Below the pieces are notes generated by a model. The model saw nothing but the letters and a program-made list of their open reading frames with translations. It did not search any database and was not told where the DNA came from. From a bacterium (lineage in GTDB: Bacteria; SAR324; NAC60-12), in assembly GCA_965233585.1 (NCBI GenBank), contig CBDDTI010000729.1, forward strand, positions 32,001 through 96,000: DNA of 64,000 bases, written 5' to 3'. Each line of letters opens with the position of its first letter. Position 1 is the first letter of the stretch. Shown here in pieces: positions 1 to 64,000 of the stretch. A program made the translations under genes and the position numbers.

Positions 1-965
1 TTATGAGAACCACCTCAATTCCATCAAAACAACTTTGTTGGTTGTCAAAAATAAGATTGAAAATGAAGGTTTAAAACAAGAAATCTTTGAGAATTTATTG
101 CAAGAAAAAGAGCATGGTCTCAAAGCATTATTGGCTTTGACAGGATTTTCTAATGAATTTCTGAAGCGATTAACAACAATGATTAGAATTGTTGATGATC
201 AAGAGTTAAACCAACTAGTTTATAAAAAGGAATGGATTTGTCAAAACCATACTGAAGACATTCAAGAATGGTCTGATAGTACTATCCAAAAGTTAATTCA
301 AGAAAACGAATACTTTAGAAAAGGAATTGTAAACCTCTTTTTTGAAGGATCATCTATTCCTTTTTTAGTTAAGACAATACCCTCTTTTGAACTGAAAAAA
401 CTTAGTATTTCTAAATTAAAGTTTGAAATTCCAGAAATGATTGATACTTTGATCCGCTACAAAGAAAAAGGAAGTTATTCTGGAAAAAAGAACAATAATC
501 CAGAAATGATGATTGAAGAAATTCTAAAAAAACATCAGATTGACTACGAACAAGGTGATCTACACAAACTTGCTAAGTACACTCCAGATAAGAAACGAAC
601 AATGGATTTTATTATTCCTAATCAAGAAAATCCTACTGTTATTATTGAATGTTCCTTATAAGAAACGAACAATGGATTTTATTATTCCTAATCAAGAAAA
701 TCCTACTGTTATTATTGAATGTTCCTTTTTAGCAACAACTTCTTCAGGACAAGGAGATAAATCAAAAACAGAAATTTCGGTCAGTACATTGATCAGGCAA
801 TATTATCCCAATACTAGTTTTATTGGATTTGTAGATGGTATTGGATGGTACGTTCGTAAAAAAGATTTAAAAAGAATGGTGATGGCTTATCAAGATGTTT
901 TCACATTTTATCAAAAAGAATTGGAACGATTTGAAAACTTCATTTTAGAAAAATTTAAAAAATAA
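1..965 (+). pseudogene. DpnII-like type II restriction endonuclease, 5'-truncated by the window edge and frameshifted by a 70-bp tandem duplication
   Basis: ORFs 35..661 and 540..965 both contain KKRTMDFIIPNQENPTVIIECS. The C-terminus DFIIP..IIECSFLATTSSGQGDK..FIGFVDGIGW resembles DpnII-family PD-(D/E)xK nucleases. A DNA methyltransferase follows directly. Confidence 0.75.
588..727 (+). repeat. Exact tandem duplication, 2 x 70 bp (588-657, 658-727)
   Basis: ataagaaacgaacaatggattttattattcctaatcaagaaaatcctactgttattattgaatgttcctt occurs twice head-to-tail. Confidence 0.97.
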
Positions 966-966
966 T

Positions 967-1920
967 ATGCAATCTTTTCTTAATCAAATCTTACAAGGAG
1001 ATTGTTTAGAATTGTTTCAACAAATCCCTGATAACTCTATTGATATGACATTTGCAGACCCCCCATTTAATTTGAAAAAAAAGTACTCTTCTTACCAAGA
1101 TAGCTTAGAGTTTCAAACTTATATTAATTGGTGTAAACAATGGATTGATGAAATGGTCAGAGTCACGAAACCCACAGGGTCTATTTTTTTACACAATATT
1201 CCTAAATGGCTGACCTATTATGCCGCTCATCTCAATCAAACAGCTCATTTCAAACATTGGATTTCATGGGAAGCTCCCACCGCGCCGATGGGAAAATCTT
1301 TACAACCTGCTCATTATGGGATTTTGTTTTACACCAAAGAAAGTAAGGGGACAAAAATTTATGAACTTCGCCACCCTCATAAAAGAGATAGAAAGCAAGG
1401 TTTTTTGTGGAAAGATTACGGAGGTAAAAAAGATTTACTACATCCTTTTGGTCCTTTAGTGTCAGACGTTTGGACTGATATTTTTAGAATCAAACACACT
1501 ACCAAAAGAGACAAACATCCTTGTCAACTACCAATTCATTTATTAGATAGAATCCTTTTAATGACAACTGATGAACATGATATTGTCTTGGATCCTTTTT
1601 CAGGGACAGGAACAACTGCCATTGCCGCAAAAAGGCTAGGAAGGAATTATATTGGTTTTGAATTGGATTCTAAATACGCAGAAATTTCAAAACAAAAATT
1701 AAAAAATATTGAACCTGATTCTAAGTTAGAGGAAGTTTGGGTCAGCTATTATTTAGATGAAATCATTACAATTAGAAATGATGACTGGGAAGTATTAAAA
1801 GAATATTTTACAATTCCTGAATCCACTAGAGATATAGATTTTAAAAAAATCAGATTAAACAATCAAAGCAAAAAAGAAAAGAAACATATTCAACTTGGTC
1901 TAAAATTTGGTTCAATTTGA
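967..1920 (+). CDS. Site-specific DNA methyltransferase (N4/N6, beta class)
   Basis: QGDCLE at the N-terminus; motif IV FADPPFN precedes HPCQLP and motif I VLDPFSGTGTT, then IGFELD. Confidence 0.93.
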   Translation: MQSFLNQILQGDCLELFQQIPDNSIDMTFADPPFNLKKKYSSYQDSLEFQTYINWCKQWIDEMVRVTKPTGSIFLHNIPKWLTYYAAHLNQTAHFKHWISWEAPTAPMGKSLQPAHYGILFYTKESKGTKIYELRHPHKRDRKQGFLWKDYGGKKDLLHPFGPLVSDVWTDIFRIKHTTKRDKHPCQLPIHLLDRILLMTTDEHDIVLDPFSGTGTTAIAAKRLGRNYIGFELDSKYAEISKQKLKNIEPDSKLEEVWVSYYLDEIITIRNDDWEVLKEYFTIPESTRDIDFKKIRLNNQSKKEKKHIQLGLKFGSI

Positions 1921-1926
1921 AAAAAA

Positions 1927-2193
1927 TTGCACAAGAAAATGAAAAAACACCTTAATCCATTCATCAACACTGTTTTAGCAGGTGATTGTTTAGAAGTGAT
2001 GCAATCCATACCTAATAATTCAATAGGTTTGATTTATTCAGTAGCTTTGTTGATGAAAGCCAAAGCAGTCAAACGTTCTAAGAAAGTCATTTTAATTCAA
2101 ACTCAAGCGAATGACTTACTTGATGAAATTTTTTCTGAAGAAGGCTTAACTATTATTCAAATTCCAGCAATTCAATTTAAAAGATTTCTTTAG
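1927..2193 (+). pseudogene. Remnant/chimeric ORF: N-terminus of a second DNA methyltransferase joined to unrelated sequence
   Basis: NTVLAGDCLEVMQSIPNNSI parallels NQILQGDCLELFQQIPDNSI of the upstream MTase, but similarity stops before the DPPY/F motif. Confidence 0.6.
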
Positions 2194-2246
2194 TCTTTCT
2201 TTTTAATTGATTTTATTTTTCTCAAACTTTATTGATTCAAAATCTT

Positions 2247-2846
2247 ATGAAAAATCAAAGTATCATTGAAGCGATTCAAAGTCGTGTTTCTGTGCCACAA
2301 AAACAGATGACGTCCCCTGCACCAACTGAAGAAGAACTGCAACTGGCATTAGATGCAACCCAGTCTGCTCCCAATCATGGAGCTTTGGAGTGTATGCGAT
2401 TTGCAGTGGTCAGAGAACATGAGGTTGACGCCTTCAAAAAACAATGGATTGAATTTGCAATCCAGAAATTTGAAGAACATGAACAACAGGAGCGAAAGAC
2501 CAACATGACTCGCATCCTTCAAGAAGTGCCAATGTTTATTTTTGTCTTTGTAGAGCCTCAAGGTTCTAACATTCCAGTCTATGAACAAGAATGGACGACT
2601 GCCTGTGGAGTACAAAACATGTTGCATGTTTTTTATCAACTTGGGTATGCCTGTAAATGGAATAGCCTGTATCGTGACCGCTTTCAATCCTTTAAGCAGT
2701 ATTTTCAAATTCCTGATGGTTGGTTGCCGATGGGATACGTGTTTGTTGGTAGTGCGGCAGAAGAGCATTTTGTCCCCAAACAAAGACCCAATTCCTCAAA
2801 TTTTACCTACTCCATGAATCATCAAGGAATTTTAACATCAGCTTAA
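2247..2846 (+). CDS. Nitroreductase family protein (YdjA-like)
   Basis: EAIQSRVS, ATQSAPNHG, CGVQNMLH..LGYACKW, MGYVFVG. ATG at 2247 is preferred over TTG at 2232. Confidence 0.85.
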   Translation: MKNQSIIEAIQSRVSVPQKQMTSPAPTEEELQLALDATQSAPNHGALECMRFAVVREHEVDAFKKQWIEFAIQKFEEHEQQERKTNMTRILQEVPMFIFVFVEPQGSNIPVYEQEWTTACGVQNMLHVFYQLGYACKWNSLYRDRFQSFKQYFQIPDGWLPMGYVFVGSAAEEHFVPKQRPNSSNFTYSMNHQGILTSA

Positions 2847-2884
2847 ATCACTCATTTCAATCATTGAATAACAAAGGAAAAAAA

Positions 2885-3826
2885 ATGAATAAACTTATCA
2901 AAAATCTTGCAATAGGAATGGGTTCTGTTGCAATGGCAAGTCATCTTTATGCCAAAACGGTCACAGATTATGCAGGAAACACTGTTGAAATTCCTGATAC
3001 TCCAAAACGCATAGCCTCACTTCATTTCATTGGCACAATCATGCTTTACGAATTAGGTGTACCTATTATTGGAACATCAACATTAACTAAAAAGAGCGAT
3101 TCCAAACCTTACATTCGTTCTAGTTATGAACTTTTTGGTGTAGATTTTACTAAGACAGGTTGGGCAAATTATGGCAGGAGAGGATTAGATTTAGAGCAAA
3201 TTAAAAAGTCTAAACCTGATTTAATCATTGCAGGGTTTTATCATCAAAAAATATATGACAAACTTGAAAAAATTGCTCCAACTCTTTTGTTTGATTATCC
3301 ATCAAATGTTTCTCATGCACATCAAGACCTTGCAACATGGGTTGGTAAGGAGGATATTTTCAATCAAAAAAATGCAGAATATCAAAAACGTTTATCAGAA
3401 GTTAAGACTCAAATTAAGGTCAATCTTAGCCAAAAAAGTTTTGTTTATATTAGAACGCAAAGAAGCAAACTATACATCGGTAATCATTACGGATCAATCA
3501 CTAAAGTTGCTTATGATTTAGGTTTACAGAAAGCTGACTTTGTGAAACAAAATATTGGTCAAGACAAATGGGGGGAAATGTTTAGTGGGGAGATTATCGG
3601 TAGTTTTTCTGATACCGATTACGTGTTTAGTACTTATCGTCAAGAGTTTAGTCAAGATTTAGAAAGCGTTTACGAAGGATTTGATGAAATCACTCCGGGT
3701 TGGCGAGACTTTATCAAGGCATACCAGAATCAAAATTTTCTAGCCTTTCAGTTTGAACTTGTCGTTCCTGTCTCATTTAAATCTTATCACTATGTGCTTA
3801 ATGAATTTAAAAAAACTCTTAACTAA
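2885..3826 (+). CDS. Fe-siderophore/B12-type ABC substrate-binding protein
   Basis: Signal peptide; TVTDYAGNTVEIPDTPKRIASL, LEQIKKSKPDLII, LEKIAPT; AAAGGA RBS. Confidence 0.9.
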   Translation: MNKLIKNLAIGMGSVAMASHLYAKTVTDYAGNTVEIPDTPKRIASLHFIGTIMLYELGVPIIGTSTLTKKSDSKPYIRSSYELFGVDFTKTGWANYGRRGLDLEQIKKSKPDLIIAGFYHQKIYDKLEKIAPTLLFDYPSNVSHAHQDLATWVGKEDIFNQKNAEYQKRLSEVKTQIKVNLSQKSFVYIRTQRSKLYIGNHYGSITKVAYDLGLQKADFVKQNIGQDKWGEMFSGEIIGSFSDTDYVFSTYRQEFSQDLESVYEGFDEITPGWRDFIKAYQNQNFLAFQFELVVPVSFKSYHYVLNEFKKTLN

Positions 3827-3866
3827 TTTAAATTTAATTTCAATCATTGAATAACAAAGGAAAAAA

Positions 3867-5708
3867 ATGAATAAACTTATCAAAAATCTTGCAATAGGAA
3901 TGGGTTCTGTTGCAATGGCAAGTCATCTTTACGCTAAAACAGTCACAGACCATGCAGGAAATGTCGTTGAGATTCCAGATGACCCGAAACGTGTGGCTTC
4001 ACTGCACACGCGTTCAACAAGTGTCATGCTCACGGAATTAGGTGTGCCTCTCATTGGGAGTGCAACAGTCAAACACGAAGCAGACAATAGACCTTACATC
4101 AGAGCTGCAGAAGAGCTTTTTGGCTTGGTTTTGCAACAAACACAACTCAAAAACTACGGGAAGAAAGGAGCAGATTTGGAACAGATCAAAATATCTCAAC
4201 CTGATTTGATTGTGGGCACCGTCAATTATCATGGAAAACTCTATGACAAATTATCTGCGATTGCCCCTACTGTTTTAATAGACCAAACAGGACAAGATCA
4301 AATTCAAGTTTATAAAGATTTGGCAAAGTGGGTGAACAAGGAAAAAGTTTTTACAGCAAAATACAGAGCTTACAAAAAAAGGTTAGCATTAGTTAAAGAA
4401 TCTTTTGCAAAGTCTCCTAGCAAATCAAGCATTGTGCTAGCAATTCCTTCTACTAGCAAAGGTAAATTGTCTGTTTACAGCACGTATGGAGGCATCACAA
4501 CTGTCTCTTATGACTTAGGATTCAAGATGTTGCCTTATGTCAAGGAAAACCTTGATGGTCAGGCAAGAGAACGTCTAAGCCCTGAAGTGATTTCTGAACT
4601 TGACTCTGACTATTTTTTCAGTGCTTACAGCTCAGCAGATGACGAAACACCTCAAGATGTTTATGAGAATTTTGACAAAGTGACGCCCGGCTGGAAAACC
4701 ATCTTAAATTCTTACAAAAACAAACGATTCATTGTTTTTCATTCGGAAACAACGCGTCCGCCTGTCTTCAAGGCATACCATAATGCTTTGGATAGGTTAG
4801 AACAACTGACACAAAAACAAACCAAAACAGTTGTAGATCATTTGGACAATGTCGTCCAGATTCCTAAAAACCCGAGACGCGTCGCCTCCCTTCATACTAT
4901 GTCAACAACTGTGATGTTGCTAGACCTTCAAGTCTCTTTAGTTGGAACAGCAACGCGACTCAAAAAACCAGTAAATAAACCATATATTCGGTCTGCTGAA
5001 GAAATTTTTGGAGTCAAGTTTGAAGACACCAATTACTTTAATTATGGCAAGTTTGGAGAAGACATTGAGCAAGTCAAAGCCTCAAAACCCGATTTGATTG
5101 TGGGAACCGTACGCCATGCAAAGGTCTATGACAAACTGTCAGAAATTGCTCCAACAGTACTCATAGATTATTTGTCCCCAGACCTTTTTAACGTGTATCG
5201 TGATTTGGCAACATGGGTTGGCAAAAAAGAAGTGTTTGAAAAAAATTATGCAAAATATCAAAAACGTTTAGCAGAAGTGAAAGTCAAAATTAAGGGCAAT
5301 CCCAGTCAGCAAACCTTTGTCTATATTCACCCACAAAAAGGAAAAGGTAAACTTCTGGTTCGTCAGCATTATGGGGCTATCACCAAAGTTGCTTATGACT
5401 TAGGATTTCAACGACTAGACTTTGTCAGACAGCAATTTCCAAACAACAAACCCGGTGGGAATTTAAGTGCAGAAGTCATCGGAGAATTTGCAAATGCTGA
5501 CTATATTGTCAGCACCTATCGTAACCAGTTTGGTGAAACATTAGATAGCATTTACGAGGGATTAGATGATGTTTCTCCCGGGTGGCGTGATTTCCTCAAA
5601 GCCTACCACACCAAAAGATTCATCGGCTTCAATCGTGAAGTTGGCTATCCCTCCTCTTTTGTCAGCTATCACTACGTGCTTGATGAATTTGAAAGGATTC
5701 TCAAGTAA
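3867..5708 (+). CDS. Two-domain (tandem-fused) Fe-siderophore/B12-type substrate-binding protein
   Basis: Two full repeats: TVTDHAGNVVEIPDDPKRVASLH..QPDLIVG..IAPTVLID and TVVDHLDNVVQIPKNPRRVASLH..KPDLIVG..IAPTVLID. Confidence 0.9.
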   Translation: MNKLIKNLAIGMGSVAMASHLYAKTVTDHAGNVVEIPDDPKRVASLHTRSTSVMLTELGVPLIGSATVKHEADNRPYIRAAEELFGLVLQQTQLKNYGKKGADLEQIKISQPDLIVGTVNYHGKLYDKLSAIAPTVLIDQTGQDQIQVYKDLAKWVNKEKVFTAKYRAYKKRLALVKESFAKSPSKSSIVLAIPSTSKGKLSVYSTYGGITTVSYDLGFKMLPYVKENLDGQARERLSPEVISELDSDYFFSAYSSADDETPQDVYENFDKVTPGWKTILNSYKNKRFIVFHSETTRPPVFKAYHNALDRLEQLTQKQTKTVVDHLDNVVQIPKNPRRVASLHTMSTTVMLLDLQVSLVGTATRLKKPVNKPYIRSAEEIFGVKFEDTNYFNYGKFGEDIEQVKASKPDLIVGTVRHAKVYDKLSEIAPTVLIDYLSPDLFNVYRDLATWVGKKEVFEKNYAKYQKRLAEVKVKIKGNPSQQTFVYIHPQKGKGKLLVRQHYGAITKVAYDLGFQRLDFVRQQFPNNKPGGNLSAEVIGEFANADYIVSTYRNQFGETLDSIYEGLDDVSPGWRDFLKAYHTKRFIGFNREVGYPSSFVSYHYVLDEFERILK

Positions 5709-5782
5709 TTTTTTAACTTAGTTTCAATCCATAAAAGGAGAACAAACAAGATTGACAAGGGACTATTTTAGATTAAAAAAAC

Positions 5783-7573
5783 TTACTTTAGCATCTCAAG
5801 TAGTCTCTTCTCATATTCTTTACTACCAGGGAATGGTATCTCAATAGGTTCAGGTCCTTTTAATCCTAACTCTGGATAAAGCACACTAAGCAAATCTTCA
5901 CAGGCAGAGTCTTGTTTAGGATAGTTTTTTTGTAATTCTTGATATTTCCTTTTAAAAGAACCTTTCTTATCCAATTTCAAAATAGTATCCCATAAACCAT
6001 AATATTTGAAAGCTAATTCAATATATTTCCAATATTCTTTATAATAAAAAGTGTTGTTAGCAAAAGCTATCCAAGAGTTAAATTTATAGCCGATTATTTT
6101 TTTACGTTTTGCAGATTCAATAACCTTGATTAAATCTGAATAGTTTTTGAATAAAAATTCTATCAATTCAATAGAGCTTGTATGTGTATAAAAAGTTTCA
6201 AAACCATCTTCATCTTCTTTAATCCACCATTCTAAGCATCTTCGGTTTAAATCATTAGCATATTTAAAAAAGCAGATTGGAATTTTATCTTTTTCATCAG
6301 TTTCTTTGATCTTTTTAAAATCAGAATCGGTGATAATATATCCAACTTGGAGCATCTTCACTATCAAACTATTTGGATAAATATTTTTATTTTCCAATAG
6401 AGCAACTAATGTCGTTTTACCACTTTCAGAACAATTTATATTAAAACCAAGCTGTCTACAAAGAATGATCATGAGTTCCAAAAAATCTCTATCATAACTA
6501 TTTGATAACTCCTCAATCCATCTTATGAATGGATTTTTCACTTTAAATTTTTGTGTAAACATCTTTTTTTCGTCATCATCTAGTGACCAAACATCATCAA
6601 AAATTTCCTCTCTGAAACTCAGATAACTTCTCCTTCCTTCCTTAATATCTTTAATTCTTTCTAAAAGATTAGAGACCCGTTGTTCCTTTTTTCTTTGTCG
6701 TTGTTCTTGAAGTTCTTTTGTTCTTCTTTCTCGCTCTTCCTGAATTTCTTTTTCTCGTTGTTCTTGTTGAGCTAATAATTTCTTTTTTTCCTGTTCATTG
6801 TCGTAATAATACACTTGAAAATCATCTTGAGAGTATTTAAGCTGGTCAAAAGTAACAGATTTCTTTTGCCATTTTTGCCTTAAATCATTGTCTTGATTTA
6901 AAAACCAACTTTTGTAATGACAGATCAGTTTAAAATCTTCAAATTCTTCATCAAATTGAAAGAAAGTTTCATACTTATTGATATATTTAATATCCTTTTG
7001 AAATTGGGATTGTCTTTTAGGATTTAAATTATCTAAAATCCATATTAAATAAATTTGATTTTTTTGGTAGAAATCACACCTTTTTAGAAGATACTCTAAA
7101 GGTAGATGAGACAACTGAATTTCAAAAACTATTCGTTTTCCTTGATATTCACAATAGACATCTGGTTTTCTCTTTTCACCATTGGACATGATGAATTTGT
7201 CATCCACACTAACATTTTTGAACGCTTTATTTTTGAATAAGCTGCCTCCAATTTTATTTTTTAATTCTATATGTCTAGGGCTTTCTTTAGATTCCAAGTG
7301 TCTATCAATACTTTTAATTTTATCTTCTGATAAAGTATCTTTTTTTAGAATACAATCATAAGAATCAGGAAAGTGTTTAAAATGTGGACGAACATTTTCA
7401 CTTACTGCTATATGAAGTGCTTGACCACACTCCAGACAGCTTAACTTAAATTCACCCGTGCCTAGTTTTTTCCTAAAAGAAAAAGTTGATTTACTGGTTT
7501 TAAAGACTTCTTTGGCTTCAATGATTTTTTTAGTGTTCTGTTCCCTAACTCTATTTATCGCTCTTATGTACAT
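5783..7573 (-). CDS. CoiA-like / DUF6035-type protein (Zn-ribbon + PD-(D/E)xK nuclease + coiled coil)
   Basis: CLECG..HFKH..C, ESPRHIELK, KPDVYC..VFEIQLS..YLIWIL. Lies on the opposite strand to its neighbours and is very AT-rich. Confidence 0.7.
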   Translation of the reverse strand: MYIRAINRVREQNTKKIIEAKEVFKTSKSTFSFRKKLGTGEFKLSCLECGQALHIAVSENVRPHFKHFPDSYDCILKKDTLSEDKIKSIDRHLESKESPRHIELKNKIGGSLFKNKAFKNVSVDDKFIMSNGEKRKPDVYCEYQGKRIVFEIQLSHLPLEYLLKRCDFYQKNQIYLIWILDNLNPKRQSQFQKDIKYINKYETFFQFDEEFEDFKLICHYKSWFLNQDNDLRQKWQKKSVTFDQLKYSQDDFQVYYYDNEQEKKKLLAQQEQREKEIQEERERRTKELQEQRQRKKEQRVSNLLERIKDIKEGRRSYLSFREEIFDDVWSLDDDEKKMFTQKFKVKNPFIRWIEELSNSYDRDFLELMIILCRQLGFNINCSESGKTTLVALLENKNIYPNSLIVKMLQVGYIITDSDFKKIKETDEKDKIPICFFKYANDLNRRCLEWWIKEDEDGFETFYTHTSSIELIEFLFKNYSDLIKVIESAKRKKIIGYKFNSWIAFANNTFYYKEYWKYIELAFKYYGLWDTILKLDKKGSFKRKYQELQKNYPKQDSACEDLLSVLYPELGLKGPEPIEIPFPGSKEYEKRLLEMLK

Positions 7574-7684
7574 GAAATAACCCAATTAAAAGAAATTAAA
7601 AATGCGATGATACCCTTTTCCTCTACCCTATTACAATCATACTGTTTGAATGTAATTCGTCCATAATTGGCTCTTCCACTAGAA

Positions 7685-7973
7685 TCAAAAAACCTCAAAA
7701 CATTCAATACCTCCGTTCAGGCTATAAATCTTTGGGTTAGATTTTTCGTAAATAGGGTGGGCAAATTACGGTTCTTTTGGCAAAGGTTTGGAACAAGTTA
7801 AAGCCTCAAAACCAGACTTGATTGTCATTGCAGGTTACAGTGCAAATTGGGCTAAAAAAGTTGCAAAAATTGCCCCCGCTGTGGTGGTTGGAAGAGAAGC
7901 CTCAAAAGATAGTCATTCTTATTACAGGGATTTGCTGAAGCTGATGAAGATTACAAAAAATCTTAGCGGCTGA
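7685..7973 (+). pseudogene. Degraded fragment of another Fe/B12 substrate-binding protein gene
   Basis: GWANYGSFGKGLEQVKASKPDLIVIAG..KIAPAVVV matches the upstream paralogs. Stops and frameshifts lie upstream, there is no start or signal peptide, and the stop is premature. Confidence 0.8.
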
Positions 7974-8080
7974 CACCTGACATTGAACATGTTAGGTTGT
8001 CATTATGTATGTCAAGCATTGTCAATCGGGAGATCAAACTCAAGAACATAGCGAAAGTTAAGTGTCATTGCAAAAACTTC

Positions 8081-8109
8081 TTGACATGATTGTCTGACAA
8101 TACTACACT
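8081..8109 (+). promoter_or_regulatory. Sigma70 promoter with a FadR/GntR-type operator in the spacer
   Basis: TTGACA (8081-8086), 17 bp, TACACT (8104-8109). Perfect palindrome ATTGTC-T-GACAAT at 8089-8101. Confidence 0.75.
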
Positions 8110-8113
8110 GCAT

Positions 8114-8971
8114 CAAATCGTTGATCTGATTAGTTTTTTACTAGCTCAAAACAATGTCTCAACCATTTAATAAAATTCAACGTCATTCAGCAGTTGACTT
8201 TGTGCTAGACCAATTTAAAGAGGCTTTCTTACAAAAGAAAATTTGTTTAAATGAACGGTTGCCAAGTGAAGAAAATTTAGCAGAGACTTTTGGAGTAGGA
8301 CGAAGTACGATTCGCGAAGCACTGCAACATTTGAAAGCATACGGGGTACTTGAAGCTTTTCCAAGTAAAGGCATGCGAGTTGTCTCAGACTTCAGTAGTG
8401 CCTATGGAAAACTTTCTTCTCTCAATCTAGCAATAGACTCTGAGACATTAGTTGATGTGCAACAATACAGGCAAATTATTGAATTAGGCAGTGTTGCTAA
8501 CATCTTGGCAAATATTTCTAGTGAAGATTTCAGCCTACTCCATCAACTCAATGACTCTTTACTAGATGAAAACCAATCTATGGAAACAGCGGCAGACATA
8601 GATTTTAGGTTTCATTATACTTTACTCAAGATTGGACAGAATAAGACAGCCCTTGCGGTCTATGAAAGCATTGCAGAGGTCATTCATCAGTTATTGAAAA
8701 GAGGAAGAAATAGAAGTGCTATTCAAAAAGGACATGGTGAACATCAAAAGATTTTGAATGCCTTGCAAGAAAAAGATTTGACAAAAACCACAGAATATCT
8801 TTTCCAACATTTAGAGGAAGGAATCCATTATCTTAAAAAATCTCAATTCAGAAAAAATCTTTCAGAACAATAGTCGTGTCAGGAATCATTTTAAAATCTG
8901 CAAATCATTGATCTAATCAATTTTTTACTGGCTAAAACAATGTTTCAACCATTTAATAAAATTCAACGTCA
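8114..8971 (+). repeat. Imperfect ~71-bp direct repeats (8114-8185 and 8901-8971) bracketing the regulator
   Basis: caaatc(g/a)ttgatct(g/a)at..ttttttact(a/g)gct(c)aaaacaatgt(c/t)tcaaccatttaataaaattcaacgtca in both copies. Confidence 0.9.
8154..8873 (+). CDS. FadR/GntR family transcriptional regulator
   Basis: RLPSEENLAETFGVGRSTIREAL winged HTH; C-terminal FCD domain DFRFH..N..EHQKILNAL. Confidence 0.92.
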   Translation: MSQPFNKIQRHSAVDFVLDQFKEAFLQKKICLNERLPSEENLAETFGVGRSTIREALQHLKAYGVLEAFPSKGMRVVSDFSSAYGKLSSLNLAIDSETLVDVQQYRQIIELGSVANILANISSEDFSLLHQLNDSLLDENQSMETAADIDFRFHYTLLKIGQNKTALAVYESIAEVIHQLLKRGRNRSAIQKGHGEHQKILNALQEKDLTKTTEYLFQHLEEGIHYLKKSQFRKNLSEQ

Positions 8972-9002
8972 ACTGAATTAGGAACAATAGACTGCCCAAG
9001 TT

Positions 9003-10013
9003 ATGCAATCACTCAAATCTCAAGCGCTAGAACCAACTCAAGCAGAATTGAAACACTTAAGTACTGTTGCAAAGATCATCCGTGTTTTACCGGTTTATGG
9101 TTTACCCATTTTGACTTTGTTCTTGATCTTTTTGTTTTCTATTTTACTTCCTGATACCTTTCCAACGTTGCTCAATCTACGTGCTTTGCTTGCTGATAAA
9201 TCTATCATTGCTTTACTTTCGCTAGCCGCTATGATTCCGATGGTAGCAGGTCGGATTGACTTAACTGTGGGGTATGGTATTGTGCTTTGGCATATTTTGG
9301 CTATCAGCTTACAAACCATGTTGGGATTGCATTGGATTCTTGCGGTTATCGTTGTCATTTTATTAGGAGCCATAGTCGGTTTTTGCAATGGACTACTGGT
9401 GGAAGTGGCTCAAATTGACAGTTTTATTGCTACTTTAGGCACAGGAACTGTGATGTATGCTTTGGCACTTTGGCATACAGGAGGTCGTCAAGTCGTTGGA
9501 ACGTTACCCGATGGATTTTATGCCTTAAGTATCACTTTCATTTTTGGCATACCAATTTTTGCCTTTTATGTGATGGTAATCACTGTTTTGATGTGGGTAG
9601 TTTTCAGTCACTTACCAGTTGGTCGTTACATGTATGCGATTGGTGCGAATCAACGTTCTGCCGAACTCAACGGGATTCCCACTAAAAAATATGTGATTGC
9701 TGCTTTTGTTGCATCTAGTGTCTTAACTGCTTTAACAGGGGTTTTGCTTGCAGCAAAGTTAAGAATTGGTCAAGCCTCAGTTGGGCTAGAATATTTGCTA
9801 CCAGCACTCGTTGGAGCATTTTTAGGCTCAACAACGATCAAACCCGGACGCGTCAACGTCTGGGGAACGATCATTGGTGTCACGATCCTCGCTGTTGGAA
9901 TTTCTGGTATTCAACAATTTGGAGGATCATTTTGGGTTGAACCATTGTTCAATGGTGCAACGTTATTAGTGGCTATTGGAATTGCAGGCTACGCGCAACG
10001 CAAGAAGCGTTAG
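9003..10013 (+). CDS. Sugar ABC transporter permease (RbsC-like)
   Basis: GRIDLTVG, IDSFIATLG, GRYMYAIGAN..AELNGI; multiple TM helices. Confidence 0.93.
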   Translation: MQSLKSQALEPTQAELKHLSTVAKIIRVLPVYGLPILTLFLIFLFSILLPDTFPTLLNLRALLADKSIIALLSLAAMIPMVAGRIDLTVGYGIVLWHILAISLQTMLGLHWILAVIVVILLGAIVGFCNGLLVEVAQIDSFIATLGTGTVMYALALWHTGGRQVVGTLPDGFYALSITFIFGIPIFAFYVMVITVLMWVVFSHLPVGRYMYAIGANQRSAELNGIPTKKYVIAAFVASSVLTALTGVLLAAKLRIGQASVGLEYLLPALVGAFLGSTTIKPGRVNVWGTIIGVTILAVGISGIQQFGGSFWVEPLFNGATLLVAIGIAGYAQRKKR

Positions 10014-10056
10014 CCTCACCATAGCTGATGTTTTAAACTTTAAATATGGTTAAATT

Positions 10057-11151
10057 ATGATGTTATCTATCAAAAAAATAGTTGCTTGCATGTTATCTTG
10101 TAGCACGATGACAATCACTGCGGTTTATGCTGATGCCGTTTCTGATGCAATGGCATCGGTGAAAAAACATGCTGGACGCAAAACTCAATGGGACGGTCCT
10201 ACTTCAGGACCCAAAGCACAGCAGGATAAAATGATTGTTGTTTTAGCTGCTGATATGAAAAATGGTGGGATTCTTGGCGTCACTGAAGGCATTCAAGAAG
10301 CAGCTGAGACGATTGGCTGGAAAGTCCGCATTCTTGATGGAGCAGGTTCAGTTTCTGGACGTACTGCAATCTTAGGGCAAGCCTTAGCCCTTCAGCCTGA
10401 TGGTTTGGTGATTATGTTTGATGCTGTTGAGCAACAAGCTGGAATTGAATCAGCAAGAAAAGCTGGGATTCCGATGGTTTCATGGCACGGTTCATCAGTC
10501 ATTGGTCCTGATGAAAAATACGGAATCTTCACCAATGTTTCTACAGACCCCATGATTGTTTCTGATTCTGCGGCACAATGGGCTTTTGCTGATGCAGGAG
10601 GAAAACCGGGAGTGGTGATTTTTACAGATTCTACTTATCAAATTGCCATTGATAAAGCAGATCGTATGGAAGCGATGATCAAGAAATTAGGAGGAACCGT
10701 TTTGGAATATGTAGATACTCCTATTGCTGACACTTCTACGCGTATGGGACCTTTAACCACATCGCTTTTGCAAAAATACGGTAGCCGATGGACTCATTCT
10801 TTAGCCATCAATGATATTTACTTTGATTTTATGGGTCCAGCATTAGCAGCTGCAGGAATATCAGGGGATGGTTCTCCTAAGTCTGTTGCAGCAGGTGATG
10901 GCTCTCGCTCGGCTTATCAACGCATTCGTGCCAACCGTTATCAAGCAGTTACAGTTGCAGAACCTTTGAATTTGCAAGGATGGCAGTTGATTGATGAATT
11001 GAATCGTGCTTTCAATGGTGAATCGTGGTCAGGATACACTTCTCCTTTGCATGTTGTTACCGCTGAAAATATTAAATTTGACGGAGGTCCAAACAATCTT
11101 TTTGATCCCGATAATGGCTACCGAAAAGAGTATCAAAAGATTTGGAAATAG
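10057..11151 (+). CDS. Sugar ABC transporter substrate-binding protein
   Basis: Signal peptide and periplasmic binding protein type 1 features (WDGPTSGP, QPDGLV, LAINDIYFD, TVAEPL); operon context. Confidence 0.9.
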   Translation: MMLSIKKIVACMLSCSTMTITAVYADAVSDAMASVKKHAGRKTQWDGPTSGPKAQQDKMIVVLAADMKNGGILGVTEGIQEAAETIGWKVRILDGAGSVSGRTAILGQALALQPDGLVIMFDAVEQQAGIESARKAGIPMVSWHGSSVIGPDEKYGIFTNVSTDPMIVSDSAAQWAFADAGGKPGVVIFTDSTYQIAIDKADRMEAMIKKLGGTVLEYVDTPIADTSTRMGPLTTSLLQKYGSRWTHSLAINDIYFDFMGPALAAAGISGDGSPKSVAAGDGSRSAYQRIRANRYQAVTVAEPLNLQGWQLIDELNRAFNGESWSGYTSPLHVVTAENIKFDGGPNNLFDPDNGYRKEYQKIWK

Positions 11152-11164
11152 CTGAGTGACTCGC

Positions 11165-11196
11165 TGCAGAAAAACTTAGACATAAGTTTTTCTGCA
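11165..11196 (+). terminator. Perfect 14-bp stem-loop after the SBP gene (terminator or mRNA stabiliser)
   Basis: tgcagaaaaactta-gaca-taagtttttctgca; no U-tract on the + strand. Confidence 0.6.
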
Positions 11197-11221
11197 AAAA
11201 TTCTTCAATCTAAAACTTAAA

Positions 11222-11530
11222 ATGATCAATTATGAAAGGATTCAAACGGAGTGTTTTTGGGATTTCAATTTCACTAATGAAGAACTAGAAGCTATTGCAA
11301 AAGGAAAAAATCAAGCTGAAAAAAAATTTTTATTTGAAAAAATTTTATTGAATAGTACCAAGTTTTTAGTAGATTTAACCATCTTTTCACTTGAGGATTT
11401 AAAACATCTACTGCAACAGTATCAAATTTCTCAATTCAACTCTCATTTTGCTTTTAGAAGAAAAAATATGGCAGAATTTTTTTTCTTTGATCAAGAACTG
11501 CTTGTCAAAGAATTGCAATGGGAGGAATAA
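11222..11530 (+). CDS. Small protein, probable antitoxin partner of AbiEii (DUF6922-like)
   Basis: 102 aa with an ECFWDF motif; overlaps the downstream AbiEii gene. Confidence 0.6.
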   Translation: MINYERIQTECFWDFNFTNEELEAIAKGKNQAEKKFLFEKILLNSTKFLVDLTIFSLEDLKHLLQQYQISQFNSHFAFRRKNMAEFFFFDQELLVKELQWEE

Positions 11531-12183
11531 ACTATCAACACTTGTATGAATTACAAGATCAGGTTTTACCAATCGTTTTTCAAACGGAAAGAGAGTTTTA
11601 TCTGACAGGAGGAACTTGTTTGAATCGCTTTTACCATGAAAAAAGGTATTCTGATGATTTGGATTTTTTCACCAATCAATCTCCAAGATATAGATTTGCC
11701 ATTCGGAATATCAAGATGGCACTACAACAAGAATTTGAAGTGGAGTCAGTCATTGAAGACAAATGCTTTACTAGATTTAAAATCAATCAGTCTTTACAAA
11801 TTGATTTTGTCAATGATGTTGGTTCAACGTATAAAAATGTGATTCTTTTAGAAAATCATTATCTCATTGATCATGTGGAAAATATTCTTAGTAATAAGTT
11901 GACTGCTATTCTTGGTAGAGATAATCCAAAAGATGTTTTTGATATTTATTTGATCGCAAAGTATTATTCTTTTTCATGGAAAGAGATATTGCATTCTGCC
12001 CATGACAAAATGCAGTTTTCTAATGATGATTTAGTAATCAAACTCAAAAGTTTTCCTCAACAATTATTGAATAAACTGGATTTAGTAGATGTTCATTTTT
12101 TAGAGAATTTTGAAGAACATTTTTCAAAAATTATTGATGAAATCAATCATCTCAAAGTTCATCAATCCTTCATTTCATCATAA
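11518..12183 (+). CDS. AbiEii/AbiGii family nucleotidyltransferase toxin
   Basis: FYLTGGTCL..YHEKRYSDDLDFF, IDFV, ILSNKLTAILGRDNPKDVFDIY. Confidence 0.9.
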   Translation: MGGINYQHLYELQDQVLPIVFQTEREFYLTGGTCLNRFYHEKRYSDDLDFFTNQSPRYRFAIRNIKMALQQEFEVESVIEDKCFTRFKINQSLQIDFVNDVGSTYKNVILLENHYLIDHVENILSNKLTAILGRDNPKDVFDIYLIAKYYSFSWKEILHSAHDKMQFSNDDLVIKLKSFPQQLLNKLDLVDVHFLENFEEHFSKIIDEINHLKVHQSFISS

Positions 12184-12186
12184 ATT

Positions 12187-13674
12187 ATGAAATCTCAACT
12201 CTCGTTTCATTCTATTTCTAAGGCATTTGGAGGAACGCAAGCCCTGCGTGAGGTCAGTATGGAAATAGAAGGTGGAGAGATTGTAGCATTGCTGGGAGAA
12301 AATGGAGCAGGAAAATCTACTTTGATCAAAATTTTAGGAGGGATTTATCAATCTGATCAAGGTCAGGTTTTGGTCAATCAACAACCTTATCGTCATAAAA
12401 CTGGGAATCTCAATACCAAACAAGAAGTCGCTTTCATTCATCAAGATTTGGGCTTAATTGAATGGATGAGTATTGCTGAAAATATGGCAATGGCTCAAGG
12501 TTATCCTAAACATTTTTTAGGTCGGATTTGTTGGAAATCTTGCCAATCTTTTGCCACTCAAGCACTCCAACGGATTGGTGTTGAATTTGATCCAACAGCA
12601 CGTATTCAATCGCTCACACGGGCAGAAAAATCTATGGTAGCGATTGCCCGTGCAATTGCAGTTCAATGTCACTTTCTCGTGTTAGATGAACCCAGTGCCA
12701 GCCTTCCAGAAACTGATGTTCAACTGTTGTTTGAGATATTGAAGCAACTGAAGAAAGATGGTGTTGGTATGATTTATGTGTCTCATCGGCTTGATGAAAT
12801 CTTTCAAATTGCTGATCGTGTAGTAGTTCTTCGCGATGGTCAAGTGGCAGGTGAACGCAAAATCAATCAAACTCATGCTAAAGAATTGATTCATTTGATT
12901 GTAGGGCATGAACCTAAAGTTTTTGACAAATCTGAAACGTCCAAAGCAAGCGTTCCTGTTTTAGAGGTGAAAAACCTTTGTTCTCACAATGCAGGACCAG
13001 TGAGCTTTAACATCAATCTTGGTGAAATTGTAGGCTTAGTGGGATTGCGTGGAGCAGGGCAAGAAGTGATTGGACGTTGTTTGTTTGGTGATCTGGAATT
13101 TGAGGGCGAAGTCTATTTGTCTGGTCAAAACTTTCAACCACACTCTCCAAGAGAAGCCATGAAATACGGTGTTGCTTTGATTGCTGGGGATCGTGTAGTG
13201 GAATCCAACTTAACACATTTGACAATACGTGAAAATATTTTTGTCAATTTAAAAGCCTTAGGGCATCCACTTTACTCTTGGCGTTCTTTGAAAAAAGAAA
13301 AAGAAGAGGCACATCAAGTTGGAAAAACTGTAGGAGTCCAACCGAATAGCTCTGAACTTCCCATAGAATTTTTATCTGGAGGTAATCAACAGAAAGTCAT
13401 TGTAGGACGTTGGTTGCAGACGAAAAGTCGTGTTTTGATTGCAGAAGACCCCACTGCTGGGGTTGATGTTGGAGCAAAAACAGAAATTTATGAGTTGTTC
13501 AATCAAATCACTCAACAAGGAGTGACCGTCATTATCATTTCCACAGATTTTGAAGAAATCAGCACTATCTGTCATCGTGCTATTGTGTTGAGTGATGGCA
13601 AAATTGCAACAGAACTTTCAGGAAACGCTTTGAACACCAAATCGCTCATTCAAGCAAGTTGTATCCTTCGGTAG
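12187..13674 (+). CDS. Sugar ABC transporter ATP-binding protein (two ABC domains, RbsA-like)
   Basis: GENGAGKST, LVLDEPS, VSHRLDE, LSGGNQQK, PTAGVDVGAK. Confidence 0.95.
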   Translation: MKSQLSFHSISKAFGGTQALREVSMEIEGGEIVALLGENGAGKSTLIKILGGIYQSDQGQVLVNQQPYRHKTGNLNTKQEVAFIHQDLGLIEWMSIAENMAMAQGYPKHFLGRICWKSCQSFATQALQRIGVEFDPTARIQSLTRAEKSMVAIARAIAVQCHFLVLDEPSASLPETDVQLLFEILKQLKKDGVGMIYVSHRLDEIFQIADRVVVLRDGQVAGERKINQTHAKELIHLIVGHEPKVFDKSETSKASVPVLEVKNLCSHNAGPVSFNINLGEIVGLVGLRGAGQEVIGRCLFGDLEFEGEVYLSGQNFQPHSPREAMKYGVALIAGDRVVESNLTHLTIRENIFVNLKALGHPLYSWRSLKKEKEEAHQVGKTVGVQPNSSELPIEFLSGGNQQKVIVGRWLQTKSRVLIAEDPTAGVDVGAKTEIYELFNQITQQGVTVIIISTDFEEISTICHRAIVLSDGKIATELSGNALNTKSLIQASCILR

Positions 13675-13809
13675 TAAGGAAGTAGAGTTTTTTGCAAATC
13701 ATCAACTTTTTAAAATCTTTTCAAAAAAGTTTTGATGACATAGAAAATTGATGCGAAAAGACAATATGAAGAAGTCTCTAATTTGAAAATAAAATTTATA
13801 AGATTGAAT

Positions 13810-14256
13810 ATGAAAACAAATAAAATTTTATGTATTTCTATTTTACTGATGATGTCCTCTTGTAGTGGAAAAGAACCAACAAATATAGGAGTTCAAAACG
13901 AAAAGCTGTCTCTCTGTCCTGATACTCCTAATTGTGTGTGTAGTCAATGTCTTGAAGAAGATAAAGTCCATTACATACAACCCTTCATTTATCAACAGTC
14001 ATTAGAAGAGGTTTATGAGAGTCTTGTCCAAACCATAGAATCTGACAAAAGTGCAAAAATCAAGACAAAAGACTCTAATTACATTTATGTTCAGTACACT
14101 TCTAAGATCTTTCGTTTTGTGGATGACGTTGAATTTTACTTTCCACCAGATGAGAAAATTGTTCATGTGCGGTCAGCTTCACGGATTGGTAAATCAGACT
14201 TGGGCGTCAATCGGGAAAGAATAGAAAAATTAAGAAAAAGTATCGCAAAATTTTAA
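13810..14256 (+). CDS. DUF1499 family lipoprotein
   Basis: Lipobox MSSC; CPDTPNCVCSQ, FRFVDDVEF, VHVRSASRIGKSDLGVNRERIE. Confidence 0.9.
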   Translation: MKTNKILCISILLMMSSCSGKEPTNIGVQNEKLSLCPDTPNCVCSQCLEEDKVHYIQPFIYQQSLEEVYESLVQTIESDKSAKIKTKDSNYIYVQYTSKIFRFVDDVEFYFPPDEKIVHVRSASRIGKSDLGVNRERIEKLRKSIAKF

Positions 14257-14385
14257 AAATTGGAATAAAAAAAGATACACCACTTATCAAGCTATTTTTG
14301 GTTTAGATAAAAACATCCCGGAAATCAAATTGTAAAACACTAAGTATTAAATTGAAATAAGAAACATTTTAAAAAACAAAACAAT

Positions 14386-15291
14386 ATGACTTATCAAATC
14401 AAACTAGAATGTGAAATTCAAAATTTTGTAGGTGAAAGTCCTACGTATTCTTATCAAAATCATCAACTGTACTGGGTAGATGTGAAAGGAGGAAGTGTGC
14501 ATCAATTGGATTTAAAAACTCAACAACGAGAAGATTTTTTAATGCCTTATGTCTGTCCCTTTTTAGCTCTCACCCAAAATCAAGAAGATTTACTTGTTGG
14601 ACTAAAACGGTCTATCTATCAATTCAATATCAAAACTCAACAACTCAATAAAATGACAGAAGTAGAACCTGATTTATTCCAAAATCGTTTTAATGATGCT
14701 AAATGTGATCCAAAAGGAAGGTTATGGTTTTCTACTATGAAAAATAACTTTGGAGATGACGGAGAAGATTTACCTATTGATGAAAAAACAGGCAGTCTTT
14801 ATTGCTTGGATACCAATTTAGAATGTCGTCATATTGAAAGTCATTTTGGCATTCCTAACACCGTAGCCTTCAGTCCAGACCACCAGAAATTTTATTTAGG
14901 AGATAGCCTTTCTAATTTACTTTTTGTTTATGATTTTGATGTAGAACAAGGGATAATTTCTAATAAAAAAGAATTTGCAAAAAATTTAGATCAAGGACAT
15001 TTAGATGGTTCTGCAATGGATGAGGAAGGTTGTTTATGGAACACGCATTGGGGGTCTTCTAAAATTGTGAGATATTCCCCTAGTGGTGAAATTTTAGAAG
15101 AAGTCGTCATGCCTGTGCCTGCTCCTTCTAGTTGTGCCTTTGGAGGTGATGATATGAAAACCCTTTATGTAACCACTGCACGAGAAACTTTAACTCAACA
15201 AGAATTAGAAAAATATCCACTTTCAGGAAGTATTTTTTCTTTTCAAACTGATGTTGCAGGTGTTGAAGTTTCTCATTTTCAAGGAGAATGA
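14386..15291 (+). CDS. SMP-30/gluconolactonase family sugar lactonase
   Basis: VGESP, LYWVD, NRFNDAKCDPKGR, IPNTVAFSPD, DGSAMDEEG, CAFGG..LYVTTA. Confidence 0.93.
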   Translation: MTYQIKLECEIQNFVGESPTYSYQNHQLYWVDVKGGSVHQLDLKTQQREDFLMPYVCPFLALTQNQEDLLVGLKRSIYQFNIKTQQLNKMTEVEPDLFQNRFNDAKCDPKGRLWFSTMKNNFGDDGEDLPIDEKTGSLYCLDTNLECRHIESHFGIPNTVAFSPDHQKFYLGDSLSNLLFVYDFDVEQGIISNKKEFAKNLDQGHLDGSAMDEEGCLWNTHWGSSKIVRYSPSGEILEEVVMPVPAPSSCAFGGDDMKTLYVTTARETLTQQELEKYPLSGSIFSFQTDVAGVEVSHFQGE

Positions 15292-16229
15292 CCATGAAAA
15301 ATGATGTTTTAGTTTTGATGGAAAAATGCTCACACTGCCTGAGCTTTTATGACTTAGAAAGTGGAAATCAAATCAGTAGTATTCCACTAGAAAACTACCC
15401 ACATGAGTTTGTAGTAGATCATCAAGAAAAGTATGCGTATGCTGCTTATTATGGTGTCTTAAATTCTGGAGTAGAAGGAACTCATGGCAATAAAGTTTTT
15501 ATTATTGATTTAGCTCAACAGAAAATTGCTAAAATTTTGAGTTTTAAAAATTATAGAAGGTTGCATGGAATCACCATAGATAGAAACGGAAGGCTTTATG
15601 TTTTGAGTGAAAACAACCATTACTTAATGATTAAAAATCAGCCTTTAGAAGGAGATACTTTTGATAGATTTATTCCTACAGGAGGGGAACGTGGTCATTT
15701 GATGGCAGTCAATCAACAAGGCACCAAAGCCTTTACTATGAACATTCGTTCTCATAATGTGAGCTATTTAGATTTGAGTCAAAAAAATACTCCACCTGTT
15801 ATCATTGAAACAGGTTATCAAAAGCCTGAAGGCTTTACTTTTAATGCTGATGAATCCAAACTTTATGTAACCAATCGTTTGAGTGATAGAATCAGCATCA
15901 TAGATACCAAGACCTTAAAAGTCATAGAATCCTTTCCTGCCAGAAAAGACCCATTGCGAATGAAGTATTTTAAGGAGCAGTTGATAGTCATCAACTTTGG
16001 AGACCAAAGCCTTTCTATTATCAATCCTGAAAATAACCAAGAACTCCAACACATTCCTTTTGATTCTCATCCTCTTTATTTAAGTATTGATGATACAAGA
16101 AAAATGGCGTTTGTCTCATTGTTTAGTAATGAATTAGCAGTATTCAATATGGAAAATTGGAGTTTGATTAAAAAGTTTCAAACGGGCATAGAACCAGACG
16201 TTTCTTATTTAATAAAAGGATCATTATGA
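15288..16229 (+). CDS. YncE/YVTN-like beta-propeller protein
   Basis: Repeated propeller blades (YPHEFVVD, PEGFTFNADESKLYVTN, TGIEPD); no signal peptide; ATGA overlap with the previous gene. Confidence 0.8.
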   Translation: MTMKNDVLVLMEKCSHCLSFYDLESGNQISSIPLENYPHEFVVDHQEKYAYAAYYGVLNSGVEGTHGNKVFIIDLAQQKIAKILSFKNYRRLHGITIDRNGRLYVLSENNHYLMIKNQPLEGDTFDRFIPTGGERGHLMAVNQQGTKAFTMNIRSHNVSYLDLSQKNTPPVIIETGYQKPEGFTFNADESKLYVTNRLSDRISIIDTKTLKVIESFPARKDPLRMKYFKEQLIVINFGDQSLSIINPENNQELQHIPFDSHPLYLSIDDTRKMAFVSLFSNELAVFNMENWSLIKKFQTGIEPDVSYLIKGSL

Positions 16230-17236
16230 AAACAACGATTGCATTAGTTGCAGGAGATACTTGCGGAATTGGACCAGAACTTTTAGCAAAACTGTTAACC
16301 AAAGATGAAACTCAAACAGAAGCAAACCATATCATTGTTGCTGATAAAAGAGTGATTCATCAAGGCATGCAGATTGCGAAAACGACCTTTGATTATGAAG
16401 AAATTAACTCTTTAGAACATTTAGATTTTAGCAAGCATCACACTTTGTTTTATGATACTCAAAAGATGGATCCTGCTCGCGTGCCGATGTCTCAAGAATC
16501 TGCTGATGCAGGAAGAGTGGTGATGGAAGAACTGACTATCGCACTAGACTTAGTACAGGCTAAAAAAGCTCATGCTGTCTGTTTTATGCCTTTGAATAAA
16601 AAAGCAATGAACATGGGAGGCTATGAATATGAAGATGAACTGGCTTATTTTGATAAACATTTGAAAAATCCACACTATTACGGTGAAATCAATGCTTTAA
16701 AAGACCTTTGGACTTCACGAGCGACTTCTCATATTGCATTTAAAGATATTATTGAAAGCCTCACTCCTGAAAGCATTTATCAGCCAATCAAACTGCTTTA
16801 CACCTCCTTACAAAAAGCAGGTTATGGCAAACCTAAAATCTTTGTTGCGGCACTCAATCCACATGCGGGAGACAATGGTTTACATGGTGATGAAGAACGA
16901 GAACTTTTAACTCCTGTCATTCAACAAGCCACAACAGATGGCTACCCTTGTGAAGGACCTTATCCAGCTGATACGATCTTTCTCAAAGCACAAAAAGAAA
17001 AAGCGAATGGAGTGGTCACCATGTACCACGATCAAGGACAGATTGCAATCAAACTGATGGGATTTGACAGAGGCGTCACCATTCATGGTGGTTTTGAAGT
17101 TCCAATCTGCACTCCTGCACATGGAACTGCTTTTGATATTGCAGGGAAAGGTATTGCCGATGTGGGAGCAACCCTAGAAGCCTACAAAATTGCAGTGAAT
17201 ATGGGCAAGACTAGAGCTACACAAAACCAAAATTGA
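16226..17236 (+). CDS. pdxA: PdxA family dehydrogenase (probably catabolic PdxA2-type)
   Basis: GDTCGIGPE, PLNK, ATSHI, ALNPHAGD, PADT, MYHDQGQI, TPAHGTAFDIAGKG. Confidence 0.85.
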   Translation: MKTTIALVAGDTCGIGPELLAKLLTKDETQTEANHIIVADKRVIHQGMQIAKTTFDYEEINSLEHLDFSKHHTLFYDTQKMDPARVPMSQESADAGRVVMEELTIALDLVQAKKAHAVCFMPLNKKAMNMGGYEYEDELAYFDKHLKNPHYYGEINALKDLWTSRATSHIAFKDIIESLTPESIYQPIKLLYTSLQKAGYGKPKIFVAALNPHAGDNGLHGDEERELLTPVIQQATTDGYPCEGPYPADTIFLKAQKEKANGVVTMYHDQGQIAIKLMGFDRGVTIHGGFEVPICTPAHGTAFDIAGKGIADVGATLEAYKIAVNMGKTRATQNQN

Positions 17237-17254
17237 ATTTGAAAAAGAACATTT

Positions 17255-18439
17255 ATGAAAATCACAAAAGTCCAAACCAAACTTTATGAATGGATTGGGG
17301 AAACCGTTCCTCCTGCACAACATTTTTGCACCAATGCTATGGATGCTTTGTGTGAAAAAGCCAATCCCAATCAAGACACAATGAGCAGTTTTAGGTTTCA
17401 TCATTGGTTGGTAGTAGAAGTTCATACAGACACAGGAGAAGTTGGTATCGGCAATGTTGCTTTAGCTCCACCAATAGCTAAAGCCATCATAGATGGCTAT
17501 CTCAAAAAAATGCTCATAGGAGCAAATCCTTTTGATTATGAATACCTTTGGCAAAAGATGTACAGAAGTACGCTTGCCTTTGGAAGAAAAGGAATTGTTC
17601 TAGCAGCAATCAGTGCAGTAGATATTGCGATTTGGGATGTGATGGGCAAAGCACTCAAGATGCCTGTCTTTCAGCTTTTAGGTGGGAAAATCCACGACAA
17701 AATCAGAGTGTATGCCAGTAAACTTTACGCATCACCACTTGATCAACTTCAAGCAGAAGCTCAAAAATATGTGGATGAAGGCTACACTGCTTTTAAAATG
17801 CGATTTGGTTGGGGACAAAAAGATGGTGCATTTGGTATGAAAAAAAACCTAGAACTCGTTGAAGCCATTCGGGAAGTCATCGGGTATGATGCTGATTTGA
17901 TGTGTGAAGCCTACATGGGTTGGGATTTGGATTATGCCAAAAGAATGTTACCAAAATTAAAAGAATACCAAATCCGTTGGTTAGAAGAACCTGTCATTGC
18001 TGATGACATAGGAGGATATGCTCACTTAGCCAGTATGAATCTTGTTCCCATTGCAGGTGGAGAACATGAATTTACGATTTATGGTTTCAAAGACTTGCTG
18101 GAAAGAAAAGCTGTGGATTATATTCAATTTGACACCAACCGCGTTGGTGGAATCACTCAAGCTAAAAAAATCTGCACCCTTGCAGAAGCCTATCAAATTC
18201 CTGTCATTCCTCATGCGGGGCAAATGCACAATTTCCACATTGTCGCTGCGTCTATCATCTCTCCAATGGCAGAATATTTTCCTGTCCATGCAGTAGAAAT
18301 TGGCAACGAACTCTTTTGGTACATTTTTGAGGGCGAACCTAAACCGCAACAAGGCTTCATTCATTTAGATGACCACATGCACGGATTAGGTTTGACTTTA
18401 AGTACACAATACTTAGACCAATTTAAAATCACAATATAA
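17255..18439 (+). CDS. Mandelate racemase/enolase superfamily sugar-acid dehydratase (L-rhamnonate dehydratase-like)
   Basis: [38 protein letters not shown]. Confidence 0.85.
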
Positions 18440-18448
18440 CGAACGGTC

Positions 18449-19444
18449 ATGTATCTCATTCAATACAAATCAAAAACTCATCAGCGTACTCAAGTTGGTT
18501 TAGTTCAAGAACAAGGGCATTTCATTGAACGTGTAGGAACTGACCTCACTCTGTATGAAATCGTTCTTTCTTGTATCAAAGAAGGTATCACGATTCAAGA
18601 ATTTGTTGAAAACGCTCAAAAAGGAGAGGTTGTTGCGTACCAAGATTTGTTCAAATCGCAGCGAATTTTACCTCCTATCACTGTACCTGCTCATCAGATG
18701 CTGATCACAGGAACAGGATTAACACATTTAGGCAGTGGACAAACACGAAGTCAAATGCACAGCATAGAAGCAAAGTCACATCAAGAAATGACTGATAGCA
18801 TGAAAATGTTCCAGCTTGGATTAGAAGGAGGAAAGCCCAAAGCAGGTAAAATTGGTGTGCAACCTGAATGGTTTTATAAAGGCAATGGTCTTATTCTCAA
18901 AGCCAGTGGTGAACCTTTGTGTAGTCCTAGTTTTGCATTAGATGGAGGCGAAGAACCAGAATTGGTAGGCATTTACATCGTTTATGAAAACCAAGTCTAT
19001 CGTTTAGGATTTGCCATAGGCAATGAATTTTCAGACCATATTACAGAAAAACAAAATTACTTGTATCTTGCACATTCTAAATTAAGAGAATGTAGCATCG
19101 GACCCGAAATTTATGTAGGAGATTTACCTCAAGACATCAAAGGAAAAACCACCATTACAAGACAAAATGAGGTTTTGTGGGAAAAAGAGTTTTTGACAGG
19201 AGAAGCAAACATGTCTCATTCCATTCATAACTTGGAATACCACCACTTCAAATATGATTTGTTCCAAAACTCTGCAGGAGTTCATCTTCATTTTTTTGGA
19301 ACTTCCACTCTCTCTTTCCAAGACCAAATCCAAATTCAAGCAGGCGATGAAATCACGGTTACAATGGATCCGTTTCATTTTCCACTCACAAACCAAATTC
19401 AAATTTCTCCTGCAAAAGATTTGCAAATCAAAACTCTGTATTGA
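18449..19444 (+). CDS. AraD1/GguC family (FAH superfamily) 2-keto-3-deoxy sugar-acid dehydratase
   Basis: TGTGLTHLGS, TDSMKMF..GLEGGKP, QPEWFYKG, DGGEEPE, NEFSDH..NYLYLAHSKLR, LEYHHFKY. Confidence 0.88.
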   Translation: MYLIQYKSKTHQRTQVGLVQEQGHFIERVGTDLTLYEIVLSCIKEGITIQEFVENAQKGEVVAYQDLFKSQRILPPITVPAHQMLITGTGLTHLGSGQTRSQMHSIEAKSHQEMTDSMKMFQLGLEGGKPKAGKIGVQPEWFYKGNGLILKASGEPLCSPSFALDGGEEPELVGIYIVYENQVYRLGFAIGNEFSDHITEKQNYLYLAHSKLRECSIGPEIYVGDLPQDIKGKTTITRQNEVLWEKEFLTGEANMSHSIHNLEYHHFKYDLFQNSAGVHLHFFGTSTLSFQDQIQIQAGDEITVTMDPFHFPLTNQIQISPAKDLQIKTLY

Positions 19445-19757
19445 CCCATCAACCAGAATCTATCCGTAGAGTAAACTCTAATGAATATGAAAAGTTCATG
19501 TCATGGTCTCTTGTCCAAACTCCTCCAACTTCTACAAGGTTCATCAACTTTGACGTTTTGAATGGTGTCAATCAAAATTTGCTCCTCCCGCCCCATATCT
19601 TCAAAGGAATGTAACTTAAAAGAATTGGTATTTTTCGGCTAAATTATTGTCCAGACACGGTGCTTAACTTTTGGCATGGAACCGATAATAATTGCATGTT
19701 CACACTTAAGGCTTTAGACTAATTCGGTTAATTGAGTGATTGAAATTTGGTGAATTG

Positions 19758-21020
19758 ATGCAAATTGCTGTTTTAGGTTCGGGAATTAGTGGACTGGGTG
19801 CGTCTTATTTTTTAAGCAAGCAACATACTGTAGATTTGTACGAAAAAGAGAATCGTCTGGGGGGGCATGCACGAACAACGATTGTAGAAGAAAGCAGCAG
19901 AAACTTTGGCATAGACACAGGATTTTTAGTTTTCAACCATCACACGTATCCATTACTGACAAGATTTTTTGAGGAACTAGGTGTTGCGATTGAAAATAGC
20001 GACATGAGCTTTAGCTTCCATGACAAAACCAAGAACATCGCCTACAACGGCAAATCTATCAGTGATGTTTTCTTTCAAAGGAGTAATCTTTTTTCTTTTG
20101 ACCATTGGAGAATGGTCAGGGATATTCTCAAGTTCAATCAGGCTGCCAATCATCATTTACAGTCTGAAAGTATTGAATTAAATCAGAGCTTGGGGCAGTA
20201 CCTTGCCAAGTATTCAAAATCCTTTCAATACAAATACATTTTGCCAATGGGTGCAGCCATTTGGAGTACTCCCATTGAGAAAATGATGGATTTCCCTGCT
20301 GAAACATTCCTAAAATTTTTCAAAAATCACGGCTTGTTGGGTGTCAATACACAACATCAGTGGCTGACCGTTTCTGGTGGTTCAAAAAATTATGTAGAAA
20401 AAGTGACTCCTCATATTTCTGGAAAGATTGTGAAGAATAGCCAGATTGTCAAAATCAGGAGGAAGGACTCACAACATCAAGGGGCAGAACTCATTGACAA
20501 AAATGGAAATTTTTCAGTTTATGATAAGGTTGTGCTAGCGATGCACGCCCCTGATGCCTTGCAGATGCTAGAAAAACCAACTGCCCTAGAACAAGAGATA
20601 CTGGAATGCTTTCAATACACACAAAACCAAGCGACGCTGCATTGTGATGAAAGTGTGTTATATCCTGACCAAAGGTTTTATTCTGCTTGGAATTACACAA
20701 CTGATGGTCAAAACGATGTTGTCAAATTGACCTATTGGATCAATGCCTTGCAAAATTTGAAAACTAAACAAAACTACTTTGTCTCACTCAATGAACAAAC
20801 CCCGTTGAGAAACGTCATAGAAGTTGTTCAATATGAACACCCCTTATTTGACCAAAAAGCTATTCAGGCTCAAAAACGTTACGAAGAAATCAATGGAAAA
20901 AACCACACATACTTTGCAGGAGCTTATTGGAAAAACGGATTCCATGAAGACGGTTTGTTCTCTGCAAATCAAGTGGCATTAGCAATGGATTGTGGCTGGC
21001 TTGACATGGCTACTCCATGA
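19758..21020 (+). CDS. FAD-dependent oxidoreductase (amine oxidase-like; UfaD-like fatty acid desaturase)
   Basis: IAVLGSGISGL, RLGGHA, IDTGFLVFN..YP, AIWST, FAGAYW..GFHEDG. Confidence 0.9.
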   Translation: MQIAVLGSGISGLGASYFLSKQHTVDLYEKENRLGGHARTTIVEESSRNFGIDTGFLVFNHHTYPLLTRFFEELGVAIENSDMSFSFHDKTKNIAYNGKSISDVFFQRSNLFSFDHWRMVRDILKFNQAANHHLQSESIELNQSLGQYLAKYSKSFQYKYILPMGAAIWSTPIEKMMDFPAETFLKFFKNHGLLGVNTQHQWLTVSGGSKNYVEKVTPHISGKIVKNSQIVKIRRKDSQHQGAELIDKNGNFSVYDKVVLAMHAPDALQMLEKPTALEQEILECFQYTQNQATLHCDESVLYPDQRFYSAWNYTTDGQNDVVKLTYWINALQNLKTKQNYFVSLNEQTPLRNVIEVVQYEHPLFDQKAIQAQKRYEEINGKNHTYFAGAYWKNGFHEDGLFSANQVALAMDCGWLDMATP

Positions 21021-21760
21021 ATCATAGATATTTGACTGGAAAGGTGTATCACAGACGTTTTTTGCCCAAAAAGCATTTTTTTCAGTATCAATTTTTTATG
21101 ATTGATATTGACCTCAAACATTTTTCAAGTTTGAAAAGCCGTTTTTTTGGAATCAATACTAAAAATATTTTCTCATTTCAGACCAAAGACCATTTTGGAA
21201 AAAGTCCTATTTTCTTAGAAAATGTCAAAGATTTATTGGAAAAGTTAGAACTCAAATTTTATGATGACATGAGATTCATTACTTTACCAAGAATCTTTCA
21301 TTTTGTTTTTAATCCCATTAGCTTACTTCTTGCTTTGGACCATCTTCAAAAACCCGTGTATTTGGTGGCTGAAGTTCACAACTACAATGGCGGTCGCGTA
21401 CTGTACCCCGTCATGCTACAACATCAAAAGAATGACCTCTACAAAGGAATAATTCCCAAAAGTATGTATGTTTCTCCTTTTTTTGATCATAGTGGGAATT
21501 ATCAATTTTTAGTCCGATACAATCAATCAGGACTAAACTGTCAAGTGAGTTTATTTCACGACCAGCAAAAAATGCTAGATGCTGTTTTTAATGGTCAAAG
21601 TTTACCCTTCGGTTGCAAGAATACATTAAAGCTATTTAGTCAATATACTTTCACCACTTTTTTAATCGTTATAAGGACTGTATGGCAGACTGTTTTATTA
21701 AAAATGAAGGGTCTCAGGTGGTATTCTCCTTTAGAAAGTGATCAAAAAAAACAATATTAA
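21017..21760 (+). CDS. DUF1365 family protein
   Basis: GKVYHRRFLPKKHFF.Y, PRIFHFVFNPIS, AEVHN, K.MYVSPF. Confidence 0.9.
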   Translation: MNHRYLTGKVYHRRFLPKKHFFQYQFFMIDIDLKHFSSLKSRFFGINTKNIFSFQTKDHFGKSPIFLENVKDLLEKLELKFYDDMRFITLPRIFHFVFNPISLLLALDHLQKPVYLVAEVHNYNGGRVLYPVMLQHQKNDLYKGIIPKSMYVSPFFDHSGNYQFLVRYNQSGLNCQVSLFHDQQKMLDAVFNGQSLPFGCKNTLKLFSQYTFTTFLIVIRTVWQTVLLKMKGLRWYSPLESDQKKQY

Positions 21761-21776
21761 TGACGTAGTTAATTCA

Positions 21777-23024
21777 ATGAAATTACAAAAGCATCAAAAC
21801 CAGTTACAAGGTTTTTGGAACAAGATAGGACATTATTTTTTTTCTAAAATCCAACAAGGTCATTTGCAAGTAACTTATGACAACGGTACAACATTTAACT
21901 ATGGAAACAGAAACGAACCATCTAGCCATCTTCATTTAAAAAATCACAAAATTTTTAAAAAGTTGTTTTTGTATGGTGATATTGGTTTTGCAGAAAGTTA
22001 TATGGACAATGACTTTGAAGTTGATGACCTGACTAAACTCATTGAAATCGCCTTGATTAACACAGAATATTTACACACACTCAGCGAATATGAAAAATTA
22101 AGTAGCCTCTACAATCTTGTTCCATACTTCAATCGTCTACGTCATAAACTTCATAAAAATTCTAAAAAATTAGCTAAAAGAAATATCAGCCAACATTATG
22201 ATTTATCTAATCACTTTTTTTCTCTCATGTTAGATAAAACGATGATGTACTCCAGTGCTGTTTTTCAATCTAAAACAGACTCACTTGAGGAGGCACAACG
22301 TTATAAAATCAAGAAGTTAGCAGAAAAACTTAATATCAATTCTAAAAGTAAAGTGTTGGAGATTGGGTCAGGCTGGGGTGCTATGTCAAGTTATTTGGCT
22401 CAAGAGATCGGTTGCGAGGTGGTCTCTTTGACTCTTTCTGAAGAACAAAAAAAATACTGTGATGAGCAAATCAAAAAGGAAAGTATAGACAACTTGACTA
22501 TCCTTGTTAAAGATTATAGAGACATGCAAGGAAAGTTTGATGCCATTTTAGCAGTGGAAATGTTTGAGGCAGTCGGCAAAGAATACTTTCATCAGTTTTT
22601 TAAAAAATGTGAGCAATTACTTGTCAAAAGCGGTGTGATGGTGTTACAAGTGATCACCGTACCCGACCAACGTTATGAATGCTACCAAAAAGACAGTGAT
22701 TTTATCAGAAAGTATATTTTCCCCGGGGGACATTTACCCAGCTTAAAAAGTTTGTTAAAAGTCACACACGACCACACTCGTTTTAATTTACTCGGATTGG
22801 AAGATTTTACAGAACACTATGCCAAAACATTACAGATTTGGAAAAGGAACTTTAATGAAAAAATAGACAAAGTAATAGATTTAGATTTTGATGACTACTT
22901 CATTAGAATGTGGAATATGTATTTAAGTTATTGTCAAGCAGGTTTTTTAACACGAAACATTAATTTGTTACAAGTTGTCTTTACTAGAGACCAAAATATG
23001 TCTCTTAATCAAGGATTGCTATGA
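21777..23024 (+). CDS. cfa: Cyclopropane-fatty-acyl-phospholipid synthase family methyltransferase
   Basis: IGFAESYM, NISQHYDLSN.FF, MMYSSA, VLEIGSGWG, DFIRKYIFPGG, HYAKTL, RMW..YLSYC. Alternative GTG start at 21738. Confidence 0.9.
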   Translation: MKLQKHQNQLQGFWNKIGHYFFSKIQQGHLQVTYDNGTTFNYGNRNEPSSHLHLKNHKIFKKLFLYGDIGFAESYMDNDFEVDDLTKLIEIALINTEYLHTLSEYEKLSSLYNLVPYFNRLRHKLHKNSKKLAKRNISQHYDLSNHFFSLMLDKTMMYSSAVFQSKTDSLEEAQRYKIKKLAEKLNINSKSKVLEIGSGWGAMSSYLAQEIGCEVVSLTLSEEQKKYCDEQIKKESIDNLTILVKDYRDMQGKFDAILAVEMFEAVGKEYFHQFFKKCEQLLVKSGVMVLQVITVPDQRYECYQKDSDFIRKYIFPGGHLPSLKSLLKVTHDHTRFNLLGLEDFTEHYAKTLQIWKRNFNEKIDKVIDLDFDDYFIRMWNMYLSYCQAGFLTRNINLLQVVFTRDQNMSLNQGLL

Positions 23025-23107
23025 ACTTGGAAAATGCAAATTTTATTACTATCTTTTAAAGCATCGTTTTTTATTTTTTTCATTGTTAACATGAGCAGGT
23101 TGTAGTT

Positions 23108-23578
23108 ATGAATATTGAAGATTTCCAAGGTGTCCAACCAGAATTTATTCCCCAAACTTTCTTTGATGGAGAGCTTGACGTTTATGGATTAGTCAAAGAT
23201 TGGAAGGGAGACGTGATTAGAAGTTTTCAAGGTCAGATGAAAGGAAGCTGGAATGACGAAGGAACAGGAACTTTGTCAGAAACTTTTGTCTTTGATGATG
23301 GAGAGAACCAAAATAGAACTTGGACGCTCAAACCAGTTGATTCTAAAACATTTATTGCGACTGCAAATGACGTGATTGGAGAAGGATCTTTTATTACAAG
23401 GGGCAACACGATGTTTGGTCAATATACTTTGCAAATTGCCTATGGCAACTCTCCTCTTAACATTGATGTCCAAGATTGGCTTCATTTGCAAAACGATAAT
23501 GTTGTTTTGAATCATGCTAGAATGAAAAAATTTGGCATTACTGTTGGTTCACTCATCACAACTATTATCAAGAAATAG
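23108..23578 (+). CDS. DUF3833 family protein (lipoprotein signal upstream appears disrupted)
   Basis: FFDG...YGLVKD, GTLSETFVFDDGE...RTW, TANDVIG, DWL, KFGI.VG. Confidence 0.8.
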   Translation: MNIEDFQGVQPEFIPQTFFDGELDVYGLVKDWKGDVIRSFQGQMKGSWNDEGTGTLSETFVFDDGENQNRTWTLKPVDSKTFIATANDVIGEGSFITRGNTMFGQYTLQIAYGNSPLNIDVQDWLHLQNDNVVLNHARMKKFGITVGSLITTIIKK

Positions 23579-23805
23579 TCATCTTTCTCAAACTTTTTAG
23601 AATCAGTTCTCAACATCTGGTTAGTTTCTGATTTTCAATCATAAAATTATGTTTTATCAAACGCAATATGGTAATTTTTCACAACTTTTAACTCAATTGA
23701 GTCATTTCGCCATTTGATGATTCCTTGTAAATGGACAGCCAACAACGCACCTCAGATTAATATCTCAAACAAAAAAATATTTTTGAATCATCAACGTCTT
23801 TTAAA

Positions 23806-23834
23806 TTGACATGATTTGATTTTATAGTTATTCT
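23806..23834 (+). promoter_or_regulatory. Putative sigma70 promoter
   Basis: TTGACA, 17 bp, TATTCT, about 40 bp upstream of the ORF at 23874. Confidence 0.55.
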
Positions 23835-23873
23835 GTCCGTTAAACTTTATTTTTTAACTTTTAATCAAAATTC

Positions 23874-24662
23874 ATGGAAGTCTTTATGAGGTTCTTAGTT
23901 CAGACTAAAGCAATCATTGTGAGTGTAGTGTTAATAGGGAGTTTTTCTGCCTATGCTCAAGAAGACGAAATTGGAACAACCCGCGTTGACATCACTTATG
24001 ATGTTGCTAATGCTTTCAGGATTCAAGATGTTGGGTTAAACAAGGAATCGGAGGGACAAATACGTGACCAGCAAGGATTTGGACTGGAATTTACTCAAGT
24101 TTTTGGGAAGTACATTGGGGTGAATTTGGGTTGGTCAAGTTATCATTATTCGGGTTCTATTTTTGACCAAGCGACTGTCAATTTTGAAGCCACTGAAGGC
24201 GGTGGAACTAAGGTCACAAGTAATGCGACAAATGTTGAATACAAAATGGACGTGAAAGCCTCTGTTGCTCGTGCTGGACTATCTTTGAATATCGAAGGAA
24301 AACGTGGAGAAGCTCACATTCCTTTTTTGTATATTTTGGAAGGCGGTTTTATGCGGGCAGAAACGACTGGTCAACTTGAGCTATTGACCAAAGCATCAAG
24401 CACCCCATTTGCAAAAATCAACTTCAAACAAGAACCAAATGCAAATTACTGGCGTTTTGGATTCTTGCTTGGATTTACTGATGGAATGCACTTCACTTTC
24501 GGATCTAAATCCCAAAATCTCTTGGCACTTGAGCTGGAAAGCTGTGATGCAAAACGAATTGGTGAAGACGCTTGTGATACCATTGACAATTCACTGAAAA
24601 ACAGAAAACAGGAATACAAACCTTTGGAGTCCATTATGTTAGGTTTAGGAGTGAATTGGTAA
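23874..24662 (+). CDS. Hypothetical outer-membrane beta-barrel-like protein
   Basis: Signal peptide ending AYA, amphipathic beta-strand pattern, C-terminal MLGLGVNW. Confidence 0.65.
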   Translation: MEVFMRFLVQTKAIIVSVVLIGSFSAYAQEDEIGTTRVDITYDVANAFRIQDVGLNKESEGQIRDQQGFGLEFTQVFGKYIGVNLGWSSYHYSGSIFDQATVNFEATEGGGTKVTSNATNVEYKMDVKASVARAGLSLNIEGKRGEAHIPFLYILEGGFMRAETTGQLELLTKASSTPFAKINFKQEPNANYWRFGFLLGFTDGMHFTFGSKSQNLLALELESCDAKRIGEDACDTIDNSLKNRKQEYKPLESIMLGLGVNW

Positions 24663-24822
24663 GGTTTTGTCTGTTTATTAGTTTTAAATGTAGAAGCCTC
24701 AAATTAGTTTAATATCCCATCAAATAACTACTGCTGCAGTAGTAGAGCAGTGAAATTGAATCAATTTTTTTGAATGATTTATGGGTTTGGTACAATTCTT
24801 TTGAAATTTTTGAAAAAATCGC

Positions 24823-24850
24823 TTGACTTCAGAAGTCAGTTTGATATGAT
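24823..24850 (+). promoter_or_regulatory. Putative promoter with overlapping palindromic operator
   Basis: TTGACT (24823-28), 16 bp, TATGAT (24845-50). TGACTTC-A-GAAGTCA inverted repeat at 24824-24838. Confidence 0.55.
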
Positions 24851-24876
24851 TCATGTGTTTCTAATAGTTACTCTTG

Positions 24877-25919
24877 ATGAAAGGCATGATGAAAACAGAT
24901 TTATTAGAATTAAACCTGACAAATGCTCAAAAAAGTCTTTTATTTGAGATTTTTGAAAAAATTGAATACCCCAAAACTTGTTACAGAACCTACCTAAACC
25001 AATTACAAGACCTGCTAAATCGTTTAGACTTTATGTTCAAGGATTTGTTTGAAAACAAGTCTTTATCAAGAGGATACCAGAAATACGGTTTAGTCAAGAT
25101 TACAAATCTTCCCCAAGATCAAATTGACTTAAAAGCTCCTAAAAACGGAAGCGATTTGAAACTTATCCCCAAAAAAACATATATATCTGAGAATGTACTA
25201 ACATTTTTCTCATTGATTTTTGGAAGACCTTACTCAGTACAAGCAGAAGGACAAGGTTTAATCAATAATTTGATACCTAAACAATCGAGTCATACTAGCC
25301 TTACTGGGATAGGATCAAAAAATGAACTTGGTTGGCATATTGAAAATACAGCATTACAATATGCTACAAAGTCTAATTGTTCTCCCCAATATCTTACCAT
25401 GATAGGCGTTACACAAGACCCTGCCCCCCCCCCCCCCAAACAAAGTTTGCAGATGCTAGAAAAGCTATCAGTTTATTGAAACAAAGTGACATTGATCTTT
25501 TGTCAAAACCTTTGTTTCAATTTAGACTCCCTTATCGTTGGAGAAGTCAGGAAAGATATATGAATTATCAAAGCAAACATGCTCCTATTCTCAAACTTGA
25601 AAATCATTCACTTTGTGTCAATGGAGCATTTTATGGCGACATGTTAGTTCAAGAAAATATCACCTCCAAAGAAAAAGAATCTGTTAAACATCTGATTGAA
25701 GCATTGAACGAAGTGAGTATTTCAGAGGTGATTGAACCCGGTACAATGATTTGTATAGACAATCGTGTCATACTCCATTCAAGAACAGCATTTAATGCAA
25801 CCTTTGACCAAGAAGGCAATCCTTCTCGTTGGGTTCAAAGACTTTTTCTTACTGAAAATCTTGCATCCTTTCAAGATTGGGATCAAACAGACGATAATGT
25901 TTACAAGTTCAACTTCTGA
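24877..25919 (+). pseudogene. Clavaminate synthase/TauD-like Fe(II)/2-oxoglutarate dioxygenase, frameshifted at a poly-C tract (possibly phase-variable)
   Basis: The N-half has LGWHIEN (HxE); the C-half has IDNRVILHSRTAF and RWVQR. The halves are in different frames and meet at the C14 run. Confidence 0.85.
25424..25437 (+). repeat. C14 homopolymer (simple-sequence repeat)
   Basis: gaccctg-CCCCCCCCCCCCCC-aaacaaag in a very AT-rich gene. Confidence 0.95.
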
Positions 25920-27027
25920 CACAAGCCATATCAGATGGCAGGTTTATTTTCTGATCTTATCCAGTTCGTTGTTTCAAGGAGGCATTAGTCTTTATTCACT
26001 TTATTTAAGCGGAGAAGGATTATCTGACTATGATGTTTCTCTACATTATTCTATTTTTGGATTAGGTGGGATTCTAGGAAGCGTTTCTGGTGGAATTTTA
26101 GGTGAATACTATACAGCTAAAAAGATTTCTCTAATACTTAATTCTTTATTGATGATTGCTGTATCAGGTTTATTTTATTACGAGCCATTTTCTTTCTTTT
26201 CTTTTTTGATTGGTTATGGAATCACTACCAATAGATCCAATATACTCAATTATTTTTCAACAATTCAATGTCAAAAATTAGCAGAAAAAGCATTATCTTG
26301 GAGAAGATTTTTATTGAACTTAGGTGTTGCAGTTGGAGCATGGTTTGTAGGCTTTTTGCTTAAATTAGATAGTTTATACTTTTTATTATTTTGTGCTGTA
26401 ATTGCGATCATCAATTTAGTGATTTCCATCTTACTACCTCCATTAGCCAATCATGTTTCTCAAAACATAGATTCCATTCAAAAACAAGGATACAAACAAT
26501 TTTGGTTATTATGCTTAATTTTTGTATTGGCGTTATTTCCATTTGCTTTGATTCCTAATTTATACCTATTGCATTTACAAAGTGAAACAAACTTCATGCA
26601 CCCTTCTACTGCAGGAACCATATTTTTAGTGAATGGGGTGATCATTATTTTATTACAAGTTCCTATCATCAGGTTACTGGAAAATATAGCTTCCAAATGG
26701 AAGTGTAGTTTGGGAGTGTTATTGATTGGATTAGGTGTGGGAAGTGTTGCAATGACCCAAAATCAATTACAACTTTATTCAGGGGTCTTTCTTTGGACTC
26801 TTGGTGAGATCATTTTATTTGTTCCTTTTTTAACATTCTTTCTAAAGAGTTCTCCTTTTTCAAAGGGCAAAACAATCAGTATTTATCAGCTTTGTTTTGC
26901 TTTTTCTGATTTTGTCTATCCTTTAATTGCAGCACAAATGATTTTAGTTTCTAAATTTTACTTGTGGATTCTTGTGATATGTCTTTCTATTTTTTCAAGT
27001 ATTTTTTCATTTAAACTCATCAAGTAA
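25897..27027 (+). CDS. MFS transporter (probable exporter)
   Basis: About 12 hydrophobic segments; GGILGE, NLGVAVG, NGVIIILLQVP, LWTLGEII. ATG at 25897 overlaps the dioxygenase end. Confidence 0.85.
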   Translation: MFTSSTSDTSHIRWQVYFLILSSSLFQGGISLYSLYLSGEGLSDYDVSLHYSIFGLGGILGSVSGGILGEYYTAKKISLILNSLLMIAVSGLFYYEPFSFFSFLIGYGITTNRSNILNYFSTIQCQKLAEKALSWRRFLLNLGVAVGAWFVGFLLKLDSLYFLLFCAVIAIINLVISILLPPLANHVSQNIDSIQKQGYKQFWLLCLIFVLALFPFALIPNLYLLHLQSETNFMHPSTAGTIFLVNGVIIILLQVPIIRLLENIASKWKCSLGVLLIGLGVGSVAMTQNQLQLYSGVFLWTLGEIILFVPFLTFFLKSSPFSKGKTISIYQLCFAFSDFVYPLIAAQMILVSKFYLWILVICLSIFSSIFSFKLIK

Positions 27028-27039
27028 TTTTTTATCAAC

Positions 27040-28233
27040 ATGAAACTGTTCTTTATGACAACTGCAACTAAGCTTAATATGTACTCTCATCACACTTTAG
27101 ATATTGCTAAGACGTTTCAGCCGATTGCTATTTTACCTCAAGGACATCAAAAACTAGTCAATGCTGAAACATCTGCTATCTTTTCTAAAATGATTGAATT
27201 TGGTGAAAATTGTACAATGAACGAACAATTCAAAAAGCATTATCAACATAAAGAAGAAACTAGAATCATCTCAATGTCTGAAGAAATGTTGTTAGAAATT
27301 GCAAAGCTTAGAGATGAGTTTGATCTACCCGGAATGAGATACCAAGAGACCTTACTTTTTAGGGATAAATATGAAATGAAAAGGCACCTTAATCAATATG
27401 AAATTCCTATGTCTTCTTTTTTAGAATATGACAAAATGAAGGATTTTCAATACTATGAAAGTCATTTGAAATGTCCCTTTATTCTCAAACCAAGAGACGC
27501 TTTTGGTGCAGAAGGGTTTTATAAAATTAACAACAAAAAAATATACAATGAAGTCAAGCACCTACTACGTAACTGTGCTAAGGAATACATGGCTGAAAGC
27601 TTCATTGAGGGAGAATTATTTCACTGCGAAAGTATTGTACAAAATGGAGAAATTATTTTTTCTCAAGTTGGTCAATGCTCCACTCCTGCTGCAAATTTTC
27701 AAAAGTTAGAACCGATGTTTTATTCTTTTGTGAAAAATGAAGAAGACATTGCTATTAGAATCAAAACACTCAATCAAGATGTTTTGAAAGTGATGCCTTT
27801 ACTAAACGGAGTGACACATCATGAAGTTTTTGTGAAACCTGATGGAAATATTGTGTTTTTAGAGATTGCAGCTAGAACACCTGGCGCATTACTTGTTCCT
27901 CAATACCAAAAAAAGTTTGGCATCAATTTACTAGATATTTCTTTTTTACAACAAATGGACATAGAATTTAATTTACAACTCAATGAAAGCAAAACCTATG
28001 TTGCAACAGGACAATTTCCTTTGGGAAAAGGAGTTGTCAAAAAGTTAAACTATCCCAGTAACCTTAACTCAAAGTTTCATTTCCAACATAGAATCCAAAA
28101 AAACGATCAACTACATGGAGCCAAACAACTGCGAGATATTGCAGCAGATATTATCTTAGAAAATGAGAGTGAACCTGCACTTAAACAAGACATGCTATAC
28201 CTTTCTCAATTTGATGTTTGTGAATTTTACTGA
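27040..28233 (+). CDS. ATP-grasp domain protein (L-amino acid ligase-like)
   Basis: FRDKYEMK, PFILKPRDAFGAEG, AESFIEG, GVTHHEVF, FLEIAARTPG. Confidence 0.88.
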   Translation: MKLFFMTTATKLNMYSHHTLDIAKTFQPIAILPQGHQKLVNAETSAIFSKMIEFGENCTMNEQFKKHYQHKEETRIISMSEEMLLEIAKLRDEFDLPGMRYQETLLFRDKYEMKRHLNQYEIPMSSFLEYDKMKDFQYYESHLKCPFILKPRDAFGAEGFYKINNKKIYNEVKHLLRNCAKEYMAESFIEGELFHCESIVQNGEIIFSQVGQCSTPAANFQKLEPMFYSFVKNEEDIAIRIKTLNQDVLKVMPLLNGVTHHEVFVKPDGNIVFLEIAARTPGALLVPQYQKKFGINLLDISFLQQMDIEFNLQLNESKTYVATGQFPLGKGVVKKLNYPSNLNSKFHFQHRIQKNDQLHGAKQLRDIAADIILENESEPALKQDMLYLSQFDVCEFY

Positions 28234-28276
28234 ATTTATCTTGTTGTTAGAGCCAATCTACTGATAATGGTATTGA

Positions 28277-28606
28277 CTACTTTTTACAAAATTCCATGAT
28301 GAGTTCATCAGGTGAGCGATAGTTGCAGTCGTATTTGTTCATTTCTGCTGCGCCGCAATAATATGTGCCATCACTCAAATTGGCAGAGGCAAACACAGGA
28401 GGTTGCTGGACAGAGTCTAAAATTTTGACCTTCCCTGATTGAATCATAAAACTAGTTTTCCCCCAACGCAGTGCAATACGGCAGAGTTTCACAACTTCTG
28501 AATAAGACTGACCCGGGTACAACAATACGGGGCTAGATTGAGAGCAATTATTGATAATAAATATGCAAATCCACAGCAGGATATTCCGACAATTAAAGCA
28601 ACTCAT
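28277..28606 (-). CDS. Small Cys-rich hypothetical protein, possibly exported
   Basis: 109-aa portion of ORF 28277..28732 from ATG 28606; hydrophobic N-terminal stretch followed by C; fills the gap after the prs-like gene. Confidence 0.4.
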   Translation of the reverse strand: MSCFNCRNILLWICIFIINNCSQSSPVLLYPGQSYSEVVKLCRIALRWGKTSFMIQSGKVKILDSVQQPPVFASANLSDGTYYCGAAEMNKYDCNYRSPDELIMEFCKK

Positions 28607-29816
28607 ATTGAAAGGATTGAGTATGACCCTGTCTTCTTGGATTTTTTGATGAAATGTCAACATCATATAAATTTTTGACATTGATGACGCTTTGCTTTCC
28701 GTAAATCTCTCTTGGGTCTTGTTGATTTTCAATACACTGAATCACAGCATCAGCAATCCATTTTTCAATTTTAAGAACCACTGTTTTTTTGCGCAATCTA
28801 CCTTGGTCATCGCGGTTGAGGATATTGGGAATAGTATTTGTCGTGATGAATTGATTCAAACCTTTGGCATTGAGATTTGACCTTCCTTCACTAGAAATGT
28901 AGGTATGAGTGCAATAGAAAAAGATATTAGCAGGCTGAGCTTCTTCTATTAAAAGCTGGACTACTGCTGAAATTGTGACCCCTGTGCGTATCATGTCATC
29001 AAGAATAAAAACGTCTTTTCCCCGAAGTTGTTGGAGGTCATTGCTAGCATTGATTTCCACATCACGTTGCCCATACCTTGTCTTATCCATATTGACTAGG
29101 ACTGAACGATGTAAATTGGTGAACTCTCTCACACGGCTGACAAAATCCACTGCTCCATTGTCAGGCGCTACAAAGCCAATATGTCTGCCTGAATCTTTGA
29201 CATTTGCAAGCCCTGAAGTCAGGATATAGTTGGCAATGATGTGAGCGATGTCCAAATTCATAAATGGGGGTAATTCTTCAAAAAGTTGGGACTCAAAAAC
29301 ATCTTGATAGATCTCTGCCATGACGGCAGGTTTGTGATTGTGAACCGTCATCACCATATCTACACCTGATTCTTTTAAAAGTCTGGCATACAAAAATGCA
29401 GAACAAGGTTGCCCTGCAAATTTTTTGATTGATTTGAAGTCTGTCACTTGTGGATGATTTGTTTTTTGCACACCTCTATCTTGTGCAGAATAAAACAAAT
29501 CTGGCTCAATCAAAATGACATTGTCAGCACCATTTTCTTTTGCGGCTGATGCAATCAAAAAGTTACGTGTTGCTAATTCGTTGCGTGTGTAGTGAGGCGA
29601 GGAAGTGGAAATGATATAAACAGTTTTACCTTTTAACTGTTGACCGATATTTTCTTCTGTGATTTCTCCATAGATGAATCGTGGGCAAAATTCCGTATTT
29701 TTAAAGCTCTTGAGCGAGACTAAATCAAGAATGTCTTCAGCTTGTTGGGCATGGTGAGCCACACCGATTGCAAAAGACGCATCTCCCACATTAGACACAA
29801 CAATTATTTTTTTCAT
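28593..29816 (-). CDS. Ribose-phosphate pyrophosphokinase (PRPP synthetase) family protein, atypically long
   Basis: SFKNTEF, YSAQDR, MTVHNH, VAPDNGA, DKTR, PRPP-binding FILDDMIRTG, CTH, ITTNTIP. Start 29816 avoids overlap with the upstream gene. Confidence 0.8.
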   Translation of the reverse strand: MKKIIVVSNVGDASFAIGVAHHAQQAEDILDLVSLKSFKNTEFCPRFIYGEITEENIGQQLKGKTVYIISTSSPHYTRNELATRNFLIASAAKENGADNVILIEPDLFYSAQDRGVQKTNHPQVTDFKSIKKFAGQPCSAFLYARLLKESGVDMVMTVHNHKPAVMAEIYQDVFESQLFEELPPFMNLDIAHIIANYILTSGLANVKDSGRHIGFVAPDNGAVDFVSRVREFTNLHRSVLVNMDKTRYGQRDVEINASNDLQQLRGKDVFILDDMIRTGVTISAVVQLLIEEAQPANIFFYCTHTYISSEGRSNLNAKGLNQFITTNTIPNILNRDDQGRLRKKTVVLKIEKWIADAVIQCIENQQDPREIYGKQSVINVKNLYDVDISSKNPRRQGHTQSFQYELL

Positions 29817-29832
29817 AAGCGATGATTTTGGT

Positions 29833-30585
29833 TTATTTGATGGCAATAACTCTAATTCTTTGGTAGTCAGCAAACCACTTTCCATTAATGAAACACTGGG
29901 GTTTTAACTTTTGCTGAACCTCATCTTGAATCTCCTCCCTATCTTGAACAAGGACTCCTTCAAAAAAATGTTGGGCAAACATTGAAAGCCAATCTTTGAT
30001 CCCATTCTCTTTGTCTTGTAATTCTGTGGGTCTTTCAAAATGTTGGGCAAAAATCACTTTGAACCCAACTTTTTCAAGCTCTGTTGTGTATTGAGCAATG
30101 GAAGGGAAGTACCATAAATTCAGTTGCGATTGCTTTTGGTAACCTTTGGCAAGCAACGATTTTCTTAACTGATTCAAAATGGCTTCTATGTTGCCCTTTC
30201 CCCCAAATTCAAAGACAATCCTACCTCCTTTTTTTAAATGACGATAAGCACATCTGATGGGGCTTTGATAGTCAGTGACCCAATGAAGAACGGCATTAGA
30301 AAAAATGGCATCAAAGGGGTCTTCAAAATGAAAATGAGTGGCATCTGCAACTTGAAATTGAATTTTTTGATGTTTTGACTTGGCATTTGCAATCATCTCC
30401 GTTGATTGATCAATGCCTATCACCTCATGGCAAAGTTGACTGATTTCAAACGTTAGTTGACCAGAACCACAACCTAAATCTAAAATTTTCTCATGTTTCT
30501 GTGGGTTAAGAAGTTTGATCAAATCTTCACCATACTGATACACAAAAGAATGTTTATCGTTATAAAGTTCAGTATTCCATTTCAT
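29833..30585 (-). CDS. Class I SAM-dependent methyltransferase (Tam-like)
   Basis: ILDLGCGSG, GIDQS.EMI, FDAIFSNAVLHW, FEFGGKGN, WFADYQRIR. Confidence 0.9.
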   Translation of the reverse strand: MKWNTELYNDKHSFVYQYGEDLIKLLNPQKHEKILDLGCGSGQLTFEISQLCHEVIGIDQSTEMIANAKSKHQKIQFQVADATHFHFEDPFDAIFSNAVLHWVTDYQSPIRCAYRHLKKGGRIVFEFGGKGNIEAILNQLRKSLLAKGYQKQSQLNLWYFPSIAQYTTELEKVGFKVIFAQHFERPTELQDKENGIKDWLSMFAQHFFEGVLVQDREEIQDEVQQKLKPQCFINGKWFADYQRIRVIAIK

Positions 30586-30640
30586 CTTTGAATTGTATTT
30601 CTCCTTTAAGGGTTTTCATGCTGTGACGTTGTGATTTAAA

Positions 30641-31831
30641 TCATCCTTTGACATTGAGAACTTGTTTTAAAGTATAAAGAACGTCAACAAGGTCTGTTTG
30701 GTTTTGCATGACAGAATCAATATCTTTGTAGGCGGCAGGGATTTCATCAAGCTGTGCTTGACCTTTGGGACATTCAATGCCTTCTGTTTGTTTGATTAAG
30801 TCAGCCACTGTATATTTTCGCATTGCCGCTTTTCTACCCAGTTTGCGACCTGCTCCATGTGAGCAAGAAGTGAATGAATCAGCATTGCCTTTGCCTTTGA
30901 CAATGTAGCTTTTTGCCCCCATGCTACCCGGTATGATTCCTAAATCGCCTACTCTGGCTCGGATTGCTCCTTTTCTTGTCACGTAAATATTTTTTTGAAA
31001 GTGGTGTTCTTTGGCAATGTAATTGTGATGGCAGTTGACAACCTCTAAAGTGGTATGAAAATCGGGAAAGTAGCGATTCAACACTGATTGAATTTGTTCA
31101 AGCATGACTTGACGATTCAATGCTGCATACTTTTGCGCCCAACTTACCGCCTCTATGTAATCATCAAAAATTTCTGTGTATTCTGAAAAATAAGCAAGGT
31201 CTCTGTCAGGCAAGTATTCCAGAATATGATACCGTTGCAGCTCTTGCTTGGCTTTTTCTATGAAATAACTCCCAATTTTATTGCCTGCCCCTCTTGAGCC
31301 AGAATGTAAGAGAATCCAAACATCATTGTTTTGGTCAAGGCAAAGTTCAATAAAATGATTGCCACCTCCTAATGTTCCAATTTGCTTTGAAACGTGAAGA
31401 GAGGCTGCTGGGGAATGCTTACTTACGATTTTTTCATATTGAGGGAGTAAAGCGTCTTTGATATTTAGAGGAATTTCTGCCCATGTCTTTTGGGTGTTGC
31501 CTCTGCCTACAGGAACAGCCTTTTCAATATCCAAACGTATTGCTCGCAAACTATCAGGCAAACGATTAGCTGTCAGATTCGTTCGTGCAGCTAACATACC
31601 GCAGCCAATGTCAACTCCAACAGAGGCAGGAATGATCGCTTGAAACGTTGGAATGACTGACCCAACAGTAGACCCTAACCCCCAATGCACATCAGGCATT
31701 GCCGCAATATGATGATGAATGAATTTAAGCTGAGCCAAGTTTTCTAACTGCATAATCGCACCCTGCTCAATCTCATCTGTCCAAATTTTCACAGGCACAC
31801 GACCCTCTGTCAGTACTTGTTTAATTGGCAT
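30641..31831 (-). CDS. rtcB: RtcB RNA ligase (2',3'-cyclic phosphate/5'-OH)
   Basis: MPDVHWG.G, VGVDIGCG, GTLGGGNHF, LHSGSRG, NCHHNY, TRKGA, PGSMG, SCSHGAGR, AYKDI. Confidence 0.96.
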   Translation of the reverse strand: MPIKQVLTEGRVPVKIWTDEIEQGAIMQLENLAQLKFIHHHIAAMPDVHWGLGSTVGSVIPTFQAIIPASVGVDIGCGMLAARTNLTANRLPDSLRAIRLDIEKAVPVGRGNTQKTWAEIPLNIKDALLPQYEKIVSKHSPAASLHVSKQIGTLGGGNHFIELCLDQNNDVWILLHSGSRGAGNKIGSYFIEKAKQELQRYHILEYLPDRDLAYFSEYTEIFDDYIEAVSWAQKYAALNRQVMLEQIQSVLNRYFPDFHTTLEVVNCHHNYIAKEHHFQKNIYVTRKGAIRARVGDLGIIPGSMGAKSYIVKGKGNADSFTSCSHGAGRKLGRKAAMRKYTVADLIKQTEGIECPKGQAQLDEIPAAYKDIDSVMQNQTDLVDVLYTLKQVLNVKG

Positions 31832-31890
31832 GATTCTTTCTGTTTGTGGACTTTAACACCTTTCAAACCATCAACATTCATTCTCCAATT

Positions 31891-32199
31891 TCAAAGTTGG
31901 ACAAAAACTTGTCCGTTTCTTTGAATATGTTCTTTTAGGGCAGGATTCTTAATGTTTTTCCAATATTGAATATCACAAAGGTAGGGGAAGTTTGACTCTT
32001 CTATTGTAGTTTTAAGTTCAGCTAAAAGGTGTCTGTCCTCACAGCAAGCACCTTTGATGACCAAATCCACATCACTTCTTGAATGAAAGATTTCCTTTGC
32101 TCTTGAACCATAAATAATCACTTGACCTTGAGAAAAATATCGCTTCAAAATCTCTCTCAATATGGTTTCTTGTGTTTCTGTGAGACCCCAATTAGTCAT
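31891..32199 (-). CDS. Minimal nucleotidyltransferase (MNT) antitoxin
   Basis: IYGSRAK....SDVDL (GS-x10-DxD); 102 aa; overlaps the HEPN gene. Confidence 0.85.
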   Translation of the reverse strand: MTNWGLTETQETILREILKRYFSQGQVIIYGSRAKEIFHSRSDVDLVIKGACCEDRHLLAELKTTIEESNFPYLCDIQYWKNIKNPALKEHIQRNGQVFVQL

Positions 32200-32617
32200 T
32201 TAAAGATGCTTCTAAGAGTTTTAAATAAAAACTATCTAAACAAGAAAAATAGTCGTTTTGAATAGACTTTAAAACTTCTTCAAAAGACTCAAAATCATAG
32301 CTGTGACTCGTCAAATTTCTGTCATTCACCATCTTAAGCCAAACCTCAATGTCATCAATATATTTTGCTTGAAAAGCTTTTTTTAAAATAACTTTGGGAG
32401 AAACTAGCCCAAATGAAAATCCATCAAATTCCATTTTGTCCTTCAATGTTTTCCAAGCTAGTTCCAAAGTAAAGTGAAACCTTTGAATAGCACCTTCTTT
32501 CTCTAATTGGCTGAACTGTTGACCTTCAGCTTGTGCTTCTACAACAGACCTCAATAATTTAAAAGCTCTCTCAAAGTTTTGAAAGCGTTGCTTCCATCTA
32601 ATTTCTTCTGTTGTCAT
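32192..32617 (-). CDS. HEPN / HI0074-family nucleotidyltransferase substrate-binding protein (toxin)
   Basis: RWKQRFQNF, EGAIQRF.FTLELAWKTLK, DRNLTSHSY (R-x4-H-x-Y). Confidence 0.9.
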   Translation of the reverse strand: MTTEEIRWKQRFQNFERAFKLLRSVVEAQAEGQQFSQLEKEGAIQRFHFTLELAWKTLKDKMEFDGFSFGLVSPKVILKKAFQAKYIDDIEVWLKMVNDRNLTSHSYDFESFEEVLKSIQNDYFSCLDSFYLKLLEASLND

Positions 32618-32628
32618 CGTGATACAAT

Positions 32629-33729
32629 CTACAAAATTTGTTCTAAAATTTGCAAGACTTGGTCATTTTGTGATGCCGTGCCAATGGTGATTCTGAAAGC
32701 ATTGAAGGCGGGAAAGTTCCTGATAATGATGCCTTTTTGCAACAGGGCTTGTGCAATTTCAGTAGAGTTAACAGTATCTGGCAAGGTGGCAGTGATGAAG
32801 TTGGTGTAACTTTCAATGTATTCAATCTTTTTTTGTTTGAAAAAAGTTTCATAGCGGGTCATTTGCTGAAAATTATCAGCGACACTGCTTTCAACAAAAT
32901 CTTGGTCTTGCAATGCCAGTTGGGCGGCTTGTAGAGATAAAGAAGTGATGTTAAATGGAGGTCTCAATTTATGCAGAGTCTTGATGATAGACTCATTTGC
33001 CAAACCATAGCCAACCCGAAGACCTCCTAATCCGTATGCTTTAGAAAATGTGCCAAGATAAATGACATGGTCAAACTCTTCTAACAAATCCTTTGGCTGA
33101 ATCCATTTGTTCTGGTCTTTAAATTTTGCATATTCTTGGTAAGCACCATCAACGACAACCAATGTGTCTTGATTGTAGGTTTGAATCAAATCATAGACTT
33201 CCTGCTTGTCCAAGCATTCCCCCAAAGGATTATTAGGCACACACAAAAAAACAATATCAGGTTTGTGTTTTTGGTAGAGGTCTTGAAACTCTTGGAAGCG
33301 ATGTTGTTGAGAAGGTGTTTTGGTAGTTTGCACCCCATGAATGTTGGCACAAATCTCGTACATTGGAAAGGTCAAGCCACTGATGAGCATCTTAGAAAGA
33401 TTTTTTTTGAGTTCAGCTTTGGCTTGAATACAAAAGTGAATGATTTGGTCACTTCCACAACCAATGATGACCTGTTCCCTACCAATTCCAAAATGATGGC
33501 TCAAGTTCTCTTTCAGTTCATGGTAACTGTCATCTGGATAAAGGGGGATTTGTTTGGATAAAATCGCTTGAATACCCTGATTCACTACTGGTGAACAACC
33601 ATGAGGATTCTCATTAGACGCCAGTTTAATCACTTGTTGTGGTTGGATTCCAAACTCCCTAACCACCAACTCAACTGGTTTGCCTGCTTCATAAACTTGG
33701 ACATTTTCTAAATGTTGATTGAATTGCAT
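32629..33729 (-). CDS. hisC: Histidinol-phosphate aminotransferase
   Basis: KLASNENP, YPD, PNNP.G, VVDGAY, TFSKAYGLGGLRVGY, RITIG. Confidence 0.93.
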   Translation of the reverse strand: MQFNQHLENVQVYEAGKPVELVVREFGIQPQQVIKLASNENPHGCSPVVNQGIQAILSKQIPLYPDDSYHELKENLSHHFGIGREQVIIGCGSDQIIHFCIQAKAELKKNLSKMLISGLTFPMYEICANIHGVQTTKTPSQQHRFQEFQDLYQKHKPDIVFLCVPNNPLGECLDKQEVYDLIQTYNQDTLVVVDGAYQEYAKFKDQNKWIQPKDLLEEFDHVIYLGTFSKAYGLGGLRVGYGLANESIIKTLHKLRPPFNITSLSLQAAQLALQDQDFVESSVADNFQQMTRYETFFKQKKIEYIESYTNFITATLPDTVNSTEIAQALLQKGIIIRNFPAFNAFRITIGTASQNDQVLQILEQIL

Positions 33730-33759
33730 CACTCACTCCTTCAATTTTTCAAAAATCGT

Positions 33760-35469
33760 TCACTCAAATTTTAGTTTTTCATAGGTAAAAATGCGTTCTT
33801 CATAGGACTCTGGGACATTTTTAAAAAAGCGGTCTTTAAACCAATCTACTTCCCAAGCGGCATGGTCTGCTTTAAAAGTTCTTTGTTGTAAATGACCATC
33901 GCGATTATCTACGGCATCAATCTCAGGGCAAAGGTCATCACAAACCCAAGCAGGCAGATCAATCGTCAACATCAAACTTGGGCTGATTTGAAGTTCTCCT
34001 TTCTGGTTAAAATCTTTGATTAAAATTAAGGGATTCCAACGTCCATCTATTTTCACTTGGTAATCTTCCAAATGATGAATGTTTGCCTCACCTGTGCTAC
34101 TTGCTCCATGGTCTGACATAATCACAATGCGTGTTCTATCATAAGCCCCAGACTCTTTCAATTTTTGGAGAAAGTTTGTCACAATTTTCATGGCACAACC
34201 ATAAGTATAAGAAGCTCGCTCTCTTTCTTCTTCAGGAGATTGAGAATTTTGATGAGCCAGACGAAGGCTTCTTTGACAATTTTGAGCTTTTGTGTAGGGA
34301 CCATGAGTTTCATTGGTATGAAACATGTTTAAGGTGGGAGGATAATTGTCTTGGATTACAACAGACTCCATGATGTCGTCAAATTGCCCATGACGCAGGT
34401 AAATGTCGCCAACCCGCCATCTTCCCTTTGAATTACGATAGATGTAAGGCTTTAAAAACAAAGGCATTCCACGCAATAAAGAAAGATTCAGTAAAAAATT
34501 ATGATTCAAAGAAACCCCTCCCGAATAGGAGGATAGAAAATCCATTTTTTCTGGAACGAAAGGGAATGTGTAGTCCGCTAATAAAAACACTTTAGCTCCG
34601 TCATCGTGGTATCTTTTTAAGAACGAATTGGACATCACCTCTGCTGTTAGGTCTGCCACTCTAAGCTTAGGGTTTTGTTGTGCTAAAGAATTAAGATATT
34701 GCAAATTGTATTTTTTACCCGACACCATTTTGTAGATGTTAGCCACTGTGCCTTCCCCCACAGCTTGAGCATAAGGATACCAAGTAAAGCCATCTAGTTC
34801 GGGTTTCACTTCAGGATAATTTTCAAAAACTTGGGGCAGAATATCACCCTGAAACATATCTAAAACGAAAATGATAGTATTCGGATTATTCTGTGAAACA
34901 ACATAATGCTTTCCCTTTGACTTAGAAGAAATTTGAGTTCTGTTGAGATACACCCCCTCCACTAAGAAAGTGAAACTTGCAAGCAAGAGCGATGCGATTA
35001 AGTGTTTGGTTTTGATCTTCTTAGCGATTAGAAGAAAGGCAATAAAAAAAGCAAAATAAAGGATTAAAGAAATCCAAATTTCTTGGCTGGTGATTTTAAA
35101 ATTTTCAAAGCTGACCCCTTGTAGTTTTCCAAATCTTGCCAAAATATCCACTCTAAAAAGTCCGTAGAATATACAAGATGCTGTCCAGTAGTAGAAACCA
35201 TATGACACAAAGCGAAGGATTGGACGAGTCCTTTTGACTAAATAAAGGAGTTTATAAGGAATGTATAGAAGAAAAGAAGTAACAACAACCAGAGCCAAAC
35301 CTGTGAAAAAAGTCTCATCAGACACTAAAATTTCAAGTGTATTCCCAGAAAGAATTTTGGCTGGAAAATAAAAAACAAAGGTCAGAAGAAACAAAAACAT
35401 TGAGCCAAAAAATAACTTCTCATCATCATGTTTAACTAACTTTTGCAAATTCAAAATGAAAGATTTCAT
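33760..35469 (-). CDS. Membrane-anchored sulfatase/alkaline-phosphatase superfamily protein (LTA synthase-like transferase)
   Basis: About 5 N-terminal TM helices; IIFVLDMFQ, candidate Thr nucleophile (GEGT), THGPY, IMSDHG. Confidence 0.7.
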   Translation of the reverse strand: MKSFILNLQKLVKHDDEKLFFGSMFLFLLTFVFYFPAKILSGNTLEILVSDETFFTGLALVVVTSFLLYIPYKLLYLVKRTRPILRFVSYGFYYWTASCIFYGLFRVDILARFGKLQGVSFENFKITSQEIWISLILYFAFFIAFLLIAKKIKTKHLIASLLLASFTFLVEGVYLNRTQISSKSKGKHYVVSQNNPNTIIFVLDMFQGDILPQVFENYPEVKPELDGFTWYPYAQAVGEGTVANIYKMVSGKKYNLQYLNSLAQQNPKLRVADLTAEVMSNSFLKRYHDDGAKVFLLADYTFPFVPEKMDFLSSYSGGVSLNHNFLLNLSLLRGMPLFLKPYIYRNSKGRWRVGDIYLRHGQFDDIMESVVIQDNYPPTLNMFHTNETHGPYTKAQNCQRSLRLAHQNSQSPEEERERASYTYGCAMKIVTNFLQKLKESGAYDRTRIVIMSDHGASSTGEANIHHLEDYQVKIDGRWNPLILIKDFNQKGELQISPSLMLTIDLPAWVCDDLCPEIDAVDNRDGHLQQRTFKADHAAWEVDWFKDRFFKNVPESYEERIFTYEKLKFE

Positions 35470-37478
35470 CGTTGTATGATGTTAATGGGTTGCGTCTCAC
35501 ATAAACGGAAGAGGTCATGGCAAACTTTGACATTGACAAAATTCGTCTCTACTTCCTTAGAATACTTTTTTTTAAAAAAACGTTTCAGATGCGGGCTAAA
35601 CATCAAAGCACGTTCGTATGCAGCAAAATAATCTTCGTTGCGTTGAGCAACATATTTCTGAATGTCTTTTTGTTTTGGCAGCTGAAGGTCTCCCATCGGA
35701 CACAAAGCACGTGCAATGCTGTAAAAAATATCTTCCACAATCGTCCAGTAGTCCAACAATCCTTGAATGTAAGAATATTTTTCAAAAAATGCTTTTTGCA
35801 ATGCACCACACTTTTCAAAAAACATAGCAGGCAAAAGCCTACCTGCACCGTCAACAATGGGACGTTGGTCGTTGACTAAATGTTGAAGTTGCCCAATTTG
35901 TTCACACGCTAGTGGGTAAAGTTCCAGTAACTTAATGACATATTTTTCAGGAATCTGTTTGGATTGCTTAAATTGTTCTAACAATTTTTGGATATGTTCT
36001 TCTGTCAAATTCAAGGCAGTCAAATAAGCAAAGGATATAAAAATTCTTCCTTCACGCAAACCGGGGGATTGCGGACGGTGAATTTGAATGGGGATTCTTG
36101 CAAACTCAATCAATTCAGGAAACGTCAAAGTTCCCCTGACGTCCCAGTTGTGAATGACTTGGTCTAAAAGATTGGTATCTTGTACAATCAAGATGCGTTT
36201 AGAAGATTTGTGGTCTTCCAAATCTTTCAAACTTAACGCATCAACAAGATTGGGAATTGCGATTTCTTTTGGTGCTTCTGGCTCTTTTTTTTGTTGACTG
36301 GAAGCAGGACTTTCCTTTGGAACAGAAGAACGAGTTTCCTCAATTTGTGTCCCTACATTCTTTGACGGTTTAACCTGATCACTTGGGGCTTCCTCCGTTT
36401 GAAAATCAGGGGGAGGAATGTCAAACGAAGCCCCAAAGATTTGGCGAATGTTCTGCTCAATACTGGAATCTTCTGCAATTTTATGGTCTTCTGCAAGTGT
36501 CTTAATGGTTTGATATAAATTGGCAAGCCATTTGCGACCATAATCGTTCTTGACTCCCTCAAAATGCTTTCCAATAAAAACGTACATGTTAGCAAGCACT
36601 TGAATATTGAATCTATAAAGATAATCTATCACGTAGCGTTGGTCAGTTGGTATCAGACTTCCTAAAAAAATAGACTTGCGAAAAGCAGAACGGATTTGCT
36701 TATACTGCTTAAAGAAACGTTTGACGTCATTTGACAAAACGATTGCCGCTTCTCTTTCTCGTTGAGCCTCTACTGTGTCCTTCGCCTCTTTTTCATGGAA
36801 AAGAGGTACTTTCTGGAAATCAAATAGAATTTTTTGTAAATTCACAGGAATCACCAGTTCTTTTTGAAAATAAAACACTAATAGACGACAAAAGACACGA
36901 TACAACATTCGCATATTCAGCAAAGCATTGACTTGATTGGGGTCATGCTGAAGCTGGTTAAGCAAATATTGGGTCATGTTTAAATATTTAAGGTAGCCAT
37001 CACGGCTTAATTTGATGTCTGACCCAAAAACAAGCTGAAGTTTCGTTTTTTCTTGTTCAGGTAAAAACAGATAATTGCAAAAGCGATAAATTTGGTTTTG
37101 AATCAAAAAATGGCTGTGAGTCGTCGCTTCTTCCTGTTTTGACTTTTGTGCAGCAATGAGTCTATCAATGAATTTTGCGCAGTGTTGTAATCCTTCTTGA
37201 TAAATGATGGCTTCTTCAACTCCATCAATTTGAGTTTGAGGGGCTTGAACCAGTGCATAGTATTTTTCTGAAGACGCTTGTTGTGCCTGCTTTTGAAGTA
37301 ATTGCTTAAAATGGTCTTCTGAACCCGAATGATGCTCAAAATAATGCTTTTCTTGATATTCTGCATCAAACTGTTGATTGTAGTTCAAAAAGAAATTGAG
37401 TTGATCTGCAAGTTCTTGAGGATTTGGAAAAACAATATCCCCAGTCAATGTTTCAGCAGTGATCACACCTTTTGCCAC
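35466..37478 (-). CDS. Hypothetical protein (670 aa)
   Basis: Long ORF with a central low-complexity linker; overlaps the next gene by 4 bp; no recognised motif. Confidence 0.75.
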   Translation of the reverse strand: MAKGVITAETLTGDIVFPNPQELADQLNFFLNYNQQFDAEYQEKHYFEHHSGSEDHFKQLLQKQAQQASSEKYYALVQAPQTQIDGVEEAIIYQEGLQHCAKFIDRLIAAQKSKQEEATTHSHFLIQNQIYRFCNYLFLPEQEKTKLQLVFGSDIKLSRDGYLKYLNMTQYLLNQLQHDPNQVNALLNMRMLYRVFCRLLVFYFQKELVIPVNLQKILFDFQKVPLFHEKEAKDTVEAQREREAAIVLSNDVKRFFKQYKQIRSAFRKSIFLGSLIPTDQRYVIDYLYRFNIQVLANMYVFIGKHFEGVKNDYGRKWLANLYQTIKTLAEDHKIAEDSSIEQNIRQIFGASFDIPPPDFQTEEAPSDQVKPSKNVGTQIEETRSSVPKESPASSQQKKEPEAPKEIAIPNLVDALSLKDLEDHKSSKRILIVQDTNLLDQVIHNWDVRGTLTFPELIEFARIPIQIHRPQSPGLREGRIFISFAYLTALNLTEEHIQKLLEQFKQSKQIPEKYVIKLLELYPLACEQIGQLQHLVNDQRPIVDGAGRLLPAMFFEKCGALQKAFFEKYSYIQGLLDYWTIVEDIFYSIARALCPMGDLQLPKQKDIQKYVAQRNEDYFAAYERALMFSPHLKRFFKKKYSKEVETNFVNVKVCHDLFRLCETQPINIIQR

Positions 37479-37850
37479 AAGCCCTTATTCTAAAGTAAAA
37501 TGATTGACAAGACAACCGACTGCATTCAAGAAATAGTCCAAATTAAAATTTTGAAGTTTTGACAAAAATTGCAAGCATCTTGCATTGTCAGAAAGATTCA
37601 ATATTTTCTTTGACCAAAAAACGAAAAATGTATCCGATTTATCAAGAAAAACCAATAGGTATGATTATGATAGAGAGACGACTCAAAGCTCGTTCTTTTC
37701 AAAAACAACAAGCCACTAGAAGAATGTTAGATGAATCGCAAAGCAGGGCGATTGCAAGGCAGAATGCAACAGAACAGATTATATTCATGCCCCGTACTAG
37801 CAGCAAAAAGATCAGCCCGCTGAGAGTCAAACGTCCTATTTAAAATAAAC

Positions 37851-37878
37851 TTGACATGCTTCACAGATAAGCTAGAAT
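37851..37878 (+). promoter_or_regulatory. Promoter of the tRNA gene
   Basis: TTGACA, 16 bp, TAGAAT, 15 bp upstream of the tRNA. Confidence 0.65.
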
Positions 37879-37892
37879 ACTCTGTTTTGCTT

Positions 37893-37968
37893 GGGTTGGT
37901 AGCTCAGCTGGTAGAGCATCTGACTTTTAATCAGGAGGTCCAGGGTTCGACTCCCTGCCAACCCACCA
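37893..37968 (+). tRNA. tRNA-Lys (UUU)
   Basis: GGGTTGG/CCAACCC acceptor stem, D-arm AGCTCAGCTGGTAGAGC, anticodon loop CTTTTAA, GGTTCGAC T-loop, encoded CCA; 76 nt. Confidence 0.97.
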
Positions 37969-37979
37969 AAAATGACCCT

Positions 37980-38525
37980 TCAAGCGCATCTTAAAAATTC
38001 CTCACGAAGCCGATTTTGTTTGAATACACCGCCTAGACTGTAAGTTGTCATCTGTCCGTTGTGCTGAACCCCCCTTAAACTCATGCACATATGAGTTGCT
38101 CTAATCAAAACACCAACACCTTGAGGAGCTAGCTCTGACTCTAACCTTTTGAGAATTTCTTGAGTGAGTTTTTCTTGGACTTGTGGCTTTCTTGAGTAGT
38201 AATTGACAATGCGTGAAAGTTTTGAAAGCCCACACAATTTTTTTGAGGGAATATAGGCAACGGTTGCCTCTCCTGTAAAAGGCAAGAGGTGATGCGCACA
38301 AAGGGAATGAACAGGAATGTTTTGAAGCATGACCATAGAGTCATCATGGTCTTGATTTTCAAACGTAGTGAAGCAAAAATTTTCTGGTTCTAAACCGAGA
38401 CAAAGTTCCTGAGACCAAGCTTTGGCAGTGCGTTCAGCAGTTTGACAAAAGTGATCAGAAGTTTGGTCTACTCCCAGACCCTCAAGCAATTTTTCAAAAC
38501 CTTCTTTTATCTTTTCATAATCCAT
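37980..38525 (-). CDS. folE: GTP cyclohydrolase I
   Basis: SLCAHHLLPF.G, GLSKLSRIV, PQVQEKLT, HMCMSLRGV. Confidence 0.95.
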   Translation of the reverse strand: MDYEKIKEGFEKLLEGLGVDQTSDHFCQTAERTAKAWSQELCLGLEPENFCFTTFENQDHDDSMVMLQNIPVHSLCAHHLLPFTGEATVAYIPSKKLCGLSKLSRIVNYYSRKPQVQEKLTQEILKRLESELAPQGVGVLIRATHMCMSLRGVQHNGQMTTYSLGGVFKQNRLREEFLRCA

Positions 38526-38572
38526 TGCAATCCGTATGATATTTAACCAGCATTTCTTTCCTTAAAATTCTC

Positions 38573-39367
38573 ATGTCATTCTACCAAAAACTCCAGCACT
38601 TCGCACGGCAACAACAAAGTCTTTTGTGTGTAGGACTAGACCCTGTTTTAGGAAAACTTCCTGACACACTTCCACAAACTCTCAACGGCATAGAAATCTT
38701 TCTCCGTGAAATCATTCATGCCACTGCTCCATTTGCATTAGCCTACAAGCCAAACCTCGCTTATTTTGAAGCACATGGTTCTCGTGGAATAACTCTTTTA
38801 GAAAAAACTTTAGAGATGATTCCTGATTCTGCGATAACTATTGGAGATGCAAAGCGGGGAGACGTGGGACATTCCTCAAAGTTTTATGCCAAAGCATTAT
38901 TTGAAGCATTTCAGTTTGATGCCATCACCGTTCACCCTTACCAAGGAACAGACTCGCTAGAGCCTTTCTTCGCATATCATCAAAAGGGAGTGTTTGTGTG
39001 TTGTCTCACTTCTAACGCAGGGGCATCTGACTTTATCCTGCCAAATAATCTTTATTTAGAGGTAGCACGCAAAGCTCAAGAGGAATGGAACACGAACCAA
39101 AACGTAGGGTTAGTTGTTGGTGCAACGTACCCTGAAAAAATGGCTTTGATTCGCCAAGTCGCTCCTGATTTGCCTTTTCTGATTCCCGGAGTTGGAGTTC
39201 AACAAGGAGACATGGAGGCAACTCTTAAAGAAGCAAACAATCAATGTGCAGTGCCTTATTTGATTAATGCCTCAAGGAGTATCCTTTATGCAAGCAAGGG
39301 TAAAAATTTTGCAGAACAAGCGGCAAAGGAAGCCAAGCGATTGCAAGAAGCGATCTTAAAATCCTAA
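38573..39367 (+). CDS. pyrF: Orotidine-5'-phosphate decarboxylase
   Basis: LCVGLDP, YKPNLAYFE, DAKRGDVG, LTSN, VVGAT, LIPGVG.Q, INASRSI. Confidence 0.95.
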   Translation: MSFYQKLQHFARQQQSLLCVGLDPVLGKLPDTLPQTLNGIEIFLREIIHATAPFALAYKPNLAYFEAHGSRGITLLEKTLEMIPDSAITIGDAKRGDVGHSSKFYAKALFEAFQFDAITVHPYQGTDSLEPFFAYHQKGVFVCCLTSNAGASDFILPNNLYLEVARKAQEEWNTNQNVGLVVGATYPEKMALIRQVAPDLPFLIPGVGVQQGDMEATLKEANNQCAVPYLINASRSILYASKGKNFAEQAAKEAKRLQEAILKS

Positions 39368-39843
39368 CGTTCTAGCTTTCTGCGATTGCTATAAGACACA
39401 ATCATCGCCACTTCAACAGACGCATTTCTAGGTAATTCTGACACTCCTACTGCAAACCTTGCATGATTCCCTTGTTCATGGAAGACTTCACATAAGACTT
39501 CAGAAGCACCATCTATGACGGCAGGTTGTGCATTGAATCCGGGAGCGGAGGCAACAAAACCTTCTATCCTCAGAATGCGTTCCACACGATCCAAACTGCC
39601 AAGTTCCAAATCAAGCTGTGCTAGTCCATTTGCCACACAAATTTTTGCTTGTTGCTTAGCTTGTTCAAGACTGACCTCTGCACCCACTTTACCGACAGTT
39701 TTTAATTCTCCGTCTTCAAAAGGTAGTTGACCGCTGACGTAGGCAATTCCCTCGTGGGCAATGACAGGAACATACTTTGCAAGTGGTCTGACGGGTTCAG
39801 GAAGAGCGATGCCAAGTTGTTTCAATTTCAATTTGATTTCCAT
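39364..39843 (-). CDS. RidA/YjgF family protein
   Basis: YVSGQLP, GFVAS.PGF..QP.VIDGAS, HARFAVGV.ELP..ASVEV. Confidence 0.92.
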   Translation of the reverse strand: MEIKLKLKQLGIALPEPVRPLAKYVPVIAHEGIAYVSGQLPFEDGELKTVGKVGAEVSLEQAKQQAKICVANGLAQLDLELGSLDRVERILRIEGFVASAPGFNAQPAVIDGASEVLCEVFHEQGNHARFAVGVSELPRNASVEVAMIVSYSNRRKLER

Positions 39844-40015
39844 ATCTTATTTCTCAATTTTAACGGTTAGAAAAAATGAACTCATATTTTTACATACTTT
39901 GGGTTTGAAAGTGCAAGCGTAAAATGTCATTGAATTGAGCCAAGACAACTTGAAGTCAACTCAAAAAATGTCAATCAAAAAACCTATTTTGTACTCTATT
40001 TAAGTCAAGCTGCTG

Positions 40016-40732
40016 ATGATGATTACTCAACCTCATTTACTGATTTTCATTGCAGGTCAAAATGAATTAGAGGCATTTTGCAATCACTCTTTACCAGAGT
40101 CAAAACAATATCAAGGTTGGAGTTACTATCGTTATCAACCTCAAGTGTCTTTGGTTCATTGTAGGATAGGTTCATTTAATGCTTTAGCCTGTGCAGAAGC
40201 AATAATCCCAGCCTTGAATCCTAGCCATTGCCTGAATATTGGATTCTCTGGTTCCCATTCCAAAGATTTAGACATTGGTCAGGTCGTCTTGGCAACCTCT
40301 ACCATCGCATTTGACTATCACACCAAAACGGCACAAAACACTCTGGAAATAAGAAGTCAAGACGTCCAAAAAAACGGACAAACTCATCAACTGACTAACT
40401 TTGAATCAGATACCCATTTGGTCAAAGAACTACAAAAACAACTTTCTCACACACTTCACTTGACACAAGGGTTGATTGGCAGCTCCAACCAATTCAATCG
40501 CAGTCTTGAGTTTATTCAACAAGTCAGAGACGTTTTTGGAACAGACTGCGAGGACATGGAAAGCGCTGCGATTGCCTATTCTGCATTCAGACACCACGTG
40601 CCCTTTGCCGCACTGCGTGTCATCTCCAACAATGAGCTTCAAGACAAAACTCAACAAGGGCGAGGCTTTGACCCGATGGCTTTTCAAAGCCTCTCTCTTC
40701 TGGGAAAGGCTTTTACAAAGTGGACAATTTAG
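40016..40732 (+). CDS. mtnN: 5'-methylthioadenosine/S-adenosylhomocysteine nucleosidase family protein
   Basis: [44 protein letters not shown]. Confidence 0.75.
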
Positions 40733-41109
40733 GGAAAGATTTTTGCCATTTTATCGCTCAACGTCTGGGCGTCAAATGGCTTGACCACATAATTATTCAC
40801 TCCAGCTTTGACAGCTGCAAGAATGTTTTCTTGCAAGGCTTCTGCTGTGACCATCAAGACAGGCATAGACTTCAATTCAGGATCCGCTCGGATTTGCTTT
40901 AACAACTCTAGTCCCGTCATTTTGGGCATATTCCAATCGGTGATGACAAAGTCTATTTTTGTAGTTTTGAGTTTCACCATTGCCGTCGTGCCATCATCAG
41001 CTTCTACAACATTGTTGTAACCTAATTGACGCAAAATGTTCTTCACAATACGTCTCATGGTTGAAAAATCATCAACAACCAAAATTTGCATATTTAAATC
41101 AGCAGGCAT
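40729..41109 (-). CDS. cheY: Chemotaxis response regulator CheY
   Basis: [45 protein letters not shown]. Confidence 0.93.
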
Positions 41110-41309
41110 TCCATTGACTCCATAAATAATAGGTAAAAGTTAAAATCCATGAACAGATAAAGTCATTTAAACCCTGTTGTTCATGCTTGTTTCTTCAATT
41201 TTTGTTCTGATTAGGACAATTTTTGACAACACAGTCCCTGCCTTTGCACAAATGAAAGACTTCTCATTAAAACGCTCATATTTGCTGGAGGGCATCAAAG
41301 TCATTTGCA

Positions 41310-41705
41310 TCAAAAGGTTTCGTGAAACACAGTCCACTCTAATTCTGCAAAATGGGTTGGCTGAGATCCAATAGCAGATTGATTCTCTACAATCCTGACA
41401 CCGGGTAAAAAAAGCGGATCAAAGGTGATTCCTTGCACAACAAGAATGAGTCCCACCCCATAGCCAATAATTCCTCCTACACTTGCTCCTATCACGGCTT
41501 TTCTAAAAAGGGGGTCATCATCCAGAATCAAAGTTGAACCCACGACTGCCCCCCAAAGACTTCCAAGCACTGTATTCCAAAAAACTGAACGCATGGCAGG
41601 GGGTCTATTGGTAGAGCCTCTGAATAAATCTTCCACTTCAAAATTTTGAGCGTTCAAAGGAGACACTAACATCACAGACAATAAAATGCAAATAACAATT
41701 CGCAC
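41310..41705 (-). CDS. Exported Gly-rich hypothetical protein
   Basis: Signal peptide (LNA-Q), Gly-zipper-like hairpin, C-terminal F. Confidence 0.7.
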   Translation of the reverse strand: MRIVICILLSVMLVSPLNAQNFEVEDLFRGSTNRPPAMRSVFWNTVLGSLWGAVVGSTLILDDDPLFRKAVIGASVGGIIGYGVGLILVVQGITFDPLFLPGVRIVENQSAIGSQPTHFAELEWTVFHETF

Positions 41706-41708
41706 AGC

Positions 41709-42131
41709 TTAAAAATGATAACGAAATAAAGAAAGATTCCAACTTTGAGGAATGGTGACAAGATGGTTATCCCAATAGCTTTCTGGGGCATACACAAGAG
41801 GTAACGAGTGATGAGAGGACACAGCTGGACTTTTGGAAGGCGTAGAGGCATATTGGGGAATAATTGCAGAATTAGTGAGCAAAAATGCCCCCCCCACCAT
41901 ACCTACAAATGTACCAAAAGAAGCCCCTCCTTGCAGATGGACAGCTAACGGAGTAGGTTGACCAGGATCCATCAACCACACTAAAAAACCTGCACCCAAA
42001 CCCGCAAAAGTTCCCCCAACAGTTGTGACAATCTCTACCTCCATCGCAAGATGACCAACTTCCTGAGCAAAAGGTATATTCTTTGCTATAATAGTCAGAA
42101 GAAGCAACAGGGGGATAATTTTTCTCATCAT
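41709..42131 (-). CDS. Exported Gly-rich hypothetical protein
   Basis: Signal peptide, GTFAGLGAG / GASFGTFVGMVGG segments, C-terminal F. Confidence 0.65.
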   Translation of the reverse strand: MMRKIIPLLLLLTIIAKNIPFAQEVGHLAMEVEIVTTVGGTFAGLGAGFLVWLMDPGQPTPLAVHLQGGASFGTFVGMVGGAFLLTNSAIIPQYASTPSKSPAVSSHHSLPLVYAPESYWDNHLVTIPQSWNLSLFRYHF

Positions 42132-42203
42132 TTCAATCAAAGTTTAAAAAGGTTCAGCAAAAAAGTCTAACACAGCGAGTCAAAATAGCAACTTATTCCA
42201 AAA

Positions 42204-42866
42204 ATGAAACATTCTCACAACGTCAAAAGCCAGTTTTTACAAAGGTTTTGCCTGTTTTCCTCCTTGATTGTGTTGGCATTTGCAGACGTCATGGCACAAA
42301 CGTCTGACTCATTTTCTTCTGACCCTTTTATGCAAACTAACCCTTCTTCTGATGGAGACCCTTTTTTAGAACAAGACCCCTTCATGCAACAGTTCCCTGA
42401 CTATGATGACAGTCAAAACTTCAACACTTTTGAACTTCCTCAACAACAAAACGACTTGCCTCAGGAAGAATCTGCTCCTGTTCCATCAGACAACAATGCC
42501 CCCCCAGCAGTTCGGGATAACCAATACATTGATGAGTCTGTCATTCCACAAGGATTTGAAGAAAGATTGCAGCAAGAAGCACAACAGCAAAACGTGATTC
42601 TGGGTGATGAAAGGCAAAATATGGTGCCTAATATCGCTTACGGTGTAGGAACAGGCTTTATTATTGGAAGCTGGTTGGCAACCTTGACTGCCAACACTAG
42701 AAGAGATACATTAGCCTCCATTGGTTCTGGGATTGTGTTGGGCGGATTGATTGGGGCATTGATTGGCTCTCGTGCAATTATTTTACCCAATCCTAATATT
42801 CCAAGAGACCCTTCTTTCGGAAAAACTGAAAATTCCGTCATCTTTGTCTGGAACACTCAGTTTTAA
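42204..42866 (+). CDS. Exported hypothetical protein with acidic DPF repeats and Gly-zipper hairpin
   Basis: Signal peptide (VMA-Q), DPF x3, GVGTGFIIG / GSGIVLGGLIGALIG, C-terminal WNTQF. Confidence 0.75.
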   Translation: MKHSHNVKSQFLQRFCLFSSLIVLAFADVMAQTSDSFSSDPFMQTNPSSDGDPFLEQDPFMQQFPDYDDSQNFNTFELPQQQNDLPQEESAPVPSDNNAPPAVRDNQYIDESVIPQGFEERLQQEAQQQNVILGDERQNMVPNIAYGVGTGFIIGSWLATLTANTRRDTLASIGSGIVLGGLIGALIGSRAIILPNPNIPRDPSFGKTENSVIFVWNTQF

Positions 42867-42928
42867 GACTTCCCCACCACAAAGTCAAACAAACCGTCTT
42901 TTTTCAATCTTCCTTTAAAATCTACCGC

Positions 42929-44455
42929 CTAATAAACTTGCTTGTAGATGTTGCATTGTTCTTTGAGACTCTTGCCTTCCAAAAACTTTAATTCTCCTAA
43001 CTTATGTTGATGATAGACCTCAACAAAATTAGGAGAAAACCAACTTTTGACATGCTCACTTTGCATCATTTTTTCCAATGCTTCAGAAAGAGTGAAAGGC
43101 AGGTGTGTTAAACCTTTTTCCCGAAGCTGTGATTCTTTCAAAAGAGAAAGGTCATCTTGGTAGATTTTTGGTACAGAAAGGTTGTCTTCAATTCCTTGAC
43201 AACCTGCATGCACGATGGCAGCTAATGCTAAATGTGGAGACGCTGTGGCATCTGCGATTGGCACTTCAAAATGAAACTGATGAGCAGCGCTTTCAAGGGA
43301 GTTTTGAGAGGTAGGGCAAATTCTGACCGATGAACTTTCACTATAACCCAGATTATTGAAAGCACAACCCCAGCCACGAGGAATGTAATTTAAATGAGAA
43401 ATAGCAGAAGGTGCAATGAAAGCCATAATCTGGGGCAGATAGTTGAGTAATCCTGCAACAAATTGCTCCGTTAGCTGCGACATGTTGTAAGTCCTGTTTG
43501 GAGAATAAGCTAAAGGCTCATCTTCTTGACTAAGAAAACTCAAATGAATCTGTACACCATTGCCTGCTTGGTCTAAATCACGGACGGGAGTGAACGTTGC
43601 CTGCGTGTCAAAAGAAGAGGCAACGGCATAGACTAATTCCCTAAAAATTGCTGCCGCATCTGCAATTTGTACCCCCTTAACAGGCTTCATGGACATTTCA
43701 TATTGATTCTCTCCCTGCTCTTTCAAAAACGAATAAGCTTCTACTCCTGTTTGTCGCATCGCATCAACAATCATTTCTCCCATCGCTTGCTGATGCCTAA
43801 AACCTCCGTATGTCAAATGACTGTGCAACAACGCCACTGCTCCTTTAATTTGAAACTGATGCGTCAAAGCACCATACAACGTGGCTTCAGTTAATCGCTC
43901 AAACCGACTCATGGCTGATTGTAAGAGAGAACGAGTACAACACTCCCAAGTCCGTCCGTCCAAGTGATAAATGTTACTTAAAATCAGATGTTGAGAGTTG
44001 CTACGATTTCCGAAGTCAACGAAAGTGCGTGTGTCTAAATCTGGTATTAAAACTAACTCTTCACTGGAGTCATGGGAGTTTGTGGCAAGACTATTGAAAC
44101 AAGTCAGATTGGCATTGGTTGCAGACCAGCTCACGCCACGTTTGAGACCTTCCATTTGCTGACTGAGACGTTTACCTGTTTTTTCTGCAAGCCCTTTTAC
44201 ACGTTCTAACGAATGCTTGACATGATTGAGAAACGTATAAACTCTGCCCAAGTCATCTTTCAAAGGGTCAACATTTTGAAGATGATACTGCTCTTGCAAC
44301 AAATCTTGATAAAGTTTGACCAAATCATCTTGTTCTGTTTGAAGTAACTCCTTTTCATCACTCAATTCTTTGAGCTTATTTTGCGGGAACGCCTTGCCTC
44401 TTAAACGTCCCGAAATGTCAGAAGTCGCCACAAAAATCAGTAGTTCTTTCGTCAT
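42929..44455 (-). CDS. Glutamine synthetase family protein with coiled-coil insertion and degenerate active site
   Basis: SDISGRLRGKAFP, WECCTRS, EQGENQYE, GNGVQIHLS, ADATASPHLALAA..AG..GI, LP.TL.EAL. Confidence 0.85.
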   Translation of the reverse strand: MTKELLIFVATSDISGRLRGKAFPQNKLKELSDEKELLQTEQDDLVKLYQDLLQEQYHLQNVDPLKDDLGRVYTFLNHVKHSLERVKGLAEKTGKRLSQQMEGLKRGVSWSATNANLTCFNSLATNSHDSSEELVLIPDLDTRTFVDFGNRSNSQHLILSNIYHLDGRTWECCTRSLLQSAMSRFERLTEATLYGALTHQFQIKGAVALLHSHLTYGGFRHQQAMGEMIVDAMRQTGVEAYSFLKEQGENQYEMSMKPVKGVQIADAAAIFRELVYAVASSFDTQATFTPVRDLDQAGNGVQIHLSFLSQEDEPLAYSPNRTYNMSQLTEQFVAGLLNYLPQIMAFIAPSAISHLNYIPRGWGCAFNNLGYSESSSVRICPTSQNSLESAAHQFHFEVPIADATASPHLALAAIVHAGCQGIEDNLSVPKIYQDDLSLLKESQLREKGLTHLPFTLSEALEKMMQSEHVKSWFSPNFVEVYHQHKLGELKFLEGKSLKEQCNIYKQVY

Positions 44456-44631
44456 GATTGATTCAAATTTTTTGATTGTTGAAATTGGTCTTTTTGACTC
44501 GTGACCTATACATTATGAAGAGTCACACAATACTCCTTTAGCAGAGATGTAGCAAACCCATTTTCAAAATCGTTTCCCATTTGGTCTAAAGTTTGTTATG
44601 ATTCTGGATTTAGCTTCTTACTCATAAGCTG

Positions 44632-45105
44632 ATGGAAACTACCTTACTTTTTGACACACTCAAGACCTCCAAACATTTGCAAGCTGCAGGCTTTGAACAA
44701 GAGCAAGCAGAGGCACTGACAGAAGAATTTAAATTTGTTGTAGAAAGCAACTTTGCGAAACTTTCAACCAAAGAACAAGTTTCTGCTTTAGAGACGAATC
44801 TCAATGAGAAACTGGAACAAAAAGCCACCAAAGAACAAGTCACTCACTTACAAGAACAACTGGAGCAAAAAGCCACCAAAGAACAAGTTTCTGCTTTAGA
44901 AATCAGCCTCAATGAAAAGCTTGAGAAGTTTGCTACCAAAGAAGATGTTCAAAATGAACTCAAAGAGGTCAAAGAAGACATCTATTTTTTAAAAGGAGAC
45001 CAGAAGCTCCTTAAATGGATGGTCGGTTTTGGCATTTCTTTAAATCTGTTGACACTTGGAGTCGTGTTAGCTTTTTTGTTTACAGCTACCCTTACTCCTA
45101 CTTAA
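44632..45105 (+). CDS. DUF1640/CCDC90-like coiled-coil protein with C-terminal TM helix
   Basis: FDTLK...L..AGF..EQAEAL, four (A/S)TKE repeats, LLKWMVG followed by a hydrophobic tail. Confidence 0.8.
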   Translation: METTLLFDTLKTSKHLQAAGFEQEQAEALTEEFKFVVESNFAKLSTKEQVSALETNLNEKLEQKATKEQVTHLQEQLEQKATKEQVSALEISLNEKLEKFATKEDVQNELKEVKEDIYFLKGDQKLLKWMVGFGISLNLLTLGVVLAFLFTATLTPT

Positions 45106-45229
45106 AACCCTGCCGCCTATTGCTGACAGCTCTTCCATTTTTTCACACCCCTTCAGTAAAGGTCAACAAACCAAAGGCTTTTTGCTGGCAAATTCAAAAG
45201 AATTTGACGGGGTAGTTAGGAAAAAAAGA

Positions 45230-45316
45230 GAGATTGCGGGTCAAGCCCGCAATGACAAGGAAACGCAGGAATGACAAGTGAGAAAAAACAGAGATTGCGG
45301 GTCAGGGTTCAATGAC
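45230..45316. repeat. REP-like palindromic elements (left cluster)
   Basis: GAGATTGCGGGTCAAGCCCGCAATGAC at 45230-45256; variant at 45291-45316. Confidence 0.85.
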
Positions 45317-46009
45317 TTTAATTTGGTCTGCTTCAGGTTGCAGAAGGTAAACTCCTTTGGCTTTGGCATGAGAGATGAAACGTTCTGGAATGCTTTGACA
45401 GGCAAGCCCCAGATGAATTTGAAAATCCTGATATTGTGGAAAAACAACAGGGAACGTCTCTTTGTGCCTGAACACTTGGTCAAAGTCATCAAGACGAAGT
45501 TTGTGCTTCACTTCTACAATGAAGATGTGAGAGGAATTGTAAAAAACAACATCATACTGCCCAATGACTTTTTTATCGCTTCTTCCCTTCACATTTTTAT
45601 CTACAGAATCATAAGCAACTCCACCAATCATGATGAATCCTTTTTCTTCTATTTCTCTTTGACCAGTACGATAGTAAGCGTCTTCCTGTATGTCGCTTTC
45701 TACCGTGATGTAACTTTCTAGCTTTTTGTTGCTTTCTTTTCTCAAGCGCCTTTCTTCCTTCATTTCTTTCTCCCAAGCGGCATTGGACTCTTGCATCTGC
45801 TTCTCCCAAGCGGCATTGCGTTCTTCTTGCTTTTTAGTCAGTTCTGCTAACTGCTTGCTGTTTTCTTCTTGTTGTTTTGTTAGCTCTGCTAACTGCTTGT
45901 CCGTCTTTTCTTGACGTTTGGCAACAGCATTGACTGTGTCATTGGCTTCTTTAGCGATGACACTGGCTTCTGCCAAGATTTTTTCTATCCTATCTAAACG
46001 TTCTGACAT
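45302..46009 (-). CDS. Coiled-coil + PD-(D/E)xK domain protein (DUF3782-like)
   Basis: N-terminal KQLAELTK x2 and NAAWEK x2 repeats; GQYDVVFYN..IVEVKHK; A...GVYLL. Confidence 0.75.
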   Translation of the reverse strand: MSERLDRIEKILAEASVIAKEANDTVNAVAKRQEKTDKQLAELTKQQEENSKQLAELTKKQEERNAAWEKQMQESNAAWEKEMKEERRLRKESNKKLESYITVESDIQEDAYYRTGQREIEEKGFIMIGGVAYDSVDKNVKGRSDKKVIGQYDVVFYNSSHIFIVEVKHKLRLDDFDQVFRHKETFPVVFPQYQDFQIHLGLACQSIPERFISHAKAKGVYLLQPEADQIKVIEP

Positions 46010-46073
46010 CTTTACCTTTCAATTTAAAATTCAAAAAACTTGAGTATAGCATTTTTTGACAAAAGAAAAAAAC

Positions 46074-46328
46074 AGATTGCGGGTCAAGCCCGCAATGACG
46101 AATGGTCAAGGTGAGCAATGACCAAAAAACAAGCCCACAGGTGAGAAAGTGAGGAATGGGAAAAAGAGAAAGATTGCGGGTCAAGGTGAGCAATGACTTA
46201 AGCACAAGCCCGCAATGACAGTTCTGAAGATGAGTAAATTCCTCTGTCATTCCGTGCTTGATACGGAATCTCAAAAAATAAGAGTTGTTTGGGAAAAAGA
46301 GAGATTGCGGGTCAAGGTGAGCAATGAC
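46074..46328. repeat. REP-like palindromic elements (right cluster, about 6 full or partial copies)
   Basis: Copies at 46074-46099, 46104-46122, 46171-46197, 46205-46219 and 46301-46328; inverted variant GTCATTCCGTGCTTGATACGGAATCTC at 46246-46272. Confidence 0.85.
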
Positions 46329-46337
46329 GCAGGTGAC

Positions 46338-46366
46338 GAAAAGGGAGCAGAACGCCCCCTTTTTTT
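46338..46366 (-). terminator. Rho-independent terminator candidate
   Basis: On the - strand: A-tract, GGGGGC-gttct-GCTCCC, TTTT; about 40 bp downstream of the lipoprotein gene. Confidence 0.55.
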
Positions 46367-46406
46367 AAACAAATGAGAGGTAGGAAGGAAAAAGAAACGA
46401 AAACGT

Positions 46407-47654
46407 TTAAGCACGTTCTGGAATCTTCACAAAACAAAGATAGTAAAAAGGTCTGGCAGACCTTTGCCCCACTGGGACACTAAGAGGAGTTGTGTTACCA
46501 TCAGCGGATGCCTTGAGATAGTAAAAAGATACGCCAGCATTACTATTAATAATATAGTAGCTATCGGAGCTGAAAATGGTTCTGGCAAATGCTCTGTCAG
46601 TTTGGTTAGTGTTAGTAAGATTCCTGAATTGTTTGTTATCTGTTGCCTTGTAGTTGATAGACCGACATTCACTGCTGCTATAGCTTGGCGCTGTATTACC
46701 TTTACTGATGTAATACCAAAGCTCTCCATCTTTTTCTAAGTGGAATTGATTGTTTAGCACTTTAGGTCTTGACCCTACATCAAAGCCTGTGACGTGTGCA
46801 GCAGTGTTGTGATTGGCATTGTTAGTGGTGAAGGAAACGGGGTTGCCAGAGCGATTGAAGGCAGAAGCTCCACTTGCTGTCTTGACTGCCACTTTGTAGG
46901 TTTTGTTCAAGTCCCAAGTCTGTTTGGGAATGATGACATGATTGGTGTTGTCACCTTTCTGAACATGCACTTTTTCACAATTTAGGAAATCATCTGATGA
47001 CACAAGCAGGGCATTCAAAGGGGCATCTTGACAAGATGTCTTGTCATTGGAAACTAGGGTTTGAGAAGTGTCTAGTCTCATCACCGAACGACCGTAGGCT
47101 TTGCCTGATGTGTCTTGCATTTTAGTAAAAGCAGTTGCCGTAACAGCAACACCCAACGTCAATGCCTTTGGGGTGGATGGCATCAAACTCCCTCTGACCA
47201 CTGTAAAATCCCAGTTTGATTTTTTTCTCAAGATTTTGAATTGCAGTTGCCCTGTGCCTGCTGTGACTCCTGTCAACTTCAGCTTGGCTTGAAATTCTTT
47301 TTTTCTAGGTAAAATGTAAGACAACTTTCCGCTTTGTCCAACTGTTTCTTTTGCTCCAACGACCAGCTTCAAAGAAGCTAAGCTTTCATCGTAAGTGATG
47401 TTTAACTTTTTACCTTGATAAATTGTTGATGCGGTGCAGGTGAGTTTGGCAACTAATTCTTGACCTGTTGTGACAGAACTGTTTGAGTTCACCTTGCACT
47501 TGACGTCGTTGGAGGCTTCATTTCCTTCTTCATTTTCTTCAGCAGGAGGTGTGCAACTCGCTAAGGCAAGAAGTGTCAAAAAAATCATTATTTTGTCATA
47601 AAAAGACCTTCTCCTAACAGAAGGGTTTTGATTTGATTTGAGTTGTTCTAACAT
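46407..47654 (-). CDS. Hypothetical lipoprotein (beta-rich, Ig-like domains possible)
   Basis: Lipobox LALASC, acidic linker, Thr/Ser/Asn-rich beta composition. Confidence 0.7.
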   Translation of the reverse strand: MLEQLKSNQNPSVRRRSFYDKIMIFLTLLALASCTPPAEENEEGNEASNDVKCKVNSNSSVTTGQELVAKLTCTASTIYQGKKLNITYDESLASLKLVVGAKETVGQSGKLSYILPRKKEFQAKLKLTGVTAGTGQLQFKILRKKSNWDFTVVRGSLMPSTPKALTLGVAVTATAFTKMQDTSGKAYGRSVMRLDTSQTLVSNDKTSCQDAPLNALLVSSDDFLNCEKVHVQKGDNTNHVIIPKQTWDLNKTYKVAVKTASGASAFNRSGNPVSFTTNNANHNTAAHVTGFDVGSRPKVLNNQFHLEKDGELWYYISKGNTAPSYSSSECRSINYKATDNKQFRNLTNTNQTDRAFARTIFSSDSYYIINSNAGVSFYYLKASADGNTTPLSVPVGQRSARPFYYLCFVKIPERA

Positions 47655-47780
47655 AAAAAACTCCTAAATAATGGTTAAGTGAGAATGAAAAAAAAGAAAT
47701 AAAAGGAACTGAGGATTCTAGCAGATCTTGAAAAACAAATGCAACTTTAAAGATTGAAAATTTTATTTTGTGTAGGAATG

Positions 47781-48605
47781 TTATCTTGTATAGTTTTGGT
47801 TTAAGAGAAACTTTAAATCTTGAGTGCCAAGGGGAATGGTCTTTGGGGAGCGTCCAATGATTTCGCCTTTGGCAGATTGAAAAGGTTGGTTGTTTTTATC
47901 GGTTACAATTCTCAAAGAATACTCACCTTGAAGAATTTGGTTAGGCATGGCGTGTTCTTGACCAATTTGGAACTTTTGAGGGAATCCTGTGTAAGCGATT
48001 TTTCTAAAAGCAACAGGTCTGCCTTGCTTGGGGTCAAAAAGAAAAATCACAAGTTGGTCTCCCTGTTCAGTGAGGTTTTTCAATTCAGGCGTCACATCAA
48101 CAACGCCTTGAATGCTGGTGGTTGGGTCAACAGGGGGTGCATTAGCTTGTAAGACTTCTTGCGGAAGTTGCCTAAAATCTTTGGACAAGACGTAGTTGAC
48201 GCCCTCTGTGCCTAGTGCGATGGGCTGGCTTAACTCCCCAATGAGTTCACCGATTGCAGGGTTTTCAGGTATGCCATCTTTGTCGGTTAAAACTAGCAAA
48301 CGATAGCTGCCAGCCAACGTGCCTCTCAACGCATCTTCTTGACCCACTTGAAAGGCAATCGGGGGGACAAAGGTTGTGATTTTTCTCACTGCGGCAAGTT
48401 TCAAAGTGTTTGCCTCATACAAAATTGCATAGCCATTGTCGGTCTTGACCAATGCCTGCCCTACCATCGGTGCAAGGGACACTCTGCCGCTGATGGCAGT
48501 TTCTAACTTCGCCTCCTCTCGCCTCAATTCATTCCAAAAAGCTGTGCCTAGTAGCGCAGAAAACAAGACGATTGATGCCAATAAAATCCAACGATTCGCT
48601 TTCAT
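47781..48605 (-). CDS. Membrane-anchored protein with two CcmI/CycH C-terminal-like Ig domains
   Basis: N-terminal TM, then two similar repeats (ISGRVSLAP..P..FQVGQE..G.Y.L..TDK..GE.IG..I.LGT). Confidence 0.65.
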   Translation of the reverse strand: MKANRWILLASIVLFSALLGTAFWNELRREEAKLETAISGRVSLAPMVGQALVKTDNGYAILYEANTLKLAAVRKITTFVPPIAFQVGQEDALRGTLAGSYRLLVLTDKDGIPENPAIGELIGELSQPIALGTEGVNYVLSKDFRQLPQEVLQANAPPVDPTTSIQGVVDVTPELKNLTEQGDQLVIFLFDPKQGRPVAFRKIAYTGFPQKFQIGQEHAMPNQILQGEYSLRIVTDKNNQPFQSAKGEIIGRSPKTIPLGTQDLKFLLNQNYTR

Positions 48606-48670
48606 AGTTTGATGGTATGGCTCAAAGTGGGGATTGATTTGCTTGCATTGTGGCAAGGTAGGTGAGAAGG

Positions 48671-50185
48671 CTAAATAAGGCTTTCCATTTGTGGAGAAGA
48701 CAGTAACTCGGTGTATCCTCTGAGGAAAATGTCAATTTGCCTTGCCGCTTCTCGTCCCTCCCAGATTGCCCAAACGACAAGAGAAGCTCCCCGTCTGGCA
48801 TCGCCTGCAACAAAGACACCTTCTTCGCTTGTCATAAAATGATGGTCTTTGAGAGAGAACATGACGTCTCGTTGCTCCAGCATCTGTGCAATGGCTCTGG
48901 GGTCTTGGACTTCATTTGAGCCACGCATGGTCAGTTGCAACCCAAGTTCTGCAACAGGACCTTGCACTTGGGGTCCCAAAAACCCTGTGGCAAGTAAGAT
49001 CATGTCAGTTTCTATGAGGAACTCAGAATCGGGGACTTTTTGCATGGTCATTCGTCCATTTTCTTGCTTCCACTGGACTTTTGAGGCTTTGAGTTGCTTG
49101 ACATTGCCGTTGCCATCACTGATGACTTCTTCAGTCATGGTATTGGCTCGGCAGTCTGTTTCTATTTCTTGATGCGCTGGTGTTGGTCGTGGTGCCATGT
49201 TGACAATCTCAAATTGCCTGACCAACTTTCTGCCCCCTTGCCTTGTGATAGTGCCAAGACAATCTGCCGCCGTGAAACCTCCTCCCAAGATGAGACAACG
49301 TTTGTTGGTTGCTTGAATCCTTGTTTGTTCAGGAATGACATCACCCGCGTTGATTTGATTTTGTTGTGGTAGAAAATCCATTGCATAATGGACTCCATTG
49401 AGTTCTGCACCTTGCACACGTAGCTTGCGTGCATGCCCTGCACCAATGGCAAGCAAGATAGCATCGTGGTCTTTTTTGAGTTCTGCCATGCTGATTTGTT
49501 TGCCTACTTCCACGTTGGTGTGAAAGATGACGCCCTCTTCTTCCATCTGTGCTTGACGCCTTTCTAGCACTATTTTGTCTAGCTTAAAATCTGGAATGCC
49601 ATACCTTGTGAGTCCTCCAATGCGGCTACTTTTTTCAAAAACATGCACCTCATGCCCGACCCGCCTCAGCTGTTGAGCTGCTGCCATGCCTGCAGGTCCT
49701 GACCCTACTACTGCAACATATTTGCCTGTCAAATGCTTGGGTTTTTCTGGCACAATCCAGCCATTATCCCAAGCACGTTCTGTGATGTGTTTTTCAATTT
49801 GCTCAATCGTCACGGAGTGTTTGCGTGTGAGTCGTTCTGCAGGGTCAGTGGTGTAATAAGCATTGAGAACACAAGCGTCTTCACAAGGTGCGGGACAAAT
49901 TCTGCCTGTCATGTCAGGGAAGTTATTAGTTTTGTGAAGTTGGTATGATGCTTCCTTCCAGTTTCCACGATAGACAAGGTCATTCCAATTTGGAATCAAA
50001 TTGCCAAGGGGACAACCTGTATGACAAAAAGGAATGCCACAGTCCATGCACCTTGCTGCTTGTTCGCGAATTTTACCCTCATTATGAAAGGTTTCATATT
50101 CTCGGTAGTCCTGAATCCGTTCCCTCACATCTCTATATGCTGGGGATTCTTTTTCAAAATCTAAAAAACCTGTGTCTTTACCCAT
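48671..50185 (-). CDS. gltD: Glutamate synthase small subunit
   Basis: RCMDCGIPFCH.GCP, TGRICPAPCE, VGSGPAG, YGIPDFKL, AGDARRGASLVVWAI.EGR. Confidence 0.97.
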   Translation of the reverse strand: MGKDTGFLDFEKESPAYRDVRERIQDYREYETFHNEGKIREQAARCMDCGIPFCHTGCPLGNLIPNWNDLVYRGNWKEASYQLHKTNNFPDMTGRICPAPCEDACVLNAYYTTDPAERLTRKHSVTIEQIEKHITERAWDNGWIVPEKPKHLTGKYVAVVGSGPAGMAAAQQLRRVGHEVHVFEKSSRIGGLTRYGIPDFKLDKIVLERRQAQMEEEGVIFHTNVEVGKQISMAELKKDHDAILLAIGAGHARKLRVQGAELNGVHYAMDFLPQQNQINAGDVIPEQTRIQATNKRCLILGGGFTAADCLGTITRQGGRKLVRQFEIVNMAPRPTPAHQEIETDCRANTMTEEVISDGNGNVKQLKASKVQWKQENGRMTMQKVPDSEFLIETDMILLATGFLGPQVQGPVAELGLQLTMRGSNEVQDPRAIAQMLEQRDVMFSLKDHHFMTSEEGVFVAGDARRGASLVVWAIWEGREAARQIDIFLRGYTELLSSPQMESLI

Positions 50186-50260
50186 TTTTGATTTTTAATC
50201 TTTGAAGTCTGAATTGATGAATTGATAAGAGGTGCTGAATTTTTTTGTAAAAATGTTGAT

Positions 50261-53200
50261 TCAAGCGACCTTTTGTTTTTTGAGTATGGCACGATATTCA
50301 ACAGGCATGACTCTGACAAACAATGATGAAAGCCTTTGCCAATGTTTGAGAAGATGCTGACCACGCTTGCTTTGTGTTTCTTGAACGTAGTCTTCAATCA
50401 ACTCTTTAAGCCAGATGAGTTCTGCCTGTTCATCAATCGTTTCTAACTCTACCATGCTATGATTGCAGAGTGTTGCAAGCTGTTTTTCTTCATCAAACAC
50501 ATAAGCAATACCTCCGCTCATGCCTGCGGCAAAGTTCTTACCTGTTTTGCCAAGCACGACTACACGACCCCCTGTCATGTATTCGCAGCCATGGTCCCCA
50601 ACGCCTTCTACCACGGCGTAAGCACCGCTGTTTCTCACTGCAAAACGTTCTCCTGCAATGCCACAGAAAAAGGCAGTGCCACTGGTTGCCCCGTAAAGCG
50701 TTGTGTTGCCAATGATGATGTTCTCATCTGCTTGAAAGGTTGCTTTGGGTGAAGGGTACACAATCACACGCCCCCCGCTTAAACCTTTACCTGTGTAATC
50801 ATTGGCATCGCCTTCTAGCTCAAGGGTGATACCTTTGGCAAGGAATGCCCCAAAACTTTGCCCCGCAGAACCTGTGAAGTGAAAACGTATGAGGTGATGA
50901 GGCAGTCCTTTGTCTTCATACTTCAGAGCCACTTGACCACTCAACATCGTCCCAACAGAGCGATTGGTGTTGCAAATTTTCAAGGATTCTCTGACAGGTT
51001 TTTGATGTTCTAAGGCAGGTTTTGCCAGTTCAATCAGCTGGTGGTCTAGCTGTTTGTCCAATCCGTGATTTTGGGACATGTTGCAATATGGGAAGTCGTT
51101 TTCTCCAACCTTGATTGGTGTCAGTAATTGAGAAAGGTCTATTTTCTTGGCTTTCCAGTGAGTGATGTTGTCCCGCTGTTTCAGTAAATCGGTGCGTCCA
51201 ACAAGTTGGTCAAAACGCTTGATTCCTAATTTTGCCATAATCTCACGGACTTCTTCTGCAATAAAAAAGAAGTAATTGACCACATATTCAGGTTTTCCTG
51301 TGAATTTTTTACGCAATTCAGCATCTTGCGTTGCCACACCCACAGGGCAAGTATTGAGATGACACTTACGCATCATAATACAACCCAATGTAATCAATGG
51401 AGCAGTGGCAAAGCCGATTTCTTCAGCACCTAGCAAAGCCGCAATGACAACCTCCCTTCCTGTCTTGACCTGACCATCTACTTGCAAACGGACACGCCCC
51501 CGCAGTTCGTTGAGCAACAAGGTTTGATGAGCCTCTGCGATGCCAAGCTCCCAAGGTAGTCCTGCATGTTTGATAGAAGTTAGGGGAGACGCCCCTGTCC
51601 CCCCGTCATGTCCTGCAATGACAATCATATCTGCATGCGCTTTTGCCACGCCTGATGCAATCGTCCCGACTCCTGCCTCTGACACCAGTTTGACAGCAAT
51701 CCTTGCCTTCGGATTGGCATTTTTGAGGTCAAAAATCAGTTGAGCCAAATCTTCAATAGAATAGATGTCATGGTGCGGGGGAGGAGAGATGAGAGTGACG
51801 CCCGGTGTAGAATGCCTGATTTTGCCAATGTATTCGCTCACTTTGTGTCCCGGTAATTGACCGCCTTCTCCGGGTTTTGCACCTTGTGCAATTTTAATCT
51901 GAAGCTCAACACAGTTGACAAGATAGTGAATGGTCACACCAAAACGTCCTGATGCAACTTGTTTGATGTTACTATTTGCCCAGTCTCCATTTGCAAAAGG
52001 TTTGAAGCGGATTTGGTCTTCGCCTCCTTCACCGCTGTTACTTTTTGCCCCAATGCGATTCATAGCGATTGCAAGAGCCTCGTGTGTTTCTTGGCTGATT
52101 GACCCCAAAGACATTGCACCTGTTGCAAACCGCCTGACAATCTCCTTAGCTGGTTCTACCTCCTCTATTTCAATCGCATTTTGAGTATCTACAAAATCCA
52201 ACGCTCCTCGCAATGTTGCAAACCGCGTGTTGTTGGCATTGACCATGCGTGAAAATTCACGGTAGGACTCCAAGCTGTTTTCACGACTTGCTTTTTGAAG
52301 AGAGATGACGCTGGCAGGTGTGTACTGATGAATCTCTCCGTGCCTCCTCCAAAAATAATCCCCTCCTACCAGCAAGGTTTGGTCGTTTTGAGTTTCTACA
52401 AATGCGTTTTGCACCCGCATTCTTGCTTCACGTTCTACGTCTTCCAAATCAAGTCCTTGAATCCTTGTGGGCGTGCCTGTGAAGTAACGGTCTACAAAAT
52501 TTTGATTCAGTCCGACTGCCTCAAAAATCTGGGCGCCACGATAGCTTTGAATGGTAGAAATCCCCATTTTTGCAAACACTTTGAACATTCCCTTTTTGAT
52601 GCTTTTCAAGTAGTTTGCTTGCAAAGTCTCTTGGCTTAATTCACGGGAGACAAAGCGTTCTTCTTGCATTTGTTCAAAGGTTTCAAAGGCAAGATAAGGG
52701 TTGATTGCACCTGCCCCGTATCCGATAAGTAAACAAAAGTGTGCAATTTCTCTGGCTTCTCCTGTTTCTATAATCAATCCTGTGTGTCCCCGTCTTCCTG
52801 CACGGATTAAGGAGTGATGCACTGCTGAAGTGGCAAGCAGAACAGGAATGGGGATTTGTGTTGAGCAGACCCCGCGGTCGCTTAAAATGATGAGGTTTGA
52901 CCCAGACTTTGTTGCCTCAATGGCATCTTGACAAATCTGGTCTAACACTGCCCGCATACTCTGGTCTTGGGGACACAAGATTGAGAAAGTGGCAGGGTTA
53001 AAGTCTTTGAGACTTTGGATTTTTTGGAACTGTTCGTTTGTGATGATAGGGTGTTCTAGCCTAATCATCTGAGCATGTTCAGGACCAATCTTTAAAATGT
53101 TGTGTTCCCTGCCAATGCGGCTGACCAAAGACATGACTAGCTCCTCTCGGACAGAATCTACTGCAGGATTGCTCACTTGTGCAAAAAGCTGTTTGAAGTA

Positions 53201-54721
53201 CTGGCTTAAAATATGGGGTTTGTCAGACAGCACAGCCAATGGTGCATCATTGCCCATAGACCCTGTTGCTTCAGCACCTTCTACAATCATCGGCTTCAAA
53301 ATCATGTGTAAATCTTCTACTGAATATCCAAAAGCACGCTGACGTTCAATGATTGTTGAGTCTTCCTTTGGTAGTGTCTTTAGATTGGGTTGGGGCAGGT
53401 CTTCTAAACGTATGGTGTGTTTTTGAATCCATTGGGCGTAAGGGAATTGTTTGCAAATCTCTGTTTTGAGTTCAGGACCTGAGATGATACGTTTTTGTTC
53501 AGTATCCACAAAAAACATTCTGCCGGGTTCAAGTCTCCCTTTCAAGCTGATGTCTTCTTCTGCAATGTCAATCGCTCCTGCCTCTGACGCCATGACAATG
53601 ACATCATTTTTGGTGACTACATAACGTGCAGGTCGTAGTCCGTTGCGGTCTAGCGTTGCCCCAATTCTAATGCCGTCAGTGATGGCGATTGCTGCGGGCC
53701 CGTCCCAGGGTTCAATAAAGTTTTCAAAAAACTCATAAAATGCCTTTCGTTCTGGGTTGTCATAATGTGAGTGGTCCCATGCTTCTGGCACCATCATCAT
53801 AATCGCTTGTGCGATGGAATAGCCTGATAAAATCAAAAATTCTAAAACATTATCAAAGCATGATGAATCACTTCCTGCATCGGAGATGATGGGGAAAATA
53901 TCTTCAATCTTGTCGTAAAGGTTTGACTGAATCAATGCCTCTCTGGCTCTTGTCCAGTTGACATTCCCCCGCAGTGTGTTGATTTCTCCATTATGAGCGA
54001 GATAGCGAAAAGGCTGTGCAATCTCCCAACGAGGCAAAGTATTTGTGGGGAAACGTGTATGAGCCATCGCCAAAGCACTTTGATATGAAGGGTCTGCAAG
54101 GTCAAGATAGAATTGGTGCATTTGGTCTGGGGTCAGCATGCCTTTGTAAGTGATTTTGCGGCACGAGATTCCAGTGATGGCACAATTTTCTACACCAAGC
54201 GTTTTTTCAATCTGCCTTCGCAAGACATAAAGTTGACGCTCAAAGTCTTCTTCTTGAGTGCTTGCCTCCTTTCCAATAAAAAAGTGCACAATCTCTGGTC
54301 TGGCAGAATCTGCTTGCTTACCAACGTAAGTTGGGTCAACTGGCACGTCCCGCCAGCCTAAAAACTTGAGGTTGTATTGTTTTGTTAGAGAGCAAACGGT
54401 GTCTTGGCAAACCTCTTTATTTTGATAGACAAACGCCGTGCCGATGCCATAGTGTCTAGCATCAGGTAGGTTGATTGAAAGGAGTTGGCACTGTGCTTTA
54501 AAAAAATGGTGGTCAATCTGCAGTAAAATTCCTGCACCATCGCCTGTTTCTGGGTCTGCTCCGTACGCCCCACGATGTTCCAGACGGCACAACATTTTTA
54601 AACCTTGCTCAACAATTTTGCGGGAAGGACGCCCCTGAATATCTACAATGAAACCAACACCACAGTTGTCATGCTCAAACTGTGGGTCATATAAACCTTG
54701 CTTAGAATGCCCGAACTTCAT
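50261..54721 (-). CDS. gltB: Glutamate synthase large subunit
   Basis: [69 protein letters not shown]. Confidence 0.98.
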
Positions 54722-54898
54722 AAATCATCAATCATTTGGAGTGCTTTGAAAAGCAACATTAGAGAAAAAAGACTTCAACTGTTTTTGGATAAACCTTGAA
54801 AGTGTAGCCTGTTCATCAGAAAAAATCAAACTTTAGGGGAAGCGGGTCATTTGAAAGGTTCAGGTGAAATGATGAAACTTTGTCAAAACTTCATCATT

Positions 54899-56791
54899 TC
54901 AAAAGAACATGCCGTAGCCTAATTTGAAGAGATGGTCGCGTTGTGTGTCTTGGTAAGTGAGGCGGAACTCATGGTCTAATTGGTAGGCATAGCTGAGTTG
55001 CAAAGTGCCTTCCAGAGGCAAGGTAGGAATGTCTGCAAATTGATATTTTCGTTGAGCCAAAAGCATCTGCCAAGTCCACTGCTTGTGACTGCCAAGCCAT
55101 TGGAGTTCTGCTTTTGTTGCTAATGTTGTGTGTTCTTTTTGAAAATCTTCAGAATGTTGCAAGACGGCTGCCAACAGAGGTGAAAGCAAAGAGTTTTTTG
55201 CTAGGGCAATGGTATATCCTAAACCCCCTTGAAAATAAGCATATCCGCATTTTTCGCACTGAACATTGGGTCTAAAATTCCGCTCCCAGCCTGTTTGAAC
55301 CTTCCAAGAAAATCCTGACACAAAGTCATCACGGGGAATGAATGACATCAATTCAAGAAAAAGGAAGCGGTCTAGCAAAATTTGTGTGTCGTCAATTCTA
55401 ATGTCTGTCTCTAAGGCTTTGATGGAGGCGCCAAAATCATAGCCTTGAGGGAAGTCTGCAAGCCCATGATAAGAAGCCCGATATTGCAGATTTAAAAAGT
55501 TTTTTTGACTGAAAAGGTCTCTTCCTAAACTTGTTGTGAATTTAGATGTTTCATGTCCTTGTTCATAAGAAAAATCAGGTTGTTGGACGGAATTTTGTGA
55601 TTGATAAGGGATTTGAGAGCGTTTTCTGAGCAGTTGACGCCAGCGGTTTTTTTGTTGCTTCTTGTCCTCTCTCAATAAAATCTTGTCAGACAAGGTTTCT
55701 AAGATAGTGGCTTGCACACGGGGGTCTTGCTGATTCCATTCTGAGCTATCTACCAATGTTTCATCATCATAGACTCTTCTTGCAAATTCTTTTTCAGCAG
55801 AAGAGAGGGATTGAAACTTTGCTTGTGCTTGATGCAGTCGTGAGGGTCGGTAGTTTTTTTGTTTGAGAATGCCGGGAATTTTTAAAACTTCTCTGACTGT
55901 ATCCACAGGAGCCGCCCACAAGTTAAAACGTTCTCTCAACTGGTATTCTGGCTTTGCCGCTTCAAGCAACGAAAGCAGTTGATAAGAGCAGTTTTCTAAG
56001 AAAAAGAAATAACGGAATCTGACAAATCGCAACTCCCAAAAATGTTTCATCAGCCTCTCAATTTCTTCTGGTGTCAAATTAAGCTCATATTCCCAAATGT
56101 CCCGTCCTTCTATATCGTTATATTCTTGGATTTTGATGTAGTAAGGAGTGTTTTGCATGACTCCTGTGTAGCCTCCAAAAATTCCCCAAAGTGCGTATTT
56201 GATGGGATTTTCTGCCTCTGGATTGACAACTGCACCATAAGTGACGTTGTAATTCAAGGGGGCAAAGTCTTCCCTTCCTTTGGTGTTTAAAACAAGTGAA
56301 GTATGTCCAAAGATGGTGGCAGGTGCGGTGAGGCGTGAGCCGGGAAAAATGAGATTGATAGATTCAGGATTGAGTCGTTTAATCCAACCTTCGTAACGTG
56401 GGCAAGGGATTTCTGGCAGTAAATTAGGATTGAATTGTAATTGTGTTTTGAGCCAGCTGTAACGTGCAACGAACTGGCATTGTTTATGGAGTGTCTGGTC
56501 ATTGTCTGGAGGGGGATTAAAAAAAGCCTGTAACGTGGCTTCCAATTCGCTTTGGGGGTCAAACATGCCCTCTTTAGAATTAAAAAAATTGGGGTCTTCA
56601 ATTTCTGACCTTGCCCCAAAAACGCCGCTGCGATAATGCAATAACAACAACCAGTAACGACTTTCCGAAATTTGCTTCTGATTGGCTTGTCTAATGAGAA
56701 GTTGAAGGTATTGGTCTTGGGAGGGTGTCAGTGCCTTGACAAAAGAAGGCACTAGGAAGAGAAGAATGAAAAAGAGGGGTTTCAAAGACAA
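54899..56791 (-). CDS. DUF4105 (Lnb N-terminal-like) domain outer-membrane protein
   Basis: W..LLHY, C.F.ARY.WL, FGHT.L, E.RDIWEYELN, Y.FF.ENCSY; beta-rich C-terminus ending in F. Confidence 0.88.
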   Translation of the reverse strand: MSLKPLFFILLFLVPSFVKALTPSQDQYLQLLIRQANQKQISESRYWLLLLHYRSGVFGARSEIEDPNFFNSKEGMFDPQSELEATLQAFFNPPPDNDQTLHKQCQFVARYSWLKTQLQFNPNLLPEIPCPRYEGWIKRLNPESINLIFPGSRLTAPATIFGHTSLVLNTKGREDFAPLNYNVTYGAVVNPEAENPIKYALWGIFGGYTGVMQNTPYYIKIQEYNDIEGRDIWEYELNLTPEEIERLMKHFWELRFVRFRYFFFLENCSYQLLSLLEAAKPEYQLRERFNLWAAPVDTVREVLKIPGILKQKNYRPSRLHQAQAKFQSLSSAEKEFARRVYDDETLVDSSEWNQQDPRVQATILETLSDKILLREDKKQQKNRWRQLLRKRSQIPYQSQNSVQQPDFSYEQGHETSKFTTSLGRDLFSQKNFLNLQYRASYHGLADFPQGYDFGASIKALETDIRIDDTQILLDRFLFLELMSFIPRDDFVSGFSWKVQTGWERNFRPNVQCEKCGYAYFQGGLGYTIALAKNSLLSPLLAAVLQHSEDFQKEHTTLATKAELQWLGSHKQWTWQMLLAQRKYQFADIPTLPLEGTLQLSYAYQLDHEFRLTYQDTQRDHLFKLGYGMFF

Positions 56792-57261
56792 ACGCCTTGA
56801 AGTTTTGGATCCTTCTCAATGAGTTGTTGGGTGTTTTGCAAGACTTGTTGAGGCGTTGCTGTATCTGTAAAGATGTCGTCATATTGCTGTTGAGAAACTT
56901 GATTAAAAGTGTCTGCTTGGCAGTTTAACAACTTGCTGTAAGAGCTTAAAAACAACCCTTGTCCTTGACTCATCTCTTCTGAAATTTTGTCAAAATTAGC
57001 TTTGACAAAAACCTCTGCTTCATATTCTGCCTTCACCACATCATCGGGATTACATCCAGAAGTGCCACTTGTAATTGCAAAAGTCTGCGACCCTGACGAG
57101 TAATTTGTTACCATGACTGATAAATTGGCTCCGAATCCTTTTTGTCCTTTAAAAAGGAGATAACCCGGACCACAACCAGAAGTTGCACCTGCAAAGCTCA
57201 AAGTTGTTGAGAACCAGAAAACAGCAGTGACGATGCCAGCGATTTTAGTCAATTTCATCAT
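56782..57261 (-). CDS. DUF3015 family protein
   Basis: Signal peptide, GCGPG, FAITSGTSGC, EMSQGQG..L. Confidence 0.88.
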   Translation of the reverse strand: MMKLTKIAGIVTAVFWFSTTLSFAGATSGCGPGYLLFKGQKGFGANLSVMVTNYSSGSQTFAITSGTSGCNPDDVVKAEYEAEVFVKANFDKISEEMSQGQGLFLSSYSKLLNCQADTFNQVSQQQYDDIFTDTATPQQVLQNTQQLIEKDPKLQGVCL

Positions 57262-57322
57262 AATGAACCTTTAAAGTTGAAAATTAAAAAAGCACCCAAG
57301 TTGGGCATGATTCAAGAAGCTA

Positions 57323-57802
57323 TTACAAGCAAGCAACTTGAAGTTTTGGATTTTCTTGAATGAGTTGTTGTGTATTCTGTAAAACTTTTTGAGGCGTTGC
57401 CATGTCTGTAAAGATGTCGTCATATTGCTGTTGAGAAACTTGATTAAAAGTGTCTGCTTGGCAATTTAACAATTTGCTGTAAGAGCTTAGAAACAAACCT
57501 TGCCCTTGACTCATCTCTTCTGAAATTTTGTCAAAATTGGCTTTGACAAAGATTTCTGTTTCATATTCTGTTTGCACCACATCATCAGGATTACAGCCAG
57601 AAGTGCCACTTATGAGTGCAAACACGTCTGATGAGTATGTGCCATTTGTTGTGACGGCTGATATGTTTGGGACAAGACCTTTCTGTCCTTCAAAAATTTG
57701 AGAACCCGGACCGCAACCAGAAGTCTTGCCTGCAAAACTCAAAGTTGTTGAGAACCAAAAAACGGCAGTCACGATGCCAGCGATTTTAGTCAATTTGAAC
57801 AT
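57323..57802 (-). CDS. DUF3015 family protein (tandem paralog)
   Basis: GCGPG, TTNGT, SGTSGC; near-identical to the adjacent copy. Confidence 0.88.
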   Translation of the reverse strand: MFKLTKIAGIVTAVFWFSTTLSFAGKTSGCGPGSQIFEGQKGLVPNISAVTTNGTYSSDVFALISGTSGCNPDDVVQTEYETEIFVKANFDKISEEMSQGQGLFLSSYSKLLNCQADTFNQVSQQQYDDIFTDMATPQKVLQNTQQLIQENPKLQVACL

Positions 57803-57836
57803 AATGAACTCCAAAAAAACGTCAAAAAAAACAGAT

Positions 57837-57975
57837 ATTATAGCAATTAAAAAAAAGCAGTCAAGCCCCTAAATCAAAAAAAATTTAAAAAATGAATATT
57901 TTAGCAATTTGAAAAGCAGCCAAAACCTCAAAACTTAAAAAGCAAGCATTGTAGCAACTTCAAAAAAACAGTCAA
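57837..57975 (-). promoter_or_regulatory. Three tandem sigma70-like promoter copies upstream of the DUF3015-DUF4105 operon
   Basis: On the - strand: TTGACT-16-TACAAT (57975-57948), TTGGCT-14-TAAAAT (57923-57898), TTGACT-16-TATAAT (57864-57837); each has TGC before the -10. Confidence 0.6.
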
Positions 57976-57984
57976 GACTTTCAA

Positions 57985-58884
57985 TCAAACAACTGGTTTA
58001 TTTTTAAGGGCATGTTGAATGACAGACTGGACATGCTCTAATTCTTCACCAGCTAAATCAAGTCTTGGAGGTCTCACAGTGGTACTTGCCCCCCTTGCCA
58101 GATGTTCTGCCAGTTTGATATTTTGCACAAGCTTGGTAGAAACATCTAGGTCTAGCAAAGGTTTAAACCAACGATAAATTTCAAGAGCTTCGTCATATTT
58201 TTTTTGTTGGAGCAAGTCCCAAAGTTTGACGTTTTCTTTGGGGAAGGCACAAACTAGCCCTGCAATCCAGCCCACTGCTCCCATCACGATTGCCTCCATG
58301 CCCAGATTGTCAACACCTGTAAAAACACGGTAGCGGTCTCCTGTCAACCTGATGATGTCTGTGACACGTCTCACATCGTCAGAAGATTCTTTGATGGCAA
58401 CAAACTTTGGTTCATCAGCTAATCTGGCAAACATTTCAGGCGAGACGTCCATTCCATAGGCAACAGGATTGTTATAAATCATAATTGGTAAACTGGAAGC
58501 CTTCGCAACTGCCCGTAAATGAGCCTCTACTTCTCTGCTGTCTCCAACGTATCGCATACCGGGCAATACCATTAAGCCATCTGCTCCTAAGGTTTCAGCT
58601 TCTTTTGCCACGTGGCAAGCCTCTTGGGTTGTGCATTCTGCAACGGTGACGATTGCAGGGATTCTTTTGTTCACTGCTTGAATCATAGTTTTGGCAACGG
58701 TATGCTTTTCTTGGGCAGTCAGTGAGCCATTTTCACCCAACGACCCGCATGCCACCAGTCCATGCACACCTGATTCAATGTGATATTCCACATCATTTCT
58801 GATGGCATCATCATCCACAGAAAAATCGTTGTGAAACCTTGTTGTGATGGCAGGAAAAATCCCCTTCCAGTCTTCTTTTTGCAT
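57985..58884 (-). CDS. DapA-family protein, likely 1-pyrroline-4-hydroxy-2-carboxylate deaminase (HypD/LhpC-like)
   Basis: GIFPAITT, CGSLGE, IYNNPVAYG, AIKESS.DVRR, GVDNL, LVQNIKLAE; adjacent to a proline racemase family gene. Confidence 0.8.
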   Translation of the reverse strand: MQKEDWKGIFPAITTRFHNDFSVDDDAIRNDVEYHIESGVHGLVACGSLGENGSLTAQEKHTVAKTMIQAVNKRIPAIVTVAECTTQEACHVAKEAETLGADGLMVLPGMRYVGDSREVEAHLRAVAKASSLPIMIYNNPVAYGMDVSPEMFARLADEPKFVAIKESSDDVRRVTDIIRLTGDRYRVFTGVDNLGMEAIVMGAVGWIAGLVCAFPKENVKLWDLLQQKKYDEALEIYRWFKPLLDLDVSTKLVQNIKLAEHLARGASTTVRPPRLDLAGEELEHVQSVIQHALKNKPVV

Positions 58885-59071
58885 AGTATTCCTTTTGTTT
58901 TGATGTTGTCTTAAAACAAGTTTGAGTGCAGTCTAGCCTTCCATGTTCTTATGGAAAAACAAAGACTCTGTGTTCATTGTATTGAGGTTTAATTTTCTCC
59001 ATTCAAGCAACGTTTTAGTTGTCCTCAGCTTGAACAGCCCCCTCATTATATTGAAGATGAGAGAGACGTGT

Positions 59072-60097
59072 TTATTTGGAGATTTCAGAAAAGTATTGGG
59101 GAACAGCCCAGCCTTGAGCAAAAGTGTCATCAGGACAAACCTCCCAATCGGTTGTCCCCAGATAAGATGATTTACCTTCAACTTGCACCTCTACAATAGG
59201 GAATCCTTCTTTTGTGGTTTCCTGTTCTTTTGGTTTGGCTGTGGCAAAAAAGGATTCTCCTGAAATTCCACGAAATTGGTAACGTTGATTGGCAGAAATT
59301 TTTTTAGAGACAAGATCTAAAGCCATTCTTGCAGAAACCCCACTTCCTGTTGGACTGCGGTCTATTTGACCGTCTCCAAAGATGGTTAAATGGCGACGGA
59401 CGCCATCTGCGTCTTTATCATCAATCAAGATCACTCCATAGAGGAAAGCAAGCTCTGGTTTTGGATGTTCAATTTTGAGACATTTTTGAAGCCTCTGAAG
59501 CAAGAGTCTTCCCATTTTGGACAGGTCTTCAATAGAGGCTCTGTAAAAAGGAAGTCCAAGCCTTGAGGAAGAAACGATGGCATAAAAAACTCCGCCATAG
59601 GCAAGGCTGTATGTGATGGGACCAAAACCTGGGACTGTACTGCGTTCGTACACGGACACCGCATGGGCAGAAGGCATTGTGTAAGAGGAGGAGGTTACCT
59701 TGCCATCTTGTACCGTACTGACCACTTCTACGACATCGCAAGGACATTCCAGATAAAATCTAACCTCTGGGGAGTCTGCAGGAAGTTTCCCTGATTCAAT
59801 CAAATACTGAGCAATGGCAATCGTTCCGTGACCACACATGGTGCTATAACCGGATTGGTGCATAAAAATCACACCTGCCGAAGCGTGAGGCACAGTGGGT
59901 TCTGTCAAAACAGCACCGTACATGGCGGCATGTCCACGTGGTTCCAGCATTAAAGCCTGACGAATATGGTCAAAATGAGAGCGAAAGTAGTTTCTTTTTT
60001 CTAAGAGACATTGTCCTTCAATGGCAGGGACACCTTCTGTGATAATTCTTAAAGGTTCACCTGCAGTATGAAAATCAATCGTTTTATATCTTGTCAT
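59072..60097 (-). CDS. Proline racemase family, Cys/Thr type (trans-3-hydroxy-L-proline dehydratase-like)
   Basis: HTAGEPLRI, LEPRGH..MYG, STMCGH and DRSPTGSG (Thr replaces the second catalytic Cys). Confidence 0.85.
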   Translation of the reverse strand: MTRYKTIDFHTAGEPLRIITEGVPAIEGQCLLEKRNYFRSHFDHIRQALMLEPRGHAAMYGAVLTEPTVPHASAGVIFMHQSGYSTMCGHGTIAIAQYLIESGKLPADSPEVRFYLECPCDVVEVVSTVQDGKVTSSSYTMPSAHAVSVYERSTVPGFGPITYSLAYGGVFYAIVSSSRLGLPFYRASIEDLSKMGRLLLQRLQKCLKIEHPKPELAFLYGVILIDDKDADGVRRHLTIFGDGQIDRSPTGSGVSARMALDLVSKKISANQRYQFRGISGESFFATAKPKEQETTKEGFPIVEVQVEGKSSYLGTTDWEVCPDDTFAQGWAVPQYFSEISK

Positions 60098-60150
60098 TTG
60101 TTTACCTCACTTGTTTCTTAAATTCTTTTGCATAACAAATTCAATGGTTC

Positions 60151-63100
60151 TCATAGTAAATTCAGTTGATTGATACAGACCGAAAATGCTGTCAAGTTTC
60201 CAATGGCATTACTTTGGATTTGTTCTATTGCAGAAAAGTAAGCATGAAGGGGAGTTCCAAAGTCTTCAAGAGCTTTGGCTCTCACGACTTCAGCATCAAC
60301 ATTGTCTAATCCTTTAGGCTTCCATTCTTTGATAAAATATTGGGTGAGGTCGCTTTTACGTAGATGAAGATTTTGCAACAAAATTTCTTGCTGTGCAATC
60401 TCCCAATCACTGCGGAGCTTCATGCTGGTCAGTTGCGTTTCAATCCATTGCAGTTTGAAGGTATGGTCAATGAGATACGAGGCTTGAAGGGCTAAGTCAA
60501 AAGAAATCTCTTGTTCAAAATGCAGATAGAGAGCATCAGGCAGTGTTGTAATGGATTCAAAAATCGCAATGGTTTGCGCTGTCTGCTCATCAAAGCCGAG
60601 GTCTTGCCAACCTTTGATAATGCTGTCCTCAATGTTTTTCAAAAGTTCAGTCTTCGCTTGCTTCCAAAACTTCAAATAGTTAGAAACCTCTTGAAACTGG
60701 AATTGTTGTTGATGTTGAAGAAACGAAATGGTGGCTTGCCTTAAAAAATTTTCAGAGTGAATCAATGCACGATATTTGTCAAGCACAAAAGTTTCAGATT
60801 GCAGGATAGTATAGCGGTATTGAGTCATGTCAAAAGAGGCATCAAGGAACAAATAAATTGAGGCAATTTGTTCAGCAGAGGCTTGCGTGACGCTTTGCAC
60901 GTAGTAAAAGAAAGTCATACCTGCTTGATTGACAATTTGGTTGACAACGATTGCACAAGTGATCTCCCTTCTCAAAGGGTGAAAGGGCAGAGAGTCTGCA
61001 AATTTGTTAAGCAAGGTTTGGGGAAAGTAATTTTGATAAAACGTCTTGAGAAAGTCATGGTCAAGGATTTTGGAATGTTCTAATTCGTTGCAAATGTTCA
61101 TTTTGACGTAGGCTTGTAAGATAGCTAGCACAGGTCTCGGAATAGATTCTTGACGTTCTTCCATACGTTCCAGTTCTCCGCGTGTTGGGATTTTTTCACT
61201 TTCTGCATCTAAATTTTGTTTTGCTACCAAATAACGGGTCAGATTTTTAAAGTTCCGAAATTCTGTTTTGGTGCGATGTTCGTCCATAGAAAGCAAGCGA
61301 TGCTGTGCGCGATTGTTGGCTAAGACTAAATTTGAGACCTCATCTGTTGCTTCACGCAAAGTGGCATTGCGGTCTTCAAGAGATTCTAACTTGCCTTGCT
61401 GTAATAATTGCTGCAACAAAACCTTGATGTTGACTTCATAATCAGACATGTTCACACCTGCAGAATTGTCAATGGCATCAGTATTTCCACGCCCTCCTTG
61501 TTTGGCAAATTGAATACGTGCAGGTTGAGTCATACCAAGATTTGCACCTTCTCCAATCACTTTGACTTGGCATTGACTGACATCAATCCGAGTCAAATTA
61601 TTAGCATGGTCTCCCACGTCTGCATGAGTTTGGTCATCAGATTTGATGTAAGTGCCAACACCTCCAAACCAGAGTAAATCTGCTGGCATTTTTAGAATCG
61701 CACAAATCAACTCCTCACCTGTCATCGTTTTCACTTGGACGCCAAGCATTTTTTGGACTTCAGGAGACAACGTCACTTCCTTCGCATTGCGTTCAAAGAT
61801 ACCTCCCCCTTGACTAATCAGTTGAGTTTGGTAATCGTTCCAACCAGAACGAGGCTTGTGAAAGAGTCGCTGACGTTCCTGCCATGATTCTTGAGCATTG
61901 GGAGTGGGGTCAAGAAAAATATGTTTATGATTAAATGCGGCAACCAACAAAATCTGCTGACTTAGAAGCATTCCGTTGCCAAAAACATCGCCAGACATGT
62001 CGCCTACACCAATGACAGTAGAAGGTTCGTTTTGAATATCTCTGCCCATTTCTGCAAAATGTAATTTGACACATTCCCACGCTCCGCGTGCGGTAATGCC
62101 TTCTTTTTTATGGTCATATCCAACAGAGCCACCAGAGGCAAAGGCATCTCCTAGCCAAAACTCATAATGTTCTGCTTCTGCATTGCCAAAATCAGAAAAA
62201 GTAGCCGTGCCTTTGTCAGCGGCAACGACAAGATAGGGGTCATAGTCATCGTAGCAAATCACATGGTTTGGGTGTTTGGGCAGTCGGTTAAAATCCAAAT
62301 TATCTGTAATATCCAGAAGAGACCGAATGAAACGTTGATACTGTCGTTGTCCTTCTTGCGGAAGTTCGGCTGCACTCACCTTTTTTTTCACAATAAATCC
62401 ACCTTTTGAACCATTGGGAATGATGACGACGTTTTTAGTTTGTTGAGTTTGGACAAGATTCAAGACTTCAGAACGGAAGTCATTATGTCGGTCAGACCAT
62501 CGCAAGCCTCCTCTTGCTACTGCACCAAAACGCAAATGAACGCCTTCTACTGTGGAATCATAGACATAGATTTCACGATAAGGCACAGGAGAAGGAATGT
62601 TTTCAAGAGAACGGAGGCACAATTTGACCGAAAGAAAGGTCTCGTTAGCATCAGTTTTGGGAATATAAAAATTGGTTCGCAACGTGGCTGAAATGAGTTC
62701 AAACAGTCGTCTAAAAATGGCGTCTGTGACTACTTCCTTCACATTGCGCAGGCTGTCTATAAATTCTTTTTCTAATTCAGGCAAAAGCGAGCTTTGACGA
62801 TAATCCTTCGTGCCAAAAGAAGTTTCGCAAGAAAACTTGGTCTCAAAATATTGAAAGATTTTTAAAGTGTGTTGAGGATATGCCAACAAGGCAGTGTTGA
62901 TTTGGTCAATGCTATAAGGTTGTTTCAGTTGGAAGTATAAATTGCGATACATCACCACCACACGGATTGCCTCCCATGACATTTCTGCCAACAAACAAAG
63001 AGCATTGAGTGGGTCATTTTCAACACGACCGAGCAAAGCGGCTTTGAGTAAATCAGTAAACAAAACCTTGTAGCGATTCACATCTAACGTTTGCCTTTGC

Positions 63101-64000
63101 ATGTCTTGAATCCGAAACGTCATCACGTAGCCAATGGTTTGGTCTGATGTGCCAATCCTTGCATTGAGTTGGTCTAAAACATAAATTCCCATATTTTGAA
63201 TGATAGGCATGACCTGTGTCAGATTGATTTTGCCTTTGCAATAGATATAAAGCAAAGTCGTCTGTTCAGAAAGGGCAGAACCTGTGAAAACAAAAGGTTT
63301 CATGTTGAATAAGAATTCTTCACCACTTGTGAGTTGTTCAAGGTAAAAAATATCTTCTGCGGCATCTTCGGGGCTGGTTCTGCTTCTGTAATGACTTGGG
63401 AGCCAAGGCAGATACTTTGTGGCTCGTTCGTAAAGTCCTGTTGAAAACTTTTGATGAATGAAATCAATCGTCAAAGATTCCCACGACTTCAAGGCATCGT
63501 TCAAATCTTTGAGGATTTTATCTAGGTCTGGTCTCCATTTACCGTTGAGGTCAAAATAGATATGAAGCCATTGAGTTTGAACACTGCGAATGGTGAGGAG
63601 TTCATAATCCTGATGAGGAATTTGTGATTTAAGATAGTTGAGAGTTTTTTCAACATTGACTCGGTTGAAGATGTCAGTAGGCAAAACAATCAAAAGACAA
63701 ACCGATTGCCTTTCAGGAAAAGGATAAAAGAAGGCACGGATTTCATTGGGATTGTAGATTAAAAGTAGGTCTTCAATCATACGTGCAAGCGTTTGTTGTG
63801 GAAGCCAAAACAGCTCAAACTTGGGAATCACACTGCTTAAACGAATGGTCTGGTTGTAGCTGTAGCTTGAAGGAATCATACGAAATTGCTCAAAAATCTT
63901 TTGCAGTTTCAGATGAATGATTGGAGTCTCTAAATTGCTAGCATGTAAAGAACTTCTGCGAATCAAGCCAACAAAGACAAAGTGTTGATGAGAACGACTT
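60151..64000 (-). CDS. gdhB: Large NAD-specific glutamate dehydrogenase (5' end outside the window)
   Basis: EGVHLRFG.VARGGLRWSDR, KNVVI.P.GSKGGF, YLVVAADKGTATFSD, GDAFASGGS.GYDHK, GDMSGDVFGNGML, EGANLG. Confidence 0.93.
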   Translation of the reverse strand, partial: SRSHQHFVFVGLIRRSSLHASNLETPIIHLKLQKIFEQFRMIPSSYSYNQTIRLSSVIPKFELFWLPQQTLARMIEDLLLIYNPNEIRAFFYPFPERQSVCLLIVLPTDIFNRVNVEKTLNYLKSQIPHQDYELLTIRSVQTQWLHIYFDLNGKWRPDLDKILKDLNDALKSWESLTIDFIHQKFSTGLYERATKYLPWLPSHYRSRTSPEDAAEDIFYLEQLTSGEEFLFNMKPFVFTGSALSEQTTLLYIYCKGKINLTQVMPIIQNMGIYVLDQLNARIGTSDQTIGYVMTFRIQDMQRQTLDVNRYKVLFTDLLKAALLGRVENDPLNALCLLAEMSWEAIRVVVMYRNLYFQLKQPYSIDQINTALLAYPQHTLKIFQYFETKFSCETSFGTKDYRQSSLLPELEKEFIDSLRNVKEVVTDAIFRRLFELISATLRTNFYIPKTDANETFLSVKLCLRSLENIPSPVPYREIYVYDSTVEGVHLRFGAVARGGLRWSDRHNDFRSEVLNLVQTQQTKNVVIIPNGSKGGFIVKKKVSAAELPQEGQRQYQRFIRSLLDITDNLDFNRLPKHPNHVICYDDYDPYLVVAADKGTATFSDFGNAEAEHYEFWLGDAFASGGSVGYDHKKEGITARGAWECVKLHFAEMGRDIQNEPSTVIGVGDMSGDVFGNGMLLSQQILLVAAFNHKHIFLDPTPNAQESWQERQRLFHKPRSGWNDYQTQLISQGGGIFERNAKEVTLSPEVQKMLGVQVKTMTGEELICAILKMPADLLWFGGVGTYIKSDDQTHADVGDHANNLTRIDVSQCQVKVIGEGANLGMTQPARIQFAKQGGRGNTDAIDNSAGVNMSDYEVNIKVLLQQLLQQGKLESLEDRNATLREATDEVSNLVLANNRAQHRLLSMDEHRTKTEFRNFKNLTRYLVAKQNLDAESEKIPTRGELERMEERQESIPRPVLAILQAYVKMNICNELEHSKILDHDFLKTFYQNYFPQTLLNKFADSLPFHPLRREITCAIVVNQIVNQAGMTFFYYVQSVTQASAEQIASIYLFLDASFDMTQYRYTILQSETFVLDKYRALIHSENFLRQATISFLQHQQQFQFQEVSNYLKFWKQAKTELLKNIEDSIIKGWQDLGFDEQTAQTIAIFESITTLPDALYLHFEQEISFDLALQASYLIDHTFKLQWIETQLTSMKLRSDWEIAQQEILLQNLHLRKSDLTQYFIKEWKPKGLDNVDAEVVRAKALEDFGTPLHAYFSAIEQIQSNAIGNLTAFSVCINQLNLL

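Follow-up and report, generated by a model that had tools for sequence, protein, structure and literature searches.

A 14-cytosine tract in the hydroxylase gene of a putative small-peptide cassette from a SAR324 bacterium

Stand-alone ATP-grasp ligases that are encoded beside an MFS transporter are known from the bacilysin/RizA-type pathways (BacD/YwfE together with the exporter BacE; RizA; BL00235). A related arrangement is found in the Hil operon of Pantoea ananatis, in which the amino-acid dioxygenases HilA and HilB are combined with the PF13535 ATP-grasp ligase HilD and the PF07690 MFS protein HilE, and the available part of the describing paper states that its authors proposed synthesis and export of a dipeptide antibiotic (PMC3684760).

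A different body of work deals with SSR contingency loci, as described for Neisseria, Campylobacter, Helicobacter and Bordetella, in which a poly-C/G tract lies within an ORF and one third of the possible tract lengths are in frame. In most contingency loci the tract is maintained from strain to strain and is sited near the 5' end of the gene. A literature search for SSR switching of small-molecule tailoring genes did not find any case. A metabolic enzyme can be switched by a homopolymer, as reported for glpK of Mycobacterium tuberculosis in the part of the source that was available (bioRxiv 10.1101/717272).

Here we analyze a locus of an uncultured bacterium that brings both subjects together. 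Within the window, which is the whole 64-kb stretch of DNA under study, a gene for a clavaminate-synthase-like hydroxylase is followed by genes for an MFS transporter and an ATP-grasp enzyme, and the hydroxylase gene is interrupted by a run of 14 cytosines. We see about an even chance that the tract is real, lineage-specific and hypermutable, and that it lies in an accessory tailoring gene of a small-peptide operon and happens to be out of frame in the assembly.

The cytosine tract and the reading frame of the hydroxylase gene

The C14 homopolymer is located at 25424..25437 (+) and is the sole C/G run longer than 8 nt within the window. The first-pass annotation had pointed to this frameshift and to the lack of a comparable run, and both statements are borne out by a systematic count: nine C runs and three G runs of at least 6 nt are present, the runner-up after the tract being a C8 at 41888. 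According to an order-1 estimate, 1.6e-5 C/G runs of at least 14 nt are expected in 64 kb; a run of this length is non-random. The triplet CCC accounts for 20.5% of the 707 proline codons in the window, and none of the 23 Pro-Pro pairs outside the tract is encoded by CCC-CCC. The tract reads GCC CCC CCC CCC CCC and falls on a conserved Ala/Asn-Pro-Pro loop of the family, at about codon 180 of 350, midway along the gene.

The ORF on the 5' side of the tract (24874-25479) uses frame 1, that on the 3' side (25377-25919) frame 0; therefore, the addition of one C or the loss of two or five C fuses both ORFs. As had been calculated before, the in-frame lengths are C9, C12 and C15, whereas C14 is out of frame, and the hydroxylase is not encoded by one uninterrupted ORF, as the C14 allele is frameshifted and terminates at the stop codon 25477-25479. 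One feature of SSR contingency loci is present, namely a repeat of hypermutable length inside an ORF, with the length setting the frame and one length in three leaving it open.

The N-terminal half of the hydroxylase (24886..25437, +) belongs to an ORF that opens at TTG 24874 and contains ATG codons at 24877, 24886 and 24889. It resembles clavaminate-synthase-like Fe(II)/2OG amino-acid hydroxylases and carries the HxE motif in GWHIEN. The C-terminal half (25438..25919, +) continues in the second frame with QTKFADAR and contains the distal histidine in ILHSRT, the motif RWVQR and a Pfam TauD match (PF02668; 35.7 bits, cutoff 27). For the N-half alone no Pfam match was obtained, and NCBIfam returned GntD with an E value of 7.9e-5; every NCBIfam equivalog score was far below its cutoff. 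The best relatives of the family are AsnO, KDO1, VioC, OrfP and clavaminate synthase. The histidine and glutamate of GWHIEN and the histidine of ILHSRT form the iron triad and coincide with columns H160, E162 and H301, which do not vary among 40 relatives. GWHIEN aligns to LTWHTED of OrfP, and ILHSRT to VHGRT/THART of AsnO/CAS1, where we take the corresponding residues to be the iron ligands seen in the structures of OrfP, AsnO and CAS1 (2-His-1-carboxylate, HxD/E ... H). RWVQR provides the invariant R318 and R322 and aligns to RWLQR of AsnO; this arginine pair after the distal histidine presumably binds 2OG and the substrate carboxylate.

As judged from these alignments, the hydroxylase gene is intact apart from C14, which agrees with the earlier description of HxE...H...R motifs and no further lesion. 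All 13 invariant columns of the family are retained, as are 15 of the 18 nearly invariant ones. Of the three misses, two (the start methionine and a tract-adjacent threonine that the C-half does contain) arise from the alignment of fragments, and the remaining one is an exchange of Ala to Ser. The alignment of both halves revealed no second stop and no gap: in comparison to full-length relatives (344-362 aa) no residues are missing across the junction, and relative to the single Rahnella gene the N-half alignment extends to locus base 7498 and that of the C-half begins at 7499. For these searches the halves were used separately and were joined with an X solely for one local alignment.

Fold comparison and placement of the loop are based on the model of the relative P0020 (42% identical overall, pLDDT 92.4) and not on the split protein of the window. 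This model matches AsnO (E 1e-22, TM 0.76-0.78), KDO1 (0.78) and VioC (0.75), and the site equivalent to the tract is predicted to be a loop between the strands 178-185 and 193-197, with Pro-Pro at 190-191. In the 41 relatives in which a pattern search located the loop it is 6-8 residues long, and C9, C12 and C15 would yield 6, 7 and 8 residues, respectively. A proline run of at least three residues does not occur in the loop of any of these 41 relatives, all of which are at most 51% identical to the window gene, and the four runs of this kind among all 153 relatives are far from the loop site. Likewise, neither of the two relatives with DNA sequence has a homopolymer at the site, both reading GGG CCG CAG ACC, and none of 19 comparison loci contains a C/G run of at least 9 nt. 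The idea that orthologues keep the homopolymer thus does not hold for distant relatives up to 51% identity. An intact hydroxylase more than 51% identical to the window gene was not found in the protein cluster searches.

Transporter, ligase and surroundings of the cassette

The MFS gene (25897..27027, +) encodes 376 aa and matches Pfam MFS_1 over positions 4-345 of the 347 in the profile (63.6 bits, cutoff 33.4). The corresponding database gene call (P0168) also has 376 aa, and its orthologues have 374-379 aa. The third gene (27040..28233, +) encodes an ATP-grasp protein of 397 aa that matches PF13535 (ATP-grasp_4; 42.5 bits, cutoff 27); the database gene call starts five codons later and has 392 aa. 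Among solved structures the closest by sequence is RizA (4wd3, E 4.2e-19), followed by 4dim, BL00235 and BacD. Foldseek comparison of its model (pLDDT 91.1) yielded TM values of 0.80 for RizA, 0.75-0.77 for BL00235 and 0.75 for BacD/YwfE, which together occupy ranks 1-6, and PurK and biotin carboxylase follow lower (TM 0.65-0.69). Sequence and predicted fold therefore support a putative enzyme of the L-amino-acid-ligase type. The NCBIfam equivalogs did not indicate orthology to any named ligase, with scores of 35 versus 840 for DdaF, 18.5 versus 850 for BacD and 25.7 versus 248 for PylC. The identities proposed in the first-pass annotation (dioxygenase, MFS transporter and ATP-grasp ligase) are in this way supported by Pfam and by sequence and fold relatives. 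The description of three tightly linked, AT-rich genes was accurate as well: the MFS start codon ATG 25897 lies 23 nt ahead of the dioxygenase stop, so that both genes overlap, the ATP-grasp start codon ATG 27040 is 12 nt past the MFS stop, and the GC content is 32.7% in the cassette versus 38.5% in the window.

Orthologues with 71, 54 and 53% identity to the ligase and 68, 54 and 55% identity to the MFS protein are paired on three other contigs, where the pairing is deduced from matching sizes (19966, 58818 and 2435403) and not from visible adjacency. In Vibrio campbellii (L017) both genes are adjacent, and no dioxygenase is encoded within 7 kb of the pair. The combination is rare, with four contigs among 5.8 billion protein clusters searched, plus Vibrio. 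In the ligase tree the clade of the window protein is supported by 99/97, with the ATP-grasp proteins of Rahnella and Pantoea as outgroup. A ligase-alignment scan of a genome-contig collection, which excludes the genome of the window and the 53-71% orthologues, recovered only distant relatives (26-32%), none of them beside a homologue of the dioxygenase or the MFS protein of the window. The order dioxygenase-MFS-ATP-grasp is also found on plasmids of Rahnella and Pantoea; this recurring order and the adjacent MFS and ligase genes in Vibrio support the interpretation as a cassette. From these comparisons the MFS-ligase pair appears to be the conserved core and the hydroxylase looks like an accessory gene of the lineage, because no intact close orthologue was found for it while both neighbors have such orthologues.

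Upstream of the cassette, a GC-containing palindromic hairpin with terminator-like appearance (24727..24745) lies between the preceding gene (23874-24662) and the cassette and is probably where the upstream transcription unit ends. A sigma-70-like promoter candidate with an extended -10 TG is located at 24823..24850 (+; TTGACT-16-TATGAT, 10 of 12 matches). The scan returned 24 such sites in total versus 19.4 +/- 4.0 in shuffled sequences; as this count is not above the shuffles, the site is considered a candidate only. A perfect 6-1-6 palindrome, GACTTCaGAAGTC, at 24825..24837 overlaps the -35 hexamer and the spacer. Hence, the promoter with a palindromic operator suggested previously exists as a promoter-like site and a palindrome, but a function as operator is not supported and was rejected: 27 perfect 6-1-6 palindromes occur in the window versus about 16 expected, and no further perfect copy of GACTTCaGAAGTC was found there. 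Iron regulation was dismissed, as the best upstream match to a Fur box (11/19) is at background level, and so was a riboswitch or leader RNA, for which no match reached the gathering score and two chance snoRNA-like hits had E values of 0.18-0.27. A genomic island was considered too; with a GC content of 0.30-0.35, the cassette differs little from its left flank (0.31-0.39), and therefore there is no clear island signal. Elsewhere in the window, a gene for a DpnII-like endonuclease is split by a 70-bp duplication.

Possible origin and consequences of the tract

We assume an operon of the type that tailors an amino acid, ligates it and exports the product, built from a hydroxylase acting on a free amino acid, an L-amino-acid-ligase-type enzyme and an MFS pump. 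The codons of an Ala-Pro-Pro-Gln loop may have grown by slippage into the run of about 14 cytosines. Such a run is intrinsically hypermutable and should give rise to mixed lengths in the population, one in three being in frame. The C12 and C15 forms would lengthen a surface loop by one or two prolines, an amount of variation also seen among family members, and might be active. The assembled C14 form would represent the OFF state with a truncated, inactive product of 198 aa from ATG 24886 (201 aa from TTG 24874). In this state, ligase and pump would produce and release either the product without its modification or no product. In addition, expression of the MFS and ligase genes may drop by polarity, because 417 nt in front of the overlapping MFS start would stay untranslated.

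The most far-reaching version is that the poly-C tract is a slipped-strand switch that toggles the tailoring, and perhaps via polarity the output, of an exported ligase-made peptide, allowing clonal hedging among a hydroxylated, a plain and no product in an uncultured, apparently free-living bacterium. We regard this version as distinctly improbable. At the level of sequence comparison some evidence leans against an evolved phase switch, namely the absence of the tract in relatives, the lack of a close intact hydroxylase and the mid-gene site.

A miscounted homopolymer is an unlikely but serious alternative. In that case the genome would have C15 (or C12) and an undamaged hydroxylase gene, and assembly or base calling would have introduced the frameshift. 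On several platforms, calling a long homopolymer one base too short is the most frequent error; the frameshift coincides with the single run in the window that exceeds 8 nt, and the gene has no further lesion. On the other hand, 64 other homopolymers of 7-8 nt lie in ORFs that stay open, so that the assembly is reliable at shorter runs and not generally homopolymer-prone, with the restriction that none of them comes near 14 nt. Moreover, a tract of at least 12 nt would remain hypermutable, and a miscount would change the current state and not the mechanism. Somewhat less credence is given to a fresh pseudogene, in which a useless accessory hydroxylase was inactivated by slippage at an older, short C run, the MFS-ligase pair works alone and the tract is a symptom of decay. 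The gene may indeed be dispensable, as a close intact orthologue was not found while its neighbors have orthologues of 68-71%, and the pair in Vibrio is not accompanied by a dioxygenase; the tract is also missing from every inspected relative, and the DpnII-like endonuclease gene is a second broken gene in the window. However, 1 kb without a second lesion and with 13 of 13 invariant residues implies that any inactivation must be very recent. Furthermore, the path from a C9 equivalent to C14 takes several slippage steps with the remainder of the gene untouched, and the overlap between the MFS start and the hydroxylase stop has been preserved, as in a functional operon. Recoding appears very improbable. 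It would provide a steady low level of full-length hydroxylase from C14, either through slippage during transcription or through ribosomes slipping by -1 on the CCC repeats, with the frameshift as a fixed attenuator. Homopolymers of this length can make RNA polymerase slip, and tRNA-Pro is prone to slip on consecutive CCC codons, but documented transcriptional slippage in bacteria occurs mostly on A/T runs, a stimulatory structure was not found and none of the inspected relatives shows the same arrangement.

If the tract varies in length and the in-frame forms are active, a hypermutable tract in the tailoring gene would mean that a natural-product tailoring enzyme is switched stochastically and heritably. 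Contingency loci would then extend beyond surface antigens and restriction systems to secreted chemistry, and the cassette, with its three genes, would be a very compact system in which to look for a new dipeptide containing a hydroxy amino acid. In case of a miscount or of decay, the locus would be an ordinary frameshift in an uncharacterised, conventional L-amino-acid-ligase cassette. Whichever reading holds, the search for new products has a defined target in the rare MFS-ligase pair.

Comparison with described systems

Like the SSR contingency loci, including glpK of M. tuberculosis, the window contains a poly-C tract in an ORF with one third of the lengths in frame. The known tracts vary in reads or isolates, whereas the tract described here is known from one assembly and absent from all relatives seen. 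The clavaminate-synthase-like beta-hydroxylases AsnO, VioC, OrfP, KDO1, CmnC and CAS align with the halves of the window protein in the HxE, His and Arg motifs, but identity is about 20% and the window gene is frameshifted. With the bacilysin/RizA-type pathways the cassette shares the stand-alone ATP-grasp ligase beside an MFS gene; its ligase is just 14-19% identical to theirs in structural alignments, and genes of the anticapsin type are absent from the cassette.

The plasmid clusters of Rahnella sikkimica and Pantoea alfalfae (L018 and L019) comprise a TetR regulator, a TauD-family dioxygenase, an MFS protein, three ATP-grasp proteins and an aminotransferase. Their dioxygenase is a true, contiguous homologue of both window halves (29% and 36% identity), while their MFS protein has no detectable similarity to that of the window and their ATP-grasp genes are weakly similar (21-22% over short stretches). 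These clusters are larger than the cassette, include a regulator and have no homopolymer at the equivalent site. A literature search did not find a publication on them, and the Pantoea PNP-1 paper, which was considered as a source, deals with another cluster. In the Hil operon the dioxygenases belong to PF13640 and PF10014, in contrast to the TauD/CAS-like hydroxylase of the window, and the available part of the report does not mention a homopolymer (PMC3684760). As far as this source goes, the Hil operon nevertheless unites the same functions as the cassette, with hydroxylation of free amino acids, a PF13535 ligase and a PF07690 MFS protein in one operon, and together with the gene order on the Rahnella and Pantoea plasmids this analogy supports the logic of hydroxylase, ligase and transporter that had been proposed for the locus.

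A hydroxylase gene interrupted at a C14 tract

Direct reading of the sequence confirmed a run of 14 cytosines at positions 25424-25437. A count of all homopolymers in the 64-kb window revealed nine C runs and three G runs of at least 6 nt, and the runners-up are only C8 (41888), C7 (42499) and G7 (19859), in line with the first-pass annotation, which had noticed no comparable run. Given the C content of the window and how often C follows C in it, the expected number of C/G runs of at least 14 nt is about 1.6e-5. The tract is located in the overlap of two open reading frames on the plus strand, the first at 24874-25479 (frame 1) and the second at 25377-25919 (frame 0). In the assembled sequence the first frame runs through ...QDPAPPPPKQSLQMLEKLSVY and then terminates at 25477-25479. 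As one additional C or the loss of two or five brings the second frame into the first, the earlier arithmetic was correct: C9, C12 and C15 are in frame and C14 is not.

The piece downstream of the tract (C-piece) matches the Pfam TauD/TfdA profile PF02668 with 35.7 bits (cutoff 27) over profile positions 126-266 of 267. The upstream piece (N-piece) has no Pfam match of its own; its weak NCBIfam matches to GntD, CS1 and VioC are all far under cutoff, and the C-piece matches the same clavaminate-synthase-like equivalogs. With the C-piece as query, a scan of 1.84 billion representative proteins yielded 183 relatives (E <=0.001). Some of them are full-length (344-362 aa), and here the match starts at residue 183-192, which equals the length of the N-piece. 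Joined by an X, both pieces align locally to 14 full-length relatives without interruption at the junction; in a Rahnella gene, the N-piece can be matched up to base 7498 and the C-piece from base 7499 onwards. Compared with an alignment of 40 relatives, the hydroxylase keeps 13/13 invariant and 15/18 nearly invariant residues; the misses are the start Met, a Thr beside the tract and one Ala to Ser exchange, the first two being artefacts of fragment alignment. GWHIEN, which carries the HxE motif, is matched by WHTED in OrfP; the counterparts of ILHSRT and RWVQR are VHGRT and RWLQR in AsnO, and both also align with the matching motifs of CAS1. No second lesion was found in the gene besides the C14 frameshift, so that the HxE...H...R motifs and the single break described before both hold. 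The best solved relatives of this dioxygenase family (AsnO, KDO1, VioC, OrfP, NapI, CmnC and clavaminate synthase) use free amino acids or compounds resembling them as substrates.

Origin and state of the tract

At the tract site the sequences of the closest relatives are ..TEAPPQTK.., ..TSNPPYTK.. and ..DANPPYTR.., and the window encodes DPAPP(PP)-QTK. Therefore, C9 would restore the exact family loop DPAPPQTK, to which C12 adds one and C15 two prolines. The loop comprises 6 to 8 residues in the 41 relatives in which a simple pattern located it, so all three lengths are within the family range. Its placement is taken from the predicted structure of the hydroxylase relative P0020 (pLDDT 92.4, pTM 0.92), where prolines 190-191 lie in a turn between strands 178-185 and 193-197, and at the level of this model the location in the relative is established. 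None of the 41 located loops contains three or more prolines at the tract site, PPP occurs in 4/153 relatives and each time far from it, and the two relatives with readable DNA both have GGG CCG CAG ACC. Among these relatives, all of 51% identity or less, a homopolymer is thus not kept at this site. The C run is also not favoured by codon usage in the window, where CCC makes up 20.5% of 707 proline codons and GCC 21.5% of the alanine codons, and of the 23 Pro-Pro pairs that other genes encode, not one uses CCC-CCC. The Ala-Pro-Pro loop of the family, the tract-free relatives and the codon usage thus argue that the tract expanded specifically in this lineage, starting from a conserved Ala-Pro-Pro-Gln turn.

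That the hydroxylase is otherwise intact agrees with a sequencing error, with a switch or with an inactivation that is very recent. We rank a real hypermutable tract that is currently OFF first and give it an even chance, because a run of 12-15 cytosines is mechanically unstable through slipped-strand mispairing, so that different lengths are to be expected within a population that has it. A miscount at the long C run comes next as a possible but rather unlikely explanation. To our knowledge no sequencing platform is reliable at 14-nt homopolymers, and a C15 under-called as C14 is plausible; however, 64 other homopolymers of 7-8 nt in the window lie within reading frames that stay open, so the assembly does not have a general problem with homopolymers. 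Plain decay of the gene we consider unlikely. In its favour, the relatives lack the tract and no intact orthologue of close identity was found, which points to a recent, lineage-specific event in a possibly dispensable gene. Recoding of the C14 allele seems very improbable.

That the tract has evolved as an adaptive contingency function appears doubtful to us. The portions of the literature covered by our search contained no poly-C/G-type switch in a small-molecule biosynthetic cassette; as far as these sources go, switching tracts belong to the usual pathogen surface and restriction genes and to glpK of Mycobacterium tuberculosis, and a general survey of prokaryotic homopolymeric tracts exists (PMC2831843). 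Overall, the observation is confirmed and the cassette reading supported, and the case for a possible switch is somewhat weakened.

The window holds a second broken gene, a DpnII-like restriction endonuclease (ORFs 35-661 and 540-965) split by a perfect 70-bp tandem duplication (588-727; 2.0 copies, 100% match) and directly followed by an adenine DNA methyltransferase (967-1920). In principle, it could revert by losing one copy.

Transporter, ligase and upstream region

The MFS transporter starts at ATG 25897 on the plus strand and comprises 376 aa with a full-length MFS_1 match; the gene call of the protein database (P0168) has the same length, and orthologues have 374-379 aa. This start overlaps the hydroxylase stop by 23 nt, and the ATP-grasp gene (plus strand, ATP-grasp_4 match) begins 12 nt after the MFS stop, so the operon layout, like the frame logic and the three family-level gene identities, can be considered established as first described. 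By sequence, the ATP-grasp protein is closest to RizA (4wd3, 4.2e-19), followed by 4dim, BL00235 (3vot) and BacD. The top six fold matches of its model (pLDDT 91.1, pTM 0.88) are RizA (TM 0.80), BL00235 (0.75-0.77) and YwfE/BacD (0.75), with PurK, PurT and biotin carboxylases ranking below. As it reaches no NCBIfam equivalog cutoff, the protein is predicted to be of the L-amino-acid-ligase type and matches no named ligase.

These identities support the small-peptide cassette. The hydroxylase would turn a free amino acid into a hydroxy-amino acid, the ligase would couple it to a second amino acid using ATP, and the MFS protein would export the product. In the OFF phase a product of 198 aa from ATG 24886 (201 aa from the ORF start) would be inactive, since it would not contain the distal His and Arg pair; 417 nt ahead of the MFS start would be untranslated, and downstream expression may drop.

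A promoter sequence (TTGACT-16-TATGAT with extended -10 TG; 24823-24850, plus strand) lies some 35 nt upstream of the first ATG codons, but as promoter-like sites are no commoner in the region than in shuffles, it is a candidate only. The palindrome GACTTCaGAAGTC, previously read as an operator, does overlap this site; however, the window contains 27 perfect 6-1-6 palindromes and no second copy of it. Neither a Fur box upstream of the cassette nor an Rfam family at it was found. A hairpin (24727-24745) separates the cassette from the preceding gene, a 262-aa protein without family match (23874-24662). Further upstream (19740-23578) is a common block of an amine-oxidase-like flavoprotein, DUF1365, cyclopropane-fatty-acyl-phospholipid synthase and DUF3833. 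The cassette is directly followed by 359 nt without a convincing ORF (28234-28592) and a convergent 430-aa ribose-phosphate-diphosphokinase-like gene (28593-29885, minus strand; NCBIfam 107.5, just under the cutoff of 113), and GC climbs from ~0.32 to ~0.39 at this border.

The cassette in other genomes

Homologues of the ligase are scarce: a search of 5.8 billion protein clusters gave 14 hits, the nearest showing 71, 54, 53 and 35% identity on contigs of size 19966, 58818, 2435403 and 79154. MFS homologues with 68, 54 and 55% identity are located on contigs sized exactly 19966, 58818 and 2435403, and we therefore take both genes to co-occur there, based on equal contig sizes and not on observed adjacency. 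In Vibrio campbellii (L017) 16 nt separate an MFS gene (33% identity) from a ligase gene (31%) downstream of it, and no dioxygenase lies within 7 kb of the pair. A word-indexed N-piece search of proteins of at least 330 aa yielded only three (37-44% identity), on contigs (6038, 1381, 24931) other than those with MFS and ligase. The exhaustive C-piece search gave no protein between the window's own 119-aa piece (P0018) and 51% identity, and the best full-length relatives have 40-45% overall identity. An intact orthologue of ~65% identity on the 19966 contig should have been detected, so the hydroxylase gene there is probably missing, split or truncated by the end of the contig. In this lineage the MFS-ligase pair thus appears to be the core and the hydroxylase an add-on.

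Upstream of the pair, the Vibrio locus (4160-10008) also contains a LysR regulator and a divergently oriented siderophore-interacting ferric reductase (SIP); downstream lies an S9 prolyl oligopeptidase in convergent orientation. Within the 700-nt upstream spacer, Fur-box-like sequences reach 13/19 at best, and this context gives a faint hint of a metal-related role for the pair. Relatives of the ATP-grasp protein that are more distant, at 26-32% identity and from genomes of Neisseriaceae, Legionella, Burkholderiales and Midichloriaceae, group in a separate clade (20 rows, 95/98 support). A PAS_4 protein or PAS histidine kinase adjoins or is fused to them at 12/13 neighbour-scanned loci (L002, L003, L005-L011, L013, L014 and L016, with fusions in L006 and L013; exception L012; L001, L004 and L015 left out). 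This looks like a ligase-plus-sensor module, of which a literature search found no description.

Plasmids of Rahnella sikkimica (L018, 6953-13231) and Pantoea alfalfae (L019, 5953-12232) encode, in order, TetR, a homologous TauD-family (CAS-like) dioxygenase, MFS, three consecutive ATP-grasp proteins and an aminotransferase, probably a small peptide-like natural-product cluster, for which our literature search found no paper. The Rahnella cluster additionally carries an NtaA/DmoA monooxygenase. The MFS and ATP-grasp genes of the plasmids are not close to those of the window. The published Hil operon of Pantoea ananatis joins a PF13535 ligase and an MFS protein to amino-acid dioxygenases from other families; its authors, drawing on the parallel to bacilysin, proposed that it is a pathway for a dipeptide antibiotic (PMC3684760). 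Its ligase and transporter combination resembles that of the window, and together with the plasmids it indicates that the hydroxylase-MFS-ligase architecture is recurrent.
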